Made by a program: the position numbers and the translations under genes. Shown one piece after another: positions 1-64,000 of a stretch of 64,000 bases of DNA (positions are counted from its first letter, which is position 1; each line of letters opens with the position of its first letter). This DNA comes from Betaproteobacteria bacterium (GTDB taxonomy: Bacteria > Pseudomonadota > Gammaproteobacteria > Burkholderiales > Casimicrobiaceae): the NCBI GenBank assembly GCA_032123655.1, contig JAQBEY010000120.1, forward strand, positions 2 to 64,001. The letters run 5' to 3'. The notes beneath the pieces were generated by a model. The model worked only from the letters and a program-made list of their open reading frames with translations. It had not been told where the DNA came from and made no database searches.

Positions 1-33
1 TGATTATTTGTCTAGTTTTGCGTATGTTATGGC

Positions 34-852
34 ATGGCTTCCCTCGATTCTTACCTCGACGATCTGCTCAGGCACGGCCGCGCCTGCTTCTCCCGGAATG
101 ATGTATCCGCTGCGCTGAGCCTAAAGCCGCAGGCACTAGCCGCGGCGCTCACGCGGGCAATCAGCAAGCACCGGCTGGCGAACCCCCGGCACGGCTTCTA
201 TCTGATCCTGCGCCCTGAAGACCAGATTGCCGGCGCGCCCGACCCCGTGAAGTGGATCGACCCGCTGATGAAGCATCAAGGGATCGACTACCGCATTTCG
301 TTGCTGCGCGCGGCGGCATTCCACGGCTCGTCGCATCAGGCAAGCATGGTCTTCCAGGTCGTCGCCCCGAGGCAGTTGCGTGACTTCGAGCTGGGTCGTC
401 ACCGCCTGCAGTTCATCTATCAGATGCCCAAGGCATTTGCTCAAGTCAACAAGCCCGAGCTGGTCGGTCAGATGAAGAGCGATGCCGGCTTCGCAAAGGT
501 TGCCGGCGTCGAGCTGACGCTGCTCGACTGCGTGCGCTACTTCCACAAGGCGGCCGGCATCAATGGCGTCGCGCAGATCGCCAAGGAGATTGGCGCAAAC
601 GCCAATCCGCGCACGCTGGCAAAGGCGGCTGCCGCATACGAAAACTCGGCTGTACGTCGGCTCGGCTACTTGCTCGAATGGGCGGGTCACGGTCGCCAGG
701 CCCGCGCGCTGGAGCCCTTTGTCAGGCAAGCCAAGACGATGTTGTCACTGAATCCCGCCGTGAAGCCCATCGTGGCAGCACTGGCGCAGGTTCACGAGAG
801 AAACGCCAAGTGGAAGCTCACGATCAATGAAACGGTGGAGATCTCGGAATGA
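34..852 (+). CDS. abiEi: Type IV toxin-antitoxin system antitoxin, AbiEi family
   Basis: 272-aa ORF with an N-terminal HTH-like region (SRNDVSAALSLKPQALAAALTR) and a conserved C-terminal AbiEi-type domain. Its stop overlaps the start of the next gene in ATGA (849-852), the typical AbiEi/AbiEii coupling. Confidence 0.8.
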   Translation: MASLDSYLDDLLRHGRACFSRNDVSAALSLKPQALAAALTRAISKHRLANPRHGFYLILRPEDQIAGAPDPVKWIDPLMKHQGIDYRISLLRAAAFHGSSHQASMVFQVVAPRQLRDFELGRHRLQFIYQMPKAFAQVNKPELVGQMKSDAGFAKVAGVELTLLDCVRYFHKAAGINGVAQIAKEIGANANPRTLAKAAAAYENSAVRRLGYLLEWAGHGRQARALEPFVRQAKTMLSLNPAVKPIVAALAQVHERNAKWKLTINETVEISE

Positions 853-1727
853 TTCCCACCGCCTTCCTGCATGCGTGGAGTGTCATGGCACCCTGGCCGG
901 ACTTGAGGCAGGTCGAGCAGGACCTGATCATCAGCCGCGCGCTGTGCGACCTGTTCAATGCGCCGACGCTGAAGGACAAGATAGCGTTCCGGGGTGGAAC
1001 GGCGATCCACAAACTGCTGTTCAAGCAGCCGCTGCGCTATTCGGAAGACATCGATCTCGTGCAAGTGAAGGCTGAGCCCATCGGTGCGACGGTCGACGCG
1101 ATCCGGGAAGCACTGTCGTGGCTTGGAAGATGTCAGCGAGAGCAGGCAGGTCACTCGATGCATCTGGTGTTCAAGTTCACACCCGAGGTCGATTCCCAGG
1201 CAACGCTCAAGCTCAAGGTCGAGATCAACACCCGGGAGCACACGAACCTGCTCGGCATCAAGCGGTATCCCTTTGCATTCGAAAATGACTGGTACCGAGG
1301 AAAGACCGAGATCGCGTCTTTCGAGCCCGAGGAGCTGTTCGGTACGAAGCTGCGCGCGTTGCTGCAGCGACGCGCGAGCCGCGACCTGTTCGATTTGCAT
1401 CAAGGACTGGAGCAACTTCCGCTGGCCCCGGAAAAAGTCATCGCATGCTTTGACCACTATCTGGCACTGGAAGGCAAGCCGATCACGCGCGCGATGGCCG
1501 AGCAGCGCATGCTTGAAAAGCTCGCACGGAGCCTGACCGAAGACATCACTCCGTTGCTGCCAGTGGGGATTCAATTTGGAGAACTGGATGCGATCCATGC
1601 CTTCGAGCGGGTTTGGATAGAGCTGATCGCGAGGATGGCCGGGGAGGGGTGGAAGCTCGCGGAATCGGTGCTCGAAGAATTGCGTGACAAAAGATTTCCG
1701 GGACTTCTGACGTCGCGGGATTCGTAG
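849..1727 (+). CDS. abiEii: Nucleotidyltransferase toxin, AbiEii/AbiGii family
   Basis: 292-aa ORF with the nucleotidyltransferase signature FRGGTAIHKL...RYSEDIDLV, characteristic of AbiEii toxins. It is translationally coupled to the upstream antitoxin. Confidence 0.85.
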   Translation: MIPTAFLHAWSVMAPWPDLRQVEQDLIISRALCDLFNAPTLKDKIAFRGGTAIHKLLFKQPLRYSEDIDLVQVKAEPIGATVDAIREALSWLGRCQREQAGHSMHLVFKFTPEVDSQATLKLKVEINTREHTNLLGIKRYPFAFENDWYRGKTEIASFEPEELFGTKLRALLQRRASRDLFDLHQGLEQLPLAPEKVIACFDHYLALEGKPITRAMAEQRMLEKLARSLTEDITPLLPVGIQFGELDAIHAFERVWIELIARMAGEGWKLAESVLEELRDKRFPGLLTSRDS

Positions 1728-1756
1728 CGGCGTGCGTAATTATATGGACGACTTGA

Positions 1757-3397
1757 TTGCCGGTTATGGGGCTCATGATTGAACGCGATCCATCGGCGGA
1801 ATTAAAGGCCGAAAACGATCGGCTGATCGCGCTGTTGGAAGCAAAGGGCATTCAATGGCGCATCCAGCAGCCAGAGCGCTCGTCGCCAGCGTCGGCGCCG
1901 GAGACCTCACGGCTTTCCACGGGCGGGAAGGTGGCGCTGTTTCGGCGGTTATTCCTTGGGCGCACGGATGTCTACCCGATTCGTTGGGAGAGCAAGACGT
2001 CGGCCAAGTCCGGTTATTCGCCAGCCTGCGCCAACGAATGGCGTGCCGGTGTCTGCGAAAAACCGCGCATCAAATGCGGGGACTGTAGTAACCGAATGTT
2101 GATTCCGCTGTCCGACTCGGTCATCTTCGACCATCTGGCCGGCGAGCATACAGTTGGCGTCTATCCCCTGCTCGAGGACGACACTTGCTATTTCCTCGCC
2201 ATCGATTTCGACGAAGCCGAGTGGAGAGAGGACGCTCGCGCCTTCGTACAGTCGTGTGGCGAACTTGGCGTGCCCGTTGCCCTCGAGATTTCGCGCTCTG
2301 GCAAAGGGGCGCACGCCTGGGTGTTTTTCGCTGGCCGGGTCTCGGCCCGCGATGCCCGTCGCTTGGGCACGGCCATCATCAGCCACACCTGCTCGCGAAC
2401 CCGGCAATTGAAATTGGAGTCTTACGACCGGCTGTTCCCCAATCAGGACACGATGCCTAAGGGCGGCTTTGGCAACCTGATCGCATTGCCCCTGCAGAAG
2501 ATGCCTCGTGAGAACGGTTATAGCGTTTTCGTTGATGCGGAATTGCACCCCTACCACGACCAGTGGGCGTTCTTGGCGTCCATCCATCTGATGGCACCGC
2601 ACGACATCGAGCCGACCATCCTGCGTGCGACGGGCAGGACGCATCCACTGGATGTCACTTTCATCGACGAAGAAGACTTGGCTACGCCGTGGAAGCGTTC
2701 GGCCCCGTCCACGAAGCAGCTGCCGGGGACAATGCCGAAGTCACTCACTGTGACGCTGAGCAATCTCATCTACTTCGAGAAGGCTCAGTTGCCGCAGTCC
2801 CTGGCGAACCGTCTGATCCGCCTCGCCGCGTTTCAGAACCCGGAGTTCTACAGGGCGCAGGCGATGCGGATGTCGGTGTGGGACAAACCACGCGTGATTG
2901 GTAACGCGGAAAACTACCCACTGCACATTGGCCTGCCGCGCGGATGCCTGGATGCCGCAAAGGAACTGCTGAAAGACAACGGCATTGCCTGCGAACTGCG
3001 TGATGAGCGTTTTGGCGGAGAGCCGCTGGACGTCGCGTTTTTCGGTAAGCTGCGTACCGATCAGCAATCGGCTGTTGCCACAATGCTGAGCTATGACGCT
3101 GGCGTTCTATGCGCGCCTACCGCCTTCGGCAAGACGGTCGCGGCGGCAGAGATGATCGCCAAGCGTGGTGTAAACGCCCTGGTACTGGTGCATCGCACCG
3201 AGTTGCTCAAACAGTGGCATGAACGTCTGCAGGCCTTCCTCGGCGTCGGCAAGGGCACGATCGGCACAATCGGCGGCGGCAAAGCCAAGCCTACGGGGAA
3301 GATTGATATAGCGGTGATGCAGTCTCTGTCGCGGCAAGGCGAGGTGCACCCGCTGGTGGAGAACTACGGTCACGTCATCGTGGATGAGTGCCACCAC
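1757..3397 (+). pseudogene. Archaeo-eukaryotic primase (AEP)/SF2 helicase fusion ('TOTE conflict system'-like), 3' end truncated by IS21
   Basis: N-terminal coiled-coil (AELKAENDRLIALLEAKG) and Cys cluster (CEKPRIKCGDC). AEP core motifs FLAIDFDE, SRSGKGAHAWVFF and GGFGNLIALPLQ. Helicase Walker A (APTAFGKTV) and motif II (VDECHH). The frame runs into the IS21 left end at 3398 and helicase motifs III-VI are absent. The last 23 codons of the tracked ORF (to 3469) are IS-derived. Confidence 0.75.
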
Positions 3398-3447
3398 TGT
3401 CGGCGCCGATCGAATTTTGACCACCTGTGCCGATTGAATTTTGACCA
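3398..3447. repeat. IS21 left terminal inverted-repeat block with two subterminal repeats
   Basis: gccgatcgaattttgacca (3405-3423) and gccgattgaattttgacca (3429-3447), mirrored at the right end. Confidence 0.75.
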
Positions 3448-3603
3448 AGGATCTTGTGCCGTCCTTTGAAGGGACGGCTGTGCATAAGTGTACGTGATCG
3501 TGGGTGTTCGGCTTCTCCTTGAGAGTCTTCTTCGTGGGTCGGTTCGCGCGGGGGAAGTCGCGTAGGGCGTAGCCCGGAGCGAGTTTTCCCGCGCGGCGTT
3601 CGG

Positions 3604-4398
3604 TTATGGCTTCGCTGCAGTGCCCGTCCGCTTGGCTTGCTCCCGCGCCTTGATGCGCGACTTGGCCGTGGCGCTGCTGTGGCTGAACCGGTAGGACTCG
3701 TTACCCGTCTCCACGATATGGCAGTGATGGGTCAGGCGATCCAGCAACGCCGTGGTCATCTTCGCGTCACCGAACACGCTGGCCCATTCGGCGAAGGTGA
3801 GATTGGTGGTGATCATCACGCTGGTACGCTCGTAGAGCTTCGAGAGCAGGTGGAACAGGAGCGCCCCACCGGGCTGGCTGAATGGCAGGTATCCCAGCTC
3901 GTCCAGAATCACCAAATCCATGCGCATCAGCCGAAACGCGATGCGCCCCTGCCTGCCCTGGACCTTCTCCTGCTCCAGGGCATTGACCAGATCGACCGTC
4001 GAGTAGAACCGCACCCGTTTGGCGTGCCGGGTGATGCCTGCCACGCCAATCGCGGTCGCCAGATGCGACTTGCCCGTGCCCGTGCCACCGATCAGCACGA
4101 CATTGTGCGCGGCCTGGACGAACGACAGATCGGCCAACTGCTCAACCAGCGCCCGATCCACCTTGGACTGCGTGAAGTCAAAGCCCGCCAGATCGCGGTG
4201 AACGGGGAACTTTGCCGCATTCATCTGGTTGCTCGTCGAGCGAACGGATCGTTCCGTGCGTTCAGCCGCAAGCAAGTGCTCGATCAACCAGCTCGAGGTG
4301 TCCAGCGACGCGTTCGTACCCTGCGCCAACAGGTCGGCCCAGGCGCCGGCCATGCCGTATAAGCGCATCTCCTTGAATTCGGCGGCCACATCACGCAT
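3604..4398 (-). CDS. istB: IS21-family helper ATPase IstB
   Basis: Starts [24 protein letters not shown]. Walker A is [11 protein letters not shown] and Walker B is LVILDELGY. The ATG at 4398 overlaps the istA stop (4391-4393) by 8 nt. Confidence 0.9.
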
Positions 4399-5929
4399 GG
4401 CGCACCTCCTCGGTGCTGTCCTCGTCGCTGCCCTCATCGCGCAGGCGGTCATAGCGCCCCGTGTCAGCAACCGGCACCTCCGTGACCTGCAACAGGGTCT
4501 CGACCTGTTCGAGCGGCTCGCTGGGCTTGAGCCGGCCCACCACGTTGATCACATGCTCGGCACTCACCGCGCCGGACTCCAGCACCAGTTCCACCGCCAC
4601 CAGAACGGCCTCAATCCCCGCGCCAGGCACGGCGGCAAGCACCTGCGCCATGACGCGGTCACCGCCCTCACGAGGCAGCAAGGTGCTTTGCAGCCGCCGT
4701 AGCGCCTCGGGCATGTCTGCGAACGGGGCTCCGTTCCTGAGTGCACCCGGCTTTCTCTGTACCAGCGGAATGTAGTGCTGCCAGTCGTAGCGGGTCTGAC
4801 CGCGCTCGGTCAGCCGTTCGTGGGTCGCAACCAGTGCTTCGCTCGCCACCACCTCCACGCGCTGCGGGTACACCCGCACGCTGACCATCTGGCCCACCAG
4901 ATCGCACGGCACCGAGTACCGGTTGCGCTGCACGCTGATCAGGCAAGTGCTCGACACCCGCCCAAGGCTCTCGACATAGCCGTCGAACGCCGCGGGCATC
5001 GGCATCAGGTGCGGTTGCTCATGCTCGAGCATCTCGGCCACACTGAACTCCCGATGCTCGGGATGGCGCACTTCGCCCCACAGCGCCCGGCAGCGGGTTC
5101 CCACCCAGGCGTTGAGCGCAACCAGCGAGCTAAAGCGTTCCCTGCCCGCGTCCTGCCAGATCCGCCGCCGACTGTCCTGCACGTTCTTCTCAACGACACC
5201 CTTCTCCCAGCCAGAAGCGACGTTGCAGAAATCGGCCTCGAACAGATAGTGCGCGCACAGCACCCCAAAGCGAGCGTTGACGATGCGCCCCTTGCCCTTT
5301 TGCACCTTGTCCACAGCGGTCTTCATGTTGTCGTAGATGCCCCTGCGCGGCACCCCGCCCAACGCCTCGAACGACCGCGTGTGCGCATCAAACAGCATCT
5401 CGTGGCCCTGGCTCGGGTAGGCCACCAGCCAGAACGCGCGACTCGCGCACAGCTTCAAATGCGCCACCTGCAGCCGGCGGTAGATCCCGCCCACCACAAG
5501 ACCCTCTTCGCTCCAGTCGAATTGGAACGCCTCACCAAGATCGAATTTCAGCGGCACGAAGGCGCGCCTCGCCTGCGCTTGTCCAACGCTTTGGCGCCAG
5601 TACCGGATGAAGTCCGTCACTCGCGTGTAGCCGCCCTTATAGCCCTCACGCCTGAGCTGCGCACACAGCGCACGCGCAGTTCGCCGGTCTCGCTTCGGAC
5701 GGTGAGCGTCCGTTTCCAGTGCCTGAACCAACTGCGCCTCGAACGCCGAGAGCTTGCCCAGCGTGTCCCGCCTTCGGTATTTCGGGGGCGCGGCCTGCGC
5801 AACCTTCAGCCACTTCTTGACCGTATTGCGCGACAAACTCGTGCGCCGCGCAATCTCGCTGAACGACATATTGTCGCGCAGATACATCCGTCGAATCTTG
5901 CCAACCAGTGCCATGGTAATCACCTCCAT
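4391..5929 (-). CDS. istA: IS21-family transposase IstA
   Basis: 512-aa ORF with an N-terminal HTH ([22 protein letters not shown]) and a DDE integrase core typical of IstA. The true start may be the ATG at 5914 (MALVGKI...). Confidence 0.9.
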
Positions 5930-5968
5930 CTCCCCGCCTAATAATTAGGCAGGGTAGGTTGAATACCC

Positions 5969-6028
5969 TGGTCAATTTTGAATCGGCACTACCCCTCTAA
6001 TCTGGTCAATTTTCGGTCGGCGTCAACA
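5969..6028. repeat. IS21 right terminal inverted-repeat block with two subterminal repeats
   Basis: tggtcaattttgaatcggc (5969-5987) and tggtcaattttcggtcggc (6003-6021). The element ends ...aaca at 6028 (reverse complement TGTT...). Confidence 0.75.
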
Positions 6029-6328
6029 CCCCGGCAACAGCGCCTTGCCACCGAGGTCCACGACCACGGTGTTTGCGCCCTTGTGGGCCTTCTCGACATC
6101 GGCGCGCATACCCACCGCCACGATCTTGCCGCCTTTGACGGCCAGCGCCTCCGCGCTCGGCTGCCTGTCGTTGACGGTGACGATCTCACCACCGGTATAG
6201 ATCGTGTCGGCGGCGTCGACCTGCTGCACCGCCGCCTGCGGTGGTGTGGACTCCTGCGACTTGCCGCAGCCCGTCAGCAGACAAGCGGTCAGCAGCGCGA
6301 TGGCGGGTATGGAGAGAGACAGTTTCAT
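6029..6328 (-). pseudogene. Amidohydrolase-family lipoprotein, N-terminal fragment only (3' end removed at the IS21 right end)
   Basis: Lipoprotein signal MKLSLSIPAIALLTACLLTGC, then ...IYTGGEIVTVND...ALAVKGGKIVAVG...VVDLGGKALLPG. This breaks exactly where amidohydrolases continue with the metal-binding F-x-D-x-H-x-H segment. The junction is at 6028/6029. Confidence 0.6.
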
Positions 6329-6424
6329 TGCGCTTCCTTTGACGTTCGACGCTATTGCTGTATGCGGGGTGCTTGGTGAGATGAGGGCAAAGCGCGGTCC
6401 CCTCGTGGCCGAACCGAATTTTAC

Positions 6425-6439
6425 CGGGTCACTCAGGAA
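6425..6439. repeat. 15-bp direct repeat copy A (cgggtcactcaggaa)
   Basis: Identical 15-mer recurs at 7551-7565. Partial similarity continues about 13 nt downstream (xxgatgxatg). Confidence 0.7.
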
Positions 6440-6731
6440 ATGATGCATGGACAGGAATGGGCTGCTCGGGATTGCCTGGCATTGGCCGGCATTGACCGGG
6501 CCAGCGGAATCAAACGCGGGGCCGGGGCTGATGAGTGGCCGCTATGCGGCACGCAAACAGTTCAAGGGAACTTCTGCTCTGGGTCGGGTGCAGGCTTTCG
6601 CTCCGCCCCGACGAAGGTCAGCTTCAGCTCAGCAAACCGACGCTCACGGTACCCCTGCCTGCTCCACTCTCCGCACTGCCGAAACGCAGCCAGGGTCCCC
6701 GACAGGTGTTCCGCTTGACGGAATCCTTGTG

Positions 6732-6757
6732 GCGGATCACAATCGCGCATGATCCGC
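6732..6757. promoter_or_regulatory. Perfect 8-bp inverted repeat spanning the higB start codon
   Basis: gcggatca-N10-tgatccgc; the higB ATG (6749) lies inside the spacer and right arm. It is a candidate antitoxin operator or translation-masking hairpin. Confidence 0.35.
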
Positions 6758-7027
6758 TCGTTCGCGTGCGCTGATACCGAGGCCTTGTTTCACAGCCGAG
6801 CGGTGTCCCGCTTCCGCAACATTGAGCGCGTCGCGAGACGCAAGTTGCTTCAGATCCACGCCGCCACCGAGCTGGCCAGCCTGCGCATCCCACCGGGCAA
6901 CCAGCTGGAGGCGCTGAAGGCCGACCGCAAGGGCCAGCACAGCATTCGCATCAACGACCAGTGGCGAATCTGCTTTGTCTGGAAGACCGATGGAGCGCAC
7001 CGCGTCGAGATCGTGGACTACCACTAG
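6749..7027 (+). CDS. higB: Type II toxin HigB (RelE/ParE superfamily, plasmid maintenance system killer)
   Basis: 92-aa ORF with the HigB-type signature ...HSIRINDQWRICFVW..DGAHRVEIVDYH. The toxin-first order with the downstream HigA is typical. Confidence 0.85.
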   Translation: MIRSFACADTEALFHSRAVSRFRNIERVARRKLLQIHAATELASLRIPPGNQLEALKADRKGQHSIRINDQWRICFVWKTDGAHRVEIVDYH

Positions 7028-7038
7028 GAATACGGAAC

Positions 7039-7344
7039 ATGGCCAAGTTGCTCGAAGAGATTCATCCGGGCGAGATCCTGCTGGAGGACTTCATGAAGCC
7101 CATGGGCATCAGCGCTCGCCAGCTCGCGGCGGACATCGATGTCTCGCCGAGCAGGATCAGCGAATTGGTGAATGGCCAGCGCCCCATCACGGCGGACACC
7201 GCGCTTCGGCTCGGGTTGTTCTTCGGCATGGAGCCCCGGTTCTGGCTGAACCTGCAGTCCGAGTACGACATCCGAGTCGCGGACCGGGAACTCCGAGCCA
7301 AGCTCTCGCCAAGGATCCGCGTCTTCCAGCCGGCCGTGGCGTGA
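7039..7344 (+). CDS. higA: Type II antitoxin HigA (XRE-family HTH)
   Basis: Starts MAKLLEEIHPGEILLEDFMKPMGIS. The HTH is ARQLAADIDVSPSRISELVNGQRPITADTALRL. The ATG at 7039 is 11 nt after the higB stop. Confidence 0.85.
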   Translation: MAKLLEEIHPGEILLEDFMKPMGISARQLAADIDVSPSRISELVNGQRPITADTALRLGLFFGMEPRFWLNLQSEYDIRVADRELRAKLSPRIRVFQPAVA

Positions 7345-7436
7345 CGGTCGGCTCTCGTGGCTATGCACGGCCGGTTTTGGGAGGCACCCAGGACCGCTCC
7401 GGGTGGGGTGCAGGTCCTCCTGCTTCTCGGCGACGA

Positions 7437-7447
7437 TGACGGTAAAA
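7437..7447. repeat. TGACGGTAAAA motif, copy 1
   Basis: The 11-mer recurs twice in tandem at 7648-7670. A related inverted copy, ttttaccgggtca, lies at 6419-6431. Confidence 0.6.
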
Positions 7448-7550
7448 TATTCGGCATAAAAGTGTTATGCAACAAGCACTTAGATGGTTTGATGCCCGGG
7501 CCTCTAGGGTGTTCATCCAAGGCTCACGGCGAGGTGCAACAGGGGGCACG

Positions 7551-7565
7551 CGGGTCACTCAGGAA
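7551..7565. repeat. 15-bp direct repeat copy B (cgggtcactcaggaa)
   Basis: Identical to 6425-6439; together the two copies bracket the higBA module. Confidence 0.7.
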
Positions 7566-7647
7566 CCGATGGATGTCGATAGATCTCGAAAGGTCACTTT
7601 TCATCGAATCGCCCGCAAACCCGCGCCAATGCTGGTGCCTGACAGGT

Positions 7648-7670
7648 TGACGGTAAAAATGACGGTAAAA
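7648..7670. repeat. TGACGGTAAAA motif, copies 2 and 3 (12-bp period tandem)
   Basis: tgacggtaaaaa-tgacggtaaaa, in the AT-rich non-coding stretch upstream of the RidA-family gene. Confidence 0.6.
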
Positions 7671-7787
7671 GTTTGTGGAGCAGCGTCCAGTGCCTTGCCG
7701 ATCAACAGCTTAGAAGGCGCGTTGATGATCGAGTGGGAGTGAGTGTCGATGACCGGCCCCGGCGACAGGCGATCCTTCGCGCCCGGC

Positions 7788-8748
<961 letters not shown>

Positions 8749-8803
8749 TGCGGGCTGCAGGCGGTTGCGCAAATCCCCGCGCATGCACGACACTTGGCGA
8801 GCG

Positions 8804-9052
8804 ATGACCCACGTTGAGGCACCTGGCTTCCTGAACACAACCGGCACCGAAGTGCCGCCGTTGGTCGTGCGCCCGCTGACGCCGAATCTCGGCGCGCAGA
8901 TTTCTGGCGTGGATCTGGCGAAGGGTCCGGACGAGGACCTGTTTCGCGCCATCCATCAGTCGTTTTTGCGGCATCAGGTGCTGCTGTTCACGACCGGGGT
9001 GTTGCCTCCCGCCCGCCAGGTCCAGTTCGCCTGGCGCGGCCCCCGCTGGTGA
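8804..9052 (+). pseudogene. TauD/TfdA-family dioxygenase, N-terminal remnant (about 82 codons)
   Basis: ...LVVRPLTPNLGAQISGVDLAKGPDEDLFRAIHQSFLRHQVLLF resembles the N-termini of TauD/TfdA Fe(II)/2-oxoglutarate dioxygenases, which are normally about 280-300 aa. The frame terminates at 9052, overlapping the next gene. Confidence 0.45.
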
Positions 9053-9960
9053 CCTCTGCCATGTTACACGGCTGCGGTATCGGCTTTTACGCGCCGTCGG
9101 GTTTCGCGCTCGATCCCCAGGCAGCCGACCGCGCGGCCGAGCGCCTGCGCGCGCTTGGACATCCAGTGGTCATCGACCCGACCTGTGGCGAGCGCTGGCA
9201 GCGGTTCGCCGCGGCCGACGACGAGCGCCTGGCCGCCGTGCTGCGAATGGCTGGCGACCCGCGCGTTGACCTGGCGATCACGCTGCGCGGCGGCTATGGC
9301 TGGACACGATTGCTGCCGCACCTGGACTTTGGCGCATTGAAGGCCGCGGGCAAGCGCTGGCTGGGTTACAGCGATTTCACGGCGTTTCAACTGGCGGCGT
9401 TGAAGCACGCGGCCATGGTGACGTTCGCGGGGCCCGTCGTCGGCAGCGACTTCGGCGCGCCCGAGCCATCGGCATTCACCATCGAGCATTGTTTCGGCCT
9501 TCTCGGCGCGACGGACTACACCGTCGCCTGCGCGCTTGATGGTCCCGACGTCGAATGCACCGGCATCCTGTGGGGCGGCAACCTCGCCATGGTCGCCCAT
9601 CTTTGTGGAACACCGCATTTTCCGGACATCGAAGGCGGGATACTTTTCGTCGAGGATGTCGGCGAATCGCCATATCGCATCGAGCGGATGCTCTACCAGC
9701 TCCATCATGCGGGCGTACTCGCGCGGCAGCGTGCGGTTCTGCTGGGCCGCTTCACCGAATACGTCCTGTCCGCGAACGATGGCGGCTACGATCTCGACAT
9801 TGCGGTCGCGCAATTGCGCGCGGTCGCTGGCGTGCCGATTTTCACCGGCCTGCCATTCGGCCACGTGCCGGACAAGCTGACGCTGCCGGTGGGTGGCCGT
9901 TGCGCGCTCTCCGTGCGCGGTGGCGCCGCGAGGCTGGCTTTTTCCGACTATGGCGGCTGA
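9049..9960 (+). CDS. ldcA: LD-carboxypeptidase (muramoyltetrapeptide carboxypeptidase family)
   Basis: Peptidase S66 pattern: ...LRGGYGWTRLL..., catalytic-Ser context GYSDFTAF, and FVEDVGESPYRIERML. The start is GTG 9049 or ATG 9061. Confidence 0.8.
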   Translation: MTSAMLHGCGIGFYAPSGFALDPQAADRAAERLRALGHPVVIDPTCGERWQRFAAADDERLAAVLRMAGDPRVDLAITLRGGYGWTRLLPHLDFGALKAAGKRWLGYSDFTAFQLAALKHAAMVTFAGPVVGSDFGAPEPSAFTIEHCFGLLGATDYTVACALDGPDVECTGILWGGNLAMVAHLCGTPHFPDIEGGILFVEDVGESPYRIERMLYQLHHAGVLARQRAVLLGRFTEYVLSANDGGYDLDIAVAQLRAVAGVPIFTGLPFGHVPDKLTLPVGGRCALSVRGGAARLAFSDYGG

Positions 9961-10393
9961 CCTGGCTCCGGCGTACCGCGTGCGCGCCGCAGTCTGGCCG
10001 GGCGATGCGGCGCCTCTGCGCACCGTGCGCACGATGGTGTTTGTCGTCGAGCAGCGCGTTCCCGAGGATCTGGAGTGGGACGGTATCGACCCCGAGTGCG
10101 AGCACGCGATCGCCGACGATGCGTCGGGAACGCCGATCGGCTGCGGTCGCCTGCTGCCGGATGGCCACATCGGGCGAATGGCGGTGCTGGCGCCGTGGCG
10201 CGGGCGCGGTGTCGGGGCGGCGCTGTTGGTCCACCTGGTCGAGCGCGCGCGGTTGCGCGGCGACGCTCGCGTCCTGCTCAATGCGCAGACGCATGCGATG
10301 CCCTTCTACGCGCGCCACGGCTTTGCGCCCTTCGGTGAGCCGTTCGAGGAAGCGGGCATTCCCCATCACTCCATGGCACGCCTGCTGCGCTGA
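9950..10393 (+). CDS. GNAT-family N-acetyltransferase
   Basis: Acetyl-CoA binding motif RMAVLAPWRGRGVGAALL and the C-terminal FYARHGF motif. The start overlaps the ldcA end. Confidence 0.75.
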   Translation: MAADLAPAYRVRAAVWPGDAAPLRTVRTMVFVVEQRVPEDLEWDGIDPECEHAIADDASGTPIGCGRLLPDGHIGRMAVLAPWRGRGVGAALLVHLVERARLRGDARVLLNAQTHAMPFYARHGFAPFGEPFEEAGIPHHSMARLLR

Positions 10394-11161
10394 TCAGCGC
10401 AGGTCGAACGTTTCGACGACCTCACCGAGCGCGGTTCCATCGGCGGCGAACGATCGCTCGCAAAAACTGGCGCGGCCGTTGCGGTCGATCGTCAGCACGG
10501 TCGAACAGCGGGTGCCGTAATTTTCGCCGACGATGAAAGGTGCCGAGAGCACTCGTTCCCACTCGATCGGCACCCCGGTCGTCGGCAACACGGCGTCCGC
10601 GGCCTCACGGCGATCGGCGAGGGCGGCGAAAAGTGGCGTCGTACTGTCGCCGCCGGCATCGGTCCAGCGCGCCAGCGCGTCCAGCGTGCGGGCGAGCTTG
10701 GGCCAGGGCGTGTCCAGCGCCGCGTTGGAAACGCCGTGCAGCCCGGCAGGCAGCAATGCGCTCGGGTCGGCGCGATTCGACGCGTACCCGGCGCGGGCAA
10801 CGACACCGGCGAGCAGGTTGAAGCCGTTGTAATCCATTCGGTCCCGGTCGAGCGAGGCCATCGCGACCTCCGGGTCGGATGCATTGAGCATTCGCGGCAC
10901 CAGTTCGCCGCGCGTGCGTGCGTCCGGCAACTGGCGGCGCCCATCGCGAACATTGGTGACCAGTGCCCAGCGGCCGTCACGCTGAATTCCGAACCAGGTG
11001 CCGCCCGCGGACAGGTCGCGTCCGGCGAGGATGTCGGTGAAGGGCGCAGCGTGTCCCCATGCAGCGGGTGACGCGGGTCGCGCATGGAATTCATCGCGAT
11101 TCGCCGCGATCACCAGGCGAAAGAGCGGGTGCGCATCCAGGGCAATGACGGCGAGACACAT
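10394..11161 (-). CDS. NRDE-family protein (DUF833/TANGO2-like)
   Basis: N-terminus MCLAVIAL...VIAANRDEF contains the family-defining NRDE motif. Confidence 0.75.
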   Translation of the reverse strand: MCLAVIALDAHPLFRLVIAANRDEFHARPASPAAWGHAAPFTDILAGRDLSAGGTWFGIQRDGRWALVTNVRDGRRQLPDARTRGELVPRMLNASDPEVAMASLDRDRMDYNGFNLLAGVVARAGYASNRADPSALLPAGLHGVSNAALDTPWPKLARTLDALARWTDAGGDSTTPLFAALADRREAADAVLPTTGVPIEWERVLSAPFIVGENYGTRCSTVLTIDRNGRASFCERSFAADGTALGEVVETFDLR

Positions 11162-11182
11162 GGTGGCCGGCGGCCTGGTGCG

Positions 11183-11473
11183 TCAGTAATGGGCGATGAA
11201 CGGCTCGAGGTGTCGTGCGCCGTTTTCGGCCCAGGCACCGGCGCCATGCTCTTCTACCCCGGCTGCGAGCACGCGTTCGAACAATGCGGTATCCACGACA
11301 TGTTCGTAGACCTCCATCCAGACGCGCGGATCGTCCAGACGCACCAGCACCCGGCCCTGCACGCCCGCGTGCCGGAAGACGTCGCCAAGCAGCGCGTCGA
11401 TGGCAGCGCGCGCCGCGCCCGGCTCGCCTTTGACGCGATACCAGATGTAGTAGTGGGTGGGATTGCCGCTCAA
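11183..11473 (-). CDS. DUF4936-family small protein
   Basis: ...HYYIWYRVKG...AAIDALL...LVRLDDPRVWMEVYE is typical of DUF4936. The proposed TTG start at 11473 overlaps the ygfZ stop (TTGA). Both the start and the family assignment are tentative. Confidence 0.5.
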   Translation of the reverse strand: MSGNPTHYYIWYRVKGEPGAARAAIDALLGDVFRHAGVQGRVLVRLDDPRVWMEVYEHVVDTALFERVLAAGVEEHGAGAWAENGARHLEPFIAHY

Positions 11474-12471
11474 ATGAGCTTGGGACGGTTGGGGACGGCG
11501 GGCGCGGGGATCGCGTAAGGCAATTCGCCGCGGGTCAGCGCCGGGCCATCGGGGGTTCCAAGATGCAACTCCGGACCGTCGAGCGCCGCCAATTGCACGA
11601 CCGCGAGCAGATCGCTTCCACCGGCAGGGATGGCGACGGCTTCCACGACGGTGCCGCAGACCTGTCCGGCGAAGGCGTCGCCGTAGAGTGCTGTGCCGGG
11701 CACCGGAGGGGGTGCGGCGACGCTGAAGCGCTGCAACCGCTCCTTCAACCGTCCAAGATATTGCATGCGGGCGACGATTTCCTGTCCCGGATAGCAACCT
11801 TTCTGAAAGTTGACGCCGCCGACAAGATCCCAGTTGGCCTGCTGTGGCACGAACGCATCTTGCGTGGCCAGTGTGACGCGCGCGATTCCGGCCGCGATGC
11901 CGAGCGCGTGCCAGCGCTCGCCGGGAACGCCCGGCGCCGCGGCGGCAAGTGCGGTGCGCACCTCGGCAATCGTCGAGGCGGGTGCGCAGACCAGCAAGCG
12001 TCCGTCAGGAAGCCCGACGATGCTCGATCCGGCGGTGGACAGCGCCTGGCCCGGAGCGGGCGCGACGCCGAAGGCCGCGGCAACCGCGGCGCGTGCTTCC
12101 GCGCCGCCAACGCCGATTCGCCCGCCGGCCGACGAAAGGTCGGCAACCCTGACCTTGGCGCGCAGCACGAACATCGCCAGGCGCCTGGCCAGCGATGCGG
12201 CGAGATCCGCCGAGACCGTGGCGCGAAACGCGTCGTCGCCTTCCCGCCAGAGCAGCAGCGTCCCGAGCATCCGCCCCTTCGGCGAGTTGTAACTCGACCA
12301 ATGTGCGCCGCCATTGCGCAGCACCTTGACGTCGCTCGAGAGCTGGCCATGCAGGAAGGCCTCGGCGTCCGGGCCGTCGAATGCCAGCAAGCCCATGTCG
12401 GGAAGGTCGGCAACGAAGGCGGCCGGGACCGCCGGTGCGTCGGGGAGGGGAGGGTGAGTGGCGATGGTCAT
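11470..12471 (-). CDS. ygfZ: Folate-binding Fe-S cluster repair/tRNA modification protein YgfZ
   Basis: Aminomethyltransferase-like fold with the conserved KGCYPGQE motif (FQKGCYPGQEIVARMQYLGRLK). Confidence 0.8.
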   Translation of the reverse strand: MTIATHPPLPDAPAVPAAFVADLPDMGLLAFDGPDAEAFLHGQLSSDVKVLRNGGAHWSSYNSPKGRMLGTLLLWREGDDAFRATVSADLAASLARRLAMFVLRAKVRVADLSSAGGRIGVGGAEARAAVAAAFGVAPAPGQALSTAGSSIVGLPDGRLLVCAPASTIAEVRTALAAAAPGVPGERWHALGIAAGIARVTLATQDAFVPQQANWDLVGGVNFQKGCYPGQEIVARMQYLGRLKERLQRFSVAAPPPVPGTALYGDAFAGQVCGTVVEAVAIPAGGSDLLAVVQLAALDGPELHLGTPDGPALTRGELPYAIPAPAVPNRPKLI

Positions 12472-12520
12472 GGGCCAACGGTAACAGGGCGGGCTCGACT
12501 GGCAGGGAAGCAGGAAAACG

Positions 12521-12720
12521 TGCTAGAATAACCAGTTATCTCGATCACTCCTGTCCAGGATTCGCCCGGGCGAGGGGAACAAACGCCGTGGCCGCAAACA
12601 TCCGGATCGTTGGCGCCGGTCGGGAAATCCGCACACCGCGCGGTCTTCGGGTTGTCCTGTCCCTCGCTGGGACGGGATCACATCCGCCGGTGGAGGTCAA
12701 ACCCTGAAGGGAGTTTAGGA
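12521..12720 (+). promoter_or_regulatory. Putative rpsB promoter (extended -10 tgctagaat) and about 190-nt structured leader
   Basis: TGnTAGAAT at 12521-12529. The long GC-rich leader has hairpin potential (for example cctgtccc-tcgct-gggacggg) before a GGAG Shine-Dalgarno sequence and the rpsB ATG. Confidence 0.3.
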
Positions 12721-13464
12721 ATGTCCGTCACGATGCGTCAAATGCTGGAAGCGGGGGTGCACTTCGGCCACCAGACCCGTTATTGGAATCCGAAGATGGC
12801 TGAATACATCTTCGGTCATCGCAACAAGATTCACATCGTCAACCTCGAGAAGACGATGCAGCTGTACCAGGATGCCATGAAGTACGTGCGGCAACTGGCC
12901 AGCAACCGCGGCACGGTGCTCTTCGTGGGCACCAAGCGCCAGGCCCGGGAAATCGTCGCCGAAGAGGCCAAGCGCGCGGGCATGCCCTACGTGGACCACC
13001 GCTGGCTCGGCGGCATGCTCACCAATTTCAAGACCGTGAAGGTGTCGATCAAGCGGCTCAAGGACCTGGAGCAGATGGTCACCGACGGCACGATGGAACG
13101 GATGAGCAAACGCGAGGCGCTGTCGCATTCGCGCGAGATGGAAAAGTTGATGAAGAGCCTCGGCGGCATCAAGGAAATGAATGCGTTGCCGGACGCGATG
13201 TTCGTCGTTGACGTTGGCTACCACAAGATCGCGGTCACCGAAGCCAAGAAGCTCGGCGTTCCGATCATCGGCGTCGTCGACACCAACCATTCGCCGGACG
13301 GCATCGCCTATGTGATCCCCGGCAATGACGACTCGAGCCGGGCGATCCGTCTGTACGCGCGAGGCGTGGCCGATTCGATTCTCGAGGGCAGGAGCACGGT
13401 GATTCAGGAAATCGTGCAATCGGGCGATGAATTCGTCGAAGTAAAGGAGGAGGCCTCGGCGTAA
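12721..13464 (+). CDS. rpsB: 30S ribosomal protein S2
   Basis: [26 protein letters not shown]... is an unmistakable S2 N-terminus. Confidence 0.95.
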
Positions 13465-13613
13465 GCCGGCCTTCCGCAATTGGGGAGGCCGTCGCCGGCC
13501 TTCCGCGCCATGCCCGCGAGATTCTCGCGGCACGGTCCCCGGGTGGAACGTCTGCCCCGGTACTGCGCAGGGAGCGCATGGCGTCAACGAACAACGGACA
13601 CGGAGCAACCAAT

Positions 13614-14510
13614 ATGGCGGATATCGCCGCAAGCATGGTGATGGAATTGCGCCAGCGTACCGGGCTGGGCATGATGGAATGCAAGAAGGCGCTGATCGAG
13701 TCGGATGGTGATCTCGTCAAGGCCGAAGAACTGCTGCGCATCAAGAGCGGCGCGAAGGCTTCCAAGGCCGCAGGTCGCGTTGCGGCGGACGGCATCGTTG
13801 GCGCGTATCTCGCGGCGGATGCGAAGTCTGGCGCGATGGTCGAGGTCAACTGCGAGACTGACTTTGTCTCGCGCAACGAGGACTTCATCGGCTATGCGCG
13901 CAAGCTCGCGCAGCTGGTCGCCGAAAAAAATCCGGCGGACGTGGCGGCGCTCGGCGCCCTGCCGCTGGACGGCGGCACGGTTGAGTCGGTTCGCCAGGCG
14001 CTGGTCCAGAAGATCGGCGAGAACATGTCGATCCGTCGGTTCACGCGCTTCACGACCGCAGGCAGCCTTGCGCAGTATCTGCATGGTGGGGGCCGCATCG
14101 GCGTGACCGTGGAGTTCGAGGGCGGCAACGAGCAAGTGGGCCGTGACATCGCGATGCACGTCGCAGCAGGCGCGGCGCCGGGCGCCGTGCGACCGGTGTG
14201 CGTGTCGCGCGCCGAAGTCACCGCCGATCTGATCGAGCGTGAGCGCGTGATCTACACCGCCCAGGCCGCCGAGACCGGCAAGCCTGCCGATATCGTGGCC
14301 AAGATGGTCGACGGTCGCATCAACAAGTACCTGGCCGAGGTGACGTTGCTCGGCCAACCGTTCGTCAAGAATCCGGACGAGACCGTCGAGAAATACCTGA
14401 AGGGGCATGGTGCGAGCGTGAAATCGTTCGTGCTCTACGTCGTCGGAGACGGCATCGAAAAGAAGAAAGACGATTTCGTCGCTGAAGTCGCGGCGATGGC
14501 GAAAGCCTAG
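13614..14510 (+). CDS. tsf: Translation elongation factor Ts
   Basis: [27 protein letters not shown], directly downstream of rpsB. Confidence 0.95.
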
Positions 14511-14614
14511 GTCGGCCGGCAAGTGCGCGCGGGAAGCCCCTCCGGCTTTCGGTGCGCAAGGCAGTTCCTTTCGTTTCGAGCAGTGCCGGCAATCCGGCCA
14601 CCACGAGGATTCGC

Positions 14615-15400
14615 ATGAATTCGCCCACCGCTGCCTCCCCTGCACAGTTCTCGACCGTTGCGCCGGTGCCCGCGGTGTCGCCTGCGGGAGGGCCTGCCTA
14701 CAAGCGCATACTTCTCAAGCTCTCGGGCGAGGCGCTGATGGGCGATGATGCCTACGGCATCGAACGCGAGACGATCGACCGAATCGTGGCCGAGATTGCC
14801 GACGTTCTGCGTTCGGGAGTGCAGATTGCGATCGTCATCGGCGGCGGCAACATTTTCCGGGGCGTGGCGCCGGGCGCGGCAGGGATGGATCGGGCTACGG
14901 CCGACTACATGGGCATGCTGGCCACGCTGATGAACGCGCTGGCCCTGCAGGACGCGTTGCGTCGTGCCGATGTGGTTTCGCGTGTCCAGTCGGCGCTGCG
15001 GATCGACCAGGTGGCGGAACCTTACATCCGCGGCCGCGCGCTGCGCCACCTCGAGGAAGGCAAGGTTGTGATTTTTGCGGCCGGCACCGGCAATCCGTTT
15101 TTCACGACCGATACCGCTGCCGCACTTCGCGGCCGCGAAATGGGTGTGGACATCGTGCTCAAGGCGACCAAGGTCGACGGGGTGTACACCGCCGATCCAA
15201 TGAAGGACCCCGCTGCGCGCCGTTACATGTCCCTGACCTTCGATGAGGCCATTGTCAGGAACCTGAAGGTGATGGACGCCACGGCGCTCGCGCTGTGTCG
15301 CGACCAGAATATGCTGCTCAAGGTGTTCTCGATCTTCGTCCCTGGCGCGTTGAAGCGCGTCGTGATGGGTGGTGACGAGGGCACACTTGTGCATTGCTGA
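14615..15400 (+). CDS. pyrH: UMP kinase
   Basis: [15 protein letters not shown]...[11 protein letters not shown] is the PyrH signature. ATG 14615 is chosen over the longer tracked ORF. Confidence 0.9.
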
Positions 15401-15433
15401 AACGCCGTACCTCGCGCCAAAGGAGGCAAGGGA

Positions 15434-15991
15434 ATGATCAGCGAAATAAAGACTACCGCGGAAACCAAGATGGCAAAGTCGGTCGAGGCACTCAAGACCG
15501 ATTTGTCGAAGGTGCGTACGGGCCGCGCGCACACGGGCCTGCTCGACCATATCCACGTCGACTACTACGGTTCGATGATGCCGCTCTCGCAGATCGCCGG
15601 CGTGACGCTCGCCGACGCGCGGACGATAACCGTGCAGCCTTGGGAAAAGAAGATGATTCCGGTCGTGGAACGCGCCATTCGCGATTCGGACCTGGGCCTC
15701 AATCCGGCGACCAGCGGCGACGTCATCCGCATACCGATGCCCGCGCTCACCGAGGAACGCCGCCGTGAATTGACCAAGGTGGTCCACAAGGAGGCCGAAG
15801 CGGCGCGCGTCGCGGTACGCAACATCCGGCGCGATGCCAACGAACACCTGAAAAAGGCGCTCAAGGACAAGGAGTGCTCGGAGGACGACGAGCATCACGC
15901 GCAGCAGGACATCCAGAAGCTTACCGACCGCTTTATCGCCGAGATCGAACGCGTCATGCAGGCGAAGGAAGTGGATTTGATGGCGATCTGA
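15434..15991 (+). CDS. frr: Ribosome recycling factor
   Basis: 185 aa; ...[20 protein letters not shown]...; AGGAGG Shine-Dalgarno sequence at 15421. Confidence 0.95.
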
Positions 15992-16085
15992 AGCGCCAAA
16001 GCGTCGGACAATCGCTGCGCGCCCTCGCGGCGCCGCGAGTCGCGCCTTCGGGTGCCGTATTGTCCGCCTGCCCGGCAAAGACCCT

Positions 16086-16847
16086 ATGTTCGAAAGTTCA
16101 ACCCGCGACATTCCGCAGGTGCGCGACGTGCCTCGCCACATTGCGATCATCATGGACGGCAACGGCCGCTGGGCCAGGCAGCGGCTGTTGCCGCGCGTGG
16201 CCGGGCATCGCAGGGGGGTCGAGGTCGTGCGCGCGACGGTGCGTGCGGCGATCGAGCGTGGCGTCGAGTACCTGACATTGTTCGCATTTTCGAGCGAGAA
16301 CTGGCGGCGGCCCGAGGAGGAGGTTTCGATTCTGATGGAACTTTTTGTGCGCGCGCTGGAGCAGGAGGTGGCCAAGCTGCACGAAAATGGCATCCGTTTC
16401 AAGGTCATTGGTGACCTGGAACGCTTCAATCCGTCGATTCGCGAACTGATCGCCGCCGGAGAAGCGCTTACGCAGCACAACACCCGGCTCACGCTGACCA
16501 TCGCCGCCAACTACGGTGGGCGCCGCGACATCGCGCAGGCGGCACAGCGCTATTTTGCCGACCATCCGGCGGCAGCCACGGGTGAACCGATTGCGCCAGA
16601 GGCGTTCGAACCCTATCTGGCCATGAGTTATGCGCCGGAACCCGATTTGTTCATTCGTACGGGCGGTGAGCAGCGCGTCTCCAACTTTCTTCTGTGGCAG
16701 CTGGCCTACACCGAGTTCCACTTCACCGACCTGCTGTGGCCGGATTTCGATTCGGCCGCGCTCGACGCAGCGATTGTTTCGTATCAGGGCCGCGAGCGGC
16801 GCTTCGGTCGAATCAGCGAGCAGTTGCGTTCGGCCAAGGGCGCCTAG
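16086..16847 (+). CDS. uppS: Isoprenyl transferase (undecaprenyl diphosphate synthase)
   Basis: [13 protein letters not shown]...SSENWRRP...[15 protein letters not shown] are cis-prenyltransferase motifs. Confidence 0.9.
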
Positions 16848-17695
16848 TGCTGAAGACCCGCATCCTGACGGCGGCCGTTCTGGTGCCGTTGGTGCTCGCG
16901 GCGTTGTTCCTGCTACCGACGCCGGGATTCGCGCTGGCTGCACTGGTGGCGATCGTGGTGGGCGGCTACGAGTGGGCGCGTCTGGTCGGCCTTGCGCCCG
17001 TCGGTGCCTGCGTCTACGCATCGCTGCTTGGCGGAGGCGGCGTTGCCCTGCTGCAGGTGGCGGGCAATGGATTGATTCACGGTTGGCCGGACGCAATCCT
17101 GTACCCGGTTTGCGGTGCCGCTGCAGTGTTCTGGCTGCTCGGGGCGCCGCTTTGGCTGCGCGGACGCTGGCCGACGCAGCTGCCTGCACCCATGCTCGCA
17201 CTGGGCATGCTCGTGCTGGTCGCCGCATGGGCCGCGCTGGTCGAATTGCAGGCGCACTCCGCCTGGATCGCGCTGGCGGCGATGGCCGTCGTGTGGATTG
17301 CCGATACCGCGGCCTATTTCACCGGACGCGCGTTCGGGCGACGCAAGCTGGCCCCGGCGATCAGTCCCGGAAAATCCTGGGAAGGCGTTTACGGTGGCTG
17401 GGCCGCGGTCGCGACCTATGCGCTGCTGTTGATGACTTTCGGCGACTCGGCGGGCGCGCGCGGCGGCGGCCTCCCGGCGGTGGCAGCCTGGGTTGCCTTC
17501 GCGCTGCTGATCGCGACGGTTTCGGTGGTCGGCGACTTGTTCGAATCCCTGCTGAAACGTCAGGCGGGCGTCAAGGACAGCGGCAGGATCCTGCCGGGTC
17601 ATGGCGGCGTTCTCGACCGCATCGATGCGCTGCTCCCGGCGTTGCCGCTGGCGGCGCTGGCGGCGCATGCCACGCTGACGGGTGCGGGCGCATGA
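16847..17695 (+). CDS. cdsA: Phosphatidate cytidylyltransferase
   Basis: Multi-TM protein with the CTP-transferase signature [27 protein letters not shown]. The GTG start overlaps the uppS stop. Confidence 0.85.
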
Positions 17696-18894
17696 AACGC
17701 GCGTTGACCTTGCTGGGAGCCACAGGCTCGATCGGATCTTCGACTCTCGATCTCGTCGCGCAACATCCGGACCGGTTTTCCGTCGTTGCGCTGGCGGCGC
17801 GGTCGAACGTCGCCAAGATGGCGACCTTGTGTCGACAATTCCGGCCGGCACATGCTGCGTTGGCCGACCCGGAGGCCGCGTTGGTCCTGCGACAGGAGCT
17901 GAAGGGCGCCGGCCTGTCGACGCAGGTGCATGGCGGGTCCGCGGCGCTGGCCGAGTTGGCGACGCTTCCCGAGGTCGACACCGTGCTGGCCGCGATCGTC
18001 GGCGCGGCCGGGCTGCCCTCGACGCTTGCCGCCGCACGCGCCGGCAAGCGCATCCTGCTCGCCAACAAGGAGGCGCTGGTCGTCGGTGGCGCCCTGTTCA
18101 TGGACGTCGTGCGCGACTCGGGAGCGACGGTGTTGCCGATCGACAGCGAGCACAACGCCATTTTTCAATGTTTGCCACACGGCTACTCGGGTGAGCCGGC
18201 GGGCGCCGGCGTGCGGCGAATCCTGCTGACGGCGTCCGGTGGACCGTTTCGGACCCGGCCGCTCGGTGAACTGGACCAGGTGACCGCAGACGAGGCCTGC
18301 GCCCATCCCAACTGGTCGATGGGCCGCAAGATTTCCGTCGATTCGGCCACGATGATGAACAAGGGCCTCGAGGTGATCGAGGCGCATTATCTGTTCGGCC
18401 TCGACCGCAAGTCGATCGAGGTCGTGATCCATCCGCAAAGCGTGATCCATTCGCTGGTCGAGTACGTCGACGGCTCGGTGCTGGCCCAGCTCGGGAACCC
18501 GGACATGCGCACACCGATCGCGCAGGCGCTGGCATTCCCCGAGCGCATCGAGTCCGGCGTGTCGATGCTCGACCTGACTCGGCTGCCCGCGCTGCAATTC
18601 GAATTGCCCGACCTGGTGCGCTTTCCCTGCCTGCGCCTGGCCTACGAAGCGCTCGCGGCCGGCGGTACCGCGCCGGCAATTCTCAATGCGGCCAACGAGG
18701 TCGCGGTTGCAGCGTTTCTGTCGGGTACCATCCGATTCACGGACATCGCTCCGGCCTGCGCCGCGACGCTGGAACAGGTGGCGGGCGGGGTGGTCGCGAG
18801 CATCGGCGATGCGTTGGCTGCCGACGCAGAAGCGCGCGAGGCGACGATCGCGTGGCTGGCGGCGCGTCCGCCGTGGCGGAGAATGACGGCATGA
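17692..18894 (+). CDS. dxr: 1-deoxy-D-xylulose 5-phosphate reductoisomerase
   Basis: [22 protein letters not shown]...LANKEALV...[13 protein letters not shown]. The ATG overlaps the cdsA stop (ATGA). Confidence 0.9.
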
Positions 18895-20255
18895 TCGAAG
18901 TCGGCTACAAAGCCCTGGCATTTCTGGTGACGCTCGGCGTGCTGGTCGTATTCCACGAGCTCGGCCACTATCTGGTCGCGCGCTGGTGCGGTGTCAAGGT
19001 CCTGCGGTTCTCGGTCGGCTTCGGACGCGTGGTGGCTTCATGGCGCCTGGGTCCGGACCAAACCGAGTGGGCATTGTCGGCCATTCCGCTTGGCGGTTAC
19101 GTCAAGATGGCCGACGAGCGCGAAGGCGACGTCGAGCCCGCGGATCGTGCCCGTGCCTTCAACCGGCAGAACGTCTGGAAACGCATCGCCATCGTTGCCG
19201 CGGGACCTGCCGCGAACCTGCTGCTGGCGGTCTTGCTGTTCGCGGCCACGTTCATGGCGGGCATCCCGGGTCACCGTCCGCTCCTCGCCGAGCCTGGCGC
19301 GGGCACCGCGGCGGCGGCTGCCGGTTTGCGCGCCGGCGATGTCGTCGTGGCGCTGGACGATGAAGCGGTGAGGAGCTGGCAGGATTTGCGCTGGCGGCTC
19401 ACCAAGGCGCAGGGTCGCGAGGCGGTGACGCTGGCCGTTGAGCCCGCGGGTCCCCGCGCCGGCGACCCTCCGGTACAGCGGGTTCTGTCCATCGCCGCGA
19501 TGAAGACCGCGGACTGGGAAGGCAACGCTCCCGGCGCGCTGGGACTGCGTACTGATTACGGTGCGCCACTCATTGGCGAAACGGTGGCGGGCAAGCCCGG
19601 GGAACGGGCCGGGCTTCGGGTCAACGACCGCATTGTCGCGATCGACGGTGCGGCCATTTCCTCGCCGGCCGACGTGGCCGCACTGACCAATGCCAATCCT
19701 GCCCGACCGCTGATGTTTCGGGTCGAGCGTGCCGGTCATGCCGAAGAGTTCAGCGTGGTACCCGAAGCGGTGGAGCAGGGCGGACGGGTGATCGGCATTG
19801 CCGGACTTCGCCTCAAGGTCGATCCGGCCGTGGCGCAGCGCCTTGCCGTGGTCGTGCGTTACGGGCCAATCGAGGCATTGGCCCAGGGTGCGCGCAAGAC
19901 CTGGGATCTGTCGGTGTTCACGCTGAAGATGCTCGGGCGCATCGTGACCGGCCAGGCGTCACTCAAGAACATCAGCGGCCCGCTTACCATCGCGGATTTT
20001 GCCGGACAGTCCGCGCAGGCAGGCACGCTGGTCTTCGTCGGCTATCTCGCCTTGATCAGTATCAGCCTTGGCGTGCTTAACCTGCTGCCGGTTCCGCTGT
20101 TGGATGGAGGGCATTTGTTGTATTATTTCGCGGAGATTCTGAAGGGAAGCCCCGTTTCCGACCGTACCTTCGAGGTCGGCCAGCGCATCGGCATGGCGAT
20201 GCTCGCCGTGTTGATGGCCCTAGCACTGTTCAATGACGTTTCCCGACTGTTCTGA
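18891..20255 (+). CDS. rseP: RIP zinc metalloprotease RseP
   Basis: HELGHY zinc motif near the N-terminus, PDZ-like middle region and a C-terminal [12 protein letters not shown] motif. Confidence 0.9.
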
Positions 20256-22596
20256 TGCCACTGAGTTCCGCGCGGACCCGCCGCAGCACGGCGACGGTCG
20301 CGGTCGTGCGCGCCGGCGTCTGTTGCCCGGCCTGCTGGTTGCGCTGTGGGCCGCCGCGCATGCGCTGACGGCTCTGGCGTTCGATCCGTTCACCGTACGT
20401 GACATCCGTGTCGAGGGCGTGCAGCGCACGGAGGCCGGGACGATTTTCTCGTATATGCCGATCAAGGTCGGCGAGCGCGTCGACGAGGAAAAAATCGCCA
20501 AGTCGGTAAAGGCGCTTTATGCGACAGGCTTCTTTCGCGATGTCCGCATCGAGGCACAGGGCGACGTGCTGTTGGTTATCGTGCACGAACGCCCGACCAT
20601 CAGTTCGCTCACCTTCGTCGGCAACAAGGAATTCGACACCGACACGGTCAAGAAGGCGCTCAAGGAAGTCGGCATCGCCGAAGCCCGTATTTTCGACCGA
20701 TCCGCGCTCGATCGCTCCGAACAGGAACTCAAGCGCCAGTACATCACGCGCGGCAAGTACGCGGCGCGGGTGCAGACCACGGTAACGCCGCAGGACCGCA
20801 ACCGTGTGGCGATCAACTTCACGATCGAGGAAGGCGACACCGCCAGCATTGCCCGGATCAACATCGTCGGGAACAAGGTGTTCTCCGAGTCGAAGCTTCG
20901 CTCCGAAATGAAGCTTTCGACGCCGAACTGGCTGTCCTGGTACACCAAGAATGACCAGTACTCGAAGCAGAAGCTGCAGGGCGATCTCGAGGTGCTGCGC
21001 AGTTTCTACCAGAATCGGGGCTACCTGGAGTTCAACATCGAGTCGACACAGGTTTCGATCTCGCCGGACAAGGAGGACGTGTTCATCACGGTGAACCTCA
21101 CCGAAGGGCCGCGCTTCACGGTGTCCAGCATCAACGTCGCCGGCGAACTTGTCGTTGCCGAACCGGAATTGAGGGCGCTGCTCAGGGTCAGGCCAGGCGA
21201 CGTGTTTTCGCGCGCCGCAATGCAGGCCTCGGTCAAGTCGTTGAGCGAACGTCTGGGTATCGAAGGCTATGCGTTTGCCAACGTCAATGCGGTGCCGGAC
21301 CTGAACCGCGAGAAAGCCACGGTCGGCTTCACGTTTTTCGTTGACGCCGGGCGCCGGGTCTACGTGCGCAAGATCAATATCGGCGGCAACCCCAAGACGC
21401 GCGACGAGGTGATCCGGCGCGAGCTGCGCCAGCTGGAAAGCGCCTGGTATGACGGCACGCGCATCGAGCGGTCGAAAGTGCGCGTCAGGCGCCTTGGCTT
21501 TTTCGAGGAGGGCAGCGTCAACGTCGAGACGCCGCCGGTGCCGGGCACCAACGATCAGGTGGACATCGAAATCTCCGTCGCCGAGAAAAACACCGGCAAC
21601 CTGCTGGCGGGCGTCGGCTACTCGAGCGCGGAAGGCGTGGTGTTCAATGGGTCGATTTCGCAGCAGAACATCTTTGGCTCCGGAAACGCCCTTGCGCTGT
21701 CGCTGAATACCAGCCAGATCAACCGGACCGTCTCGCTGGCCTACACCGAGCCGTACTGGACGGTCGATGGCGTCTCGCGCACGATCGAGGCGTATTACAA
21801 GACCATCAATCCGAATTCACTGTCGGTCTCGCAATACGCCTCCGACACCTTCGGCGGCGCCCTTGGTTTTGGCGTACCGGTGTCGGAAATCGACACCATC
21901 AACTTCGGAATTCGTGCCGAGCAGACGGCGCTGACGCTGTACTCGGACAGCCCGCCGATCTACTACGCGTTCGTGCAGGACTTCGGCGCCGTCACCAACA
22001 GCTATATCCTGTCGGGCGGCTGGTCGCGTGACACCCGCAACGACATCCTCTATCCTACGTTCGGGCGGTTGCAGTCCGCGCTGGTCGAGGTGAGCCTGCC
22101 GTTTGGCAACGTCCCGTACTACAAACTTCAGTACATCAACCAGTCGTTCTGGCCGGTGTACGACGATTTTGTTCTGATGCTCCGGGCGGACGTGGGTTAC
22201 GGTGACGGTTATTCGGGCAAGCCATTTCCATTCTTCAAAGCCTACTATGCAGGTGGCGTGGGTTCGGTACGCGGCTACGAAACCGGATCGCTGGGTCCTC
22301 GCGACATCTACAACAACACGTTGGGTGGCAAGCGCAAGATCGTAGGCAACGCCGAGGTGTTCTATCCGCTTCTCAAAGGAGAGCGATCGGTGCGGATCAG
22401 CGGATTCTTCGATGCCGGACAGATCTACGTCAATGGCTTTCAGCCGGATTTCGAGAATTTCCGATTTTCGGCAGGCGTGGGCCTCGCCTGGAATTCACCG
22501 ATCGGGCCGCTGAAGTTCAGCTACGCGTTTCCGCTCAATAGCATTCCCCAGGACAAGATCGAGAAGTTCCAATTCCAGGTCGGCTCGGTGTTCTGA
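20233..22596 (+). CDS. bamA: Outer membrane protein assembly factor BamA
   Basis: 787 aa; POTRA repeats followed by an Omp85 barrel ending ...FQFQVGSVF. Conserved position after rseP. Confidence 0.9.
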   Translation: MTFPDCSDATEFRADPPQHGDGRGRARRRLLPGLLVALWAAAHALTALAFDPFTVRDIRVEGVQRTEAGTIFSYMPIKVGERVDEEKIAKSVKALYATGFFRDVRIEAQGDVLLVIVHERPTISSLTFVGNKEFDTDTVKKALKEVGIAEARIFDRSALDRSEQELKRQYITRGKYAARVQTTVTPQDRNRVAINFTIEEGDTASIARINIVGNKVFSESKLRSEMKLSTPNWLSWYTKNDQYSKQKLQGDLEVLRSFYQNRGYLEFNIESTQVSISPDKEDVFITVNLTEGPRFTVSSINVAGELVVAEPELRALLRVRPGDVFSRAAMQASVKSLSERLGIEGYAFANVNAVPDLNREKATVGFTFFVDAGRRVYVRKINIGGNPKTRDEVIRRELRQLESAWYDGTRIERSKVRVRRLGFFEEGSVNVETPPVPGTNDQVDIEISVAEKNTGNLLAGVGYSSAEGVVFNGSISQQNIFGSGNALALSLNTSQINRTVSLAYTEPYWTVDGVSRTIEAYYKTINPNSLSVSQYASDTFGGALGFGVPVSEIDTINFGIRAEQTALTLYSDSPPIYYAFVQDFGAVTNSYILSGGWSRDTRNDILYPTFGRLQSALVEVSLPFGNVPYYKLQYINQSFWPVYDDFVLMLRADVGYGDGYSGKPFPFFKAYYAGGVGSVRGYETGSLGPRDIYNNTLGGKRKIVGNAEVFYPLLKGERSVRISGFFDAGQIYVNGFQPDFENFRFSAGVGLAWNSPIGPLKFSYAFPLNSIPQDKIEKFQFQVGSVF

Positions 22597-22610
22597 CCCG
22601 GCCGCACTGC

Positions 22611-23129
22611 ATGTTGCAGGAGAACGCATTGAAACGCATGTCGCATTTTTTCGCAGTCGTACTGATCGTGATGTCCGGCCTGGCGTATGGCGCCGACTAC
22701 AAGATCGGCTTCGTCAATACCGAGCGCCTTTTCCGTGAGGCTGCGCCCGCCAAGCGCGCGCAGCAGAAACTCGAGCGCGAATTCGCTACGCGCGACGCCG
22801 AGATCCAGCGTCTTTCCAAGCAGGTGCGCGATTTGCAGGGTTTGCTCGACAAGGATGGCCCAACGCTGCCCGAATCGGAGCGCCGCAACAAGGAGCGCGA
22901 CCTGGCCAATCAGACGCGCGACCTGCAGCGCATGCAGCGGGAAGCGCGCGAAGACCTCAACCTGCGCCGCAACGAAGAGCTGTCGAGTCTTCAGGAGCGT
23001 GCCAACAAGGTGATCCAGCAGATCGCGGAGGCCGAGAAATTCGACCTGATTCTGCAGGATCCGGTGGTCTTTGCCAGCCAGCGCATCGACATCACCGAGA
23101 AGGTCATCAAGGCGCTCGCGGACAAGTAA
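22611..23129 (+). CDS. skp: OmpH/Skp-family periplasmic chaperone
   Basis: Signal peptide followed by a coiled-coil region rich in K/E/R/Q, located between bamA and lpxD. The start could instead be ATG 22638. Confidence 0.8.
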   Translation: MLQENALKRMSHFFAVVLIVMSGLAYGADYKIGFVNTERLFREAAPAKRAQQKLEREFATRDAEIQRLSKQVRDLQGLLDKDGPTLPESERRNKERDLANQTRDLQRMQREAREDLNLRRNEELSSLQERANKVIQQIAEAEKFDLILQDPVVFASQRIDITEKVIKALADK

Positions 23130-23172
23130 CCGCGGATCGCGCCTCCAACCTTTTCGGTACACGCCGTTTCCG

Positions 23173-24222
23173 ATGCCTCCTTCCGGAATCACGCTGTCCG
23201 AACTCGCGGCGCAGACCGGATCGACAGTGCACGGTGACGGCGCCGTGGTGGTCCGGCGGGTGGGCTCGCTGGAGCATGCCGGTCCGGACGCCATCGCGTT
23301 TCTTGCCGGCAAGCGGTTTCGGGGGCAACTCGCGAACACAGGGGCCGCGGCAGTCATCGTTGCGCCCGCTGCCGCTGAAGCCACCGAGTTGCCTCGGCTC
23401 GTGCACGGCAATCCCTACGCCACTTACGCGCGAGTTGCGGCGCTGCTGCATCCGGCGTTGCGCCCAGCGCCCGGGCGGCACCCGACCGCGCTCATCGGCG
23501 AAGACGCGCTGGTCGATCCGGCCGCGGTGATCGGCCCCTACGTGGTCATCGGCGCAAGGGCACGCATCGGGCCCGGCGCGGTGCTCGGCGCCGGTACGAT
23601 CGTAGGCGACGATGTCGTCCTGGGCGAGGACGTCCTGCTGCATCCGCGCGTCGTCCTCTATTCCAACTGCACTGTGGGAGCGCGGACGATCATTCACTCG
23701 GGCGCGGTCATCGGCGCCGACGGTTTCGGCATGGCCGAGGAATCAGGGCGCTGGCTCAAGATTCCACAGATTGGTGGTGTCGTGATCGGCGCCGACTGCG
23801 AGATCGGAGCCTGTACGACGATCGACCGTGGCGCCATTGAGGACACGGTCCTCGAGGATGACGTAAAACTCGACAACCAGATCCAGATTGGCCACAACTG
23901 CCGGATCGGCACGCACACGGCCATGGCCGGTTGCGTCGGGGTTGCCGGCAGCACGACCATCGGCAGGAACTGCAAGGTCGGCGGCGCCGCGATGATCGCC
24001 GGACACCTCGTCATCGTGGACAATACGGTAGTTTCCGGCGCCTCGCAGGTGTTTGAATCGTTGGATCGACCGGGCGTTTATACGGGGACGTTTCCGGCGC
24101 TGCCGCACAGCGAGTGGCGTCATGTAGCGTCCGAAGTGCGTCGTTTGCGCGAGTTGGCGCGGCGGGTCGCCGCGCTCGAACGCGCGCTCGCGTTGGCGCG
24201 ACCGGACGCAGTGGCGCCATGA
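23173..24222 (+). CDS. lpxD: UDP-3-O-acylglucosamine N-acyltransferase
   Basis: Left-handed beta-helix hexapeptide repeats with an LpxD-type N-terminus (ITLSELAAQTG...). Confidence 0.9.
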   Translation: MPPSGITLSELAAQTGSTVHGDGAVVVRRVGSLEHAGPDAIAFLAGKRFRGQLANTGAAAVIVAPAAAEATELPRLVHGNPYATYARVAALLHPALRPAPGRHPTALIGEDALVDPAAVIGPYVVIGARARIGPGAVLGAGTIVGDDVVLGEDVLLHPRVVLYSNCTVGARTIIHSGAVIGADGFGMAEESGRWLKIPQIGGVVIGADCEIGACTTIDRGAIEDTVLEDDVKLDNQIQIGHNCRIGTHTAMAGCVGVAGSTTIGRNCKVGGAAMIAGHLVIVDNTVVSGASQVFESLDRPGVYTGTFPALPHSEWRHVASEVRRLRELARRVAALERALALARPDAVAP

Positions 24223-24238
24223 CGGTGCTGCGCGTGGC

Positions 24239-24682
24239 GTGGCAGCGAGGAGCGGCGACGTGACGGAGTTGGAAGAACAGGAGGCACTGCTTGCCGGAAT
24301 TCCACGGCGCTATCCGGTGCTGCTGATCGACCGGTTGCTCGAATGTACGTCCGGAAATCTGGCGCGCGGCATGAAATTGGTGACCTACAACGAACCCTTC
24401 TTTCTGGGACACTTCCCCGGCTATCCGGTGATGCCCGGCGTGCTCGTGCTCGAAGCGCTGGTGCAGCTTTCCACGCTCCTGTCGCAGGTGTCGGGGGAGG
24501 GCGCGTCCGGTGGCGTGAAAGCCATCGAAAGCGCGCGCTTCAAGCGGCAGGTGCTGCCGGGTGACCGGGTCGACCTCGAGACCGGCATGGAAGGCGCGGG
24601 CAGGTACAAGGTGCGCGCGGTCGTTGACGGCGAAGTGGCGGCCGAGGCGCAACTGGTGCTGGCTTTCGATCCCCGGCCTTAA
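24239..24682 (+). CDS. fabZ: 3-hydroxyacyl-ACP dehydratase FabZ
   Basis: PHRYP-like IPRRYPVLLIDR and the FFLGHFPGYPVMPGVL motif. Confidence 0.9.
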   Translation: MAARSGDVTELEEQEALLAGIPRRYPVLLIDRLLECTSGNLARGMKLVTYNEPFFLGHFPGYPVMPGVLVLEALVQLSTLLSQVSGEGASGGVKAIESARFKRQVLPGDRVDLETGMEGAGRYKVRAVVDGEVAAEAQLVLAFDPRP

Positions 24683-24689
24683 GCGCTGC

Positions 24690-25466
24690 ATGGCTCTGGT
24701 ACACCCAAGCGCAATTGTCGACCCGACCGCCGATCTTGCGGCCGACGTCGAAGTGGGCGCCTATTCGATCGTAGGTGCTGGCGTGACGCTGGGCTCCGGC
24801 ACGATCATCGGTCCGCATGTGGTCATCGGCGCACGCACGCGATTTGGCGCGCGCAATCGTGTCTTCCAGTTCGCGTCGATCGGCGAGATTGCGCAGGACC
24901 GCAAGTACGGCGGCGAGCCGACCACCACCACGATCGGCGACGACAATGTGTTCCGTGAGTTCTCGACGGTGCATGCGGGCACCGTGCAGGATCGCGGCGA
25001 CACCACGATCGGCGATCACAACCTGTTCCTGGCCTACACGCATGTTGCGCACGACTGCGTGGTCGGCAGCCGCACGACGTTTTCCAACAACGCACAGATC
25101 GCCGGGCATGTGCGTATCGAGGATTGGGCCGTGCTCGGCGCCTTCGGCGGCGTGCACCAGCACTGCCGCGTCGGCGCGCACGCGATGGTCGCCGCGTTCG
25201 CCGTGGTCCTGCAGGATGTGCCGCCCTACGTGACGGTACAGGGTTATCCGGCCAAGCCGCACGGGACCAACAACGAGGGGCTGCGCCGACGCGGTTTTTC
25301 GGCTGACGACATCCTCGCCATACGGCGCGCGTACAAGACGCTCTATCGTGAAGGCCTCTCCTTCGACGAGGCACGGACACGCGTCGCGGCCGCCGCCGCC
25401 GGGGCGCCCGCGCTGGCGCCGCTCGCGGACTTCCTCGCGAGCGCGGGCCGCGGCATCGTGCGCTGA
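24690..25466 (+). CDS. lpxA: Acyl-ACP--UDP-N-acetylglucosamine O-acyltransferase
   Basis: MALVHPSAIVDPTA... with hexapeptide repeats and an LpxA C-terminal helical domain. Confidence 0.9.
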   Translation: MALVHPSAIVDPTADLAADVEVGAYSIVGAGVTLGSGTIIGPHVVIGARTRFGARNRVFQFASIGEIAQDRKYGGEPTTTTIGDDNVFREFSTVHAGTVQDRGDTTIGDHNLFLAYTHVAHDCVVGSRTTFSNNAQIAGHVRIEDWAVLGAFGGVHQHCRVGAHAMVAAFAVVLQDVPPYVTVQGYPAKPHGTNNEGLRRRGFSADDILAIRRAYKTLYREGLSFDEARTRVAAAAAGAPALAPLADFLASAGRGIVR

Positions 25467-25523
25467 TTCCCGGAGATTGCCCTGATCGCGCCAGACCGGC
25501 AGGACGCCGGAACGCCACCGCTG

Positions 25524-26675
25524 GTGACCATCGGCATCGTGGCCGGCGAGGCTTCGGGCGACGCGCTGGGCGCCGCGCTGATCCGGACCTTTCGGGCGCG
25601 TTATCCGCAGGTGCGTTTCGTCGGTATTGCCGGTCCGCAGATGGAGGCTGCCGGCTGCGACGCCTGGTACCCGGTGGAAAAACTTTCGGTGCGTGGTTTC
25701 GTCGAGGTGATTGCGCACCTGCCCGAGCTCTTCCGCATCCGGCGCGAGTTGCGGCGGCGATTGCTCGCCACGGGAGTGCAGCTGTTCGTTGGCGTCGATG
25801 CGCCGGATTTCAATCTCGGTCTCGAGGCGAAGCTCAAGCGCCGCGGCGTGCGTACCGTGCATTTTGTCAGTCCATCGGTGTGGGCGTGGCGCCGCGAACG
25901 CCTCGCGCGCATCGGTCGCAGCGTGCACCGGATGCTGACATTGTTCCCGTTCGAGGCGGCGCTGTACGAAAAGGCCGGCATCCCGGTGAGCTACGTGGGA
26001 CACCCAATGGCGGCCGACGCCGCGACGCACGCGACGCGTCGCGAGACGCGCGAACTGTTGCGGATCAAGGCCGCGACTCCGGTGTTTGCATTGTTGCCGG
26101 GCAGCAGAATGTCCGAGATCGACATGCACGGCGAGTTGATTCTCGACTGCGCGGCGCGCATCCACGAGGCGCGTGAGGACGCCCGGTTTTTGGTGCCGTT
26201 CGTGACGCGCGCGACGCGCAACGCCTTCGAGATGGTGATGCACCGCACCGGCCATCAGAAACTGCCGATCACTCTGCTCTACGGCCATGCCGAGGACGCG
26301 CTGCGGGCCGCAGACGTCGGCATCGTGGCCTCAGGCACGGCCACGCTCGAAGCGTCGCTGGCGCGTTGCCCGCACATCATTTTTTATCGCGTGTCGGCGC
26401 TCACCGCGCGCATCGTCCGCCGTCGGCTGCTGCTGCCCTACGTGGGTCTGCCGAATGTAATCGCCGGGCAGTTCGTCGTCCCCGAACTCCTCCAGCAGGA
26501 CGCCACGGCGCGCAATCTCGCCCAGGCCGCGCTGAATCTGTTCGACGACACCGTGACGCGACACCGGCTCGAGGAACTGTTCGCGGGCTTTGCCGCGGAT
26601 CTTTGTCTGGACACCGGTGCGCTGGCGGCCGATGCGGTCGCTGCCGAACTCACCGCGGCAGGCGTTGCGTGCTGA
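25524..26675 (+). CDS. lpxB: Lipid-A-disaccharide synthase
   Basis: [18 protein letters not shown]... is an LpxB N-terminus; GTG start. Confidence 0.9.
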
Positions 26676-27292
26676 TCGCCGGAATCGACGAGGCGGGCCG
26701 CGGCCCGCTCGCGGGTCCGGTTTTCGCGGCGGCGGTGATCCTCGATCCGGCGCGGCCTGTTTCCGGATTGCGCGACTCGAAGGCGTTGTCGCCACAGCGG
26801 CGTGAAGAGCTCGCCGTACACATCCGCGCGCAGGCCACGGCGTGGGCGGTGGCTTCGGCCGACGTGGCCGAGATCGACACACTCAACATCCTGCAGGCAA
26901 CGTTGCTGGCGATGCGTCGGGCCTTCGAGGCGCTGGGGGTCACGCCGCGCGAGGCGCTGATCGACGGCAACCACTGCCCGCGCCTTGCCTGTCCCACGCG
27001 TGCCGTGATCAAGGGCGACCGCGATGTCGCCGTGATTTCCGCGGCGTCCATCCTCGCCAAGACCGCACGCGACGCGCTGCTGGTTCAACTCGACGCACGC
27101 TATCCGCACTACGGATTTGCGCAAAACAAGGGCTACGGGACGGCCGCACACCTGGCCGCACTGAGGCGATACGGTCCGTGTGAAATTCATCGAAGCACCT
27201 TTGCGCCCGTGGCGCAGATGATTCTGGACCTGCCCATGGACCCGGAGCGCCGCCCGTCCGGATCGACGCTGGATTCGATCCGGAGGCGCTAG
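26669..27292 (+). CDS. rnhB: Ribonuclease HII
   Basis: [16 protein letters not shown]...DSKALS... are active-site motifs. The GTG start overlaps the lpxB end. Confidence 0.9.
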
Positions 27293-27295
27293 GAA

Positions 27296-28045
27296 CTAGC
27301 TGCCGATCTCGGTCCAGTACTCGTGCTGCGCGGTGTTGACATGCGAGACGCGGTACTCGACCGGAGCTTCGTGGTAGGTCTGGGCGACGCGGCGGATCTG
27401 CAGCAGCGGCGCACCACGCGACACGCTGAGCAGCGGCGCAATCTGCGCGTCGGCGACGACCGCGCGCAGGCGCTCGCTGGTACGGACAACCGAAACGCCG
27501 AATCCTTCCTGGTAGAGGTGATACAGCGTCGATGGCCGGTTGCGAACACGCGACTCGGTGAGGCCTGGAAAGCGGGAGGCGGGCAGCACGATGTCGTCGA
27601 TCATGATCGGCCGGTCGGAAAGGTGGAGCCGGTTGCGAATGCGGAACAGGGGATCGCCGACGGCGATCGACAGGCGCTCGGCGACCACGTGGTCGGCGCG
27701 CGCGCGGGTGAAGGCGATGAACTCGACCTCCGGGTAGGCCTTGGGCCCGGCTTCGGGGACGATGTGGAAAAAATAGAACAGCAGGCGGTCGCGCGTATGG
27801 CTCGCGACATAGGTGCCGCGTCCCTGCTGGCGAATCAGCATGTTCTCGGCGACGAGCTCGTCGATCGCCTTGCGCACGGTGCCGATGCTGATTCCGTAGC
27901 GCTGGGACAGGCGTCGCTCGGCGGGAATGGCTTCCCCGGGCTTCCACTCGCCTTGTGTTAACGCCTCCATCAACTGGCGCCGAATCTCCTTGTACAGCGG
28001 AGTCTGGAGTGGAACTCCGAGGGCGGTGGCGTCGGTCATGGTCAT
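27296..28045 (-). CDS. GntR-family transcriptional regulator (HutC/UTRA subtype)
   Basis: N-terminal wHTH (...PAERRLSQRYGISIGTVRKAIDELV...GRGTYV) and a C-terminal UTRA-like effector domain. It is divergent from the dehydratase cluster. Confidence 0.8.
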   Translation of the reverse strand: MTMTDATALGVPLQTPLYKEIRRQLMEALTQGEWKPGEAIPAERRLSQRYGISIGTVRKAIDELVAENMLIRQQGRGTYVASHTRDRLLFYFFHIVPEAGPKAYPEVEFIAFTRARADHVVAERLSIAVGDPLFRIRNRLHLSDRPIMIDDIVLPASRFPGLTESRVRNRPSTLYHLYQEGFGVSVVRTSERLRAVVADAQIAPLLSVSRGAPLLQIRRVAQTYHEAPVEYRVSHVNTAQHEYWTEIGS

Positions 28046-28131
28046 GGCGTTCCTGCCAGCGGACGCGCGCGGCGCGCGGTCGGGCTGGTACTTTCCAGTC
28101 TAGCCGTGATGCTCAAGTGATGCAAATGATA

Positions 28132-28172
28132 TAGATGATCTAGTTGACTTGAAAGGCGCGGGCGACTAATAT
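28132..28172 (+). promoter_or_regulatory. Candidate sigma-70 promoter with adjacent palindromic operator for the dehydratase cluster
   Basis: Palindrome tagat-g-atcta (28132-28142), then -35 ttgact (28144-28149), a 17-bp spacer and -10 taatat (28167-28172). Four TGAT(G) motifs lie between 28108 and 28139. Confidence 0.4.
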
Positions 28173-28259
28173 GGTCCTCACGCGATCGACGCCACACGTG
28201 ATCCTGCCCGCAGCCGTGTCGCTGGTCGTTCCCTCAAGGCCTTTCCCGGAGTCATTCCC

Positions 28260-28541
28260 ATGATCCATTGCGTTCTCCACGACCCCGACGACTCGGTAGC
28301 GGTCGTAGTCGTCGAAGGCGTTACGGCCGGTTCGACGCTCACCGGTCTCATCCTCGACGAAAACAGGACCATCACCTTGCCCTGCGTGCAGGACATCCCG
28401 CTCGGCCACAAGGTTGCCCTGAAAGACCTTTCGGTCGGCGACACGGTGATCAAGTACGGCATCGACATCGGCAAGGTGGTGCAGCCGATCGCCTGTGGCC
28501 AGCACGCCCACGTTCACAACATCAAGACCAAGCGGTGGTGA
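28260..28541 (+). CDS. UxaA-family dehydratase/lyase small subunit (SAF domain; SuyA-like size)
   Basis: 93-aa SAF-domain protein (...[24 protein letters not shown]....I..G.HVH.HN) resembling the N-terminal domain of altronate/galactarate dehydratases. Confidence 0.75.
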
Positions 28542-28582
28542 GCGGCGCCCTCGCCCAACCATCGTCACCGCGAAAGCAAATC

Positions 28583-29749
28583 ATGACCATGCAAAATAAA
28601 TTCTGGGGTTACCGCCGCGAGAATGGCCGGGTGGGTGTGCGCAATCACGTGATCATCCTGCCGGTGGACGATCTGGCCAACGCGGCCTGCGAGGCGGTCG
28701 CCCACAACATCAAGGGGACGCTCGCCATTCCTCATCCCTACGGACGGCTGCAGTTCGGCGCCGACCTCGACCTGCACTTCCGCACGCTGATCGGCACGGG
28801 CAGCAATCCGAACGTCGCCGCCGTCATCGTGATCGGCATCGAGGAGCAATGGACCAAAAAAGTCGTCGACGGCATCGCTGCCACCGGGAAGCCGGTCGTG
28901 GGCTTCGGCATCGAGCTGCACGGCGACCACGACACGATCATGCGTGCATCCAAGGCGGCCAAGGAATTCGTGCAGGCGGCGAGCGAGCAGCACCGGGTCG
29001 AGTGCGACCTCAAGGAACTCTGGGTTTCGACCAAGTGCGGCGAGTCCGACACGACATCCGGCTGTGGCTCCAACCCGACGGTGGGTGACGCGTTCGACAA
29101 GCTCTATGCGGCGGGCTGCACGCTGGTGTTCGGCGAGACGACCGAACTGACCGGCGGCGAGCAGATCGTGGCAGCGCGCTGCCGCGACGACAAGGTGCGC
29201 GCGGAGTTCATGCGCATGTTCGACCGCTACCAGGAGGTGATCAACCGGCACAAGACCAGCGACCTTTCCGATTCGCAGCCGACCAAGGGCAATATTGCCG
29301 GCGGCCTGACGACGATCGAGGAAAAGGCGCTCGGCAATATTCAGAAAATCGGCAAGAAATGCACGGTCGACGGGGTGATCGACAAGGCGGAAACGCCAAC
29401 GCATTCGGGCCTGTGGTTCATGGACAGTTCGTCGGCCGCCGCCGAGATGGTCACGCTGTGCGCAGCCTCCGGCTATGTCGTGCATTTCTTTCCGACCGGG
29501 CAGGGCAATGTCATCGGCAACCCGATCCTGCCGGTGATCAAGATCTGCGCGAATCCGCGAACCGTGCGGACGATGAGCGAGCACGTCGACGTCGATACCT
29601 CGGGGCTGCTGCAGCGCGAAATCACCATGGGGGAGGCCGGAGACAAGCTGCTCGACATGATGTTCCGCACCGCCAACGGGCGGCTGACCGCGGCGGAATC
29701 ACTCGGTCACCGCGAATTCGTGCTGACGCGGCTGTACGAGAGCGCGTGA
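28583..29749 (+). CDS. UxaA-family dehydratase/lyase large subunit (SuyB-like size)
   Basis: 388 aa with [27 protein letters not shown] and PVIKICANP, all motifs of the UxaA C-terminal domain. Confidence 0.8.
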
Positions 29750-29869
29750 CACGACCCGGGTCAACATGACGCGCACGGATTTCGTGACCACGATCGGGCC
29801 GATCGACGGCAGGCAGGGGCGCCGGGATAAGCACTTATTCGCCATCGCGCGCGACCCGCGCGCAAGCTG

Positions 29870-30847
29870 ATGGTGGATGGAGTGTCGCCGGAACCGCTTG
29901 CGCTGCCCGATCTGGCGGCAATCCGGGCCGCGCATGCGCGCATCGGCCCGCATGTCGTTCGAACGCCGGTGCTGCGCAGCGACGCGCTTGATCTTCTTGT
30001 CGGCGCGTCGCTGTACTTCAAGTGCGAAAATCTCCAGAAAGTCGGAGCGTTCAAGGCGCGGGGCGCCGTCAATGCCGTCTTCTGCCTGACCGCCGCCGAC
30101 GCGCGGCACGGCGTGGTGACTCATTCGTCGGGCAACCATGGCGCCGCGCTCGCCTACGCGGCGCAGCGACGCGGCATTCCGGCCTACGTGGTCATGCCGG
30201 AGAACGCAACGAAGATCAAGATTGCGAATGTCGAGGGCTTCGGTGGCACCGTCCGCTTCTGCGCGGCAAATGTGGCGGCTCGTGAGGCGGCCTGCGCGCA
30301 AGTCGCGGGCGAGACCGGAGCGACCCTGGTGCATCCGTTCGACGACGCGCAGGTGATCGCGGGACAGGCGACCGCCGCGCTGGAATTGCTCGAAGCGATG
30401 CCGGACCTCGACATCGTGATCGCGCCCTGCGGCGGCGGTGGACTGCTCTCGGGCACTGCGATTGCGGCCAAGGGCATGGCACCGGCGATTCGTGTATTCG
30501 GTGCGGAGCCGACCAATGCCGGGGACGCGGCGGCAGGCTTTCGTTCGGGCCGGATCGAGCCCCTGCCGTCGGCCGTGACCATCGCCGACGGACTGCGTAC
30601 GACGCTTGCGCCACGGACGTTTCAGGCGATTCGGAATTTCGTCGACGATATCGGCACCTGCAGCGAGGAAGCGATCGTGCGCGCGATGCGCATGACCTGG
30701 GAGCGCTTGAGAATCGTCATCGAACCGTCGTCCGCGGTCCCGCTCGCCTGCCTGCTCGAGCGCAGCCTGGTGGTCGATGGCGCCCGTGTGGGGGTGATAC
30801 TCACCGGCGGCAACGTCGACCTCGATCGCCTGCCGTGGCAGCGTTGA
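29870..30847 (+). CDS. PLP-dependent threonine/serine dehydratase-serine racemase family enzyme
   Basis: PLP-lysine motif FKCENLQKVGAFKARGA, HSSGNHG, and the glycine loop PCGGGGLLSG (fold-type II). Confidence 0.8.
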   Translation: MVDGVSPEPLALPDLAAIRAAHARIGPHVVRTPVLRSDALDLLVGASLYFKCENLQKVGAFKARGAVNAVFCLTAADARHGVVTHSSGNHGAALAYAAQRRGIPAYVVMPENATKIKIANVEGFGGTVRFCAANVAAREAACAQVAGETGATLVHPFDDAQVIAGQATAALELLEAMPDLDIVIAPCGGGGLLSGTAIAAKGMAPAIRVFGAEPTNAGDAAAGFRSGRIEPLPSAVTIADGLRTTLAPRTFQAIRNFVDDIGTCSEEAIVRAMRMTWERLRIVIEPSSAVPLACLLERSLVVDGARVGVILTGGNVDLDRLPWQR

Positions 30848-30934
30848 TTCCGGCCAGCCGGCCGTTCGTCGACGGATGGCTCGTGCGTCGCGCGGGCATT
30901 GCGCGGGCCCTACCCATCCAGGAAACCATTTTCA

Positions 30935-31864
30935 ATGCACATCCTCATCACTGAGTTCATGGACGCCGCCGCCGTGGCGACGCTCGAGGGGGACTTCGCC
31001 GTCGCCTACGATCGCGATCTGGTCGACCGTCACGACGAGTTGAAGGCACGCATGGCAACCGCCGATGCGCTCATCGTGCGCAACCGGACGCAGGTCGACG
31101 TCGATCTGCTCGCCGCGGCGCCCCGATTGAAGGTCGTCGGCCGCCTCGGGGTGGGACTCGACAACATCGATACCACCGCCTGCGCCGCGCGCGGCATCGA
31201 GGTGATCCCGGCGACGGGTGCCAACGCGCTGGCCGTCGCGGAATATGTGATCGGCACGGCAATGCTGCTGTTGCGCGGTGTCTACCAGTCGAGCAGCAAG
31301 GTGGCGGAAGGCGGTTGGCCGCGCGCAGCGCTGTCCGACGGCCGCGAAATCGCGGGCAAGGTGCTTGGCGTGGTCGGTTTCGGGGGCATAGGTCGCCTCG
31401 CCGGCCGGCTGGGACGCGCGTTGGGCATGCGGGTCATCGGACATGACCCTCAATTGCAGGAGACTTCGTCCATCTGGGTCGCAGAGCAGACTCGCGGCCT
31501 GCCGCTCGATGCGGTATTCGCGCAGAGCGACGTGGTAACGGTGCACGTGCCATTGACCCGGGAAACGCGCGGTCTGGTCGGCGCGGCGCGGCTCGCCCGG
31601 ATGAAGCCGGACGCGATACTGATCAATACCGCGCGTGGCGGTGTGGTTGACGAGGCGGAGGTGGCCGCGGCGCTGCGCGCCGGGAAGTTGGGCGGTGCCG
31701 CGCTAGATGTGTTCGAACGCGAGCCCTTGCCTGCCGGATCGCCACTGGCCGATTGTCCGAATCTGTTGCTCACGCCGCATATCGCCGGCGTGACGCGAGA
31801 ATCGAACGAGCGCGTCTCGTCGCTGGTGGCGGACAAGGTTGCCGCGGCGTTGCGCGCCCGCTGA
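30935..31864 (+). CDS. D-isomer-specific 2-hydroxyacid dehydrogenase family (PGDH-like)
   Basis: NAD-binding GVVGFGGIGRL, ...VHVPLTRETRGL..., INTARGGVVDE and TPHIAG motifs. Confidence 0.8.
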   Translation: MHILITEFMDAAAVATLEGDFAVAYDRDLVDRHDELKARMATADALIVRNRTQVDVDLLAAAPRLKVVGRLGVGLDNIDTTACAARGIEVIPATGANALAVAEYVIGTAMLLLRGVYQSSSKVAEGGWPRAALSDGREIAGKVLGVVGFGGIGRLAGRLGRALGMRVIGHDPQLQETSSIWVAEQTRGLPLDAVFAQSDVVTVHVPLTRETRGLVGAARLARMKPDAILINTARGGVVDEAEVAAALRAGKLGGAALDVFEREPLPAGSPLADCPNLLLTPHIAGVTRESNERVSSLVADKVAAALRAR

Positions 31865-31876
31865 AGGAGATCGGCG

Positions 31877-32872
31877 ATGCCTACCTATACCCTTGATGCG
31901 GCGACCGCTCTGGTCGAACGCGTGCTGGTGGCAGCTGGCGCCAGCGCGGCGATGGCGCGCAGTACCGCGCGTGCTCTGGTCGATGCCGAGGCGCAGGGCC
32001 TGCCATCGCATGGCCTGTCGCGCGTCTCCCAATATGCGACCCATCTGCGCAATGGGCGCGCCGACGGCGCGGCGACTCCGGTCGTGGTGCGCAGCCGCGG
32101 CGGGGCGGTATTGGTCGATGCGGGTTGCGGTCTGGCATTCCCGGCGTGCGCATTTGCCGTCACGGAGGCGCTGGCACGGGCGCGCGAATTCGGCGTGGCC
32201 TTCGCCGGCGTCTGCAACAGCCACCACTTTGGCGTCGCCGCCTACCACCTGCGCCCCGTCGCCGAGGCCGGCATGGTCGGTCTCGCCTTCGGCAACTCGC
32301 CGGCGGCGATGTCCGCCGCCGGCGGCAAGCGGCCGCTGTTTGGAACCAACCCGATCGCCGCAGTGTTTCCACGGCGGGACGGCGCGCCGCTGGCGATCGA
32401 CCTGTCGCTGTCCGAGGTCGCCCGCGGCAAGCTGATGGTTGCCGCCAAGGAAGGTCGTTCGATTCCGACGGGCTGGGCGCTCGACCGCGACGGCAACCCC
32501 ACCACCGATCCCGCCGCCGGGCTCGAGGGGTCGATGTTGCCGGTGGGCGGCACCAAGGGCGCGATGCTGGCGCTGATCGTCGAGTTGCTCGCCTGCGCGC
32601 TCACGGGAGCTGCCATGGGCTTCGAGGCCGACTCCTTCTTCGTCGACGCGGGCAACCGGCCGCGCATCGGCCAGGCGTTCCTGGTCGTCGATCCGGATGC
32701 GCTCGCCGGTCGTGCAGCCTATCTGGAACGCGTCGAGACGCTGATTGCGGCCATGATCGAGGATCCGCAGGTGCGCTTGCCGGGATACCGGCGCGACGCG
32801 CTGGCGCACCAGGCGGCGGCAACGGGCATCACGATTTCCCCGGCGCTGGCGGATTACCTGGAAGCGTTCTGA
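31877..32872 (+). CDS. Ldh2-family (malate/L-lactate/sulfolactate dehydrogenase type 2) oxidoreductase
   Basis: ...GLPSHGLSRV..., NSHHFG, FGTNPIA, and SLSEVARGKL are typical of the Ldh_2 family (AllD/ComC/DpkA relatives). Confidence 0.8.
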   Translation: MPTYTLDAATALVERVLVAAGASAAMARSTARALVDAEAQGLPSHGLSRVSQYATHLRNGRADGAATPVVVRSRGGAVLVDAGCGLAFPACAFAVTEALARAREFGVAFAGVCNSHHFGVAAYHLRPVAEAGMVGLAFGNSPAAMSAAGGKRPLFGTNPIAAVFPRRDGAPLAIDLSLSEVARGKLMVAAKEGRSIPTGWALDRDGNPTTDPAAGLEGSMLPVGGTKGAMLALIVELLACALTGAAMGFEADSFFVDAGNRPRIGQAFLVVDPDALAGRAAYLERVETLIAAMIEDPQVRLPGYRRDALAHQAAATGITISPALADYLEAF

Positions 32873-32941
32873 TGTCCGGACGGTAGCCTTCGCGGGCGTC
32901 GCCGTCGCGCCGATGCGTGAGCAAGGAAAGTGCTGCGCGTT

Positions 32942-33748
32942 CTAACCTGCCACGGCGGCGATGGCTTCGCGCAGCGGATTGAACAGTCCGGGCGCGGCGG
33001 CGATCACCTCATTCGCGCGCAGGAAATCCGTACCGCCGGCGAAATCGCCGACGCGGCCTCCTGCCTCCTTGACCAGTAGCGCGCCGGCGGCGACGTCCCA
33101 GGGATTCAGGCTCATCACCCAGAATCCGTCAAGACGCCCCGCCGCCAGATGCGCCAGGTCGAGAGCGCCCGCACCGGCGCGGCGCAGGCCGGCGCATTGT
33201 CCGTTCAGCGCCTGGAAGATCGGCAGGTAGGTTGCCAGTTTCGGACTTGCCCGCTCCGGAAATACCGTGCCGACGAGCGCCTCGCCGAGGCGCAGGCAGG
33301 CCGATACGCGCAGAGGCGTGTCGTTGCACTGCGCACCCTTGCCCTTGGCGGCCGTGAACAGTTCATCGTGCACCGGATCGAGCACCACCGCGTGCGTCAC
33401 CTCGGCACCGTGCGCCAGCGCGATCGACACGGCGTAATATGGAAAGCGGTGGGCGAAATTCACGGCGCCGTCGATCGGGTCCACGATCCATTTGTAGCCG
33501 CCAGCGTCGCGGGCGCCCTTGATGTGCCCGGATTCCTCGCCCAGAATCGCGTGCTCGGGAAACGCCGCGCGGATGGTCGCCACGATGGCGTCCTCCGCTT
33601 CCATTTCCGCCGTGCTTGCGATATTGCCGTGCTCCTTCGAAAACGAAGGCAGACGCTTGAGGTCGCGCGCGGCGTCGGTGAGGACGCTCGCCGCGCGCCG
33701 TGCCGCGCGTATCGCCACGGCAATGACCGGATCGCTGTTCGAACTCAT
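32942..33748 (-). CDS. Inositol monophosphatase-family protein (SuhB/CysQ-like)
   Basis: Motifs LGEESG, WIVDPIDGAVNF and WDVAAG. The ATG overlaps the stop of the upstream MBL gene (ATGA). Confidence 0.8.
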   Translation of the reverse strand: MSSNSDPVIAVAIRAARRAASVLTDAARDLKRLPSFSKEHGNIASTAEMEAEDAIVATIRAAFPEHAILGEESGHIKGARDAGGYKWIVDPIDGAVNFAHRFPYYAVSIALAHGAEVTHAVVLDPVHDELFTAAKGKGAQCNDTPLRVSACLRLGEALVGTVFPERASPKLATYLPIFQALNGQCAGLRRAGAGALDLAHLAAGRLDGFWVMSLNPWDVAAGALLVKEAGGRVGDFAGGTDFLRANEVIAAAPGLFNPLREAIAAVAG

Positions 33749-34740
33749 GGTTTGCCCGACTTGAGCGCCTCCTGCTCCATCAGCAGGTAGGTGCCGTAGG
33801 CGTTGATCCGATTGGCCTGCGCGAACGCCGGCAGGCTGCGGAAGCGCGACCAGTCGACCGTGGCGTAGGCCTCGTCGAAGGTCTGGAGGTCTTCGACTGC
33901 CCGGCCCATCGAGGCGCGCAGGAAGAGGAGGTAATCGCGGGTAAGCACCAGGTCTCGCCCCACGTCGGTCGACGCGGGACCATGACCGGGCACCACGACC
34001 ACCGGCCGCAGCGCGATCATCTTGTCCAGGGCCTTCAGCCAGCCCGCGCTATCGGCATTGCCGACAAAGGGCACGCGGCCCGAGAAGACCAGGTCTCCGG
34101 CAAAGAGCAATCGATCCTCCTCGACGTACAGCATCAGATCTTCCGGCGTATGCGCGCCTTCGGAATACACGATTCTGAACGTGAGGCCCCCGAGGCGAAA
34201 GCTGGTGTCGCCGTCGAGCCAGAGGTCCGGCGGGACGACGACGGTCTGGTCATCGACCCATGGGAAGAGGGCGACGCGGCGCTGGGCCAGACGCGCCGCA
34301 GCCTCTTCTGAGTTGAGATAGTGATTCGCCTTGCGGTGCGCCCATATTTCGGCGCCCGTTGCCTTGAGCGCCTGCAAGCCGTAGACGTGGTCGGCATGAT
34401 AGTGGCCGACCACGATGCGGCGAATGGGTTGCGGCGTCACGCGGCGAATCGCCTCGAGCATGGCCTGGCCCAGCACCGGCGTGGCCAGCGCGTCGTAGAC
34501 GACGACGCCATCGTCGGTGACCACGAACCCCGCGTTGGACATGAATCCCTTGTTCTGCGCGCTGGCCATGCCGGCCTCGCCCTGGAAAAACCAGCCGTGC
34601 GCGGAGACCTGGCGGGGCGTGAGGACGATGCGGTCGTCGGCTTTGGCGCCAGCGGCGCAGACGGATGCACCGAGCACGGCAGCGACCAGGAAGCGCGTAA
34701 CGGTCATGGCGGCGACGAGTTGCTTGATCATGGCCGACAT
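33745..34740 (-). CDS. Secreted MBL-fold metallo-hydrolase
   Basis: Signal peptide (...VLGASVCAAGAKA), HxHxDH motif (GHYHADH) and downstream ...VVVPGHG. The start is placed at 34740, next to the upstream gene's stop. Confidence 0.75.
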   Translation of the reverse strand: MSAMIKQLVAAMTVTRFLVAAVLGASVCAAGAKADDRIVLTPRQVSAHGWFFQGEAGMASAQNKGFMSNAGFVVTDDGVVVYDALATPVLGQAMLEAIRRVTPQPIRRIVVGHYHADHVYGLQALKATGAEIWAHRKANHYLNSEEAAARLAQRRVALFPWVDDQTVVVPPDLWLDGDTSFRLGGLTFRIVYSEGAHTPEDLMLYVEEDRLLFAGDLVFSGRVPFVGNADSAGWLKALDKMIALRPVVVVPGHGPASTDVGRDLVLTRDYLLFLRASMGRAVEDLQTFDEAYATVDWSRFRSLPAFAQANRINAYGTYLLMEQEALKSGKP

Positions 34741-34741
34741 T

Positions 34742-35899
34742 CTAATCCGCCGCCGCGGTATCCGCCGCGCCGCCACCCGGTGCCACGTACTTCGCCATGA
34801 AGCGACGATCGATCCAGTCCTTCCAACGCCAGACCCAGTCGCCTTCCAGCATCAGGGGCCCGCGCGAGGCGATGGCATGCTTGCCTCCGGTCGAGATCAA
34901 AGCCAACGCGTCGCGCTGCGGTACATAGGCGAGCAGCGGTTGGTCGAGCGCCGCGCGACGCAGGTTCGCCGCCAATGGCGGACCCTGGCGTACGGCGTAG
35001 ACACCCGATTTCGGCCGTGGCTGTTCGCTCTGCGAGGCGCAATCGCCTGCGGCGAAAACGAAGGGGTGCGAGACCGACCGCAGATACGCGTCGATCTCCA
35101 CGAAGCCGCGCGCGTCGCATACGAGTCCGGAGGCGGCGAGCCAGGGCTGCGCGCTGGCCGACGTCGCCCAGATGATGCGGTCCATGGCGATCCGGCGCTG
35201 GCGGGCGACGACCACAATGCCTGGTTCGACGGCCCTCGCGGCGCTGTCGAAATGCAGCACGACACCGCGCTCGACCAGAATGCGGCCCAGCCGCCCGCGT
35301 ACCCTGGACGGATGCTGCGGCAGCAGTTGCGACTGGTCGGTGACAAGCGCGAAGCGCGGCGCGCCGGCGCCAAGCGTCGCCTGCAGCCGATGCTGCATCG
35401 CCAGCAGGATCTCGACGCCGCCCGCGCCCCCGCCGACGATTCCGATGGTATGCCGGCGACGTTCCGCGGCTTCGGCCTGGATACGCGTCCAGGCGTCGAG
35501 GAAGGCGGCCACGGGCTTGACCGCGAGCGCATGTTCCCGGGCGCCGGGGATGGCGGTATCGGGCGTGGAGCCGATGTCGATCGAAACGAAATCGAAGGCA
35601 AGGCGTCGACCGGTGGCGAGTGTCACCGTCCTATGGTGCAGCTCGATGGCCTTCACGCTGTCGGCGACGTAGTTGGCGCCTGCCCAGCGCGCGAGCGGTG
35701 GCAGCGCGATGTGCGACTGCTCGAGCGTGTAATGGCCGGCAACGAGTCCCGGCAGCATTCCGGAGTAGGCGGTCAGCGCATCGGGTGAAACCAGCGTCAG
35801 CGCGATGGCGGGATCAGGGCGCAGCGCGAAACGGCGCAGCACTTCGACGTGGCTGTGGCCACCACCGATCAGCAGGAGGCGCGTGGGGCGGGATTCCAT
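34742..35899 (-). CDS. FAD-dependent pyridine nucleotide-disulfide oxidoreductase family (NDH-2/SQR superfamily; resembles the N-terminal-to-SelD group as I recall it)
   Basis: Two Rossmann motifs ([10 protein letters not shown] and [12 protein letters not shown]) in a 385-aa protein. The subfamily assignment is from memory of TIGR03169-like proteins, not from a search. Confidence 0.65.
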
Positions 35900-36120
35900 C
35901 GTCGGATCAGCGAAGTCGTGCGGGGCACCGAGTCACAAGCTGCGGCTATCGTACACGACGCGATCTCGCGATTTCAGGACGATGCTGCGCCGCCGCAGCG
36001 GTGGTCCGCATTGCCGCATCGACCGCCGCGCAGTATTCTAGACAGCCTCGCCGCACCCGAAAAACCCCCGAATGTCTGCCGGTGCTGTTGCGCCGCGCGT
36101 CTCGTCCGAAGGAGATCATA

Positions 36121-36603
36121 GTGTCGATTCCACTTTCACTGACCGTCAATGGCAAGGCGGTGAGCGCCACCGTCGATGAACGTACGCTGCTGGTCGAGTT
36201 GCTGCGCAATCACCTCAATCTCACCGGCACGCACATCGGCTGCGACACTGCGCAGTGCGGCGCCTGCACGGTGCAGGTCGACGGCCGGGCGGTGAAGGCC
36301 TGCAATGTCCTGGCGGCGCAGATGGACGGTGCCGCGGTCGTCACCATCGAAGGACTCGCCGCGGCCGACGGCACGCTGCATCCGATGCAGGCGGCGTTCA
36401 AGGAATGCCACGGCCTGCAATGCGGCTTCTGCACCACCGGCATGGTGATGAGCGCGATCGATCTGGTGGCGCGGCATCCGAACGCGGATGAGCAGACGAT
36501 ACGCGAGGAACTCGAGGGCAACCTGTGCCGGTGCACCGGCTATCACAACATCGTCCGCGCGGTCGCCACCGGCGCCGCGGCGATGGCCAAGCAGGGAGGC
36601 TGA
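36121..36603 (+). CDS. coxS: Molybdo-flavoprotein hydroxylase small (2Fe-2S) subunit, CoxS-type
   Basis: Two [2Fe-2S] motifs, [11 protein letters not shown] and CGFCTTGM...CRCTGY. GTG start at 36121 after a GGAG Shine-Dalgarno sequence. Confidence 0.85.
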
Positions 36604-36604
36604 C

Positions 36605-38971
36605 ATGGGAGCCAACGACCAGGGCGTGATCGGCCAACCGGTACGACGCAAGGAGGATCACCGCTTTCTCATCGGCGCCGGGCAGTACACCGACGACGTC
36701 AACGTGCACGGGCAGACCTACGCCTGTTTCCTGCGCTCACCGCATGCGCATGCCGTCATCAAGAGCATCGACACGGCGAAGGCCAAGGCCGCGCCCGGCG
36801 TGGTGGCGATATTCACCGGTGCCGACCTGACCGGCGTCAACGGCCTGCCCTGCGGTTGGCTGATCACCGGCACCGACGGCAAGCCGATGAACGAGCCGCC
36901 GCATCCGGTGCTGGCGCAGGGCAAGGTGCGCCACGTCGGCGACCAGCTGGCCATAGTGATCGCCGAAACCGCGGTACAGGCCAAGGACGCCGCCGAGCTG
37001 ATCGACGTCGACTACGAGGTGCTGCCGGCGGTGGTGAACTGCGTGGACGCGCTGAAACCGGGCGCGCCGCAGATCCACGAGCAGGCGCCGGGCAACAAGT
37101 GCTACACGTGGGCGCTGGGCGACAAGGCGGCGGTCGATGCAGCCTTCGCCAAGGCCGCTCATGTGTCGAAGCTCGACATCGTCAACAACCGGCTGATCCC
37201 CAATGCCATCGAGCCGCGCGCGGCGCTGGCCAGTTACAGCCGGTCCGACGATTCCTACACGCTCTACGTGGCCAGCCAGAATCCGCACGTCGAGCGGCTG
37301 CTGATGACCGCTTTCGTGCTGGGCCTGCCCGAGTCCAAGGTGCGGGTGATTGCGCCGGACGTCGGCGGCGGCTTTGGTTCCAAGATCTATCTCTACGCCG
37401 AGGAAACGGCGATGGTGTGGGCCTCGAAGCAGGTCAACCGGCCGATCAAGTGGGCGGCCGAGCGCAGCGAGTCCTTTCTCACCGACGCGCATGGCCGCGA
37501 CCACGTGTCGCACGTCGAACTGGCCATGGACAAGGACGGCAGGTTCCTGGCGCTGCGCGTGGACACGGTCGCCAACATGGGCGCCTACCTGTCGACGTTT
37601 TCGACCTGCATCCCGACCATCCTGTACGCGACGCTGCTCGCCGGCCAGTACACGACGCCGGCGATCCATTGCGAGGTCACGGCGTCGTTCACCAACACCG
37701 CACCGGTCGATGCCTACCGCGGCGCCGGACGGCCCGAGGCGACCTTCGTGGTCGAGCGCATCGTGCACCAGGCGGCGGTGGACATGAAGATGGCGCAGGA
37801 CGAGATCCGCCGGCGCAACTTCATCCACGACTTTCCGTATGCGACGCCGGTCGCGCTCACCTACGACACCGGCGACTATGACGCCACGCTCGACGGGGCG
37901 ATGAAGACCGCCGATGTGGCCGGATTCGCCGCACGCAAGGCGGAATCCGCCAAGCGCGGGATGCTGCGCGGCCTGGGTTATGCGTCCTACATCGAAGCCT
38001 GCGGCCTGGCACCATCGAACATCGCCGGTGCGCTGGGCGCGCGGGCGGGTCTGTTCGAGGCGGGACAGGTGCGCGTCAACCCGACCGGCAGCGTGACGGT
38101 GTTCACCGGCTCGCACAGCCATGGCCAGGGACACGAGACGACCTTCGCGCAGGTGGTGGCGGGCCGGCTGGGCATCGACATCGAAAACGTGGAAGTCGTG
38201 CACGGCGACACCGGCCGCATTCCCTTCGGCATGGGCACCTACGGCTCGCGCTCGCTGTCGGTGGGCGGCACCGCCATCGTCAAGGCGCTCGACAAGGTGA
38301 TCGCCAAGGGCAAGAAGATCGCTGCGCACCTGCTCGAAGCGGCCGAGGGCGACATCGAATTCAAGGACGGCAAGTTCACCGTCGCCGGCACCGACCGCAG
38401 CAAGGCCTTCGCGGAAATATCGCTCGCCGCCTATGTGCCGCACAACTATCCGCTGGACAAGCTCGAGCCGGGTCTGGACGAAACCGCGTTCTACGATCCG
38501 ACCAACTTCACCTATCCGGCGGGCACGCACATCTGCGAGGTGGAGATCGACCCGGAGACCGGCGTGGTCAAGGTGGCGAGCTTCACCGCCTGCGACGACT
38601 TCGGCAACATCATCAACCCGATGATCGTCGACGGGCAGGTGCACGGCGGCGTCACGCAGGGCATCGGCCAGGCGCTGTTGGAGAACTGCGTCTACGACCC
38701 GGAAAGCGGACAGCTGCTCACCGGCAGCTACATGGACTACGCCATGCCCCGTGCCGACGACGTGCCGTCGTTCAAGGTCGAGACCCGGGTCACGCCCTGC
38801 ACGCACAATCCGCTTGGCGCGAAAGGCTGCGGCGAGGCCGGCGCCATCGGCGCGCCGGCGGCGATGATGAACGCGGTGCACGACGCACTGGCGGAAGTCG
38901 GGGTGACCCGCATCGACATGCCGGCGTCGCCGCATCGCGTCTGGCAAGCCATCCAATCCGCGCGCGCCTGA
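36605..38971 (+). CDS. coxL: Molybdopterin-binding large subunit, form II CoxL-like
   Basis: 788 aa. The active-site loop reads [12 protein letters not shown] (AYRGAGR, form II), not the AYxCSFR motif of bona fide CO dehydrogenases. Confidence 0.85.
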
Positions 38972-38985
38972 ACCGGAGAACGCAC

Positions 38986-39780
38986 ATGTACACATTCGAA
39001 TTCAAGAAAGTCGACTCCGTCGCCGCTGCCGCGGAACTGCTCGCCAAGACCGGCGGACGGCCACTGGCTGGCGGACAAAGCCTCATCGCGGCGATGAAAA
39101 TGCGCCTGTCGCAGCCGGGTACGCTGGTCGACCTCTCGGGCATCGCCGAACTCAAGGGAATCCGCAAGGAAGGCGACGCCATCGTCATCGGGGCGATGAC
39201 CCGTCATGCCGAGGTGGCGACGTCGAGGGAGGTGAAGTCCGCGATTCCCGCGCTGGCCGCGCTGGCCGATGGCATCGGCGACCGGCAGGTGCGCAACATG
39301 GGCACGCTGGGCGGTGCGCTGGCCAACAACGATCCGGCCGCCTGTTATCCGGCGGCGGTGCTGGGCCTGGGTGCGACCGTGCACACCAACAAGCGCAAGA
39401 TCGCCGCCGACGAGTTCTTCAAAGGCATGTATGAAACCGCGCTGGCCGAAGGCGAGTTGATCACCGCGGTCAGTTTTCCGATTCCGAAGAAGGCGGCGTA
39501 CATGAAGTTCGTGCAGCCGGCGTCGCGCTTCGCGCTGGTCGGCGTGTTCGTCGCGCAGACCGCCGGCGGCGTGCGCGTGGCCGTTACCGGCGCGGCGGGA
39601 AGCGGGGTGTTTCGTTGCAAGCCGCTGGAGGACGCGCTGGGCAAGAGCTTCAAGGCCGACGCCGCCAGGGCGGTCAGGATCGACGCCGCGGGGCTGAGCA
39701 ACGATCTGCACGGCTCGCCGGAATACCGGGCGCATCTGGTGGCGGTGATGGCGGCGCGGGCGGTGGCTGCGGCCGGCTAG
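38986..39780 (+). CDS. coxM: FAD-binding medium subunit, CoxM-type
   Basis: ...PLAGGQSLIAAMKMR... FAD-binding motif; 264 aa; follows coxL (S-L-M order). Confidence 0.85.
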   Translation: MYTFEFKKVDSVAAAAELLAKTGGRPLAGGQSLIAAMKMRLSQPGTLVDLSGIAELKGIRKEGDAIVIGAMTRHAEVATSREVKSAIPALAALADGIGDRQVRNMGTLGGALANNDPAACYPAAVLGLGATVHTNKRKIAADEFFKGMYETALAEGELITAVSFPIPKKAAYMKFVQPASRFALVGVFVAQTAGGVRVAVTGAAGSGVFRCKPLEDALGKSFKADAARAVRIDAAGLSNDLHGSPEYRAHLVAVMAARAVAAAG

Positions 39781-39800
39781 GCGTGCGGCCTTGCTATGCT

Positions 39801-39835
39801 ACGGGCGGGGGCTATCCTCCGCCCGTTTCTTTTCG
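39801..39835 (+). terminator. Intrinsic-terminator-like hairpin between coxM and coxD
   Basis: acgggcgg-ggctatcct-ccgcccgt followed by ttcttttc, immediately before the coxD start. Confidence 0.4.
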
Positions 39836-39836
39836 A

Positions 39837-40762
<926 letters not shown>

Positions 40763-40766
<4 letters not shown>

Positions 40767-42007
40767 CGCTGGCCACGCGCAGCGGACAGGCCGGCCTGCC
40801 GCGCGGTCGCCTCGCCGAGAACGTCCTGCATTTCGTGCGCGTGCTGCGCGCGGCCGGAATTCCGGTAGGGCCGGCGAAGGTGATCGACGCAGTGGCCGCG
40901 CTCGAGGTCGTCGGCATCGCCAACAAGAGCGATTTTCGCGAGGCGCTTGCCGCGGTGCTGGTCTCCCGCCGCGAGCATCTGCCGCTGTTCGAGCAGGCCT
41001 TCGACCTGTTCTGGCGCAACCCGAAGCTCCTCGAGAAAATGGTGGCCGCATTGCTGCCGCGCGTGTACGGACGCACCGGCGAACAGGCGCAGGAGCCGGA
41101 AGTCGCGGCGCGACTGGCGCAGGCGCTGTCGCCGCCGAAGCGGCCCGACGACCGACCGGAGGAGATGGAGGAGGTCGAACTCGACGCGGCGCTCTCGTTC
41201 TCGCCGCGCGAGATCCTGCAGCAGAAGGATTTCGCGACCATGACCGCGGACGAGCTGCGCGAAGTCAAGGCCATGCTTGCACAACTGCGCCTCCCGCTGC
41301 ACGAGCATCCGGTACGTCGCACGCGATCGGCGCGGCGCGGGTCGCGGGTGGATCTGCGAGCGACCATGCGAGGGATGACGGGTGCGGCCGGCGCGGTCGC
41401 GCCGCTGGCGTATCGGCGGCGTGTGCGGCGCCCGCCGCCGCTGGTCGTGCTCTGCGACATCTCCGGCTCGATGGACCGCTACGCGCGGATGCTGCTGCAT
41501 TTTCTGCACGCAATCACCAACGACCGGCACCGCGTGCATACGCTGGTCTTCGGGACGCGGCTTACCAACATCACCCGGCACCTCACGCACCGTGACGTCG
41601 ACGTGGCGCTGGCGCGGGTGACCGCCGCGGTGGACGACTGGGCAGGGGGCACGCGAATCGGCGCCTGCATGGCCGACTTCAACCGCTTCTGGTCGCGACG
41701 TCTGCTTGGTCAGAATGCGGTGGTCCTGCTCATCAGCGACGGCCTCGATGCGGAGGGTGGCGAAGGACTGGGCTTCGAGGTCGAGCGTCTGGCCAAGTCG
41801 TGCACGCGCCTCATCTGGCTCAATCCATTGCTGCGCTACTCCGGCTTCGAGGCGCGTCCGGCCGGCATTCGGGCAATGCTCCCGCACGTCGACGATTTCC
41901 TGCCGGTGCACAACATTGCATCGCTGCGCGAGTTGGCCGCGGCGCTCGACCTGCGACGCCCGCGCACGATCAAGCCGCCGGCCGGCGCGTCGTCGCGCGG
42001 AGCCTAG
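40763..42007 (+). CDS. coxE: VWA-domain protein, CoxE-like
   Basis: MIDAS motif VVLCDISGSM in the C-terminal VWA domain. The GTG start overlaps the coxD stop. Confidence 0.8.
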
Positions 42008-42232
42008 GCGGACCGGTCGCAGCATGCTCGCCCGGCCGGGCCTCGACCGATGGCCGCCCGCGGAGGCAACGTTTCGGATCGCGAAGCGGTGGCTCTACAA
42101 TGCGCCTCATGAACGCCGGATCATGGGGGCGGCGCTGAGTATTCATTGGTTGCTGCAGCCGGTTGCTGCGCGATTTTCGACAATGCGATCGCCGCCGCGA
42201 AACTGCAGGCACACCGCGAGGAGCAATACCGA

Positions 42233-42817
42233 ATGGAAATGACCAACACCCGCATCGTTCCCGCGCCGCCCGCCAAGGTCTGGAACGCGCTCAACGATCC
42301 TGCCACGCTCAAGGCCTGCATTCCCGGCTGCGATTCGCTCGAGCTGGTGGGTGAGAATGAGTGGCGCGCGGTGATGGCGGCAAAGGTCGGTCCGGTCTCG
42401 GCGCGATTCACGGGCACGATGAAAATGACCGATAGCCACCCGCCCGACGGTTACACGCTGCAGTTCGAGGGACAGGGCGGTGCCGCCGGCTTCGCGCGCG
42501 GGCAGGCGGTGGTATCGCTCGCCGCCTCGGGCGACGCGCAGACGGCGCTGACCTACGCGGTGAAGGCGCAGGTGGGCGGCAAGCTCGCACAGATCGGATC
42601 GCGGCTGGTCGATGGAGCGGCGGCCAAGCTCGCCGAAGATTTCTTTGGACGCTTCGCGCAGTCGCTGCAACCGGCCGGTGCGGCCGAACGCGATGCGGCG
42701 GCGATGTTGCCCAGCGCAGCCGGTGAAGCGCCGTCCGGACGGCGTTGGATTCGCTACATCGCGCTGGCCGCGATCGCTGCGGTCATCTGGTACCTGATGG
42801 TCTACGGCATCCGCTGA
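42233..42817 (+). CDS. coxG: SRPBCC-fold CoxG-family protein with C-terminal membrane anchor
   Basis: ...VPAPPAKVWNALNDPATLKACIPGC...GGKLAQIGSRLVDGAAAKLAEDFF is CoxG-like. A hydrophobic tail (WIRYIALAAIAAVIWYLMVYG) follows. Confidence 0.75.
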   Translation: MEMTNTRIVPAPPAKVWNALNDPATLKACIPGCDSLELVGENEWRAVMAAKVGPVSARFTGTMKMTDSHPPDGYTLQFEGQGGAAGFARGQAVVSLAASGDAQTALTYAVKAQVGGKLAQIGSRLVDGAAAKLAEDFFGRFAQSLQPAGAAERDAAAMLPSAAGEAPSGRRWIRYIALAAIAAVIWYLMVYGIR

Positions 42818-42850
42818 CGGTCGGGTTGCTCGCCGTTGCGCGGCGTGTGC

Positions 42851-44512
42851 CTAGCCGGCGCGCGCGCCCGCGCACTTGCCGCGGTCGTCGGCCACGACGA
42901 TCAGGTAAAGCGGCCTGCCGTCGGCTCCGGCCAGCGTCTCTTCGCTGCGCTCGCAGGGTGGATGACGCGCGAGCAGCGAATCAAGCTGTGCGCGGACACC
43001 CGTGGCCGCAGGCGAGGTCGATGCGAAGAGCACGAATGCCACCCGCCGGCCATGCAGATGCTCGACCGCCGCGCCGCCCGACGGTGCGGGCGCGTCGGGC
43101 GTTGCCGTGGCGAGCGGTCGGGACCAATCGCGAAAACCCGCGGAGACGGTGCGGGGCGAATGGGTGATCAGCGGCTGGTGCAGGCCCGGATCCACGCTGA
43201 CGACGCGGTCGACGTCGAGTTCCGTGAGCCGCTCCGCGAGCTTGCCGATCGCCGAATCGAAGGTCGGGCGGTAGTCGTGGTCATATCGCCACGAATCGAT
43301 GTAGCGCAGGTCGATGCCGACGTTCCAGGCGAACAGCGCGCCGCAGACGACCGCGCCGACGGTGGCGACGGTGGCGCGCTGGCCGGGCCGCTGACTTCCC
43401 GGCTGGTCGCCGGGTCGTTGCGAGACAATCGCCAGCAGCGTGACGAGCTGCAACGTGGGCAGCGGCCAGAGCATGATCAGGTGGTGCGTGCCGTCGACCT
43501 GCGGCGTGACGACGATGACCGCGAACAGCAACACCAGGGCCGCGGTAAGAAAGGCCAGCAGCCGTCGTGCCGGCGTCCATGGACGCCAATGCGCCAGCAG
43601 GTACACGGCAACGGCAATCTGCACCAGCGCCAACACGTTGAAGGCCGCGGTGGCGCGGACCCTGAGCCCGAAAACCCAGTGCATGACCGAGGTGCCGCTG
43701 AAGGTCGCGGCGTAAAGTTTCCAGACCTTGATGTATTGTGCGACCGGGTCGAAGGCGCCGCCGGCATGGGGGGTATCCGGCACCATGGCATGGCGGACCA
43801 GCGTGGCGACGCCCCAAGCGAGAAGCAACGCCGTTGCGGCGGCGATGACGGGCTGCCAGGGCGCGCCCGCGCGCAGACGCTGAAACACCATGCGGCCCGA
43901 AACCAGTGCGCCGGCACCGACGAAGGCCACGATAACCCAGAGGAAGTTGAGTTTGTCGACAAAACCCACCAGGAACGCGAAGCACAGCAACAGCAGCCAG
44001 TGCGTGCGCCCCGAATGCACCCAGTTCCAGAGGGCGACCAGCGCCAACACCCGCATCAGCGTGGCGATCATCGCCGGCCCCCAGTCGAGCCGCGCGTGGC
44101 TCAGCAGCACCGGGTCGGATACCATCAGCACCAGTGCCAGCAGCGCCCAGGCGCTGCCAAGCTCGCGGCGAAGAAAATGCCAGAGCACCGCCAACGCTGC
44201 GGCTGCGAACAGGATCGACGGCAGGCGCACCGTCCATACGTTGATGCCGAAGGCGGCGAACAGCGGCGCATGCAGCCAGGCCTTCACCGCGCCGACATAT
44301 TCCGGCGTCTGCATCAGCGGCAAACAGCCCCAGGACAGCGTGACGCCGGCATCGACGTCGCATTGCCCCAACGCCTGCAATGCCACCGGGACAAAGGCCA
44401 CTTCCTCGAACTGATATCCAGGGCGCGCGAGCTCGATGCTGGCCAGACCGACGAATGCCGCAATGAACAGATAGGGCAGGGCGAAGCGCAGGACCAGGGC
44501 CATGATGGACAA
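42851..44512 (-). CDS. GT-C-fold integral membrane glycosyltransferase (ArnT/PMT-like, GT39/GT83-type)
   Basis: 553 aa with about 10-12 hydrophobic segments followed by a soluble C-terminal domain, an architecture like polyprenyl-phosphate-dependent GT-C enzymes. The family call is tentative. Confidence 0.55.
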   Translation of the reverse strand: MSIMALVLRFALPYLFIAAFVGLASIELARPGYQFEEVAFVPVALQALGQCDVDAGVTLSWGCLPLMQTPEYVGAVKAWLHAPLFAAFGINVWTVRLPSILFAAAALAVLWHFLRRELGSAWALLALVLMVSDPVLLSHARLDWGPAMIATLMRVLALVALWNWVHSGRTHWLLLLCFAFLVGFVDKLNFLWVIVAFVGAGALVSGRMVFQRLRAGAPWQPVIAAATALLLAWGVATLVRHAMVPDTPHAGGAFDPVAQYIKVWKLYAATFSGTSVMHWVFGLRVRATAAFNVLALVQIAVAVYLLAHWRPWTPARRLLAFLTAALVLLFAVIVVTPQVDGTHHLIMLWPLPTLQLVTLLAIVSQRPGDQPGSQRPGQRATVATVGAVVCGALFAWNVGIDLRYIDSWRYDHDYRPTFDSAIGKLAERLTELDVDRVVSVDPGLHQPLITHSPRTVSAGFRDWSRPLATATPDAPAPSGGAAVEHLHGRRVAFVLFASTSPAATGVRAQLDSLLARHPPCERSEETLAGADGRPLYLIVVADDRGKCAGARAG

Positions 44513-44674
44513 TCGCGTGATGACGGGAGGCGGTTCCAGTTAACGCGAAGCGCGAGGATGGGTCAAGTCCGTCGGGCGAGCGCTGCGTGGTCCGGACGTG
44601 GCCAATTGTGTGCCCGCATGGCTGCTCTTGGGTAAAATGGGCCCATGCCCGGCGATACGGGCGGGAGTCGGAAC

Positions 44675-45688
44675 ATGGACAGCGTCGATCTGGAAGTCCT
44701 GAAGCGCAGCGCGCATTGGCTGGACGAGGGCAAGCGAGTGCTGCTGGTCACGGTCGTCAATACCTGGGGCAGCTCGCCGCGCCCCGAGGGGGCCATGCTC
44801 GCGGTGCGCGAAGACGGGCTGGTCGTGGGCTCGGTGTCCGGCGGTTGCATCGAGGACGACCTGATCGAGCGCACGCGCCGGCTGGGAATGACGCAGACGG
44901 AGGTCGGAGTGGTCACCTACGGCGTGTCCGCCGACGAGGCCCGCCGCTTCGGGCTGCCCTGCGGCGGGACCATCCGCTTGGTGACGGAACCGCTGACCAA
45001 GGAGTCGGGAATTCTGCTCCTGCTGCGCGAAATCGAGGCCGGCCATCTGGTGTCGCGGCGGCTCGATCTGCTCACCGGCCTTGCGAGCCTGCATCCTGCG
45101 CGCGCGACCGATGGACTCGCCTTCGACGGCAAGACACTGACCACGATTCACGGACCGCGCTACCGGATGCTGGTGATCGGCGCCTCGCAGCTGTCGAAGT
45201 ACCTGGCGCAGATCGCGGTTGGCCTCGACTACCAGGTGACGGTTTGCGACCCGCGCGAGGAATACACGGAGACCTGGGACATCCAGGGCGTGAGCCTGGT
45301 GCGCACCATGCCGGACGATACCGTCACCGCCATGCGGCTCGACGAACGCTGCGCGGTGATCGCCTTGACGCACGACCCGAAGCTCGACGACCTGGCGCTG
45401 ATGGAAGCACTGAAATCGCCGGCGTTCTATGTCGGCGCGCTCGGTTCGCGTGCGAACAACGCCAAGCGGCGGGTGCGCCTGCGCGAGGTCGACGTCACCG
45501 AGGCGGAGATCGCGCGCCTGCACGGTCCCATCGGCCTGTACATCGGCAGCCGCACGCCGCCGGAGATCGCGATTTCGATCCTGGCCGAGGTCACCGCGGT
45601 CAAGAACGGGTTGACGCTGCCAGATACGGTTCGTGTCGCCGGCGCCAAGGATAAAATCGCGCCTTCCGAGGCCTGCCCGACCAACTGA
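44675..45688 (+). CDS. XdhC/CoxI-family molybdenum cofactor insertion accessory protein
   Basis: ...LVTVVNTWGSSPRPEGAML...GSVSGGCIE... followed by a Rossmann-like YRMLVIGASQLS region. ATG 44675 follows a GGGAG Shine-Dalgarno sequence, and ATG 44645 is also in frame. Confidence 0.8.
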   Translation: MDSVDLEVLKRSAHWLDEGKRVLLVTVVNTWGSSPRPEGAMLAVREDGLVVGSVSGGCIEDDLIERTRRLGMTQTEVGVVTYGVSADEARRFGLPCGGTIRLVTEPLTKESGILLLLREIEAGHLVSRRLDLLTGLASLHPARATDGLAFDGKTLTTIHGPRYRMLVIGASQLSKYLAQIAVGLDYQVTVCDPREEYTETWDIQGVSLVRTMPDDTVTAMRLDERCAVIALTHDPKLDDLALMEALKSPAFYVGALGSRANNAKRRVRLREVDVTEAEIARLHGPIGLYIGSRTPPEIAISILAEVTAVKNGLTLPDTVRVAGAKDKIAPSEACPTN

Positions 45689-45840
45689 TCGCCCGAGCCG
45701 GCGCGATGCGCCCGAGCGCGCCGTCCGGTGACGCGACTGCAAATTGGATCGGCGGGTACCCGCGGAATTTGTCGTGCGGACCGGGCGGCAGGAAATTGCC
45801 ACCCGTGGTAAGGTTCGGGGCAATTTCATGCTGAGGTCCC

Positions 45841-46515
45841 ATGCTCGATCAGCGCAGTCGCCCCCGTACTACCGCCCCCGTTTCCACCGCTCCGTTTCCC
45901 GCAATCCCGCCGCGTAGCCGCCAGCCGGCCGCGATCCGGGTACGCCTGTTTTCCTGGGCGATGGCGGTGATGGTCGTCGTCGCGCTGGTGAGCGCCGGCG
46001 AGTCCGAGGCGCAGTGGAAGCCGCAGCCCGCGCCCATGTCCTCCACGCCGGCGGATGCGACAGCCTCGGTCTGGGACGCGCCTGAGCCGTGGCGTACCGA
46101 CCGCTTCTACATCCAGACCAGCGTCGCCACAATTCATTTCAACTCGGACCCGGATCACGACAATACGCAAAGACTGATTTATGGAGAGTGGCGCCTTCCG
46201 TACCGCTGGCTGGACGGACAGCCGTTCATCGGCGCGTCTGGATTCGACAATTCGTTCGGGCAATGGTCGCAGTTCTACTTCGGCGGCGTGCTGTGGCGGC
46301 CAATCGAAAAAGCACCGGAGTTCTACGTCAAGGTGGCAGCAGGCGCGCTGCACGGCTACACCGGTGAATTCGAGGACAAGGTTCCCTTCAACAGCAATGG
46401 CTGGTCGCCGGGCATCGTGCCGGGAGTGGGCTACTGCTACAAACGGTTTTGCGGGGAAATGATCCTGTTTGGCGGGGCCGGAATTCTGTGGACCGTGGGC
46501 ATGACGCTGCCCTAG
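45841..46515 (+). CDS. Putative outer-membrane beta-barrel protein, PagP-like (lipid A palmitoyltransferase-like)
   Basis: The segments ...IHFNSDPDHDNTQRLIYGEW... and ...GFDNSFGQWSQFY... loosely recall the PagP His and Asp-Ser regions, and the C-terminus is aromatic-rich. The likely true start is near MAVMVVVALVSAGESEAQ (about 45961). Assigned from memory only. Confidence 0.4.
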   Translation: MLDQRSRPRTTAPVSTAPFPAIPPRSRQPAAIRVRLFSWAMAVMVVVALVSAGESEAQWKPQPAPMSSTPADATASVWDAPEPWRTDRFYIQTSVATIHFNSDPDHDNTQRLIYGEWRLPYRWLDGQPFIGASGFDNSFGQWSQFYFGGVLWRPIEKAPEFYVKVAAGALHGYTGEFEDKVPFNSNGWSPGIVPGVGYCYKRFCGEMILFGGAGILWTVGMTLP

Positions 46516-46536
46516 GACCAAGCCGGCGCGCCAGCG

Positions 46537-47181
46537 TCAGGACGCAGCGGCGAGGGTCGACAGCGCGCGCCAGCGCTCGAGATCCGCTGGTTCGTCGACG
46601 TCCCATGACAACTGCAGGTCGGCGCAACCAATGCCGGCCGTCGCAAATGCGGCTCGGGTGTCGGCATGCGCATTCGCGCTGCTGAAACGCACACCCGGAA
46701 ACTGCAGTGGTCGGCGCGCACCGACAAGCACAAAACCCCCATCGACCGCCGGCCCCAGCACGGCATCGTGCCCGGCGAGCGCGTCGCCTGCCTGTGCCAG
46801 ATACGCAACGTCCAGACAGGGACAGTCGGTGCCGATGAGCAGCACGCCGCCGGAGCGGGTCAGCGCTGCGGCAAGCGCGTTGGTCATGCGCTCGCCCAGA
46901 TCCCCACCCTGCTGGCGATACCGGGTCGCGCCGAAACGCGTGGCCAGTTCGCGGAAGTAGTCGCTGTCGGCATCCGGTGCGCACCACAACTCGATCCGGC
47001 CGACCACTTCGGCGATGCGCGCTCGCGCCGCCTGCGCCAGCGTCACTTCGGTGAGTTCGCGGTAGATCGCCGCGGCTTCGACGTCGCCCAGCGCCAGCGC
47101 GAGGCGGGTTTTCACGGTGCCTGGAACGGGTTCCTTCGCGAAAACGACCAGCGCGGGCGGAGACCTGGGCGCGACCGTCAT
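46537..47181 (-). CDS. DUF2064 / TIGR04282-like nucleotidyltransferase-fold protein ('arsenosugar biosynthesis glycosyltransferase' in RefSeq naming)
   Basis: ALVVFAKEPVPGTVKTRLA...GGDLGERM...LIGTDCP...GPAVDGGFVLVG is the DUF2064 pattern. The ATG overlaps the upstream stop (ATGA at 47178-47181). Confidence 0.7.
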   Translation of the reverse strand: MTVAPRSPPALVVFAKEPVPGTVKTRLALALGDVEAAAIYRELTEVTLAQAARARIAEVVGRIELWCAPDADSDYFRELATRFGATRYRQQGGDLGERMTNALAAALTRSGGVLLIGTDCPCLDVAYLAQAGDALAGHDAVLGPAVDGGFVLVGARRPLQFPGVRFSSANAHADTRAAFATAGIGCADLQLSWDVDEPADLERWRALSTLAAAS

Positions 47182-47852
47182 CGATAGTGCCGGGCAAGCT
47201 GCGCGGGGTCGGCGCCCAGCGCGTAGGCAAGGCGCAGGCGCCACATGGTGAGGATGGTCTTCCACGGGCCGTGTGCTTCCCAGCGGCGGCCGGAAGTCTC
47301 GATGCGGGAAGCGAGGCAGGCGGGACGGCCGCCCCGCCGTTTCAGCGTCCGCGAAAGCTGCACGTCCTCCATCAGGGGGATCGCCGCATAGCCACCCACC
47401 AGGTCGAACAGCGTTCGGGTGACGAAAATTCCCTGGTCGCCCGTGGCGATTCCGGTCAGTCTTGAGCGCAGGTTCATCATTGCGGCGACGAGCTTGAGGA
47501 TGCGCGGGCGTCCTCGAATGGTCACGTCGAAGCGCCCCCAACCGGCACCGGCGCGCAAGGCGTCGTCGATCGCCGCCGCCGCCGCTTCCGGCAGACGCGA
47601 GTCCGCGTGCAGGAACAGCAGCACGTCTCCGCGGGCCGCGCCGGCGCCGGCGTTCATCTGGACGGCGCGGCCGCGCGGCGCCACCAGAACCCGGTCGGCC
47701 CGGCCCTGCGCGACCTCCTGGGTGGCATCACGGCTGCCGCCGTCGACGACAAGAACTTCGTGCCCGGCTGCGCGCAATGGCGCGAGCGCTGCAAGCGCGC
47801 CGATGAGCGTCGCGCCTTCGTCAAGCGTCGGGATGATGATCGAGAGCTTCAT
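47178..47852 (-). CDS. Family-2 glycosyltransferase, TIGR04283-like
   Basis: LSIIIPTLDE...VVDGGSRD...RGRAVQMNAGAGAARGDVLLFLHADS...TGDQGIFV...LMEDVQLS. Confidence 0.7.
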   Translation of the reverse strand: MKLSIIIPTLDEGATLIGALAALAPLRAAGHEVLVVDGGSRDATQEVAQGRADRVLVAPRGRAVQMNAGAGAARGDVLLFLHADSRLPEAAAAAIDDALRAGAGWGRFDVTIRGRPRILKLVAAMMNLRSRLTGIATGDQGIFVTRTLFDLVGGYAAIPLMEDVQLSRTLKRRGGRPACLASRIETSGRRWEAHGPWKTILTMWRLRLAYALGADPAQLARHYR

Positions 47853-47901
47853 CAGGGACAGGCGTCGCCGGCGCGGGTGGGAAGCAGGTGAACGGAAGGC
47901 A

Positions 47902-48597
47902 TCAGCGAATATCCGCAAAGAAGGCGCGCGGAGGTTCGCGTCCTGCGCGCAAGCATAGCAAAATGGCCACCACGCGCCAGAGACTGCGCCAGACACCCAT
48001 TTGCTCGAATTTCCGCGAACTGGTAATCACCTCGAGCGACAGGAACGAGGGCGGCGCTATGTCGCGCAGCCGCTGTGACAGCGCGATGTCCTCGGCGATG
48101 CATTCGGGGAAACCGCCCACGCGCCGGAACGCGGCGGCGCTCACGAACATCGCCTGGTCGCCATAGAAAGTCTGCATCCTGGAACAGCGCCAGTTGTGCA
48201 AGGCGGAAATGGTGCGCAGGCGCCAGTCGTCGCCGGAGAAGCGGTGCCGGAAGCCGCCGTAGACGAAGCCTGGCGTACTTGCCGCCGCGCCGATGGCCGC
48301 CAGCGCGCCGTCGGGAAGCGCGGTGTCGGCATGCAGAAAAAGCAGCACGTCGCCCGTGGCCGCGGCCGCGCCGGCGTTCATCTGCGTCGCCCGGCCGCGC
48401 CGCGCGGTGACCATGCGGATCCATTCGATGCGACGCAGCAGGGCGGGACCAGTGTCGGTGCTGCCGCCATCCACCGCGATCACCTCGACGGCCATTGCGC
48501 GTTGACGCTCGCGTTCGAGACGCGCCAGCGTCGAGGGTAGTGCGCGCGCTTCGTTGAGATAGGGGATGACGACGGAAATCTTCACCGTCTCGTCCAC
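47902..48597 (-). CDS. Family-2 glycosyltransferase, paralog of the downstream TIGR04283-like gene
   Basis: ISVVIPYLNE...AVDGGSTD...RGRATQMNAGAAAATGDVLLFLHADT...YGDQAMFV...IAEDIALS shares the long QMNAGA..A.GDVLLFLHAD block with 47178-47852. Confidence 0.7.
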   Translation of the reverse strand: MDETVKISVVIPYLNEARALPSTLARLERERQRAMAVEVIAVDGGSTDTGPALLRRIEWIRMVTARRGRATQMNAGAAAATGDVLLFLHADTALPDGALAAIGAAASTPGFVYGGFRHRFSGDDWRLRTISALHNWRCSRMQTFYGDQAMFVSAAAFRRVGGFPECIAEDIALSQRLRDIAPPSFLSLEVITSSRKFEQMGVWRSLWRVVAILLCLRAGREPPRAFFADIR

Positions 48598-48789
48598 GGT
48601 TCGAGGCGCGCGTCGAGTCGGGCGCCGATGGTTTCCTGAGCGATGCCGAAATAGCGCGGTGCCGGCGCTCCGGATTCGATCATCCGTTGTGTGCTCGCCC
48701 GATGACGTCGCAGGTCGCCGCGCTCCGGAGGACGTCGGATGGTCGATCGCACGGCAAAGTCTTCGCAGACGTCGTGCATGACCGTGTGG

Positions 48790-49614
48790 TCATTGGCCCC
48801 GTGGTGGCGTGCCGTTGAGCGCCCAGTCGTAGTCGATCCATTCGATCCTGTAAGTGTCCGCGGTGAGTCCGCGGGCTACTTCCGGATCGGTCACGTAGCG
48901 CGCAACGTACTTCTGCACCGAACCTGCAGGGCCGCTGAAATCTTCGTCGAACCATTTGAAGATTTCCGACAAATTTGCCAGCTTGCCGACCTTGTCGAAG
49001 CGATTGCGCGATGGGTCGTTGACGAACCGGCGCGCCTGTTCGTCCAGTTGCGTATCGAGCCGCGCCGGCGCATAGGCTTCGCTGCGCAGCAAGGGGCAGG
49101 ACTTCGACGCGCAGATGATCGCAAAGTGGATGCGTGACTCACCCAACGGACGGATGATCTTGTGCTCGAGATCGTAAAGATTGACGCTCTGGCCGTTCAG
49201 CGACCAGTCCTTGAGCTTGAAATAGCGGGCGCGACCGAAGAACGTGGATGGCGACAGGCCTTCGAGGATGCCGGCGATGGCCAGCGCGTTGTAGGCGTTG
49301 ATGTAATAGACCAGCGTGTCCGCCTTGGTATCGAGCTTGACCGGCCTGGCGAGGCTTTCCACGTATTTGCCGAAAGCCGGGCTCGCCTCGAAGCCCGGAT
49401 AGTTCACCTGGCCATTCCTGACGTTGGCCTTGAGCAGCGCGTCGAAGGGCGCGTGGTCGACACCCTGCGCCCTTGCCGCGGTGATACCCGGCGCGAGGGT
49501 CAGCACCAGCAGCGCGAGCAGCAGTCGTGCGAGTCGATGCCCGATCCGCGCGGCGGCCGCGGCAGGCCTGGTAGGAATAATGTTCATTGCCACCAGAAAT
49601 GGTCGGGAAATCAC
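48790..49614 (-). CDS. DUF547-domain protein with signal peptide
   Basis: ...YINAYNALAI...IHFAIICASKSCPLL...FKWF..DF... is the DUF547 pattern. The ATG at 49614 overlaps the TVP38 stop (ATGA), and ATG 49587 is an alternative start. Confidence 0.7.
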   Translation of the reverse strand: MISRPFLVAMNIIPTRPAAAAARIGHRLARLLLALLVLTLAPGITAARAQGVDHAPFDALLKANVRNGQVNYPGFEASPAFGKYVESLARPVKLDTKADTLVYYINAYNALAIAGILEGLSPSTFFGRARYFKLKDWSLNGQSVNLYDLEHKIIRPLGESRIHFAIICASKSCPLLRSEAYAPARLDTQLDEQARRFVNDPSRNRFDKVGKLANLSEIFKWFDEDFSGPAGSVQKYVARYVTDPEVARGLTADTYRIEWIDYDWALNGTPPRGQ

Positions 49615-50336
49615 GGCGAAGGATTACGCCGGGACTTCCATTTCCTGATCCCGACCGGCACCAGCGCGAAGGCCCCCAACAGCGCGAATGCGCCCAGCGT
49701 CTCGGCGGAGACCAGCCCTTGCAGCGAGTCGATGCTGCCCAGCGTCTGGCCAAGGTTCACGAAAACGAAGGAGCCTGGAATGATGCCGATCAGCGTGCCG
49801 ATGACAAAGGTCCGTAACGGTACGGATGTGAACGCGGGTGCCAGGTTCACCAGAAAAAACGGAAACAGCGGAACCAGGCGCAGGAACAACAGGTAGTTGA
49901 ACGCATTCTCGGAAAACCCGGCGTTGATCCTGTCGCCCAGCGGACCCAAACGCTTGCGCGCCGCCTCCGCGAACACGTAACGGGCGGCCAGGAAGATGAT
50001 CGTCGCGCCGACGGTCGCCGCGACCACGACCAGTGCCGTGCCCACCCAGCGGCCGAAGACGAAGCCGGTCGCCAGCGACAGAACCAGCGCGCCGGGCAGG
50101 CTGAAGGCCACCGACCCGGCGTAGATCAGGAAGGCGATGACCAGCGCGGCGGCAAAATGCGCTTCGGTGTAGTCGAGCAATGCCGCGCGATGCGCCTTGA
50201 TGTTGGCGAGCGTGAGGACGTGATGGCCGTCGAGCGCGAAAAACGCGATGACGACGCCGACAAACAGCGCCAGGATCACGAATTTGAGCCAGCGCCGATC
50301 GGCGGGCGGTCGTGCGCCTTCAGTCGGGGCACCCAC
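49611..50336 (-). CDS. TVP38/TMEM64 (DedA-related, SNARE-associated) membrane protein
   Basis: ...PGALVLSLATGFVFG...FNYLLFLRLVPLFPFFLVNL...GIIPG is a typical TVP38 sequence. The GTG start lies 1 nt after the upstream stop. Confidence 0.75.
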   Translation of the reverse strand: MGAPTEGARPPADRRWLKFVILALFVGVVIAFFALDGHHVLTLANIKAHRAALLDYTEAHFAAALVIAFLIYAGSVAFSLPGALVLSLATGFVFGRWVGTALVVVAATVGATIIFLAARYVFAEAARKRLGPLGDRINAGFSENAFNYLLFLRLVPLFPFFLVNLAPAFTSVPLRTFVIGTLIGIIPGSFVFVNLGQTLGSIDSLQGLVSAETLGAFALLGAFALVPVGIRKWKSRRNPSP

Positions 50337-50337
50337 C

Positions 50338-51768
50338 CTAGTTTCCCTGCAAGCGGAAAATCCGCTTGATCCAGGTCTTGGCGGTGGGGGTCAGTCCCTC
50401 CTTCATCCGCTGATCCGCGACCCGCCGGTTGATCGATGCGAAGGTCGGATAGGTGTGGATGGTTCCCGAGATGTCCGCGGCCTTCATGCCCTTGGTGAGC
50501 GCCAGCGCATATTCGGCAATCAGTTCGCCGGCATGCGCACCGACGATCGCCGCGCCGAGCAATTTTCCTCTTGGATCGGTGACTATCTTGGCCAGGCCCT
50601 CGGACTCGCCTTCGGCCAGCGCGCGGTCGATTTCATCGAACGCGAAGCGATAGACGCGGTGATCGATGCCCTGCTGCTGCGCCTCGGTTTCCGACAGCCC
50701 GACCCGCGCGAGTTCGGGGTCGGTGAAGGTGCACCAGGGAATCACCCTGGTCGGTGCTGCCCACCACATGCGGAACAGTGCCTGGCGCAGCACGATGCCG
50801 GCATGGTGCTCGGCAACGTGGGTGAATTGCAGTCCGCCGGCGGCGTCGCCGATCACGTAGATGTGCGATTGCGAGGAGCGCAGTTTGGCGTCGACGACGA
50901 TGCGCCCGCGTTCGACCGCGACTCCGGCTGCTTCGAGCCCCAACCCTTCGATATTGGCGCGGCGTCCGGCGGCGAGCAGCAGATGCGTGGCCTCCAGCCT
51001 TTGCTCGCTGCCGTCCTTGCCTTTGATCGTCAGCGCGATCGCGCCCTTGCTGCCCTCGGCCCGGGTGATCGCCGCGTCGAAGTGATAGCGGATGCCCTCG
51101 GCCACCAGCTGGCGGTGCACCACCGCGGCGAGATCCGGGTCCTCGCGCGGCAGGATGGCCGGCGCCATGTCGATCACCGTGACTTCACTGCCCAGGCGGC
51201 GGAAGGCCTGCGCCATTTCGCTGCCGATCGGGCCGCTGCCGACGACCAGCAGCGAGGGCACCGGCTCGCGCAGGTCGAAGATGGTTTCGTTGGTGAGGTA
51301 GGGCACCGTGTCGATGCCCGGGATCGGCGGCACCGCGGCGCGCGAACCGGTGGCGATGACGAAGGACTTGCCGCGCAGCTTTCGTCCGCCGACTTCGAAG
51401 CAGTCCGGGCCGGTGAAATGGCCGTCGCCGAATGTCACGTCCACGCCCAGGCCGCGAAAACGTTCGGGACTGTCGTTGGGCTCGATGGTCGCAATGACTG
51501 CGCGCACGCGTTCCATGACCCGGGCGAGGTCTGGATGCGGTTCGGCCGGCGTCAGTGCCCAGCGATCGGCGTGGCGCATTTCGTAGGCGATCCGCGCCGA
51601 CTTGATCAGCGTCTTGGACGGCACGCAGCCGGTCCACAGGCAGTCGCCGCCCAGCCGGTGCTTTTCCACCAGCGCCACCTTGGCGCCCAGTGCGCTGCCG
51701 CCGGCCGCAACGACCAGGCCACCGGAGCCGCCGCCGATGACGACGATGTCGAATTCGGGTTGGGACAA
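50338..51768 (-). CDS. Flavoprotein disulfide reductase family (mercuric reductase/dihydrolipoamide dehydrogenase-like)
   Basis: FDIVVIGGGSGG...redox-active GGDCLWTGCVPSK...second Rossmann motif VVGSGPIGSEMA...C-terminal dimerisation domain TYPT. The proposed start is TTG 51768, 5 nt after GGAGG. The tracked ORF's 63 extra N-terminal codons have no family counterpart. Confidence 0.75.
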   Translation of the reverse strand: MSQPEFDIVVIGGGSGGLVVAAGGSALGAKVALVEKHRLGGDCLWTGCVPSKTLIKSARIAYEMRHADRWALTPAEPHPDLARVMERVRAVIATIEPNDSPERFRGLGVDVTFGDGHFTGPDCFEVGGRKLRGKSFVIATGSRAAVPPIPGIDTVPYLTNETIFDLREPVPSLLVVGSGPIGSEMAQAFRRLGSEVTVIDMAPAILPREDPDLAAVVHRQLVAEGIRYHFDAAITRAEGSKGAIALTIKGKDGSEQRLEATHLLLAAGRRANIEGLGLEAAGVAVERGRIVVDAKLRSSQSHIYVIGDAAGGLQFTHVAEHHAGIVLRQALFRMWWAAPTRVIPWCTFTDPELARVGLSETEAQQQGIDHRVYRFAFDEIDRALAEGESEGLAKIVTDPRGKLLGAAIVGAHAGELIAEYALALTKGMKAADISGTIHTYPTFASINRRVADQRMKEGLTPTAKTWIKRIFRLQGN

Positions 51769-51998
51769 GAAAACCTCCGTGATTGGACCCGCGAGGACAC
51801 GGCCGCACGCCCCAACCACGCGGGGCCGTGGGATTGTGTCGGACTGTTCTCCGGTGATCTTACAGAGAGTTCGGAGTTCGTACAGCGCGGCGCATGCATT
51901 CGACTTGCCTTGGTCATAGGGCCAGGCTGCGAGCGAATGCGCAGTGTCCATCACCAAAAGGCATCAGGCATACTGGAGTTTTTCGCCCCGATGTACCC

Positions 51999-53093
51999 AT
52001 GGACACGCCCAAGGTCAGCGTAATCGTTCGCAGCATCGGGCGTCCGACGCTGGCGTTGGCGCTGGCATCGATTGCCGCGCAGGGCTATCCGTTGGCCGAG
52101 GTCGTCGTGGTCGCGGCCACGGGCAACGCCCATCCGCCCGTACCTGACGCCTGCGGTCCGTATCCGATCCGCGAAGTGCGCCGCGCCGACCGCTTGCCGC
52201 GGCCGCAGGCCGCGGATGCGGGCATCCGCGCCGCCACCGGCGACTGGATCACCTTCCTCGACGACGATGACGAGGTGCTTCCCGGACACCTTGCGGGGCT
52301 GGTCACCAGTGCTGCAAATCAGCCCGGGGCGCGCGCCGTCAACGGCCGCGCATTGGCCACGTTTCGCATTGGCGACATGGAAGTCTGGGGCCAGCGTTTC
52401 GCCCTGGCGGAACTCTACCAGCGCAACTTCGTGCATCTTTCCACGCTGCTCTTTCATCGCTCGCTGCTGGAGGCGGGGATTGCGTTCGATCCCGAACTGC
52501 CGATGCACGAGGATTGGGATTTCGCCCTGCAGATCGCGCAGCACACGGCCTTTGCCGATTGGCCGCAGGCTACTTTTCGGTGGAATGCCGACGCCGGGAC
52601 CTCGGGCGCCGGTGGCGGCGAGAACAGCGACGACGCGGCCTTCGCGAAACACCGAGACTACGTCTACGCGAAATGGGCCGCCGACCGCGACGCGCTGGTG
52701 GAGCGCAGCCTCGCGCTTCTGCAGCGCGCGTCGGCAGCGGCGGGCGCCGGTCGGCTGGACGAGGCCGCGGCCGCCGCGACCGAGGTGCTAACCTTCAGCC
52801 AGAACGACCCATTTGCGCTCAATCTGCTGGCGCTGGTCGCAACCCGACAGGGCGACCGCGCGTCAGCGCTTCGCCAGCAGGCAACCGCGGTCGAGGTGCG
52901 TCCTGGCGACCCCGATCTGCACTACAACCTCGCGCTGGCGCGGCACGCGGCGGGCGACATCGACGGTGCCCGGACGGCGCTGAACGAGGCGCTCAAGCTC
53001 GATCCGGCGCATGCGCGCGCGGCGGCGAAGTTGCGCCAGTTCGCTCCGGCGCAGGTCTTCCCGCTGGCATCCGGGATTCCTCCGCAACGCTGA
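51999..53093 (+). CDS. Family-2 glycosyltransferase fused to C-terminal TPR repeats
   Basis: VSVIVRSIGRP...DWITFLDDDDE (DxD)...then TPR-like ...NLLALVATRQGDRASALRQQATAVEVRPGDPDLHYNLALARHAAGDIDGARTALNEALKLDP. Confidence 0.65.
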   Translation: MDTPKVSVIVRSIGRPTLALALASIAAQGYPLAEVVVVAATGNAHPPVPDACGPYPIREVRRADRLPRPQAADAGIRAATGDWITFLDDDDEVLPGHLAGLVTSAANQPGARAVNGRALATFRIGDMEVWGQRFALAELYQRNFVHLSTLLFHRSLLEAGIAFDPELPMHEDWDFALQIAQHTAFADWPQATFRWNADAGTSGAGGGENSDDAAFAKHRDYVYAKWAADRDALVERSLALLQRASAAAGAGRLDEAAAAATEVLTFSQNDPFALNLLALVATRQGDRASALRQQATAVEVRPGDPDLHYNLALARHAAGDIDGARTALNEALKLDPAHARAAAKLRQFAPAQVFPLASGIPPQR

Positions 53094-53182
53094 TCGGTCC
53101 ATCGGCGTGCTCGTGGCGACGACGTGGCGCAGATTGGGACTAGAGGGGCGTTGACGCCGCTCGATGGGGCGCCGGCCGGGAT

Positions 53183-53199
53183 GCCAGAAATTTTCTGGC
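53183..53199. terminator. Palindrome between convergent genes (possible bidirectional terminator)
   Basis: gccagaaa-t-tttctggc lies between the GT2-TPR stop and the LysR stop. The stem is weak and A/T-rich, so confidence is low. Confidence 0.25.
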
Positions 53200-53219
53200 G
53201 AAATGCCAACTGTCTTCGG

Positions 53220-54194
53220 TCAGCGAACCGAGGAGGCCGACCGGGCGCCGATATTTTCCCCGATCATGAGCTCGGCAGCAGCGATTTCGTGTTCCACCTC
53301 GATCAACGCCTGCTTGAATGCTTCGGCCGCCGGCGAGAGCGTGATCCCACGCCTGAAGACGAAACCGTAGGCAGTCTGCATCCATCCGGTGCGCGCCGAG
53401 AGGGGAACGAGCTTCCCCAGGGAGATTTCCTCCGCGATGGACACCAGCGGCGCAACGGCCACAGCGTCGCTGGCGGTCACCACGTCAGTCGCCATCCAGG
53501 TCGAGTCCACCTTGATCGGCGGCAGGTAATCCCCGGTATCCCGGTCGATCGAGCCGCCGCTGGCGAGTTCCATGAACGACTGCGCCACGCGTGACGGCAT
53601 GCGAGTCCCGACGAATGGAAAGCTCAGAATGCGCTTGAGCGAAGGATTCTTCTCCGCAAGCAGTGGATGGCCGGCTCGGCAATAGAAATAGGCCTGGTGC
53701 GAGGGCAGTTCTTCCGTGGCGATTCGCGGCTCCCCGGCGACGAGACTCCGCTCGATGACCGCCAAGTCGAGCCTGCCGGCCAGCAACGCGTCGATGATGC
53801 CCCGCAGGTCGCCATCCATCACGTCGATCCGAAGCTTCGGGTGCCGGCGCGCAAGGCGCCCGACGGCCTTCCCCACCGATATCCGGGCCGGGAACAGGCC
53901 TGTCCCGACGCGCAGTTCGCCGATCTCCCCGCCGCGCATCCTGCCGAAATCGCGCTCCAGTGTCGTCGCGCCGTCGAGCAAGCTGCGTCCGCGCGAAATG
54001 AACAACTCGCCGATCGCCGTGGGAACGACGCCCTGCGAGGTCCTGTTGAACAGCTTCTCGCCCACACGTGCCTCAAGCCGCGAAATGCTGCGCGACAGCG
54101 CGGGCTGCGTCAAATGCAGCGCCTGCGCCGCGCGCGCATAGTTCCCGTAGCTGGCAAGCGTAATTGCCTGGTGCAGGAGCTTTAGTTCAATCAC
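53220..54194 (-). CDS. LysR-family transcriptional regulator
   Basis: N-terminal HTH (LKLLHQAITLASYGNYARAAQALHLTQPALSRSISRLE) and a LysR substrate-binding domain. It is divergent from the arylsulfatase gene. Confidence 0.85.
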   Translation of the reverse strand: MIELKLLHQAITLASYGNYARAAQALHLTQPALSRSISRLEARVGEKLFNRTSQGVVPTAIGELFISRGRSLLDGATTLERDFGRMRGGEIGELRVGTGLFPARISVGKAVGRLARRHPKLRIDVMDGDLRGIIDALLAGRLDLAVIERSLVAGEPRIATEELPSHQAYFYCRAGHPLLAEKNPSLKRILSFPFVGTRMPSRVAQSFMELASGGSIDRDTGDYLPPIKVDSTWMATDVVTASDAVAVAPLVSIAEEISLGKLVPLSARTGWMQTAYGFVFRRGITLSPAAEAFKQALIEVEHEIAAAELMIGENIGARSASSVR

Positions 54195-54213
54195 GATGCC
54201 GCGATCTTATCAG

Positions 54214-54229
54214 GCCATGAATAAATGGC
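54214..54229. promoter_or_regulatory. Candidate LysR-type binding site
   Basis: gccat-gaataa-atggc, an interrupted palindrome 20 nt upstream of the LysR start in the divergent intergenic region. Confidence 0.3.
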
Positions 54230-54368
54230 ATTGGACGGCGTTTGCGGGCTCCGATTAACGTACGAGGCCGGCTCCGCATCGGGCCTTCGCGCGATGGCCG
54301 GGCTGCCGGCGGCGTGCACGCCGGACGAATCGCGGCAATTTCCAGGCAGTCGATTACCGGAGGTGCAA

Positions 54369-55928
<1,560 letters not shown>

Positions 55929-56062
55929 TCGCGACGGAGGTGACCGGCGCGCGTCGTCGCGCCGGTGGAGTTGTGCGGGCAATGAGCGAGTGCCTGCCGT
56001 GTCTGCCGGCAGGATCCGTGCAGGACATGAATTGAACAGCGATCGACCGAAGGACAGAGGTC

Positions 56063-56921
56063 ATGATCATCCCGCTTCAGTGGATAGGAATCTTCGCTGT
56101 CGGGCGGTGTTCGTCGTGATGTTCACGCTGGGGCTGATGCTCGGACGCGAGCAGATTGCCGCGGCGCTCGCGCGACGCGTCGTGCTCGCCGCGGTGATTT
56201 TCGCGGTGGTCGTGCCGATCCCGGCGCTGGCGGTGCTGATCGTCAAGGTCTTCCAGCCGCACCCTGCGGTGGCGCCGGCATTATCCTGATGGCGATTTCT
56301 CCCGGCGCGCCGGTCGCCCTGCGCCGCGCGCTTGACGCGGGCGGGCACCCCCACTTCGCGCCGGCGCTGCATCTGGCCATCGTCATGCTTGCCGTGGTGA
56401 CTGTGCCGACCAGCGTCCTGATCCTCGACTGGATCTTCAGCAAGGAGGTCGTGGTGTCGCCGCTGGACATCGGCCGGCAGGTGTTTTTTGCGCAACTGTT
56501 GCCGCTGGCGCTGGGCGCGACGCTGCGACGCTGGCGACCCGTGCTCGCGCAGAAGCTGGAACCGCGCCTGGCCAAGCTGGGCAATCTGCTGCTGATCGGC
56601 CTGGGCGTCATGGCGTTGGTCGACCTGCCGTCGATCATCCGTCATATCGGCTGGTTGCCGAGCCTTGCCGGCTTCGTCATGACCTTCGTGGCGCTGGCGG
56701 TCGGTGCTGCGTTCGCCTGGCGTGACCCCGAAGTGCGACCGGCCGCCGCAGTTGCCGCCGCGATGCGCAATCCCGGCCTGGCGCTGATGATCGCGTCGCT
56801 GAACCATGCCGGGCCGGCGGTGATTGCGGGCATCATCGGTTACGCGATCGGACTGGGCGTGGCGATGGTGGTATTCCTGCAGTGGCGCAAACGGGTGGTC
56901 GCGCGAGTACAGAGCGCGTAG
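56063..56921 (+). pseudogene. Bile acid:sodium symporter (BASS)-family transporter, apparently frameshifted
   Basis: Family-like sequence is split over frames. VMFTLGLMLGREQI... (frame of ORF 55990) stops at 56287-56289, and ...GIILMAISPGAPVA... continues in another frame (ORF 56289-56921). The junction is in the GC run gcggtggcgccggc (about 56266-56279). A second shift near 56105 is possible but weak. Confidence 0.5.
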
Positions 56922-57005
56922 CGCGCAAGGTGAAACGCCGTGCTTTGAAGCCGGATCGTCGTCACCGACTGCTATCATCGGTCCCGGACCACAGAGGTGA
57001 CTTCG

Positions 57006-57833
57006 ATGCTGCAGGCAACGGACTTGTGGAAATCCTATGCGGGAAAACCCGCAGTGGCCGGGGTTTCGTTCACTGCCGCGCGCGGTGAGATCCTAGGCCT
57101 GCTGGGACCCAACGGCGCAGGCAAGTCGACCACCGTTTCCATGCTCTGCGGACTGTTTCGGCCCGACCGCGGCACGGTGACCCTGGACGGCGAGCCGATC
57201 GGCGACAACGCCAACGGCGTCAAGCGCCGGATCGGACTGGTGACGCAGGAAATATCACTGCACGAGGAATTGTCCGCAATCGCCAATCTGCGGCTCTTTG
57301 GCGCGCTCTACGGTGTCGAGGGCGGCCTCCTGGACGAATGCTGCGCCGAGGCGCTCGATCTCGTCGGCTTGACCGATCGGGCGAAGTCGAAACCGGCGAC
57401 CTTCAGCGGTGGCATGAAGCGCCGTCTCAACATTGCCTGCGCGCTGGTTCACGATCCCGACGTGCTGATTCTCGACGAGCCTACCGTCGGCGTCGACCCG
57501 CAGAGTCGCAACGCCATCTTCGACAATCTCGAAGAATTGCGCTCACGCGGCAAGACGCTCGTCTACACCACGCACTACATGGAGGAGGTCGAGCGGCTCT
57601 GCGATCGCATCGTGATCATTGACCATGGCAAGGTGATCGCGGCCGACACTGCGGAAGGGCTGCAGCGCTTGCTGCCCCCGACCAGCACCCGTCGAATCGA
57701 GATCGAGGGTGTCGTTGACGAGGAGGTCCTTGCCTGGCTTGCCGGGCGTGGACTGGCGATTCGCGACGGACCGTCCGGTCCTTCGCTCGAAAACGTGTTC
57801 CTGCACCTCACCGGCCGGCAACTGAGGGACTGA
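57006..57833 (+). CDS. ABC transporter ATP-binding protein (ABC-2 exporter type)
   Basis: Walker A GPNGAGKST, signature FSGGMKRRL, Walker B VLILDEPT. ATG 57006 follows a GAGG Shine-Dalgarno sequence, and GTG 56997 is also in frame. Confidence 0.85.
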   Translation: MLQATDLWKSYAGKPAVAGVSFTAARGEILGLLGPNGAGKSTTVSMLCGLFRPDRGTVTLDGEPIGDNANGVKRRIGLVTQEISLHEELSAIANLRLFGALYGVEGGLLDECCAEALDLVGLTDRAKSKPATFSGGMKRRLNIACALVHDPDVLILDEPTVGVDPQSRNAIFDNLEELRSRGKTLVYTTHYMEEVERLCDRIVIIDHGKVIAADTAEGLQRLLPPTSTRRIEIEGVVDEEVLAWLAGRGLAIRDGPSGPSLENVFLHLTGRQLRD

Positions 57834-57835
57834 CC

Positions 57836-59128
57836 GTGAAGCCGCTGCTCGCGCTGGCGCGTGCCGACATCGTCATGTACCTGTCCAACCGGAGGGCGCT
57901 GCTGGTCACGCTTGCCGCTCCGATCCTTATCGCCGCGTTCTTCGGCTCGGTCCTTGGCGGGCCGCCGAAAAATCCGACGCGCGTTCCGCTGGCGATTGTC
58001 GACCTCGATTCCAGTGCGATAGCAAAGAGCATTGTTGGTGCGATGAAGGCCGATGCCAGCTTCGCGATCCAGGAGGTGGCCGAGCCGGAGGCAATCAATC
58101 TGGTGCGGACCGGAAAGGTGCGCGCGGCCGTGGTGATCTCTCCGGGCTTCGGCGATGCCGCCGCCCGCGCGCTATTTCAGCCAAATGTAAAAAAGCCCGA
58201 AATCCTGGTGCATTACGATCCCTCGCAGGCGATCGCGCTGGCAATCGTCAAGGGCCTGCTGACCGAACAGGTGATGAAGGCCGTGAGCAGCGCCGCGTTC
58301 TCGCGCGAGACCGGAAGTCCGGTCTTCGCGGGCATGCGAGTGGATGTGGAGAATAACGACAAGCTGGATGAGGTCCAGCGGCGCGACCTTCTGGCTCTTT
58401 TCGACAGTATCGACCGGGTGCAGACGAGCAGCGCCACGACCGACGCAACGACCAAGGGTGGCGCGACTCCGGGCTTCTCTATGCCCTTCGCGACGCGCGA
58501 ACTGGAGGTCACCTCGGGGGTTGACCGCAAGTACAACGGCTACGCGCATGCCTTTGCCGGGATGGGCGTGCAGTTCATCCTGTTCATGGGCATCGACCTG
58601 GGAATCGGCGTGCTCCTGATGCGGCGGCAGGGGATCTGGAAGCGACTGCGCGCCGCGCCGGTCTCGCGGGCACTCCTCCTGGGCAGCCGCATCGTTTCCG
58701 GAACGGTGATCGCGGTCATTCTGTTCGCCGGCATCTACGCCGCGGCGATTGCGTTTTTCGGCGTGCGCATCGAGGGCAGCTATCTGGGCTTCCTTGGCGT
58801 CGCCTTGGCGTTTGCACTGCTCACCGCCACCTTCGGCCTGCTCATTGCGGCCGTCGGCAGGACACCGGAGGCGACCCGCGGCATCGCCATCGTGGTGACG
58901 CTGCTGCTGGTCATGCTGGGCGGCGCGTGGGTGCCGACCTTTGTCTTTCCGGAGTGGCTGCAGACGGCGACCAAGGTGGTACCGACCCGCTGGGCCATCG
59001 ACGGGCTCGAGGCGATGACCTGGCGTGGGCTGGGTTTCGAGGCGGCGCTTGCGCCGATCGGCGTGATGCTGGCGTTCAGCGCGGTATTTGCGTGGATCGC
59101 GGTGAAGCGTTTCGATTGGGATGAATGA
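57836..59128 (+). CDS. ABC-2-type transporter permease
   Basis: N-terminal TM segment, a large periplasmic loop and a C-terminal cluster of about 5 TM segments. The GTG start is 2 nt after the ATPase stop. Confidence 0.75.
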   Translation: MKPLLALARADIVMYLSNRRALLVTLAAPILIAAFFGSVLGGPPKNPTRVPLAIVDLDSSAIAKSIVGAMKADASFAIQEVAEPEAINLVRTGKVRAAVVISPGFGDAAARALFQPNVKKPEILVHYDPSQAIALAIVKGLLTEQVMKAVSSAAFSRETGSPVFAGMRVDVENNDKLDEVQRRDLLALFDSIDRVQTSSATTDATTKGGATPGFSMPFATRELEVTSGVDRKYNGYAHAFAGMGVQFILFMGIDLGIGVLLMRRQGIWKRLRAAPVSRALLLGSRIVSGTVIAVILFAGIYAAAIAFFGVRIEGSYLGFLGVALAFALLTATFGLLIAAVGRTPEATRGIAIVVTLLLVMLGGAWVPTFVFPEWLQTATKVVPTRWAIDGLEAMTWRGLGFEAALAPIGVMLAFSAVFAWIAVKRFDWDE

Positions 59129-59242
59129 TTGGCACGCAATCGGCCTTGCATCCGATCATTGCCAGGAATTCGTCGGCGCCGACATTGGTGATCCGGACAA
59201 TGGATCGGAATTGAATCGCCGGCAACCTCGGGGAGGGACCGC

Positions 59243-59743
59243 ATGATCCGTGGCCTGCACCACAACGCCTACCGCTGCCGCGACTCGGAAGCGACGCGGC
59301 GTTTCTACCAGGAATTTCTCGGACTGCCGCTTGCCGGAACGCTGGAAATCGGCGAGACGATGAGCGGGCGCAAGACCAGCGCGCTGCATACGTTCTACCG
59401 GCTCGACGATGGCTCCTTTCTGGCGTTCTTCGAGACGCCCGACCAGCCCTTCGAATTCAAGGCGCAGCATGACTACGATCTGCACATCGCGTTGGAAGTC
59501 GATTTGAAGACCCTTCACGACATGCTGGCCAAGGGCAAGGCGGCGGGTGTCGAGACCCGGGGTGTTTCGGACCACGGATTCATTCACTCCATCTATTTCC
59601 GTGATCCGAATGGCTACGTGATCGAGCTCACGGCGAAGACGGCGGACCATGCCAACGCCATGGATCCGGCGCGCAACGGGGCGCGTGAAAAGCTCGATCG
59701 CTGGACTGCCGCAAAGAGGCGGACGTCGGCCGGCACAGGCTGA
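59243..59743 (+). CDS. VOC-family (glyoxalase/bleomycin resistance/dioxygenase) protein
   Basis: MIRGLHHNAYRCRD...FYQEFLGL...HIALEV...SIYFRDPNGYVIEL is the typical VOC pattern. Confidence 0.75.
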   Translation: MIRGLHHNAYRCRDSEATRRFYQEFLGLPLAGTLEIGETMSGRKTSALHTFYRLDDGSFLAFFETPDQPFEFKAQHDYDLHIALEVDLKTLHDMLAKGKAAGVETRGVSDHGFIHSIYFRDPNGYVIELTAKTADHANAMDPARNGAREKLDRWTAAKRRTSAGTG

Positions 59744-59836
59744 GCGGGATCGCCGCGACCGACGCTCTGGCGCAACGCCGCCACGGTCATCGGTCCGGCA
59801 GGCAGGCGGGCAAGAGGCGCCGCCCGCCGGCGGCGT

Positions 59837-61567
59837 TCACCCGGTCCCAGCGTCGCCAGCAGGTGTCGCCGACGCTGCCAACGGCGCCTCCACCTGCTCG
59901 ATGATCGAATGGGCGCGCGACAGATCACCGAACAGCGGCTCCAGCCGATGCGCGGTGAGCAGGGCGCGGACCTGGTAATGCGCATCGGCCAGGCACAGTT
60001 CCACGCCGTTGTCCTGCATCCGGCGGGCGAAGTCGGCGAACATGCGCAGCGTCGACAGATCGAATTCGGTGGTGAAGGCGAGGTCGATGACGATTCGGCG
60101 CAATGGCCCGGCCATGCCGTCGACCAGAATATCGAGATGCTCGCGCACGGTCTCGACATTGAAGTAGAGCAGGGCGGCATTGGCGCGAAAGACCAGGACG
60201 CCGGGGACGGTCTGCGCGGTCGGGTGCCGGATCAACGAGGCAAAGTGATTCGTCCCGGGGATGCGGCCCAGCACCACGCATTCGGGCTGCGCCAGGCGCC
60301 GGATCAGCAGCGCCAGCGAGAAAATGCAGGCGACCAGCACGCCCTTGAGGATGCCCAGCACCAGCACCGCGGCGATGGTCACCAGCGCGATCACGAACTC
60401 CGGAATGCTGACCCGGCGCATCTGCCGCAATTCGTCCAGCTTGAACATGCTTTGCACCGAAGCGAGCACCAGTGCGGCCAGCAGCGGCTGCGGCAGGCGC
60501 TCGAAGATATCGGTGAGGAACAGCAGCGCCACCACCATCCACGCCGAACACACGACCAGCGACAGCGGCGAGCGCGCACCGGCCTGGTCGTTGACCAGCG
60601 CTTGCGACAGGCCGCCACCGGAAGGAAAGCCGTGGCCGATGGAGATGGCGATATTGGAACCCGCGAGGCCGAGCAGCTCACGGTTGGGGTCGACCGCGTA
60701 GCCATGGCGCAGGGCGAGCAGACGCGCCGCGGCGATGCCCTCGTTGTAGGCCAGCAGAAAGCAGGCGAGCGACAGCGGCAGCAGCGTGTCGAGTTCGGTC
60801 AGATCCAGATGCGGCAGCGCCGGCAGGGGAATTCCGCGCGGAATGGTGCCGACCGTGGCGATGGTCCAGGCTTCGATACCGGGAATCGACATCACCACCA
60901 GCGCGAGCACGACCACGATCAGCGGAATCGGCCAGCGCCGGAAGCGCATCTGGCCGAGTTGCAGCAGCACCAGCGCGGTGAGTCCCAGCGTCAGCGTGGG
61001 CAGATGCGTGGCGCCGATATTTTTTGCGATGTGCGTCAGCGTGCCCCAGAGCCCGTGCTGCCCGCCGGCGAGTCCGAGCAGCAACGGCAACTGGCTCACT
61101 GCGATGACGATCCCCGCGCCGATCTTGAAGCCGGTCAACACGGTTTCCGAGATGAAATGCACGATGGTGCCCCAGCGCATCGCCCAGGCGCCCAGTGCGA
61201 TCAACCCGACGAAAAATGCAGTCGCGGTGGCGAGTGCGGCGTAGCGGGCGGGGTCGGCGGCGGCGAAGGTGCTCAAGGTCGCGGCGAGCGTCAGCGCGAC
61301 GCTGGAGGTCGGCCCGACCGCGAGTTGCCGCGACATCCCGAACAACCAGTAGACCAAACCTGCGAACAGGTAGCAGTAAAGCCCGGTCTGCACCGACATG
61401 CCGGCCAACTGCGCATAGGCGATCGAACTGGGAATCGCATACGCGGCCAGCGTGCTGCCGGCCAGCACGTCGTAGCGGATGTCGGCGCGGTGATAGCCCG
61501 CGGCCCAGGGCAGCAGGCGCTGGCGCAGGGGGCGTGGAGTCGCCGCAGGCTGGTAGGCGTCGATCAT
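59837..61567 (-). CDS. SulP-family inorganic anion transporter with C-terminal STAS domain
   Basis: 576 aa. The N-terminal SulP signature region is (...DVLAGSTLAAYAIPSSIAYAQLAGM...). Multiple TM segments precede a C-terminal STAS-like region (VLVFRANAALLYFN...). Confidence 0.85.
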   Translation of the reverse strand: MIDAYQPAATPRPLRQRLLPWAAGYHRADIRYDVLAGSTLAAYAIPSSIAYAQLAGMSVQTGLYCYLFAGLVYWLFGMSRQLAVGPTSSVALTLAATLSTFAAADPARYAALATATAFFVGLIALGAWAMRWGTIVHFISETVLTGFKIGAGIVIAVSQLPLLLGLAGGQHGLWGTLTHIAKNIGATHLPTLTLGLTALVLLQLGQMRFRRWPIPLIVVVLALVVMSIPGIEAWTIATVGTIPRGIPLPALPHLDLTELDTLLPLSLACFLLAYNEGIAAARLLALRHGYAVDPNRELLGLAGSNIAISIGHGFPSGGGLSQALVNDQAGARSPLSLVVCSAWMVVALLFLTDIFERLPQPLLAALVLASVQSMFKLDELRQMRRVSIPEFVIALVTIAAVLVLGILKGVLVACIFSLALLIRRLAQPECVVLGRIPGTNHFASLIRHPTAQTVPGVLVFRANAALLYFNVETVREHLDILVDGMAGPLRRIVIDLAFTTEFDLSTLRMFADFARRMQDNGVELCLADAHYQVRALLTAHRLEPLFGDLSRAHSIIEQVEAPLAASATPAGDAGTG

Positions 61568-61721
61568 GGCGTGGAGAGCAGGTGAGAGTGGATGCTACCG
61601 GGCAGGCGCGATGCTGTCACGGTGCGCGCTGTGGCGCTAGTGCGCATGTGGCGCATGTGGCCGCTGGTGGCATTCATCGACACGGCCTGCGCCGAAGTGC
61701 ACGCTTGGTCGTGCCGCGGCT

Positions 61722-64000
61722 TCAGTGAAAGTCCCGCGACCGGGTGGGGAGCGAGCCCAGCAGCGGCGTCAGGTCGACCAGCCGCCCGGCGATCCGGTGC
61801 ACGACCTCGCCCTCGCGCTCGACGCGGCCGTAGACGCCCAGCAGGCGCGCGCCGAGCAGTTCGCGGCGCTGCCGGTCGGACAGGTCGCGCCAGACGATGA
61901 CATTGGTCGCGCCGGTCTCGTCCTCGAGGGTCACGAACATGACGCCGCTGGCGGTGTCCGGTCGCTGCCGGCCGATGACGATGCCGGCGGTGCGGGCGAT
62001 GCGCCCGTGCGGCGTGCGCGCGACCTCGGCTGCGGGAATGAGGCGCTGTGCCGCCAGCTGCCGGCGCAGCAGCGCCAGCGGATGGCGGCCGAGCGTGAGG
62101 CCGAGCGCGCGGTAGTCGGCGACGATGTCCTGGCCCTCGGTCGGCGCGGGCAGCGCGGGTACGTCTTCCGCGAAGGTGGCGCCGGTCCCGGCGCCGGCGA
62201 AGAGCGGCGGCAGCTTTTCCACACCGGCGACATCCCAGACGGCGGCGTGGCGATGTCCGGCGAGCGCGGCCAGCGCGCCGGCGGCGGCCAGCGCGGTCAG
62301 GTCGCCGCGGTCCAGCCGCGCGCGCTGCGCGAGGTCGGCCACGTCGGCGAACGGATGCTGCGCACGCGCCGCGACGAGGCGTTGCGCGCCCGCCTGCGAC
62401 AGGCCGGCGACGAGCCGCAGGCCGAGGCGCAGCGCGGCGGGGCAGGGGGCTGCAGTCGACCGCGCGGAAACATCGCTGGCCGGCGAAGGGCATTCTCGAC
62501 GGATCGATTCCGGTCCTGCCTGCGCTGCATCCGCATCCGCATCCACATCCGCATCTGCAGGCGCAGGCGCAGGCGTGACAGGTGCCGTCGCGTCCGCATC
62601 CTCCAGCGTGCAGTCCCAGTCGCTCACTGTGACGTCGACGTTGCGTACCTCGACGTCGTGTCGGCGCGCATCGCCGACGAGTTGCGCCGGCGCGTAGAAG
62701 CCCATCGGCTGCGCGTTGAGCAGCGCGGCGCAGAACGCGGCGGGTTCGTAACGCTTGAGCCAGGCCGACACGTAGACCAGCAGCGAAAACGACGCCGAGT
62801 GCGACTCGGGAAAACCATATTCGCCGAAGCCCAGGATCTGCTGGAAGATCTGCCGCGCGAAGGCTTCGGAGAGTCCACGCGCGCCCATGCCGTCGATCAG
62901 CCGCTGCTCGAATTTTTCCAGCCCGCCCTTGCGCCGCCACGCCGCCATCGAGCGACGCAGGTGATCGGCCTCGCCCGGCGAGAAGCCGGCGGCGACGATG
63001 GCCAGCTGCATCACCTGTTCCTGGAAGATGGGCACGCCCAGCGTGCGTTCGAGCACGCACTTCACCGCGGCGCTGGGATAGGTGACCGGTTCCAGCCCCT
63101 GCCGGCGGCGCAGATAGGGGTGCACCATGCCGCCCTGGATGGGTCCGGGCCGGACGATCGCCACCTCGATCACCAGGTCGTAGAAGCACGCGGGCTTCAG
63201 GCGCGGCAGCATCGACTGCTGCGCGCGCGACTCGATCTGGAACACACCGACCGTGTCGGCGCGCTGGCACATCGCGTAGACGCCCGGGTCCTCGGCCGGG
63301 ATGTCCTGCATGCGCAATTCGACGCCGCGCTGCTGCGAGATCATCGCCAGCGCGCCGCGGATCGCCGACAGCATGCCCAATGCCAGGCAGTCGACCTTGA
63401 GCAGGCCCATGGCGTCGAGGTCGTCCTTGTCCCATTGGATGACCGTGCGCTCGGCCATCGCCGCGTTTTCCACCGGCACCATGCGTTCGAGCAGGCCACG
63501 GGCGATGACGAAGCCGCCGACATGCTGCGACAGGTGGCGCGGAAAACCCATCAGCTCGCCGGTGAGCACGATCAGCCGCCGCAGCAGCGGCGAGTCGGGG
63601 TCGAAGCCCGCCTCGCGGATGCGCAGCGGATCCACCTTGCGGCCATCCCACCAGGCGAACACGCCGGTCAGCCTGTCCACCTGTGCCAGGTCGAGTCCCA
63701 GCGCGCGGCCGACGTCGCGCACCGCGCTTTTCGGACGATAGGTGATGAGCGTCGCCGCCAGCGCGGCGCGCTCGCGGCCGTACTTGCGATAGATATACTG
63801 GATGACCTCCTCGCGGCGCTGGTGCTCGAAGTCGACGTCGATGTCGGGCGGCTCGTTGCGCTCGCGGCTGATGAAGCGCTCGAACAGCATGTTCATGCGC
63901 GCCGGGTCGACCTCGGTGATGCCCAGCGCGTAGCAGACCGCCGAGTTCGCCGCCGAGCCGCGGCCCTGGCAGAGAATGCGCTGCGCGCGCGCGAAGGCGA
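61722..64000 (-). CDS. dnaE2: Error-prone DNA polymerase DnaE2 (ImuC), C-terminal about 760 codons; the 5' end lies beyond the window
   Basis: ...[46 protein letters not shown]... is in frame to the window edge. Pol III alpha finger/thumb regions and a C-terminal OB-fold region are present. Confidence 0.85.
62527..62575. repeat. In-frame hexanucleotide tandem repeats inside dnaE2
   Basis: gcatcc gcatcc gcatcc acatcc gcatct followed by gcaggc gcaggc gcaggc. On the coding strand this encodes ...[16 protein letters not shown].... Confidence 0.7.

Follow-up and report, generated by a model that had tools for sequence, protein, structure and literature searches.

The window, the 64-kb stretch of DNA analysed here, opens with an AbiE gene pair, followed on the same strand by the 5' part of a gene that joins a primase-polymerase (Prim-Pol, or AEP) domain to a superfamily 2 (SF2) helicase. 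An IS21-family element cuts this gene, and a fragment of an unrelated gene lies beyond the element. The features are listed below, in window coordinates.

34..852, plus strand: AbiEi antitoxin/transcriptional regulator gene (Pfam AbiEi_1, E=3.7e-19; PADLOC AbiEi, E=3.3e-92)
849..1727, plus strand: AbiEii nucleotidyltransferase toxin gene (Pfam AbiEii, E=3.2e-29; PADLOC AbiEii, E=7.4e-98)
1757..3397, plus strand: native part of the Prim-Pol/SF2-helicase gene, 547 codons (tblastn against the intact homologue P0001)
1793..1858 (aa 13-34), plus strand: N-terminal amphipathic helix, a leucine-zipper-like coiled coil (AF2 helix at P0001 residues 9-26; HALZ in homologues P0137 and P0279)
1928..2611, plus strand: complete Prim-Pol (AEP) catalytic domain (PF22548, E=2.4e-100)
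2027-2086 (aa 91-110), plus strand: invariant Cys4 cluster CANEWRAGVCEKPRIKCGDC, inside the Prim-Pol domain
2192-2215 (aa 146-153), plus strand: DxD motif FLAIDFDE, an AEP motif
2291-2329 (aa 179-191), plus strand: SxSGxGxH motif SRSGKGAHAWVFF, an AEP motif
2423-2449, plus strand: YDRLFPNQD, a Prim-Pol domain motif
2462-2497 (aa 236-247), plus strand: GNLIALP motif GGFGNLIALPLQ, a Prim-Pol domain motif
2612..3046, plus strand: conserved middle alpha/beta region with invariant residues such as NPEFY..AQAMRMS..KPRVI (AF2 strands and helices, residues 326-413)
3047..3397, plus strand: SF2 helicase lobe 1 only, XPB/RadD-like (ResIII and DEAD matches stop at the junction)
3113-3139 (aa 453-461), plus strand: Walker A motif APTAFGKTV, with GKT at aa 458-460
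3383-3397 (aa 543-547), plus strand: helicase motif II, DECHH, the final native residues
3398..3469, plus strand: IS-derived tail of the open reading frame, 23 foreign codons and a stop (divergence from the native sequence of locus L004)
3398..6028, minus strand: IS21-family element of 2,631 bp (transposition gene matches and terminal repeats)
3604-4470, minus strand: IstB (Pfam IstB_IS21, E=2.5e-85)
4391-5929, minus strand: IstA (Pfam Mu-transpos_C_2, E=1.9e-20)
6029..6448, minus strand: 5' fragment of an amidohydrolase-like lipoprotein gene (the open reading frame, 6023-6448 on the minus strand, enters the IS; weak HUTI_composite match)

The open reading frame at 1757..3469 encodes 570 aa from a TTG codon at 1757 (ATG codons at 1766 and 1775 could serve as starts instead), and at 60% the GC-content of the primase-helicase gene is below the window average of 65.8%. 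The sequence-only reading had placed a coiled coil, a Cys cluster, AEP motifs, a Walker A motif and DECHH in this single frame, and the translation, Pfam matches and motif positions bear it out. The primase assignment, which that reading had made to depend on a match to a primase-polymerase model, is strong: PF22548 (AEP-TOTE) matches aa 58-285 with 335.3 bits, the cut-off being 27, and the alignment spans model positions 2-228, that is, 227 of 230. Together with ResIII (9.7e-15), DNA_primase_S (5.3e-11) and DEAD (1.3e-10) these matches lie far beyond chance. The AEP catalytic residues D150-F-D152, S179..H186 and D224 (window numbering) are all present, and none varies among 34 sequences drawn from two clades; the residues of the Cys4, DxD, SxSGxGxH, YDRLFPNQD and GNLIALP motifs are likewise constant between two clades of 42-45% identity. 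The N-terminal coiled coil is possibly a dimerisation element. The middle region drew no model match in the Pfam scan, and its strands and helices come from an AF2 model of moderate quality (pLDDT 69, pTM 0.40).

Comparison with P0001 (799 aa) shows how much of the gene is left. Across 1766-3397 the two are 95.8% identical by tblastn; homology stops at nucleotide 3397, which corresponds to P0001 residue 544, and the remnant thus represents residues 1-544. Searched with tblastn, the whole 64-kb window holds no further P0001 fragment (255 codons are absent), and helicase motifs III-VI and the second RecA lobe (Helicase_C), which ATP-driven translocation requires, are missing from both the open reading frame and the window. 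Intact homologues keep TATP (566-569) and QxxGRxxR (737-744) invariant. At the junction the window reads CAC followed by TGTCGGCGCCGATCG, the native sequence of L004 CAC followed by GTCGGCGCGGTG.

The inserted element begins with TGTCGGC.. at 3398 and ends with ..GTCAACA at 6028, the right end being set by homology to an IS21 copy of Methylibium. Its terminal repeats occur four times (3405-3423, 3429-3447, 5969-5987 and 6003-6021; 0.02 expected by chance); all four belong to one element, and no second IS21 copy is present in the window. IstA and IstB have annotated homologues in plasmids. A target-site duplication of 4-8 bp was not found between the left flank, ..CCACCAC, and the right flank, CCCCGGC... 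The right flank is a different, unrelated gene, itself truncated: the amidohydrolase-like lipoprotein gene, likewise cut by the IS and missing from the syntenic loci L003, L009 and L011. The two flanks were therefore originally non-contiguous, and the event exceeded a simple insertion. The lack of a target-site duplication, taken with the 255 codons missing from the window, argues that DNA was also deleted or rearranged when the element inserted. The downstream partners of intact relatives, proteins of 386 and 107 aa, were not found elsewhere in the window. The earlier description of the gene as inactivated at helicase motif II and cut at 3398 by IS21 was thus right about the breakpoint, since native sequence stops after DECHH and the IS follows from 3398, but insertion alone does not account for the locus.

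Almost certainly, then, the locus is a pseudogene that retains the 5' 1.64 kb of its coding sequence, the full product being a single chain of ~800 aa composed of a coiled coil, a Cys4 Zn module, a CAPP-like Prim-Pol domain, a middle domain and a helicase of XPB-like SF2 type, with IS21 placed directly after motif II and the second RecA lobe lost through a recent IS-associated deletion or rearrangement. The lineage-specific changes in the remnant (9 synonymous to 5 non-synonymous, too few for a relaxed-selection test to show decay) indicate that inactivation was recent. The remnant product could at most be a helicase-dead Prim-Pol protein, and would be unable to act as a helicase. The sequence-only reading had suggested that the disruption may reflect cost or counter-selection; copies in a decayed state are, however, frequent in E. 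coli as well, which fits ordinary turnover.

Intact homologues of ~800 aa are very common, WP_000233452.1 of E. coli O157 (gene at L088:8986-11346) being one of them. There are more than 8,000 close matches, and 35,775 representatives of 50%-identity clusters at E<=1e-3, of which more than 150 are full-length Prim-Pol plus helicase proteins; ~3,300 cluster representatives reach E<=1e-30, and homologues across Beta- and Gammaproteobacteria share 78-91% amino acid identity. Sister clades of 930-1,100 aa carry an additional C-terminal nuclease, either PLD (PLDc_2) or Vsr-like (DUF559/MTES_1575), and stand alone in ordinary chromosomal contexts; the window's clade lacks a nuclease or other obvious effector. 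Among 50,697 phage records there was no full-length homologue, only helicase-only matches of ~27% identity, which makes a phage origin unlikely. The gene is present on 128 plasmids, every one at least 47 kb in length and with replicons of its own, and a role as small-plasmid replicase is for this reason also unlikely. Full-length homologues are neither plasmid replicases nor housekeeping genes, two outcomes that the sequence-only reading had named as fatal to a defence assignment.

Among solved structures, the Marinitoga CAPP Prim-Pol (7NQD, 7NQE, 7NQF and 7P9J) comes closest to the AEP domain. The likeness extends to sequence (E=5.6e-20), fold (target-normalised TM 0.74-0.79 against 7nqd and 7p9j) and catalytic motifs, and the cas-associated PADLOC 'PrimPol' profile matches the window protein with 379 bits. 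However, the NCBIfam PrimPol_Msp score of 81 falls below the cut-off of 200, no locus examined contains cas genes, and relative to CAPP the window's family adds the fused XPB-like helicase, the N-terminal coiled coil and the Cys4 module. For the helicase part, XPB, archaeal XPBII, RadD and T4 UvsW are the best matches in sequence and fold, at identities of 13-21%. These are repair, transcription and recombination factors that lack a primase, and the window retains lobe 1 only; the helicase-plus-nuclease theme of XPBII-Bax1 nevertheless recurs in the PLD and DUF559 sister clades.

Three further groups of proteins invite comparison. The reverse transcriptase-PrimPol proteins DRT7/UG10 contain a homologous Prim-Pol domain (PADLOC RT_UG10_large matches aa 157-261), and experiments on DRT7 have shown that this domain synthesises DNA as part of an abortive-infection defence; its partner, though, is a reverse transcriptase where the window's family has a helicase, and DNA synthesis there is primed by protein. 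The replication modules pRN1 ORF904, P4 alpha and AgaPP with its PriCT-DUF3987 helicase likewise combine AEP and helicase on mobile DNA, but their helicases are of SF3, D5-like or DnaB type and essential for replication of the element, whereas that of the window's family is XPB-like SF2. Unlike these modules, the family is often lost, and the elements that carry it are equipped with other replicons or replication genes. Mokosh type II, Hna and hhe are single-gene helicase-nuclease defence proteins. The stand-alone sister clades resemble them in joining an SF2 helicase to a C-terminal nuclease, PLD or Vsr/DUF559; these defence proteins, however, are not known to carry a Prim-Pol domain, and the window's clade has no nuclease.

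Close homologues carry the RefSeq name 'TOTE conflict system archaeo-eukaryotic primase domain-containing protein', which confirms what the sequence-only reading had stated for this architecture. As outlined in PMC12458937, a TOTE system consists of TPR, OB, TBP and Effector components, and AEP-TOTE is a computational prediction of Aravind, Iyer & Burroughs 2022, which that paper cites. The gene resembles this prediction in the match over 227 of 230 domain positions, in name, in the Prim-Pol plus SF2 helicase architecture, and in that AEP primase is among the recorded Effector types (with RNase H and others). The differences are that the window copy is truncated and that the gene is solitary in its own clade and in the PLD-nuclease clade, with no conserved TPR-OB or TBP neighbours. 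Since the window itself has lost the DNA downstream, the search for such partners rests on intact relatives. Neither a TPR-OB (S1/CSD) fusion gene nor a TBP-domain gene was seen in the window's first 9 kb, in the Pfam neighbourhoods of six homologues or in the recurrent neighbour clusters; when 149 further neighbour clusters were compared to Pfam, TPR, CSD and TBP were absent from the 25 most frequent families listed. Judged by its neighbours, the gene appears to merit the TOTE domain label and not membership of a TOTE system, both in the window's clade and in the nuclease-bearing sister clade.

What does accompany the gene is a marked polarity. In a census that relied on an in-house gene caller and on our own annotation of clusters, defence genes lie upstream in 41 of 59 loci and downstream in 6 of 55 (Fisher p=9e-11), an enrichment beside full-length homologues that agrees with the earlier expectation. 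The upstream neighbours include AbiEii, HsdR/M/S, McrBC, BrxL, GmrSD, YhcG, RhuM, Fic, YgjP and DUF4357; linkage to type I restriction-modification genes is seen in 17 of 59 loci. In 60 of 72 the gene upstream shares the strand of the primase-helicase and lies within ~50 nt of it or overlaps it. The primase-helicase gene stands on its own, at the 3' end of changing clusters of restriction, Abi, toxin-antitoxin and BREX genes. No further gene separates it from the attR arm of the tRNA/tmRNA-integrated island in at least 16 loci; the terminal block there consists of the gene and ~90-110 nt of conserved DNA followed by the att core (..GCCACCA), and tmRNA or tRNA genes, together with P4-type integrases in L046 and L057, mark the opposite end. 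The conserved 90-110 nt after the stop were also considered as a tRNA-like or templating ncRNA, for which there was no Rfam match and no conserved pair in RNAalifold across 16 sequences; they are better explained as attR arm and core. A 181-aa upstream partner (encoded, for example, at L051:7466-8011) has no Pfam or NCBIfam match, and comparison showed it to be unrelated to E. coli YfjJ/Gp2. In the intact close relatives L003 and L009-L011 the 386-aa and 107-aa proteins are encoded downstream; the former matches nothing in Pfam or NCBIfam, the latter nothing in NCBIfam.

In the window the upstream position is taken by AbiE. The AbiEi and AbiEii genes overlap by 4 nt, and with 29-38 nt between the AbiEii stop and the primase-helicase start, the latter two are probably co-transcribed. 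The same order is found in L003, L004-L009, L011, L019 and L078. The earlier statement that the gene sits immediately after AbiE is true of this locus; elsewhere AbiE is one of ~20 alternative and unrelated families in the upstream slot, and the syntenic guaA-context loci L012, L013, L018 and L023 have the primase-helicase gene and no AbiE. These comparisons point to an independent AbiE module that is not a conserved partner of the primase-helicase.

On balance, and with confidence only slightly above even, we regard the intact protein as a stand-alone conflict or defence protein of genomic islands and large plasmids, usually encoded last behind a variable restriction, Abi or toxin-antitoxin module. 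The proposal of a single- or few-gene defence candidate thus gains from the linkage to defence genes and the stand-alone organisation, and a defensive role is the best, still putative, reading. In such a role the XPB-like motor would bind duplex DNA, translocate with ATP and open a bubble with no need of a free end; the Prim-Pol domain would then start and extend primers on the exposed strand of a phage or plasmid invader, and priming would derail the invader's replication or yield aberrant DNA products. In the sister clades, cleavage of the DNA thus engaged would fall to the C-terminal PLD or Vsr-like nuclease. Domain homologies, invariance of the catalytic centres, genomic associations and the truncation are observed, and from these we infer substrates, trigger and antiviral outcome. 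A bolder form of the idea, which we entertain tentatively and think rather unlikely, is that the nuclease-less Prim-Pol/XPB-like helicase is a new type of stand-alone immune effector that acts by DNA synthesis instead of cleavage, opening and priming the invading duplex, perhaps as a generic terminal 'helper' co-transcribed with the upstream module. A helper role would explain the constant last-gene position and the high conservation beside hypervariable partners.

We counted in favour of defence the active-site invariance, the linkage to defence islands, the mobile and patchy spread, the nuclease-fused relatives and the DRT7 precedent. Counted against it were the lack of a nuclease or effector in the window's clade, the constant attR-adjacent position, which could mark a backbone gene, and the fact that XPB, RadD and UvsW, the nearest characterised helicase relatives, are repair and recombination enzymes; so too were the moderate AF2 model, the home-made gene caller, the lack of a PADLOC system-level model (PADLOC has only the cas-associated 'PrimPol' profile) and the outcome of literature searches on the family, which found no experimental report, in line with the earlier statement that no mechanism or phenotype had been shown.

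The attR-adjacent position would suit a different account, in which the protein is a replication or establishment enzyme of integrase-bearing islands and of the leading regions of conjugative plasmids, opening and priming element DNA after excision or entry, and the defence genes are cargo. AEP plus helicase is, after all, the classic replication module of mobile elements, AgaPP being an example; the terminal block has tmRNA/tRNA or integrase at its far end; the gene is highly conserved beside hypervariable cargo, as are core genes flanking hotspots; and the Dinoroseobacter plasmid copies sit among DUF736, strawberry-notch and recombinase genes. We nevertheless think this account unlikely. No carrier plasmid is small and dependent on the gene, and the E. 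coli islands already encode an adjacent replication-type protein, YfjI (DUF3987), while the primase-helicase gene is dispensable in them and has been replaced or has decayed in many strains. Mini-islands such as L055 comprise only Fic and the primase-helicase gene, with no integrase; the nuclease-bearing sister clades are found alone in ordinary chromosomal contexts; and the guaA-context loci, the window's relatives included, have no such island end. Known replicases of such elements, moreover, use SF3 or DnaB-type helicases and not XPB-like SF2 enzymes.

The best helicase matches (RadD, XPB, Hef and UvsW) raise the further prospect of a horizontally spread accessory for DNA repair or damage tolerance, combining PrimPol-like repriming with XPB/RadD/Hef-like fork remodelling and helping hosts or elements through DNA damage, self-damage by adjacent restriction systems included. 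The pairing of XPB with the Bax1 nuclease parallels the nuclease-fused clades, type I restriction-modification is a frequent neighbour, and PMC12439943 describes an E. coli PrimPol-RT protein that contributes to the oxidative-damage response as well as to defence. Yet repair genes are not typically distributed in this way (patchy, island-borne, often decayed and with very recent horizontal transfer), the conserved neighbours include none for SOS or repair functions, and the polar position behind defence modules is left unexplained; we judge the idea quite improbable. Highly improbable is a three-gene system with AbiE, in which AbiEii is effector and the primase-helicase sensor, or else a canonical TOTE system whose TPR-OB/TBP partners went in the IS-associated deletion. 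AbiEii is indeed immediately upstream in 14 of 72 loci, at a constant gap of 27-42 nt, and with the window's downstream DNA gone any partners are not directly visible. Against this, AbiE is a self-sufficient toxin-antitoxin/Abi pair, the variety of the upstream slot and the AbiE-free syntenic loci are as described above, intact relatives carry the 386-aa and 107-aa proteins downstream, and the most frequent neighbour families listed included no TPR, CSD or TBP; the comparative context appears largely to refute both versions.

The window's locus is a dead gene, ordinary and of little importance alone. The family to which it belonged comprises tens of thousands of clusters at the sequence level and ranks among the more abundant of the predicted conflict proteins lacking a phenotype. 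If the defence reading is correct, a primase-polymerase coupled to a duplex-opening motor joins the known immune mechanisms and links to the DNA-synthesising DRT systems; if the protein is instead an engine of island replication or establishment, it explains the propagation of a large class of defence-carrying, tRNA/tmRNA-integrated islands. Either outcome is directly testable with existing E. coli alleles, and the family is a good experimental target. Matches occur in 1,730 of 5,426 complete E. coli genomes, and near-full-length copies in 684, O157:H7 included.

The gene at 1757-3397 is a pseudogene, what IS21 truncation has left of a Prim-Pol/XPB-like helicase gene; this structural verdict is secure. 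The sequence-only reading had described a conflict-system primase-helicase cut by IS21; its observations are borne out, its interpretation in part only. Every feature it listed is present in the ORF at 1757-3469 (+).

Features of the primase-helicase locus and its right flank in the window
34-852: AbiEi, directly upstream of the ORF; very strong score against the PADLOC AbiE models
849-1727: AbiEii, directly upstream of the ORF; very strong score against the PADLOC AbiE models
1757-3469, plus strand: primase-helicase ORF
amino acids 13-34 of the ORF, plus strand: N-terminal amphipathic helix
amino acids 91-110, plus strand: four-cysteine cluster
within the ORF, plus strand: AEP motifs FLAIDFDE, SRSGKGAHAWVFF and GGFGNLIALPLQ
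amino acids 453-461, plus strand: helicase Walker A
amino acids 543-547 (nt 3383-3397), plus strand: helicase DECHH
3398-6028: IS21-family element with IstB and IstA on the minus strand (Pfam, terminal repeats, homology)
3604-4470, minus strand: IstB, part of the element
4391-5929, minus strand: IstA, part of the element
6029-6448, minus strand: 5' fragment of an amidohydrolase-like lipoprotein gene, right flank of IS21, unrelated to the primase-helicase
6749-7027: HigB-like toxin, intact
6961-7344: HTH antitoxin ORF

The AEP assignment is confirmed by a Pfam match of amino acids 58-285 to PF22548 ('AEP-TOTE', E=2.4e-100); amino acids 431-555 match ResIII and DEAD. Inactivation falls, as proposed, at helicase motif II: native sequence stops at nt 3397, the last nucleotide of DECHH. 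P0001, at 799 aa and 96% identity the nearest full-length homologue, aligns over residues 1-544 only, to nt 1766-3397, and no further piece of it lies anywhere in the 64-kb window. The truncated gene still encodes a complete Prim-Pol domain and RecA lobe 1 only of the helicase, and helicase activity is therefore lost.

At 3398 native sequence (in the intact locus L004, ..CACCAC continues as GTCGGCGCGGTG) gives way to TGTCGGCGCCGATCG.., the end of the IS21-family element. A 19-nt terminal repeat stands as a direct pair at each end of the element (four copies, where chance predicts 0.02), and the right end, 6028, was set by homology to a Methylibium IS21 copy. The IS21 junction was thus correctly placed by the sequence-only reading, but a simple insertion does not account for it. 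No target-site duplication was seen at the flanks (..CCACCAC left, CCCCGGC.. right), and the truncated gene on either side of the element is a different one: to the left the primase-helicase, to the right the amidohydrolase-like fragment, which syntenic relatives lack. The missing duplication and the unrelated fragment show that, besides being interrupted, the gene lost its 3' 765 nt, with downstream DNA, by IS-associated deletion or rearrangement; the two dissimilar flanks imply IS-mediated deletion, inversion or inter-copy recombination. Synteny resumes further right (HigBA, RidA, a TadA-like deaminase). Substitutions peculiar to the remnant's lineage number 9 synonymous and 5 non-synonymous, much as in the intact L004 lineage (13:9), and the inactivation is accordingly recent. 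The locus is a pseudogene of the ordinary kind. The HigB-like toxin and HTH antitoxin make a second toxin-antitoxin pair at most 7 kb from AbiE; the same pair (89% DNA identity) lies about 1.2 kb 3' of the intact primase-helicase in locus L077.

Intact relatives are numerous. A homologue search scored more than 8,000 word-sharing matches, the best 120 of which are 780-815 aa long and at least 80% identical; an exhaustive search, run on cluster representatives at 50% identity, yielded 35,775 matches at E≤1e-3, including more than 150 full-length Prim-Pol+helicase proteins at E<1e-139. RefSeq/UniRef name them 'DEAD/DEAH box helicase family protein' or, as the sequence-only reading stated, 'TOTE conflict system archaeo-eukaryotic primase domain-containing protein'. 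In an alignment of 34 sequences from two clades only 42-45% identical (P0001 numbering), the invariant residues are Cys88, Cys97, Cys104 and Cys107; D147-F-D149, S176/S178/G179/G181/H183 and D221 of the AEP fold; and GKT 455-457, DECHH 540-544, TAT 566-568 and QxxGRxxR 737-744 of the helicase. It follows that selection acts on both active centres. By an AlphaFold model (pLDDT 69) and a profile search against PDB sequences, the AEP domain stands beside the Marinitoga CRISPR-associated Prim-Pol (7NQD, 7P9J; target-normalised TM 0.74-0.79, E=5.6e-20) and the helicase half nearest XPB, RadD, T4 UvsW and the archaeal XPBII that partners the Bax1 nuclease. Longer relatives, at 930-1,100 aa, add a C-terminal PLD-like nuclease or DUF559/Vsr-like endonuclease.

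TOTE denotes TPR, OB, TBP and Effector in the YprA/ARMADA preprint (PMC12458937), the only mention of TOTE systems among the literature found. Neither the examined loci of the window's clade nor three PLD-clade members have a TPR, OB/CSD or TBP protein as a conserved neighbour; the latter three stand alone among ordinary chromosomal genes. The primase-helicase therefore has the TOTE-type AEP domain, and the name, but does not qualify as a member of a TOTE system as defined.

Genomic context was sampled at 80 loci of the 76-91%-identity clade, together with loci of individual proteins, using a simple GC3-based gene caller that reproduced the database gene calls of locus L001. At 60 of 72 loci the immediate upstream gene shares the strand of the primase-helicase gene and either overlaps it or lies no more than about 50 nt away. 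It belongs to about 20 unrelated families, among them a 181-aa protein (23 loci), AbiEii (14 loci), YgjP-like peptidase, RhuM, McrC, HsdR, BrxL, Fic, DUF1829, RlaP and DUF4357, with identities checked by Pfam. Farther upstream are HsdM/S/R, McrB, GmrSD, YhcG and type III-like Res genes. The enrichment beside defence genes that had been named as a test is strongly polar: 41 of 59 loci have a defence or toxin-antitoxin gene in the 6 kb upstream, compared with only 6 of 55 in the 6 kb downstream (Fisher p=9e-11). Position immediately after AbiE holds in the window but is no fixed pairing. Of ten loci with the gene after guaB-guaA, including the syntenic relatives L003 and L009, four have no AbiE, which is accordingly a facultative neighbour. 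In syntenic relatives the AbiE/primase-helicase segment directly follows guaB-guaA; the window begins at AbiEi, with the guaA junction outside view.

The commonest upstream neighbour, an all-helical protein of 181-187 aa (L051:7466-8011, 22 other loci, L091:8454-9017), has no Pfam or NCBIfam match. Its gene overlaps the primase-helicase start in all loci but one (mostly by 16 nt), an arrangement suggestive of translational coupling, and within that sub-clade the protein may serve as a cognate regulator or partner. In guaA-context islands, the window's lineage, the primase-helicase is followed by a 386-aa protein of no assigned family (MSEYQYYEFIAIDEPLT.. with a charged coiled-coil C-terminal half; L009:10446-11606, a fragment in L003, and L010-L013, L017, L023, L026 and L031), and this usually by a 107-aa protein, also of no assigned family; both are absent from the window.

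The gene is mobile and prone to decay. At 16 or more loci, 90-110 nt 3' of the gene are conserved, ending ..GCCACCA, where similarity stops. This stretch is not an RNA (no Rfam match, no conserved base pair in RNAalifold) but the attR end of islands that have integrated into tmRNA or tRNA genes at their 3' end. No other gene separates the primase-helicase from attR (L055:6109-10480; also L036, L046, L057, L059), with tmRNA genes 2-4 kb upstream in L036 and L055, tRNA-Met and tRNA-Ala genes upstream in L057 and L059, and P4-type integrases beside the tRNA end in L046 and L057. In L055 a 17-nt direct repeat, CCACCATTTACCAAAAA, flanks a 4-kb mini-island holding Fic and the primase-helicase only, with no integrase. 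Plasmids carry the gene too, 128 of them, each of at least 47 kb and with replicons of its own, whereas 50,697 phage records contain no full-length copy. On Pantoea stewartii plasmid pDSJ06 (L089:8406-12313) it lies between a serine resolvase (29-nt gap) and a Tn3-type transposase DUF4158 fragment, and so can also travel as Tn3-family transposon cargo. Proteins from Beta- and Gammaproteobacteria are 76-91% identical, and this, like the lower local GC, speaks for a recent horizontal spread; the segment with AbiE and the primase-helicase (window 1-3397) has 60% G+C versus 65.8% for the whole window, which would fit an islet gained by horizontal transfer.

The E. coli gene stands behind int-alpA-yfjI-yfjJ in a CP4-like island linked to serX. 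Of 5,426 complete genomes, 1,730 have a match, with at least 80% query coverage in 684 only. Three partial matches inspected are annotated 5' pseudogene remnants. Unrelated small genes follow one of them; behind the other two come genes for an AAA-domain protein of 1,652 aa and a hypothetical protein of 478 aa, apparently cargo that has taken its place at this island hotspot. One near-identical copy is broken by an IS3 element. In many E. coli genomes no more than about 330 nt from the 5' end is left, annotated as a pseudogene and followed by the AAA-domain and 478-aa proteins (L092:12001-18912, L098:7001-13912).

A full-text literature search found no experimental study of this architecture, in agreement with the earlier statement that no mechanism or phenotype had been shown. 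The family was already known by name and computational prediction; new here are four results: it fails as a TOTE system, its placement at the ends of defence clusters and at attR of islands is strongly polar, sister clades bear nucleases, and decayed copies are frequent. With intact alleles present in E. coli, the family is unusually easy to test.

For the intact protein we favour, at even to slightly better than even confidence, a stand-alone defence or conflict role. The defence candidacy proposed from sequence is retained for a solitary gene, on account of its polar linkage to defence modules, the nuclease fusions of relatives, its patchy, mobile, decay-prone distribution and the precedent of DRT7, in which a homologous Prim-Pol domain is a DNA-synthesising defence effector. 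The mechanism we infer, including trigger, substrates and outcome, is one in which an XPB-type motor would open duplex DNA on which the Prim-Pol would prime and extend, with cleavage added in nuclease-bearing clades.

The main rival, a backbone replication or establishment gene of tRNA/tmRNA islands, would explain the constant attR-proximal position, but we consider it unlikely: other replication genes are present, the gene is dispensable, nuclease-fused relatives are solitary and there are no small dependent replicons. The helicase affinities to XPB/RadD/UvsW would suit a role in repair or damage tolerance, which we judge quite improbable. Least probable are a working unit of AbiE with the primase and a canonical TOTE operon since lost, both largely excluded by the comparative context.

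Cluster representatives P0182, P0168 and P0144 carry N-terminal fusions (a PNP/UDP phosphorylase-superfamily, GNAT acetyltransferase or FMN reductase-like domain), which could be sensor/regulatory modules or gene-call fusions.

Follow-up and report, generated by a model that had tools for sequence, protein, structure and literature searches.

The cluster occupies positions 27296 to 32872 of the window, by which we mean the whole 64,000-nucleotide stretch of betaproteobacterial DNA analyzed here, and contains six open reading frames, each of them present as a preliminary description of this DNA had reported, coordinates included. A suyR-like regulator gene (27296..28045, minus strand), whose product combines a GntR winged helix (PF00392) with a UTRA effector domain (PF07702) and belongs to the HutC subfamily, diverges from an operon on the plus strand. 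The operon begins with suyA (28260..28541), for the 93-aa small subunit of SuyAB, followed after 41 nt by suyB (28583..29749), for the 388-aa large subunit, and by a gene for an accessory PLP fold-type II enzyme of the serine-racemase/beta-hydroxyaspartate-dehydratase subfamily (29870..30847; PF00291, E 6e-75). Two dehydrogenase genes complete it: an slcC-like gene for a D-isomer-specific 2-hydroxyacid dehydrogenase, a candidate (S)-sulfolactate dehydrogenase (30935..31864; PF00389 and PF02826), and a comC-like gene for an Ldh_2-family enzyme, a candidate (R)-sulfolactate dehydrogenase (31877..32872; PF02615, E 2.5e-99). The longest reading frame of the slcC-like gene opens at TTG 30899; ATG 30935 is the more likely start, because an AGGAAA ribosome-binding site precedes it. 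For the comC-like gene, a good GGAG ribosome-binding site lies 12 nt past the slcC stop. The locus is bordered on its 5' side by bamA-lpxD...lpxB-rnhB and on its 3' side by a convergent IMPase/MBL/flavoprotein operon.

A putative, conserved operator/promoter region lies upstream of suyA (28114..28172, plus strand), where a CAAGTGATGCAAATGATATAGATGATCTAGTTGACT block ends in a -35 box, TTGACT (28144-28149), separated by a 17 nt spacer from a -10 box, TAATAT (28167-28172). This is the only sigma-70-like site within 27200-33100, and the block or near variants of it recur upstream of suyA in related loci, though the flanking sequence there has diverged. We infer that SuyR binds this conserved block; the divergent GntR/UTRA regulator would probably keep the operon repressed through this repeat element, which overlaps the -35 box, for as long as no sulfonate effector is bound.

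SuyAB was reportedly first purified from Paracoccus pantotrophus NKNCYSA, and the split UxaA-type enzyme of the window is, judged by its sequence, an orthologue of this (2R)-sulfolactate sulfo-lyase (EC 4.4.1.24). Like SuyAB, it is built from a small subunit of the ~9-10 kDa type and a distinct ~42 kDa subunit of the UxaA/GarD superfamily. The latter, previously described as a UxaA C-domain subunit, does match PF04295 (E 1e-34) and PF20629 (E 1.5e-86), and is 82.7% identical to the large subunit from a Cupriavidus pinatubonensis locus with the order LacI-hpsN-hpsO-MFS-hpsP-suyA-suyB, which is that of the published hpsRNOUPsuyAB cluster (PMC11382572). It shares 65% identity with SuyB of Paracoccus versutus, whose gene is accompanied by a GntR regulator, a sulfate-exporter-family gene, hps-like genes and a sulfite oxidase. 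SuyA is 65% identical to the small subunit of the C. pinatubonensis hps-suyAB locus and 52% identical to that of P. versutus. Of the earlier label "93-aa SAF subunit" the protein itself stands; it matched no Pfam model, SAF included, and is SAF-like only through its alignment to residues 6-76, the N-terminal part, of the galactarate dehydratase model TIGR03248 (35.7 bits). Published SuyA likewise lacks a Pfam domain (PMC12421959, Table S1/S2).

Split UxaA-family enzymes acting on sugar acids also exist, one of them in an L-fucose-type cluster of Bacillus sp. F19, and a heteromeric L-fuconate dehydratase has been assigned by gene context (PMC6336799). Together with the BhcB-like character of the PLP enzyme, these precedents would suit a locus without a sulfonate pathway, in which the split enzyme dehydrates a hydroxy-acid such as tartrate or a sugar acid and, jointly with the PLP enzyme, channels hydroxy-dicarboxylates or hydroxyaspartate into oxaloacetate. 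We tested this reading through identity, phylogeny, cysteine pattern and gene neighborhoods, found it unsupported, and consider it exceedingly improbable. The large subunit is 83% identical to the SuyB of the DHPS cluster and just 38-40% identical to the sugar-acid-type split enzymes. A maximum-likelihood tree, the check by which the suggestion of a SuyAB-like enzyme was to be judged, places the protein with SuyB rather than with sugar-acid dehydratases, inside a SuyB clade with 100/100 support on a stem 1.0 long; UxaA, GarD, the split enzyme from the Bacillus sp. F19 cluster, and Haloferax and Variovorax homologues fall outside. Leu31 and Ile86 of SuyB occupy the positions of two cysteines conserved in UxaA, GarD and the L-fucose-cluster split enzyme, a replacement common to all SuyB-clade rows of the alignment, and sulfolactate sulfo-lyase is described as missing part of the conserved UxaA/GarD cysteine set (PMC6336799). 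Orthologues of the subunit are, moreover, surrounded by hps genes, sulfonate-type ABC importers and SuyZ/TauE exporters.

With the exception of the PLP gene, the cluster corresponds gene for gene to a known system. A GntR/UTRA regulator, SuyA, SuyB, SlcC (PF00389/PF02826) and ComC (PF02615) form the module published for sulfolactate in Chromohalobacter salexigens and Paracoccus wurundjeri (PMC12421959), and in Pfam composition the five module proteins all match P. wurundjeri strain Merri genes 256-260 and the C. salexigens DSM 3043 enzymes: the same type of regulator, the same split lyase, with a ~93-aa small subunit lacking a Pfam match and a PF04295 + PF20629 large subunit, and the same pair of dehydrogenases in the same order. 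The order GntR, SuyA, SuyB, D-2-hydroxyacid dehydrogenase, Ldh2 was found in seven of nine other Pseudomonadota loci that we fetched. The preliminary description had not recognized the combination as characterized and had held that the substrate could not be read from the sequence; the published module answers the first point (PMC12421959), and on the second, orthology points to sulfolactate with good confidence. Its alternative of a hydroxy-amino-acid route is relevant to the PLP gene only. Unlike the C. salexigens and P. wurundjeri modules, the window carries a BhcB-like PLP gene between suyB and slcC, and its locus has neither a TTT or ABC transporter nor a TauE/SuyZ exporter.

Individual module proteins are consistent with this correspondence. 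The regulator is 35-54% identical to GntR proteins encoded beside suyAB in Paracoccus versutus, Caballeronia and other Burkholderiales, and the P. wurundjeri regulator has the same GntR + UTRA make-up (PMC12421959). The slcC-like protein is 56-62% identical to the protein encoded directly behind suyB in Sinorhizobium mexicanum, Methylobacterium oryzae and a Burkholderiales locus (L146), and SlcC, of families PF00389 and PF02826, has been biochemically validated (PMC12421959). The best NCBIfam model for the comC-like protein is NF040650 (L-sulfolactate dehydrogenase), at 213.5 bits and thus under the 500-bit cut-off, which speaks against the assignment. Both dehydrogenases were assigned by Pfam family, module position and identity to the module genes of other taxa.

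In the beta-hydroxyaspartate cycle, BhcB produces iminosuccinate, the substrate of a subsequent reductase. Among solved proteins, the comC-like protein is most closely related to the imine reductase DpkA (208 bits), with archaeal ComC behind it (164 bits), and in a dozen or so loci the gene order is suyB-PLP-Ldh2 and a D-2-hydroxyacid dehydrogenase is missing, all of which would fit a BhcB/BhcD-like pair in which the PLP enzyme dehydrates or desulfonates an amino acid to an imine and a DpkA-like Ldh2 enzyme reduces it. Such a pairing is nevertheless very unlikely. An orthologous Ldh2 gene (46-69% identity) closes suyAB-slcC modules that lack the PLP gene in many taxa, so that its role is independent of that gene's product, and for C. 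salexigens the literature refers to an Ldh2-family ComC biochemically validated as (R)-sulfolactate dehydrogenase (PMC12421959).

From orthology and genomic context, we conclude that the operon very probably serves a SuyR-controlled desulfonation of sulfolactate. SuyAB, a split UxaA-family enzyme that depends on Fe(II), would cleave (R)-sulfolactate to pyruvate and sulfite. The suggestion of a ComC-like Ldh2 enzyme paired with a dehydrogenase of opposite stereospecificity agrees with the domains found and with the published module order, and the two enzymes are predicted by orthology to racemize sulfolactate jointly by way of 3-sulfopyruvate: the SlcC-like enzyme would oxidize (S)-sulfolactate, and the ComC-like enzyme would reduce sulfopyruvate to (R)-sulfolactate, the form that SuyAB accepts. 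The predicted net reaction converts (R,S)-sulfolactate to pyruvate and sulfite.

A source of sulfolactate is encoded in the same genome, where contig C121 carries an hpsR-hpsN-hpsO-hpsP cluster for 2,3-dihydroxypropanesulfonate (DHPS) with LacI, TRAP (DctPQM) and MFS genes (identities of 65% for hpsN, 54% for hpsO and 58% for hpsP); sulfolactate can therefore be made in the cell from DHPS. This supply may explain why the operon lacks a sulfonate-type ABC importer. The earlier observation that no transporter is present is correct for this locus, whose flanks we read, and does not extend to most relatives, whose operons interleave such an importer. Compared with the hpsRNOUP-suyAB cluster of C. 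pinatubonensis JMP134, whose hpsR, hpsN, hpsO and hpsP all have counterparts in the genome of the window, the hps genes here are carried by a separate contig, together with a TRAP system and an MFS transporter, and suyAB is joined instead to slcC, comC and the PLP gene. A point against the sulfolactate reading is that neither a SuyZ/TauE sulfite or sulfate exporter nor a sulfite dehydrogenase lies beside suyAB at the locus; elsewhere the genome has three genes of the TauE family and one for a molybdopterin oxidoreductase (Oxidored_molyb). The exporter or sulfite dehydrogenase is missing from several true suy loci too, and is a common rather than an obligatory neighbor.

The PLP enzyme shares its fold-type II subfamily with BhcB, the enzyme of the beta-hydroxyaspartate cycle in Paracoccus denitrificans and relatives, and has in common with it the catalytic lysine, the SSGNH loop and the substrate-pocket arginine. 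Its catalytic motifs are intact (Lys62 in FKARG, SSGNH at 86-90, GGGG at 188-191), and Arg138 corresponds to Arg135 of human serine racemase. Full-length identity to annotated BhcB is 52-58%, and the next-best model after that of BhcB is threo-3-hydroxy-L-aspartate ammonia-lyase. The enzyme is not BhcB itself: it scores 427 bits against the BhcB model NF045641, whose cut-off is 550, falls outside the long-stemmed, 100/100-supported BhcB clade, and has no bhcA, bhcC or bhcD next to its gene. It also lacks 13 BhcB-specific residues. CuyA, which we take to belong to the D-cysteine desulfhydrase/ACC deaminase group, was represented in our searches by the D-cysteine-desulfhydrase-type model TIGR01275, a stand-in chosen on that family link. 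Across the whole genome this model gave nothing above its cut-off, with weak matches on contigs C25 and C55 and none at the PLP gene. The enzyme, a member of the serine-racemase/BhcB group, is of another family than CuyA.

These likenesses raise the question of whether the gene is a passenger encoding an ordinary beta-hydroxy-amino-acid dehydratase or racemase (for 3-hydroxyaspartate, serine or threonine), which occupies a variable spot after rnhB in an otherwise standard SuyAB/SlcC/ComC module. The identity to BhcB and the ammonia-lyase model favor this, and no residues are unique to the suy-linked PLP clade relative to relatives in unrelated contexts. PLP orthologues of families f51 and f48 occur in unrelated contexts, and in one genome of the same genus (G230) the gene sits at the same spot without suyAB, beside an SDR, a glyoxalase-family and an MFS gene, with suyB on another contig. 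A dispersed beta-hydroxyaspartate route is conceivable, given a bhcA-like (46% identity) and a bhcC-like gene (48%) in the genome of the window; these lie on different contigs from each other and from the locus, however, and a convincing bhcD was not found in that genome.

Genomic linkage speaks against a passenger. Among 80 related loci, ~64 have the PLP gene inside suy/hps operons, where its position takes five forms: it can follow suyB, hpsP or hpsO, stand between the ABC importer's genes for the binding protein and the ATPase, or, where the operon is of an hpsNOP type, come behind the gene for that binding protein. It has thus survived at least five operon rearrangements, often wedged amid sulfonate-type ABC importer genes, and in the window it is kept although the transporter-gene stretches of relatives are missing on both sides of it. 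Co-occurrence extends to the genome level, with SuyB in 9 of the 11 order-sample genomes that have a PLP orthologue of at least 57% identity, compared with 47 of the 290 others. We regard the passenger interpretation as possible but rather doubtful.

The gene is absent from the suy modules of the other families examined. Against a role in sulfonate metabolism, two SuyB-bearing family members (G044 and G188) have no PLP orthologue. The linkage to suy genes is seen in essentially one lineage, and shared inheritance could explain part of it. The PLP gene, the sole unexplained and unusual component of the operon, may be a lineage-specific accessory.

Within the favored sulfolactate operon, the most likely substrate of the PLP enzyme might be cysteate, the amino analogue of sulfolactate, on which it could act by beta-elimination, yielding pyruvate, ammonia and sulfite, or by racemization. 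With activity on cysteate, C3 sulfonates would have a second way into or out of the pathway that the operon encodes. We counted for this role the lack of a TIGR01275-type CuyA proxy in the genome and the HpsN route to L-cysteate, as HpsN homologues can form L-cysteate from L-cysteinolate (PMC12814064). In Bilophila wadsworthia and Ruegeria pomeroyi, the D-cysteate sulfo-lyase CuyA and the cysteate racemase CuyB bring about a PLP-dependent beta-elimination of sulfite that yields pyruvate and ammonia (PMC11193023); the overall chemistry would be the same only if the cysteate proposal is right, and CuyA differs from the window enzyme in family. Tentatively, and with the odds against it, the BhcB-like enzyme may found a second family of amino-sulfonate enzymes, as a serine-racemase-type cysteate sulfo-lyase/racemase, possibly L-specific, or as a cysteinolate lyase.

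Major currencies of the sulfur cycle include C3 sulfonates such as DHPS, sulfolactate, cysteate and cysteinolate, and the known SuyAB route is carried here by an uncultured, widespread betaproteobacterial family; several studies have yielded sediment and aquatic metagenomes that contain near-identical DNA. In place of "UxaA family hydrolase", the cluster can confidently be annotated as suyR-suyAB-slcC-comC; the sulfolactate-splitting system is one already described in other bacteria, and what sets this operon apart is the embedded PLP gene that the family retains. CuyA prefers D-cysteate and needs a racemase, yet L-cysteate is expected to be the main natural isomer (PMC11193023), a puzzle on which a cysteate enzyme of a new family would bear. 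If such a role is true, Casimicrobiaceae-like bacteria of sediment and soil would handle both hydroxy- and amino-C3-sulfonates through one operon.

All six open reading frames of the preliminary description are present at their positions, and Pfam places them in unambiguous families. The divergent suyR-like regulator gene (27296-28045, minus strand) encodes GntR and UTRA domains, and on the plus strand lie suyA (28260-28541), suyB (28583-29749), a gene for a fold-type II PLP enzyme (29870-30847), an slcC-like D-isomer-specific 2-hydroxyacid dehydrogenase gene (30935, or 30899, to 31864) and a comC-like Ldh_2 dehydrogenase gene (31877-32872). The 388-aa SuyB has two domains of the galactarate/altronate dehydratases, the second and the C-terminal; the 93-aa SuyA has zero Pfam matches and aligned with the N-terminal end of the model for galactarate dehydratase. 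Gaps of 41, 120, 87 (or 51) and 12 nt separate the five plus-strand genes, no terminator-like site was found on the plus strand of the operon, and the one promoter-like site precedes suyA, in a region where relatives conserve a 35-nt element with a -35 box at its end. The locus indeed lacks a transporter, being flanked upstream by the housekeeping run bamA-lpxD...lpxB-rnhB and downstream by a convergent IMPase/MBL/flavoprotein operon (32942-35899, minus strand). In one relative (locus L025), the position of this downstream operon also holds a flavoprotein gene (Pyr_redox_2); nothing was found that would connect it functionally to the suy operon.

The preliminary description named clustering of the large subunit with sugar-acid dehydratases rather than SuyB as grounds for refutation; tree placement, sequence identities, cysteine pattern and genomic contexts all favor SuyB. 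A tblastn search of plasmid records recovered a large subunit from Cupriavidus pinatubonensis with 82.7% identity to that of the window. Upstream of it lie LacI-hpsN-hpsO-MFS-hpsP and a gene for a small UxaA subunit, an arrangement published as the hpsRNOUPsuyAB cluster for 2,3-dihydroxypropanesulfonate (DHPS) (PMC11382572). The Paracoccus versutus copy (65% identity) adjoins hps-like genes together with genes for a GntR regulator, a protein of the sulfate-exporter family and sulfite oxidase. Copies in Methylobacterium and Rhodococcus (61-69%) occur with the dehydrogenase pair seen in the window and with genes for TauE, a molybdopterin oxidoreductase and an aldehyde dehydrogenase. Split UxaA enzymes in sugar-acid clusters, such as the L-fucose-type cluster of Bacillus sp. 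F19, reach just 38-40% identity, and are consistent with a heteromeric L-fuconate dehydratase assigned from gene context by Watanabe et al. (PMC6336799). In a maximum-likelihood tree, the window SuyB and all sulfonate-context proteins form a long-stemmed clade (100/100 support) that excludes UxaA and GarD of E. coli, a fused paralogue from the host genome itself, and the homologues from Bacillus, Haloferax and Variovorax. Moreover, Leu31 and Ile86 replace two cysteines conserved in UxaA and GarD throughout this clade, window SuyB included, the same exception reported for sulfolactate sulfo-lyase (PMC6336799). An initial guess, that the route converts a hydroxy-dicarboxylate, tartrate or hydroxyaspartate to oxaloacetate, was rejected on the basis of identity, tree and context.

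A locus on plasmid 3 of Variovorax sp. PBL-E5 (L090, 3729-9283) resembles the sulfolactate module in make-up, with a GntR regulator, hydroxyacid dehydrogenase, split UxaA, TTT binding protein and Ldh2 dehydrogenase; its large subunit is just 38% identical and falls outside the SuyB clade, making it an uncharacterised look-alike. SuyB, present in 56 of the 301 genomes of the order-level sample (a tally that takes in the unpublished genome G205), is unusually conserved, at 79-90% identity across many families of the order, with the regulator and dehydrogenases at only 35-70%. This conservation suggests strong constraint, horizontal spread or a combination of the two.

Although the preliminary description did not recognise the gene combination as characterised, by family and order it corresponds to the published regulator-SuyAB-SlcC-ComC module. 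Genes 256-260 of P. wurundjeri encode a GntR+UTRA regulator, SuyA (no Pfam), SuyB, SlcC (PF00389/PF02826) and ComC (PF02615), proteins that increase in abundance on a sulfosugar and match the families of biochemically validated Chromohalobacter salexigens enzymes (PMC12421959); the window has identical families in identical order. Its dehydrogenases are also 56-62% (D-2-hydroxyacid dehydrogenase) and 46-69% (Ldh2) identical to those following suyB in Sinorhizobium mexicanum, Methylobacterium and other Burkholderiales. By homology, SlcC and ComC would interconvert (S)- and (R)-sulfolactate via sulfopyruvate, and SuyAB would split the (R)-form. The locus thus belongs to a known system as a new member, distinguished by an accessory PLP gene specific to the lineage.

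The host genome, a 3.7-Mb, 96%-complete metagenome assembly whose closest relatives are labelled Casimicrobiaceae, encodes a possible supply of sulfolactate. On contig C121, outside the window (47000-56100; 7034-16121 of locus L087), a LacI gene diverges from hpsN-hpsO-hpsP (65, 54 and 58% identity), followed by a DctP/DctQ/DctM TRAP transporter and an MFS gene, so import of DHPS and its oxidation to (R)-sulfolactate are possible in this cell. Genes elsewhere in the genome include three of the TauE family and one for a molybdopterin oxidoreductase. A second hpsN-like gene, also outside the window (contig C142, 22000-33200; L088, 4088-15130), is nearer to C. pinatubonensis HpsN (73%) than the C121 copy; its neighbors, a GMC oxidoreductase, TRAP binding protein, LacI, another Ldh2 dehydrogenase and HpcH-type aldolase, may represent a further sulfonate or amino-alcohol route. 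Metagenome runs on sediment and aquatic samples, from several studies, contain near-identical DNA, and none of the runs listed is an RNA run.

Among 80 fetched loci from relatives (SuyB at least 87% identical), the commonest order is SuyA, SuyB, substrate-binding protein, PLP enzyme, ATPase, permease, D-2-hydroxyacid dehydrogenase and Ldh2, the importer being of the SsuA/TauA (NitT/TauT) sulfonate type. Searching the window's own genome with the binding protein recovered no orthologue. The window's compact form, which lacks the three transporter genes, occurs at about 10 loci; in the SuyB tree it sits within groups of transporter-bearing forms, which suggests that it arose by loss of two stretches flanking the PLP gene. 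Other variants carry hpsN-hpsO-hpsP or hpsO ahead of the PLP gene. Second suyAB copies, found with aldehyde dehydrogenase and sometimes SuyZ, are without the PLP gene. Three of these (L005, L010, L018), in genomes that also bear a PLP-containing locus, with the two copies within ~40 kb, are followed by an unidentified 1.4-kb gene and the aldehyde dehydrogenase, with a SuyZ-like exporter in L018, and may serve sulfolactaldehyde entry. In a genome of the same genus (G230; L129, 7736-13143), lpxB-rnhB is followed by genes for an HpsO-like SDR, an orthologue of the PLP enzyme (74% identity), a glyoxalase-family protein and an MFS transporter, with suyB on a different contig; the stretch past rnhB is a hot spot of variation.

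The single real oddity of the operon is the PLP gene. Its product is 52-58% identical to annotated BhcB (beta-hydroxyaspartate dehydratase) but falls below the BhcB model cut-off. A tree places it as one of four lineages whose branching order is unresolved, the others being BhcB, on a long stem, and two clades found in unrelated contexts in other Burkholderiales families. The catalytic residues are intact, no residues specific to the suy-linked clade were found, and all 13 differences from BhcB are BhcB-specific, giving no sequence sign of an altered pocket. Outside the family, linkage to suyAB is absent from 13 plasmid loci or records (SuyB at least 61% identical) and likewise from nine other Pseudomonadota genomes. 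Within the order-level sample, SuyB accompanies a PLP orthologue (at least 57% identity) in 9 of 11 genomes and occurs in 47 of the 290 others, a plain count over mutually related genomes rather than a statistical test.

We rejected the PLP gene as the absent BhcB of a dispersed beta-hydroxyaspartate cycle, the bhcA-like (46%) and bhcC-like (48%) genes being scattered; the genome also yielded no convincing bhcD candidate. A serious rival, which keeps these scattered genes as part of it, is that the PLP gene is a passenger encoding a hydroxy-amino-acid dehydratase. PLP enzymes require an amine, the subfamily of this one binds alpha-amino acids, and cysteate is the amino analogue of sulfolactate. 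As HpsN homologues can also make cysteate from cysteinolate (PMC12814064), we infer that cysteate is the most economical candidate substrate, on which the enzyme would catalyze beta-elimination of sulfite or racemisation. With the D-cysteine-desulfhydrase-type model TIGR01275 as a proxy for the cysteate sulfo-lyase CuyA, nothing in the genome scored above cut-off, and among the papers searched none relevantly linked cysteate to an enzyme of the serine-racemase or hydroxyaspartate-dehydratase type.

Follow-up and report, generated by a model that had tools for sequence, protein, structure and literature searches.

A probable ArsS-less member of the arsS-type cluster family in a Betaproteobacteria bacterium

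In the ArsM/ArsS arsenosugar pathway, the arsenite methyltransferase ArsM and the key radical-SAM enzyme ArsS (TIGR04167) alone have been experimentally characterised, and the sole characterised ArsS uses dimethylarsenite as its substrate (Xue 2019 and Cheng 2021, as cited in other papers). ArsS is a selenoprotein in some species (PMC13188914). Two further families, TIGR04282 and TIGR04283, are both called ‘arsenosugar biosynthesis glycosyltransferase’ in NCBIfam, as a preliminary description of the present locus had stated, and these transferase names rest on genome context. A second point of reference is the fusion of COG0398 DedA proteins to a pyridine-nucleotide disulfide oxidoreductase, which is the commonest COG0398 fusion, was left unexplained and is tied just loosely to aerobic metabolism (PMC10127716). 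Here, we compared a six-gene operon, located in a 64-kb stretch of DNA from a Betaproteobacteria bacterium (‘the window’), with these and other systems. The operon would tie three orphan protein families to a widespread, biochemically unexplored arsenic-sugar cluster pathway.

Organization and conservation of the operon

Inspection of open reading frames revealed a run of six intact, tightly packed genes on the minus strand (46537-51768). The flavoprotein gene (50338..51768, 476 aa) has a TTG start with GGAGG ahead of it, and TVP38/VTT (49611..50336, 241 aa) lies 1 nt past its stop. DUF547 (48790..49614) overlaps with TVP38, a 192-nt gap separates it from the glycosyltransferase gene GT2a (47902..48597), and a 49-nt gap separates GT2a from GT2b (47178..47852), which overlaps with DUF2064 (46537..47181). 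The preliminary description had given the same co-directional packing and the same three gaps, and its six family names passed curated cut-offs. It had also claimed ATGA overlaps at two junctions; this was correct for GT2b/DUF2064, and the sequence at TVP38/DUF547 is GTGA. Gene callers instead choose an ATG at 49587 for this junction, leaving a 23-nt gap, and an alternative start at 48585 for GT2a (227 aa).

Purifying selection acts on each of the six genes (dN/dS 0.10-0.35), and a second assembly contains an identical copy of the operon, with zero differences. The gene order is kept in relatives (L087-L089, L175, L007, L173 and L174) down to 54-74% identity, and because the same order recurs in these loci, the arrangement is not due to chance. 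Comparison of neighbourhoods across genomes, which had been suggested earlier as a check, yielded a conserved order with the same families recurring. No homologue of ArsS or ArsM was found anywhere in the 64-kb window (hmmsearch, E<=10), in line with the earlier statement that radical-SAM and arsenic methyltransferase genes are missing there, and the phosphoesterase-like family gave no match in the 64-kb window.

Predicted properties of the two modules

The flavoprotein matched Pyr_redox_2 and Pyr_redox_dim in family scans and has the class I pyridine-nucleotide disulfide-oxidoreductase fold, within a MerA-like subfamily; its length agrees with that of about 120 homologues. The redox-active CxxxxC noted earlier was found within GGDCLWTGCVPSK, and this active-site motif is conserved in 21/21 members of the subfamily. 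The protein was aligned to the PDB structures of MerA (5x1y, the best PDB hit) and E3 (2eq6). Where E3/GR have their catalytic His, it carries a Tyr (IHTYPTF); it also has a C-terminal extension of ~30 aa, and both a C-terminal Cys pair and an NmerA domain are absent. The top NCBIfam match was NF004991 at 505.8 bits, under its cut-off of 620, and membership of RclA or Har/MerA was ruled out by scores of 214 (cut-off 740) and 224 (cut-off 650), respectively. TVP38 (VTT_dom 78 bits, cut-off 33.9) is a TVP38/DedA inner-membrane protein with zero cysteines. It is 39% identical to the N-terminal domain of the fusion in L090 and is orthologous to the first half of TVP38~flavoprotein fusions (713-735 aa), which are the form met most often.

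The DUF547 protein (79.7 bits to its family, cut-off 27) carries an N-terminal signal-like segment (RLARLLLALLVLTLAPGITAARA/QG), agreeing with the signal peptide claimed for it earlier, and a Cx4C that is invariant in the alignment (CASKSCP). Its AlphaFold2 model (pLDDT 89.6, pTM 0.81) had a best Foldseek match in PDB of E=2 (TM 0.24), its sequence gave zero hits in PDB, and the predicted fold is without a solved homologue. Comparison across genomes points to a recurrent module A, composed of the MerA-like flavoprotein, TVP38/DedA (usually fused to it) and an exported Cx4C DUF547 protein.

For the remaining genes, GT2a and GT2b scored 211.8 and 269.3 bits against TIGR04283 (cut-off 182), and DUF2064 scored 168.7 against TIGR04282 (cut-off 134). 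GT2b is the canonical TIGR04283 glycosyltransferase found ahead of DUF2064 in most genomes, and GT2a is a second GT-A glycosyltransferase of this family with 38% identity to GT2b (BLASTP). In the tree, GT2a clusters with the GT2 that comes first in the ArsS operon L090 (50% identity, BLASTP), and it also adjoins ArsS in L144; GT2a represents an old paralogue clade and is no recent duplicate. The nearest PDB relatives of the GT2 proteins are generic GT-A GT2 enzymes (DPMS, ArnC, GtrB and GpgS). DUF2064, whose family has 14,608 representatives at 50% identity, matched PDB 3cgx (2e-18 with the single sequence, 5e-42 with the profile) and, weakly, FbiD 7p97. It fits a CofC/MobA-like protein with the nucleotidyltransferase fold that had been proposed for it. 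GT2~DUF2064 fusions are known in both orders and occur also in L173 and L174, and GT2b and DUF2064 appear to form a coupled module B, fused in some genomes. Together with the TVP38~flavoprotein fusions, these Rosetta-stone fusions bear out the functional coupling of the genes assumed in the preliminary description.

The 192-nt gap (48598..48789), extended by 7 nt of the GT2a start (48591..48789, minus strand), holds a relic of a gene X. X encodes 226-235 aa without a Pfam family; it is intact in L088, L089, L175 and L144, and in the first three it sits between DUF547 and GT2a. A tblastn search of X against the window gave a match at 48591..48722 (E 5e-5; 44 aa aligned at 34% identity), and it is the C-terminus of the lost gene that is left.

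Relation to arsS-type clusters in other genomes

In a set of 80 species-representative loci anchored on DUF2064, GT2b was found near the anchor in 64 and mostly preceded it immediately, in the same orientation; ArsM was found in 12 loci, and the specific flavoprotein subfamily in 15. ArsS was by far the commonest non-GT neighbour, within reach in 40/80 loci. ArsS and ArsM were identified by NCBIfam models (TIGR04167, 467 bits, cut-off 300; NF008823, 356, cut-off 263). ArsS-headed operons typically have the order ArsS, phosphoesterase-like, TVP38~flavoprotein, GT2, DUF547, GT2, DUF2064 and TIGR03169 oxidoreductase, and all six window proteins have counterparts inside such TIGR04167-headed operons in other Burkholderiales and Gammaproteobacteria. 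The ArsS-anchored Burkholderiales loci L090-L092 begin with ArsS, which is followed by a phosphoesterase-like gene (L092 lacks it), a VTT~Pyr_redox fusion, GT2 and DUF2064. Of the three, L090 alone has DUF547 and another GT2 inserted after the first GT2 and before DUF2064, TIGR03169 comes after DUF2064 in L090 and L092, and the L090 counterparts are best matches of the six window proteins (38-59% identity). Among 24 DUF547-anchored metagenome loci that extend 5 kb or more to each side, the flavoprotein was found in 18, GT2b in 11 and ArsS in 8, and L144 has X, GT2a, ArsS, phosphoesterase-like, TVP38~flavoprotein, DUF547, GT2b and DUF2064 in a single row. Lipid-related genes (GDSL lipase, FA_hydroxylase and DUF3047) recurred nearby. 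In half of the GT2b-DUF2064 pairs ArsS is not adjacent, and DUF547 and the flavoprotein are frequently present without GT2b or ArsS. Given DUF2064, the association of the flavoprotein with ArsS adjacency was not significant (8/12 vs 21/46, Fisher p=0.33).

The locus is cassette-variable within the window's clade. Flavoprotein, TVP38, DUF547, GT2b and DUF2064 are its constant part, and the interval between DUF547 and GT2b holds a phosphoesterase-like gene and ArsS in L173, X and GT2a in L088, L089 and L175, GT2a alone in the window and L087, and nothing in L007 and L174. Downstream ATP-grasp and DUF3047 genes are present in some clade loci and gone in others. The L173 locus is flanked by DnaE and XdhC/cox, same as the window operon, and its flavoprotein, TVP38 and DUF547 are 71%, 72% and 63% identical to those of the window. 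Between DUF547 and a GT2b~DUF2064 fusion it encodes a 328-aa protein with a weak phosphoesterase match and then ArsS (544 bits with a custom ArsS HMM; Pfam Radical_SAM and DUF3641), a position at which the window has GT2a and the 192-nt relic only. ArsS was not found within 10 kb in 7/8 same-clade loci.

Two neighbouring genes on the minus strand of the window are possibly related to the operon. A SulP-family anion transporter (59837..61594; HMM score 895; TIGR00815 356.5, under the cut-off of 380.45) has orthologues that immediately precede the flavoprotein gene in L007, L088 and L089, and ~8 kb of inserted genes separate the two in the window; the link is weak, because SulP is missing at this position in L173 and L175. 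A TIGR03169 (‘N-terminal to SelD’) flavoprotein oxidoreductase (34742..35932; 440.6 bits, cut-off 310) lies 10.6 kb from the operon, past the cox cluster, and may be a distant cluster member. This family comes next after DUF2064 in several ArsS-type operons, and cluster-linked copies were found in L090, L092, L073, L050, L051, L077, L015 and about 12 metagenome loci.

Proposed role, alternatives and closest described systems

With moderate confidence, we assign the operon to the extended arsS (‘arsenosugar-type’) cluster family, as a rearranged and in part eroded version that lacks ArsS in the 64-kb window, and it is best read as handling an organo-metalloid sugar or lipid conjugate. The metalloid link raised in the preliminary description is supported by the joint occurrence of the six families in ArsS-headed operons (L090, L144) and by the adjacent ArsM in 12/80 loci. 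The stand-alone, undescribed pathway proposed there did not hold up: the six proteins recur in ArsS-headed operons, ArsS is present at the same locus in L173, and the operon probably derives from an arsS-type cluster.

As a member of this family, the operon might work as follows. Module B (DUF2064 with GT2b and GT2a) would activate a phospho-sugar or phospho-glycerol intermediate and join it to an acceptor, either a glycerol or a lipid. In ArsS-bearing genomes this intermediate would stem from the ArsS product 5'-deoxy-5'-dimethylarsinoyl-adenosine, giving an arsenosugar or arsenosugar-phospholipid-type conjugate. The flavoprotein of module A would be a cytoplasmic NAD(P)H enzyme with a MerA-like site, the Cys pair and Tyr for the acid-base His, tethered to, or next to, a scramblase or transporter of the DedA/TVP38 type. 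Module A, including the exported Cx4C DUF547 protein, may set the metalloid redox state and move the metalloid compound or lipid conjugate across the inner membrane. The substrate in the window's genome could be supplied by the environment or by an ArsS whose gene lies outside the window, or else be a related non-ArsS substrate entering via the GT2a branch. The literature searched held no characterisation of the five non-ArsS families, so their chemistry, the activate, transfer, flip and reduce roles and every chemical step after ArsS are what we infer.

It is rather unlikely that the five constant genes and GT2a instead form an ArsS-independent pathway to a non-arsenical glycoconjugate, glycolipid or cofactor-like molecule, with a logic like that of CofC/FbiD and MftF, to which a DedA flippase and a reductase of its own are added. 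In that case ArsS-phosphoesterase would be just one among several optional cassettes that feed or decorate the pathway, replaced in the window by the X/GT2a branch. In its favour, 7/8 same-clade loci have no ArsS nearby though the six genes are under purifying selection, the two cassettes share one position in the clade, ATP-grasp and DUF3047 partners recur without ArsS, ArsS is not adjacent in half of the GT2b-DUF2064 pairs, and the flavoprotein associates independently of ArsS adjacency. However, a single operon of L144 contains both X/GT2a and ArsS/phosphoesterase-like, and a GT2a-clade gene accompanies ArsS in L090, so the two do not simply substitute for each other. ArsS is also the top non-GT neighbour of DUF2064 and may sit elsewhere in the genome.

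An improbable reading is that in these proteobacteria selenium or some other chalcogen, in place of arsenic, is the element handled by the cluster family, yielding a seleno-sugar or seleno-lipid-type product, with the flavoproteins reducing selenium species. The TIGR03169 family, which occurs as an N-terminal fusion partner of SelD, occupies the position after DUF2064 in many clusters and also has a member in the window, SulP anion transporters are recurrent neighbours, ArsS is named as a selenoprotein in some species by NCBIfam too, and a DedA protein has been tied to selenite resistance (Ledgham 2005, as cited in PMC10127716). These points are countered by the dimethylarsenite substrate of the characterised ArsS and by the ArsM-adjacent loci; moreover, no SelD gene was seen, and one inspected split DUF547 ORF had no Sec codon.

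We regard an envelope polysaccharide or LPS modification operon as very improbable, despite a divergent GT2-TPR gene (51894..53093) and an ArnT-like PMT_2 gene (42851..44539) close by in family scans and the polyprenyl-phosphate glycosyltransferases (DPMS, ArnC, GtrB) among the GT2 relatives. The envelope-glycan reading of the preliminary description gained no support from the comparisons, in which these flanking genes were not conserved neighbours: GT2-TPR is restricted to the window and L087 (a fragment) and its side is part of the ~8 kb insertion, PMT_2 is missing in L088, L089, L173 and L174, and polysaccharide export and polymerase genes are absent. Mercury or soft-metal resistance of the mer type, with DUF547 as MerP, TVP38 as MerT and the flavoprotein as MerA, is hardly credible: the MerA best hit, the shared Tyr and a layout of periplasmic Cys-pair protein, membrane protein and cytoplasmic reductase recall mer, but the TIGR02053 MerA score is 357 (cut-off 454), the C-terminal Cys pair, NmerA and any TVP38 cysteine are lacking, MerR, MerT and MerP homologues are absent, and metal reduction would not need the steady partners GT2 and DUF2064. 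A decaying remnant without current function after ArsS loss, suggested by the X relic and by the missing ArsS, phosphoesterase-like gene, ATP-grasp and DUF3047, is highly unlikely in view of the six intact ORFs with their low dN/dS, the identical second assembly and the order kept in diverged relatives.

Among described systems, the mer operon (MerA, MerT, MerP) resembles the window in the class I fold, CxxxxC and Tyr of its reductase and in having a membrane protein and an exported protein with a Cys pair as its partners. The window flavoprotein lacks the C-terminal Cys pair and NmerA and scores under the MerA cut-off, TVP38, which belongs to the DedA superfamily and has no cysteines, bears no relation to MerT, and DUF547 is unrelated to MerP, with a different predicted fold. 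RclA/HOSCN-reductase-type flavoproteins share the fold and Cys pair and act on non-disulfides, whereas the window subfamily has the distinctive C-terminal extension and DedA tethering. The CofC/FbiD guanylyltransferases of F420 (TIGR03552 44 bits; 7p97; weak but significant) and MftF of mycofactocin (43 bits to the TIGR04283 GT2s, weak) offer a parallel of nucleotidyl activation followed by transfer, but scores are far under family cut-offs and F420/mycofactocin genes are absent nearby. TVP38 and the flavoprotein are the exact split form of the COG0398 DedA~oxidoreductase fusion (PMC10127716); in the present comparison both the fusion and the split pair occur within ArsS/TIGR04282/TIGR04283 clusters, adjoining DUF547. 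Another such system is the TIGR04167/TIGR04282/TIGR04283 ‘rSAM-associated transferase’ set of the Synechocystis sp. PCC 6803 pathway: GT2b and DUF2064 of the window pass the TIGR04283 and TIGR04282 cut-offs, and their orthologues directly follow ArsS in 40/80 species loci and at the L173 locus. The window differs from this set in lacking ArsS, ArsM and the phosphoesterase-like gene, and in adding the GT2a paralogue, DUF547 and a flavoprotein that is not fused to the TVP38 coming after it.

Layout and setting of the operon

An ORF check bore out the preliminary description of six co-directional, tightly spaced minus-strand genes, and each of the family names given there was confirmed by Pfam and NCBIfam. 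The first gene (50338..51768, −) encodes a flavoprotein of 476 aa, with a TTG start after GGAGG and a length backed by ~120 homologues. TVP38/VTT (49611..50336, −) follows 1 nt past the flavoprotein stop, and its overlap with DUF547 (48790..49614, −) turned out to be GTGA and not the ATGA described previously; gene callers place the DUF547 start at an ATG at 49587. The genes GT2a (47902..48597, −) and GT2b (47178..47852, −) come after gaps of 192 and 49 nt, respectively, and GT2b shares an ATGA overlap with DUF2064 (46537..47181, −). A promoter and terminator scan returned nothing exceeding shuffled expectation and neither backed nor contradicted co-transcription, and the window yielded no match to Rfam and no tRNA. 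Compared with three loci of the same clade (L087–L089), all six genes showed dN/dS values of 0.10–0.35 and are therefore kept by selection; a pseudogene reading of the operon was considered and rejected as unlikely.

The remainder of the window is core chromosome, with rpsB, bamA, lpxA/B, dnaE and a cox/xdh cluster. Over 20.7 kb, the window shared 99.93% identity with a contig of a betaproteobacterial MAG (GCA_032127195.1), and the operon was without differences. Two single-base deletions relative to this contig, at ~56101 and ~56273, lie in the gene of an SBF-family transporter (56063..56923, +) and put ~57 codons out of frame, through either a genuine frameshift in this allele or a mistake in assembly; the remaining 13 differences are substitutions. 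The SBF gene (+) belongs to a ~8-kb segment (51769..59836) that also carries GT2-TPR (+), LysR (−), sulfatase (+) and ABC-transporter (+) genes and separates the flavoprotein from a SulP transporter. SulP directly adjoins the flavoprotein in three clade members (L007, L088 and L089), and the segment looks like an insertion into an ancestral DnaE-SulP-flavoprotein arrangement.

On the other side of the operon, a gene at 45841..46515 (+) is convergent with DUF2064, their stops being 21 nt apart. Its product, 224 aa long with a signal-like N-terminus, has no Pfam or NCBIfam match and may reside in the outer membrane; the gene is found in the same position in L087, L088, L089 and L007. The CO-dehydrogenase/xanthine-dehydrogenase-family cluster (36452..45688) comprises large and FAD subunits, CoxD-like AAA, CoxE-like VWA, CoxG and XdhC, and is broken by an ArnT-like PMT_2 gene (42851..44539); in every relative, the downstream side of the operon is bounded by the conserved cox/XdhC block. 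At a distance of 10.6 kb from the operon lies a flavoprotein oxidoreductase of the TIGR03169 'N-terminal-to-SelD' family (34742..35932, −; 440.6 bits, cut-off 310), adjoined by a SoxH-like metallo-beta-lactamase-fold hydrolase (33745..34851, −). In many operons of the ArsS type, DUF2064 is followed directly by a TIGR03169 gene. The region 1..8000, with a Mu-type transposase (Mu-transpos_C_2; 4391..5944, −) and a G+C content of 0.60–0.64 vs ~0.67 elsewhere, probably represents a mobile element or what is left of a prophage.

Relationship to ArsS-containing clusters

The earlier statement that the window holds no gene for the radical-SAM arsenosugar enzyme ArsS or the arsenite methyltransferase ArsM was upheld. 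HMMs from ArsS and ArsM sequences gave no match at E ≤ 10, the ArsS search covering six-frame translations of all 64 kb. ArsS homologues are highly conserved, the best 120 matches all being at least 77% identical. A tblastn search of the window with a phosphoesterase-like family (cluster 28, weak Metallophos_2) also gave no match.

Gene neighbourhoods were surveyed in a DUF2064-anchored scan (one genome per species, 80 loci), based on a 27-sequence DUF2064 set and on ORF, HMM and clustering analysis. GT2b and DUF2064 were neighbours at 64 of the 80 loci, with GT2b mostly directly upstream; the specific flavoprotein subfamily (15/80), TVP38 (13/80) and DUF547 (5/80) were also found near DUF2064. 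The flavoprotein and TVP38 were often fused (TVP38~flavoprotein, 713–735 aa). Near DUF2064, a 321-aa radical-SAM/Cys-rich protein was present at 40 loci and an arsenite-methyltransferase-like protein at 12, identified by NCBIfam as ArsS (TIGR04167, 467 bits, cut-off 300) and ArsM (NF008823, score 356, cut-off 263), respectively; TIGR03169 was found at five loci and the phosphoesterase-like protein at four. Given DUF2064, the presence of the flavoprotein showed no significant association with ArsS adjacency (Fisher p = 0.33).

On each of three Burkholderiales contigs found via ArsS (L090–L092), the ArsS gene precedes a VTT~Pyr_redox fusion, GT2 and DUF2064, in this order. Of the three, L090 and L091 alone have a phosphoesterase-like protein of 321–329 aa after ArsS, and TIGR03169 follows DUF2064 in L090 and L092. 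L090 has DUF547 and a second GT2 in addition, and therefore unites all six window families in one ArsS-headed operon. Each window protein matched its L090 counterpart best, at 38–59% identity.

A DUF547-anchored metagenome scan yielded 80 loci, 24 of them with at least 5 kb on either side. These 24 held the flavoprotein (18), GT2b (11), ArsS (8), ATP-grasp (4) and TIGR03169 (3). The flavoprotein is the closest partner of DUF547 and lies directly upstream of it at 28 of the 47 loci open to judgement. One metagenome locus (L144) has the order X, GT2a, ArsS, phosphoesterase-like protein, TVP38~flavoprotein, DUF547, GT2b and DUF2064, where X encodes a protein of 226–235 aa that belongs to no Pfam family and weakly matches MiaE_2. 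Recurring near DUF547 were DUF3047 (15 loci), ATP-grasp (9), GDSL lipase (7) and FA_hydroxylase (6). Downstream of DUF2064 or DUF547, L087, L088, L174 and metagenome loci among L110–L164 carry DUF3047 and an ATP-grasp_4 enzyme of 443 aa, neither of which is in the window. The combination of TVP38~flavoprotein with DUF547 and ATP-grasp was also seen where GT2 and DUF2064 are both missing, which suggests that the system has a further branch.

Eight loci of the window's clade occupy one chromosomal site, from DnaE to XdhC/cox. Common to all eight are an unfused flavoprotein, then TVP38, DUF547, GT2b and DUF2064; the interval between DUF547 and GT2b and the downstream end are variable, with ATP-grasp and DUF3047 as optional downstream genes. 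The interval contains GT2a alone in the window and L087, X and GT2a in L088, L089 and L175, nothing in L007 and L174, and a 328-aa protein with a weak phosphoesterase match followed by ArsS in L173. This ArsS is bona fide, scoring 544 bits on the ArsS HMM built here and matching Pfam Radical_SAM and DUF3641. The 192-nt gap between DUF547 and GT2a in the window (48591..48789) is more than a spacer, as it contains the decayed C-terminal end of X (tblastn E 5e-5), a gene still whole at the corresponding site of L088, L089 and L175. The operon is homologous to ArsS-containing clusters and interchangeable with them in its own clade.

Properties of the encoded proteins

The redox-active CxxxxC ascribed to the flavoprotein is present as GGDCLWTGCVPSK in the FAD domain and is conserved in 21/21 members of the subfamily, which also share two conserved Cys only and an extra C-terminal segment of ~30 aa. 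The protein has a class I fold. Residue alignment with E3 (2eq6) and MerA (5x1y) places Tyr for the catalytic His and Ser for the Glu (IHTYPTFAS), a feature shared with MerA. Assignment to E3/GR-type class I disulfide reductases was rejected, as the His-Glu dyad (HxHPTxSE) is missing and the TIGR01350 score of 365.8 is below the cut-off of 408.8; scores for GR and RclA were likewise under their cut-offs. Neither is it MerA itself, with a TIGR02053 score of 357.4 against a cut-off of 454.45, a Cys-free C-terminus (...WIKRIFRLQGN) that lacks the C-terminal Cys pair, and no NmerA domain. A mer-like resistance function is unlikely.

TVP38 scored 78.4 bits for the VTT domain of the DedA superfamily (PF09335; gathering score 33.9), is free of cysteines and has its homologue in the N-terminal domain of the TVP38~flavoprotein fusions. 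A survey of DedA proteins found PF07992/PF02852 oxidoreductase domains to be the commonest fusion of TVP38-type (COG0398) members and left this unexplained (PMC10127716).

DUF547 (PF04784; 79.7 bits, gathering score 27) has a signal-like N-terminus, in agreement with the signal peptide reported for it, and a Cx4C motif in which neither C159 nor C164 varies across 42 sequences. It had no sequence match in the PDB. An AlphaFold2 model (mb1d45c178f63; window 48790..49587) was of high confidence (pLDDT 89.6, pTM 0.81), and a Foldseek search of it against the PDB gave no match (best E = 2, TM 0.24) and no functional clue from the fold; because of this combination, DUF547 may have a fold lacking a solved representative. 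The family occurs in plants as well. One split DUF547 ORF (L099) was inspected for selenocysteine, and its in-frame stops were away from the Cys motif.

Both glycosyltransferases pass the TIGR04283 cut-off of 182 (GT2b 269.3 bits, GT2a 211.8 bits), and DUF2064 passes that of TIGR04282 (168.7 bits, cut-off 134). In the GT2 tree, GT2b groups with the canonical ArsS-linked copies and GT2a with the first GT2 of L090, indicating that GT2a is an old paralogue. Among solved structures, generic GT2 enzymes of the GT-A fold (DPMS, ArnC, GtrB and GpgS) come closest to the GT2 family. An envelope glycan (LPS/EPS) role of the operon was considered and rejected as unlikely. DUF2064, a family with 14,608 representatives at 50% identity, matches PDB 3cgx and has weak CofC/FbiD similarity, FbiD (7p97) matching the family profile only at E = 0.007. 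Identity with the CofC/FbiD 2-phospho-L-lactate/3-phosphoglycerate guanylyltransferases was rejected (TIGR03552, 44.3 bits, cut-off 105). Fusions of GT2 and DUF2064 were found in either order; gene fusion links GT2b with DUF2064 and, separately, TVP38 with the flavoprotein.

Proposed function and comparison with known systems

ArsM produces dimethylarsenite, and ArsS adenosylates it in the first committed step of arsenosugar synthesis, as outlined in Xue 2019 and Cheng 2021. The operon is very probably an evolutionary derivative of an arsS-type cluster, and we lean slightly towards a continuing role for it in the metabolism of organo-metalloid sugars or lipids. We know of no enzymes that finish arsenosugar or arsenosugar-phospholipid biosynthesis after ArsS, nor of a dedicated organoarsenical reductase or transporter. 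In the proposed pathway, DUF2064 would nucleotidylate a phospho-intermediate, and the GT2s would use glycerol or a lipid as acceptor for the (arseno)ribosyl or glycerol moiety. The DedA-tethered, MerA-like flavoprotein would set the metalloid redox state at the membrane, TVP38 would carry the compound or lipid conjugate across it, and DUF547 would bind or process it outside the cytoplasm via its Cys pair. According to the main rival explanation, which we regard as somewhat unlikely, the five constant genes form an ArsS-independent pathway and ArsS is one optional cassette. Selenium as the substrate in place of arsenic, suggested by TIGR03169 and SulP, is improbable.

The TIGR04282/TIGR04283 pair travels with a specific MerA-like flavoprotein, usually fused to TVP38/DedA, and an exported Cx4C DUF547, which provides a concrete candidate gene set for the arsenosugar steps past ArsS. 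Literature searches covering DUF2064, DUF547, TIGR04282/3, TIGR04167, genes for arsenolipids and links between DedA and arsenic brought up no study on the function of the genes other than ArsS. Neither the occurrence of the TVP38~flavoprotein fusion and DUF547 within ArsS/TIGR04282/TIGR04283 clusters nor the ArsS-less locus with its variable cassettes appears to have been described before. The variants at one chromosomal site in one clade (ArsS, X-GT2a or neither) are natural 'knock-outs' usable as a pathway test. Annotations should be read with caution, as genomes with 'arsenosugar biosynthesis glycosyltransferases' may be without ArsS nearby.

A bolder and quite doubtful reading is that flavoprotein, TVP38 and DUF547 form a Mer-like three-compartment relay for organo-metalloids, in which an exported protein binds through its Cys pair, a DedA protein acts as transporter or scramblase, and a MerA-like reductase is tethered to the membrane. 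Such a relay could be what reduces and transports arsenosugar conjugates or pentavalent methylated arsenicals. Genomes without ArsS, perhaps including this one, might then use it together with GT2a, GT2b and DUF2064 to scavenge organoarsenicals made by neighbours and turn them into membrane arsenolipids, or alternatively might make a non-arsenical analogue. If true, the relay would give a first functional assignment to DUF547, shared with plants, and to the commonest DedA fusion.
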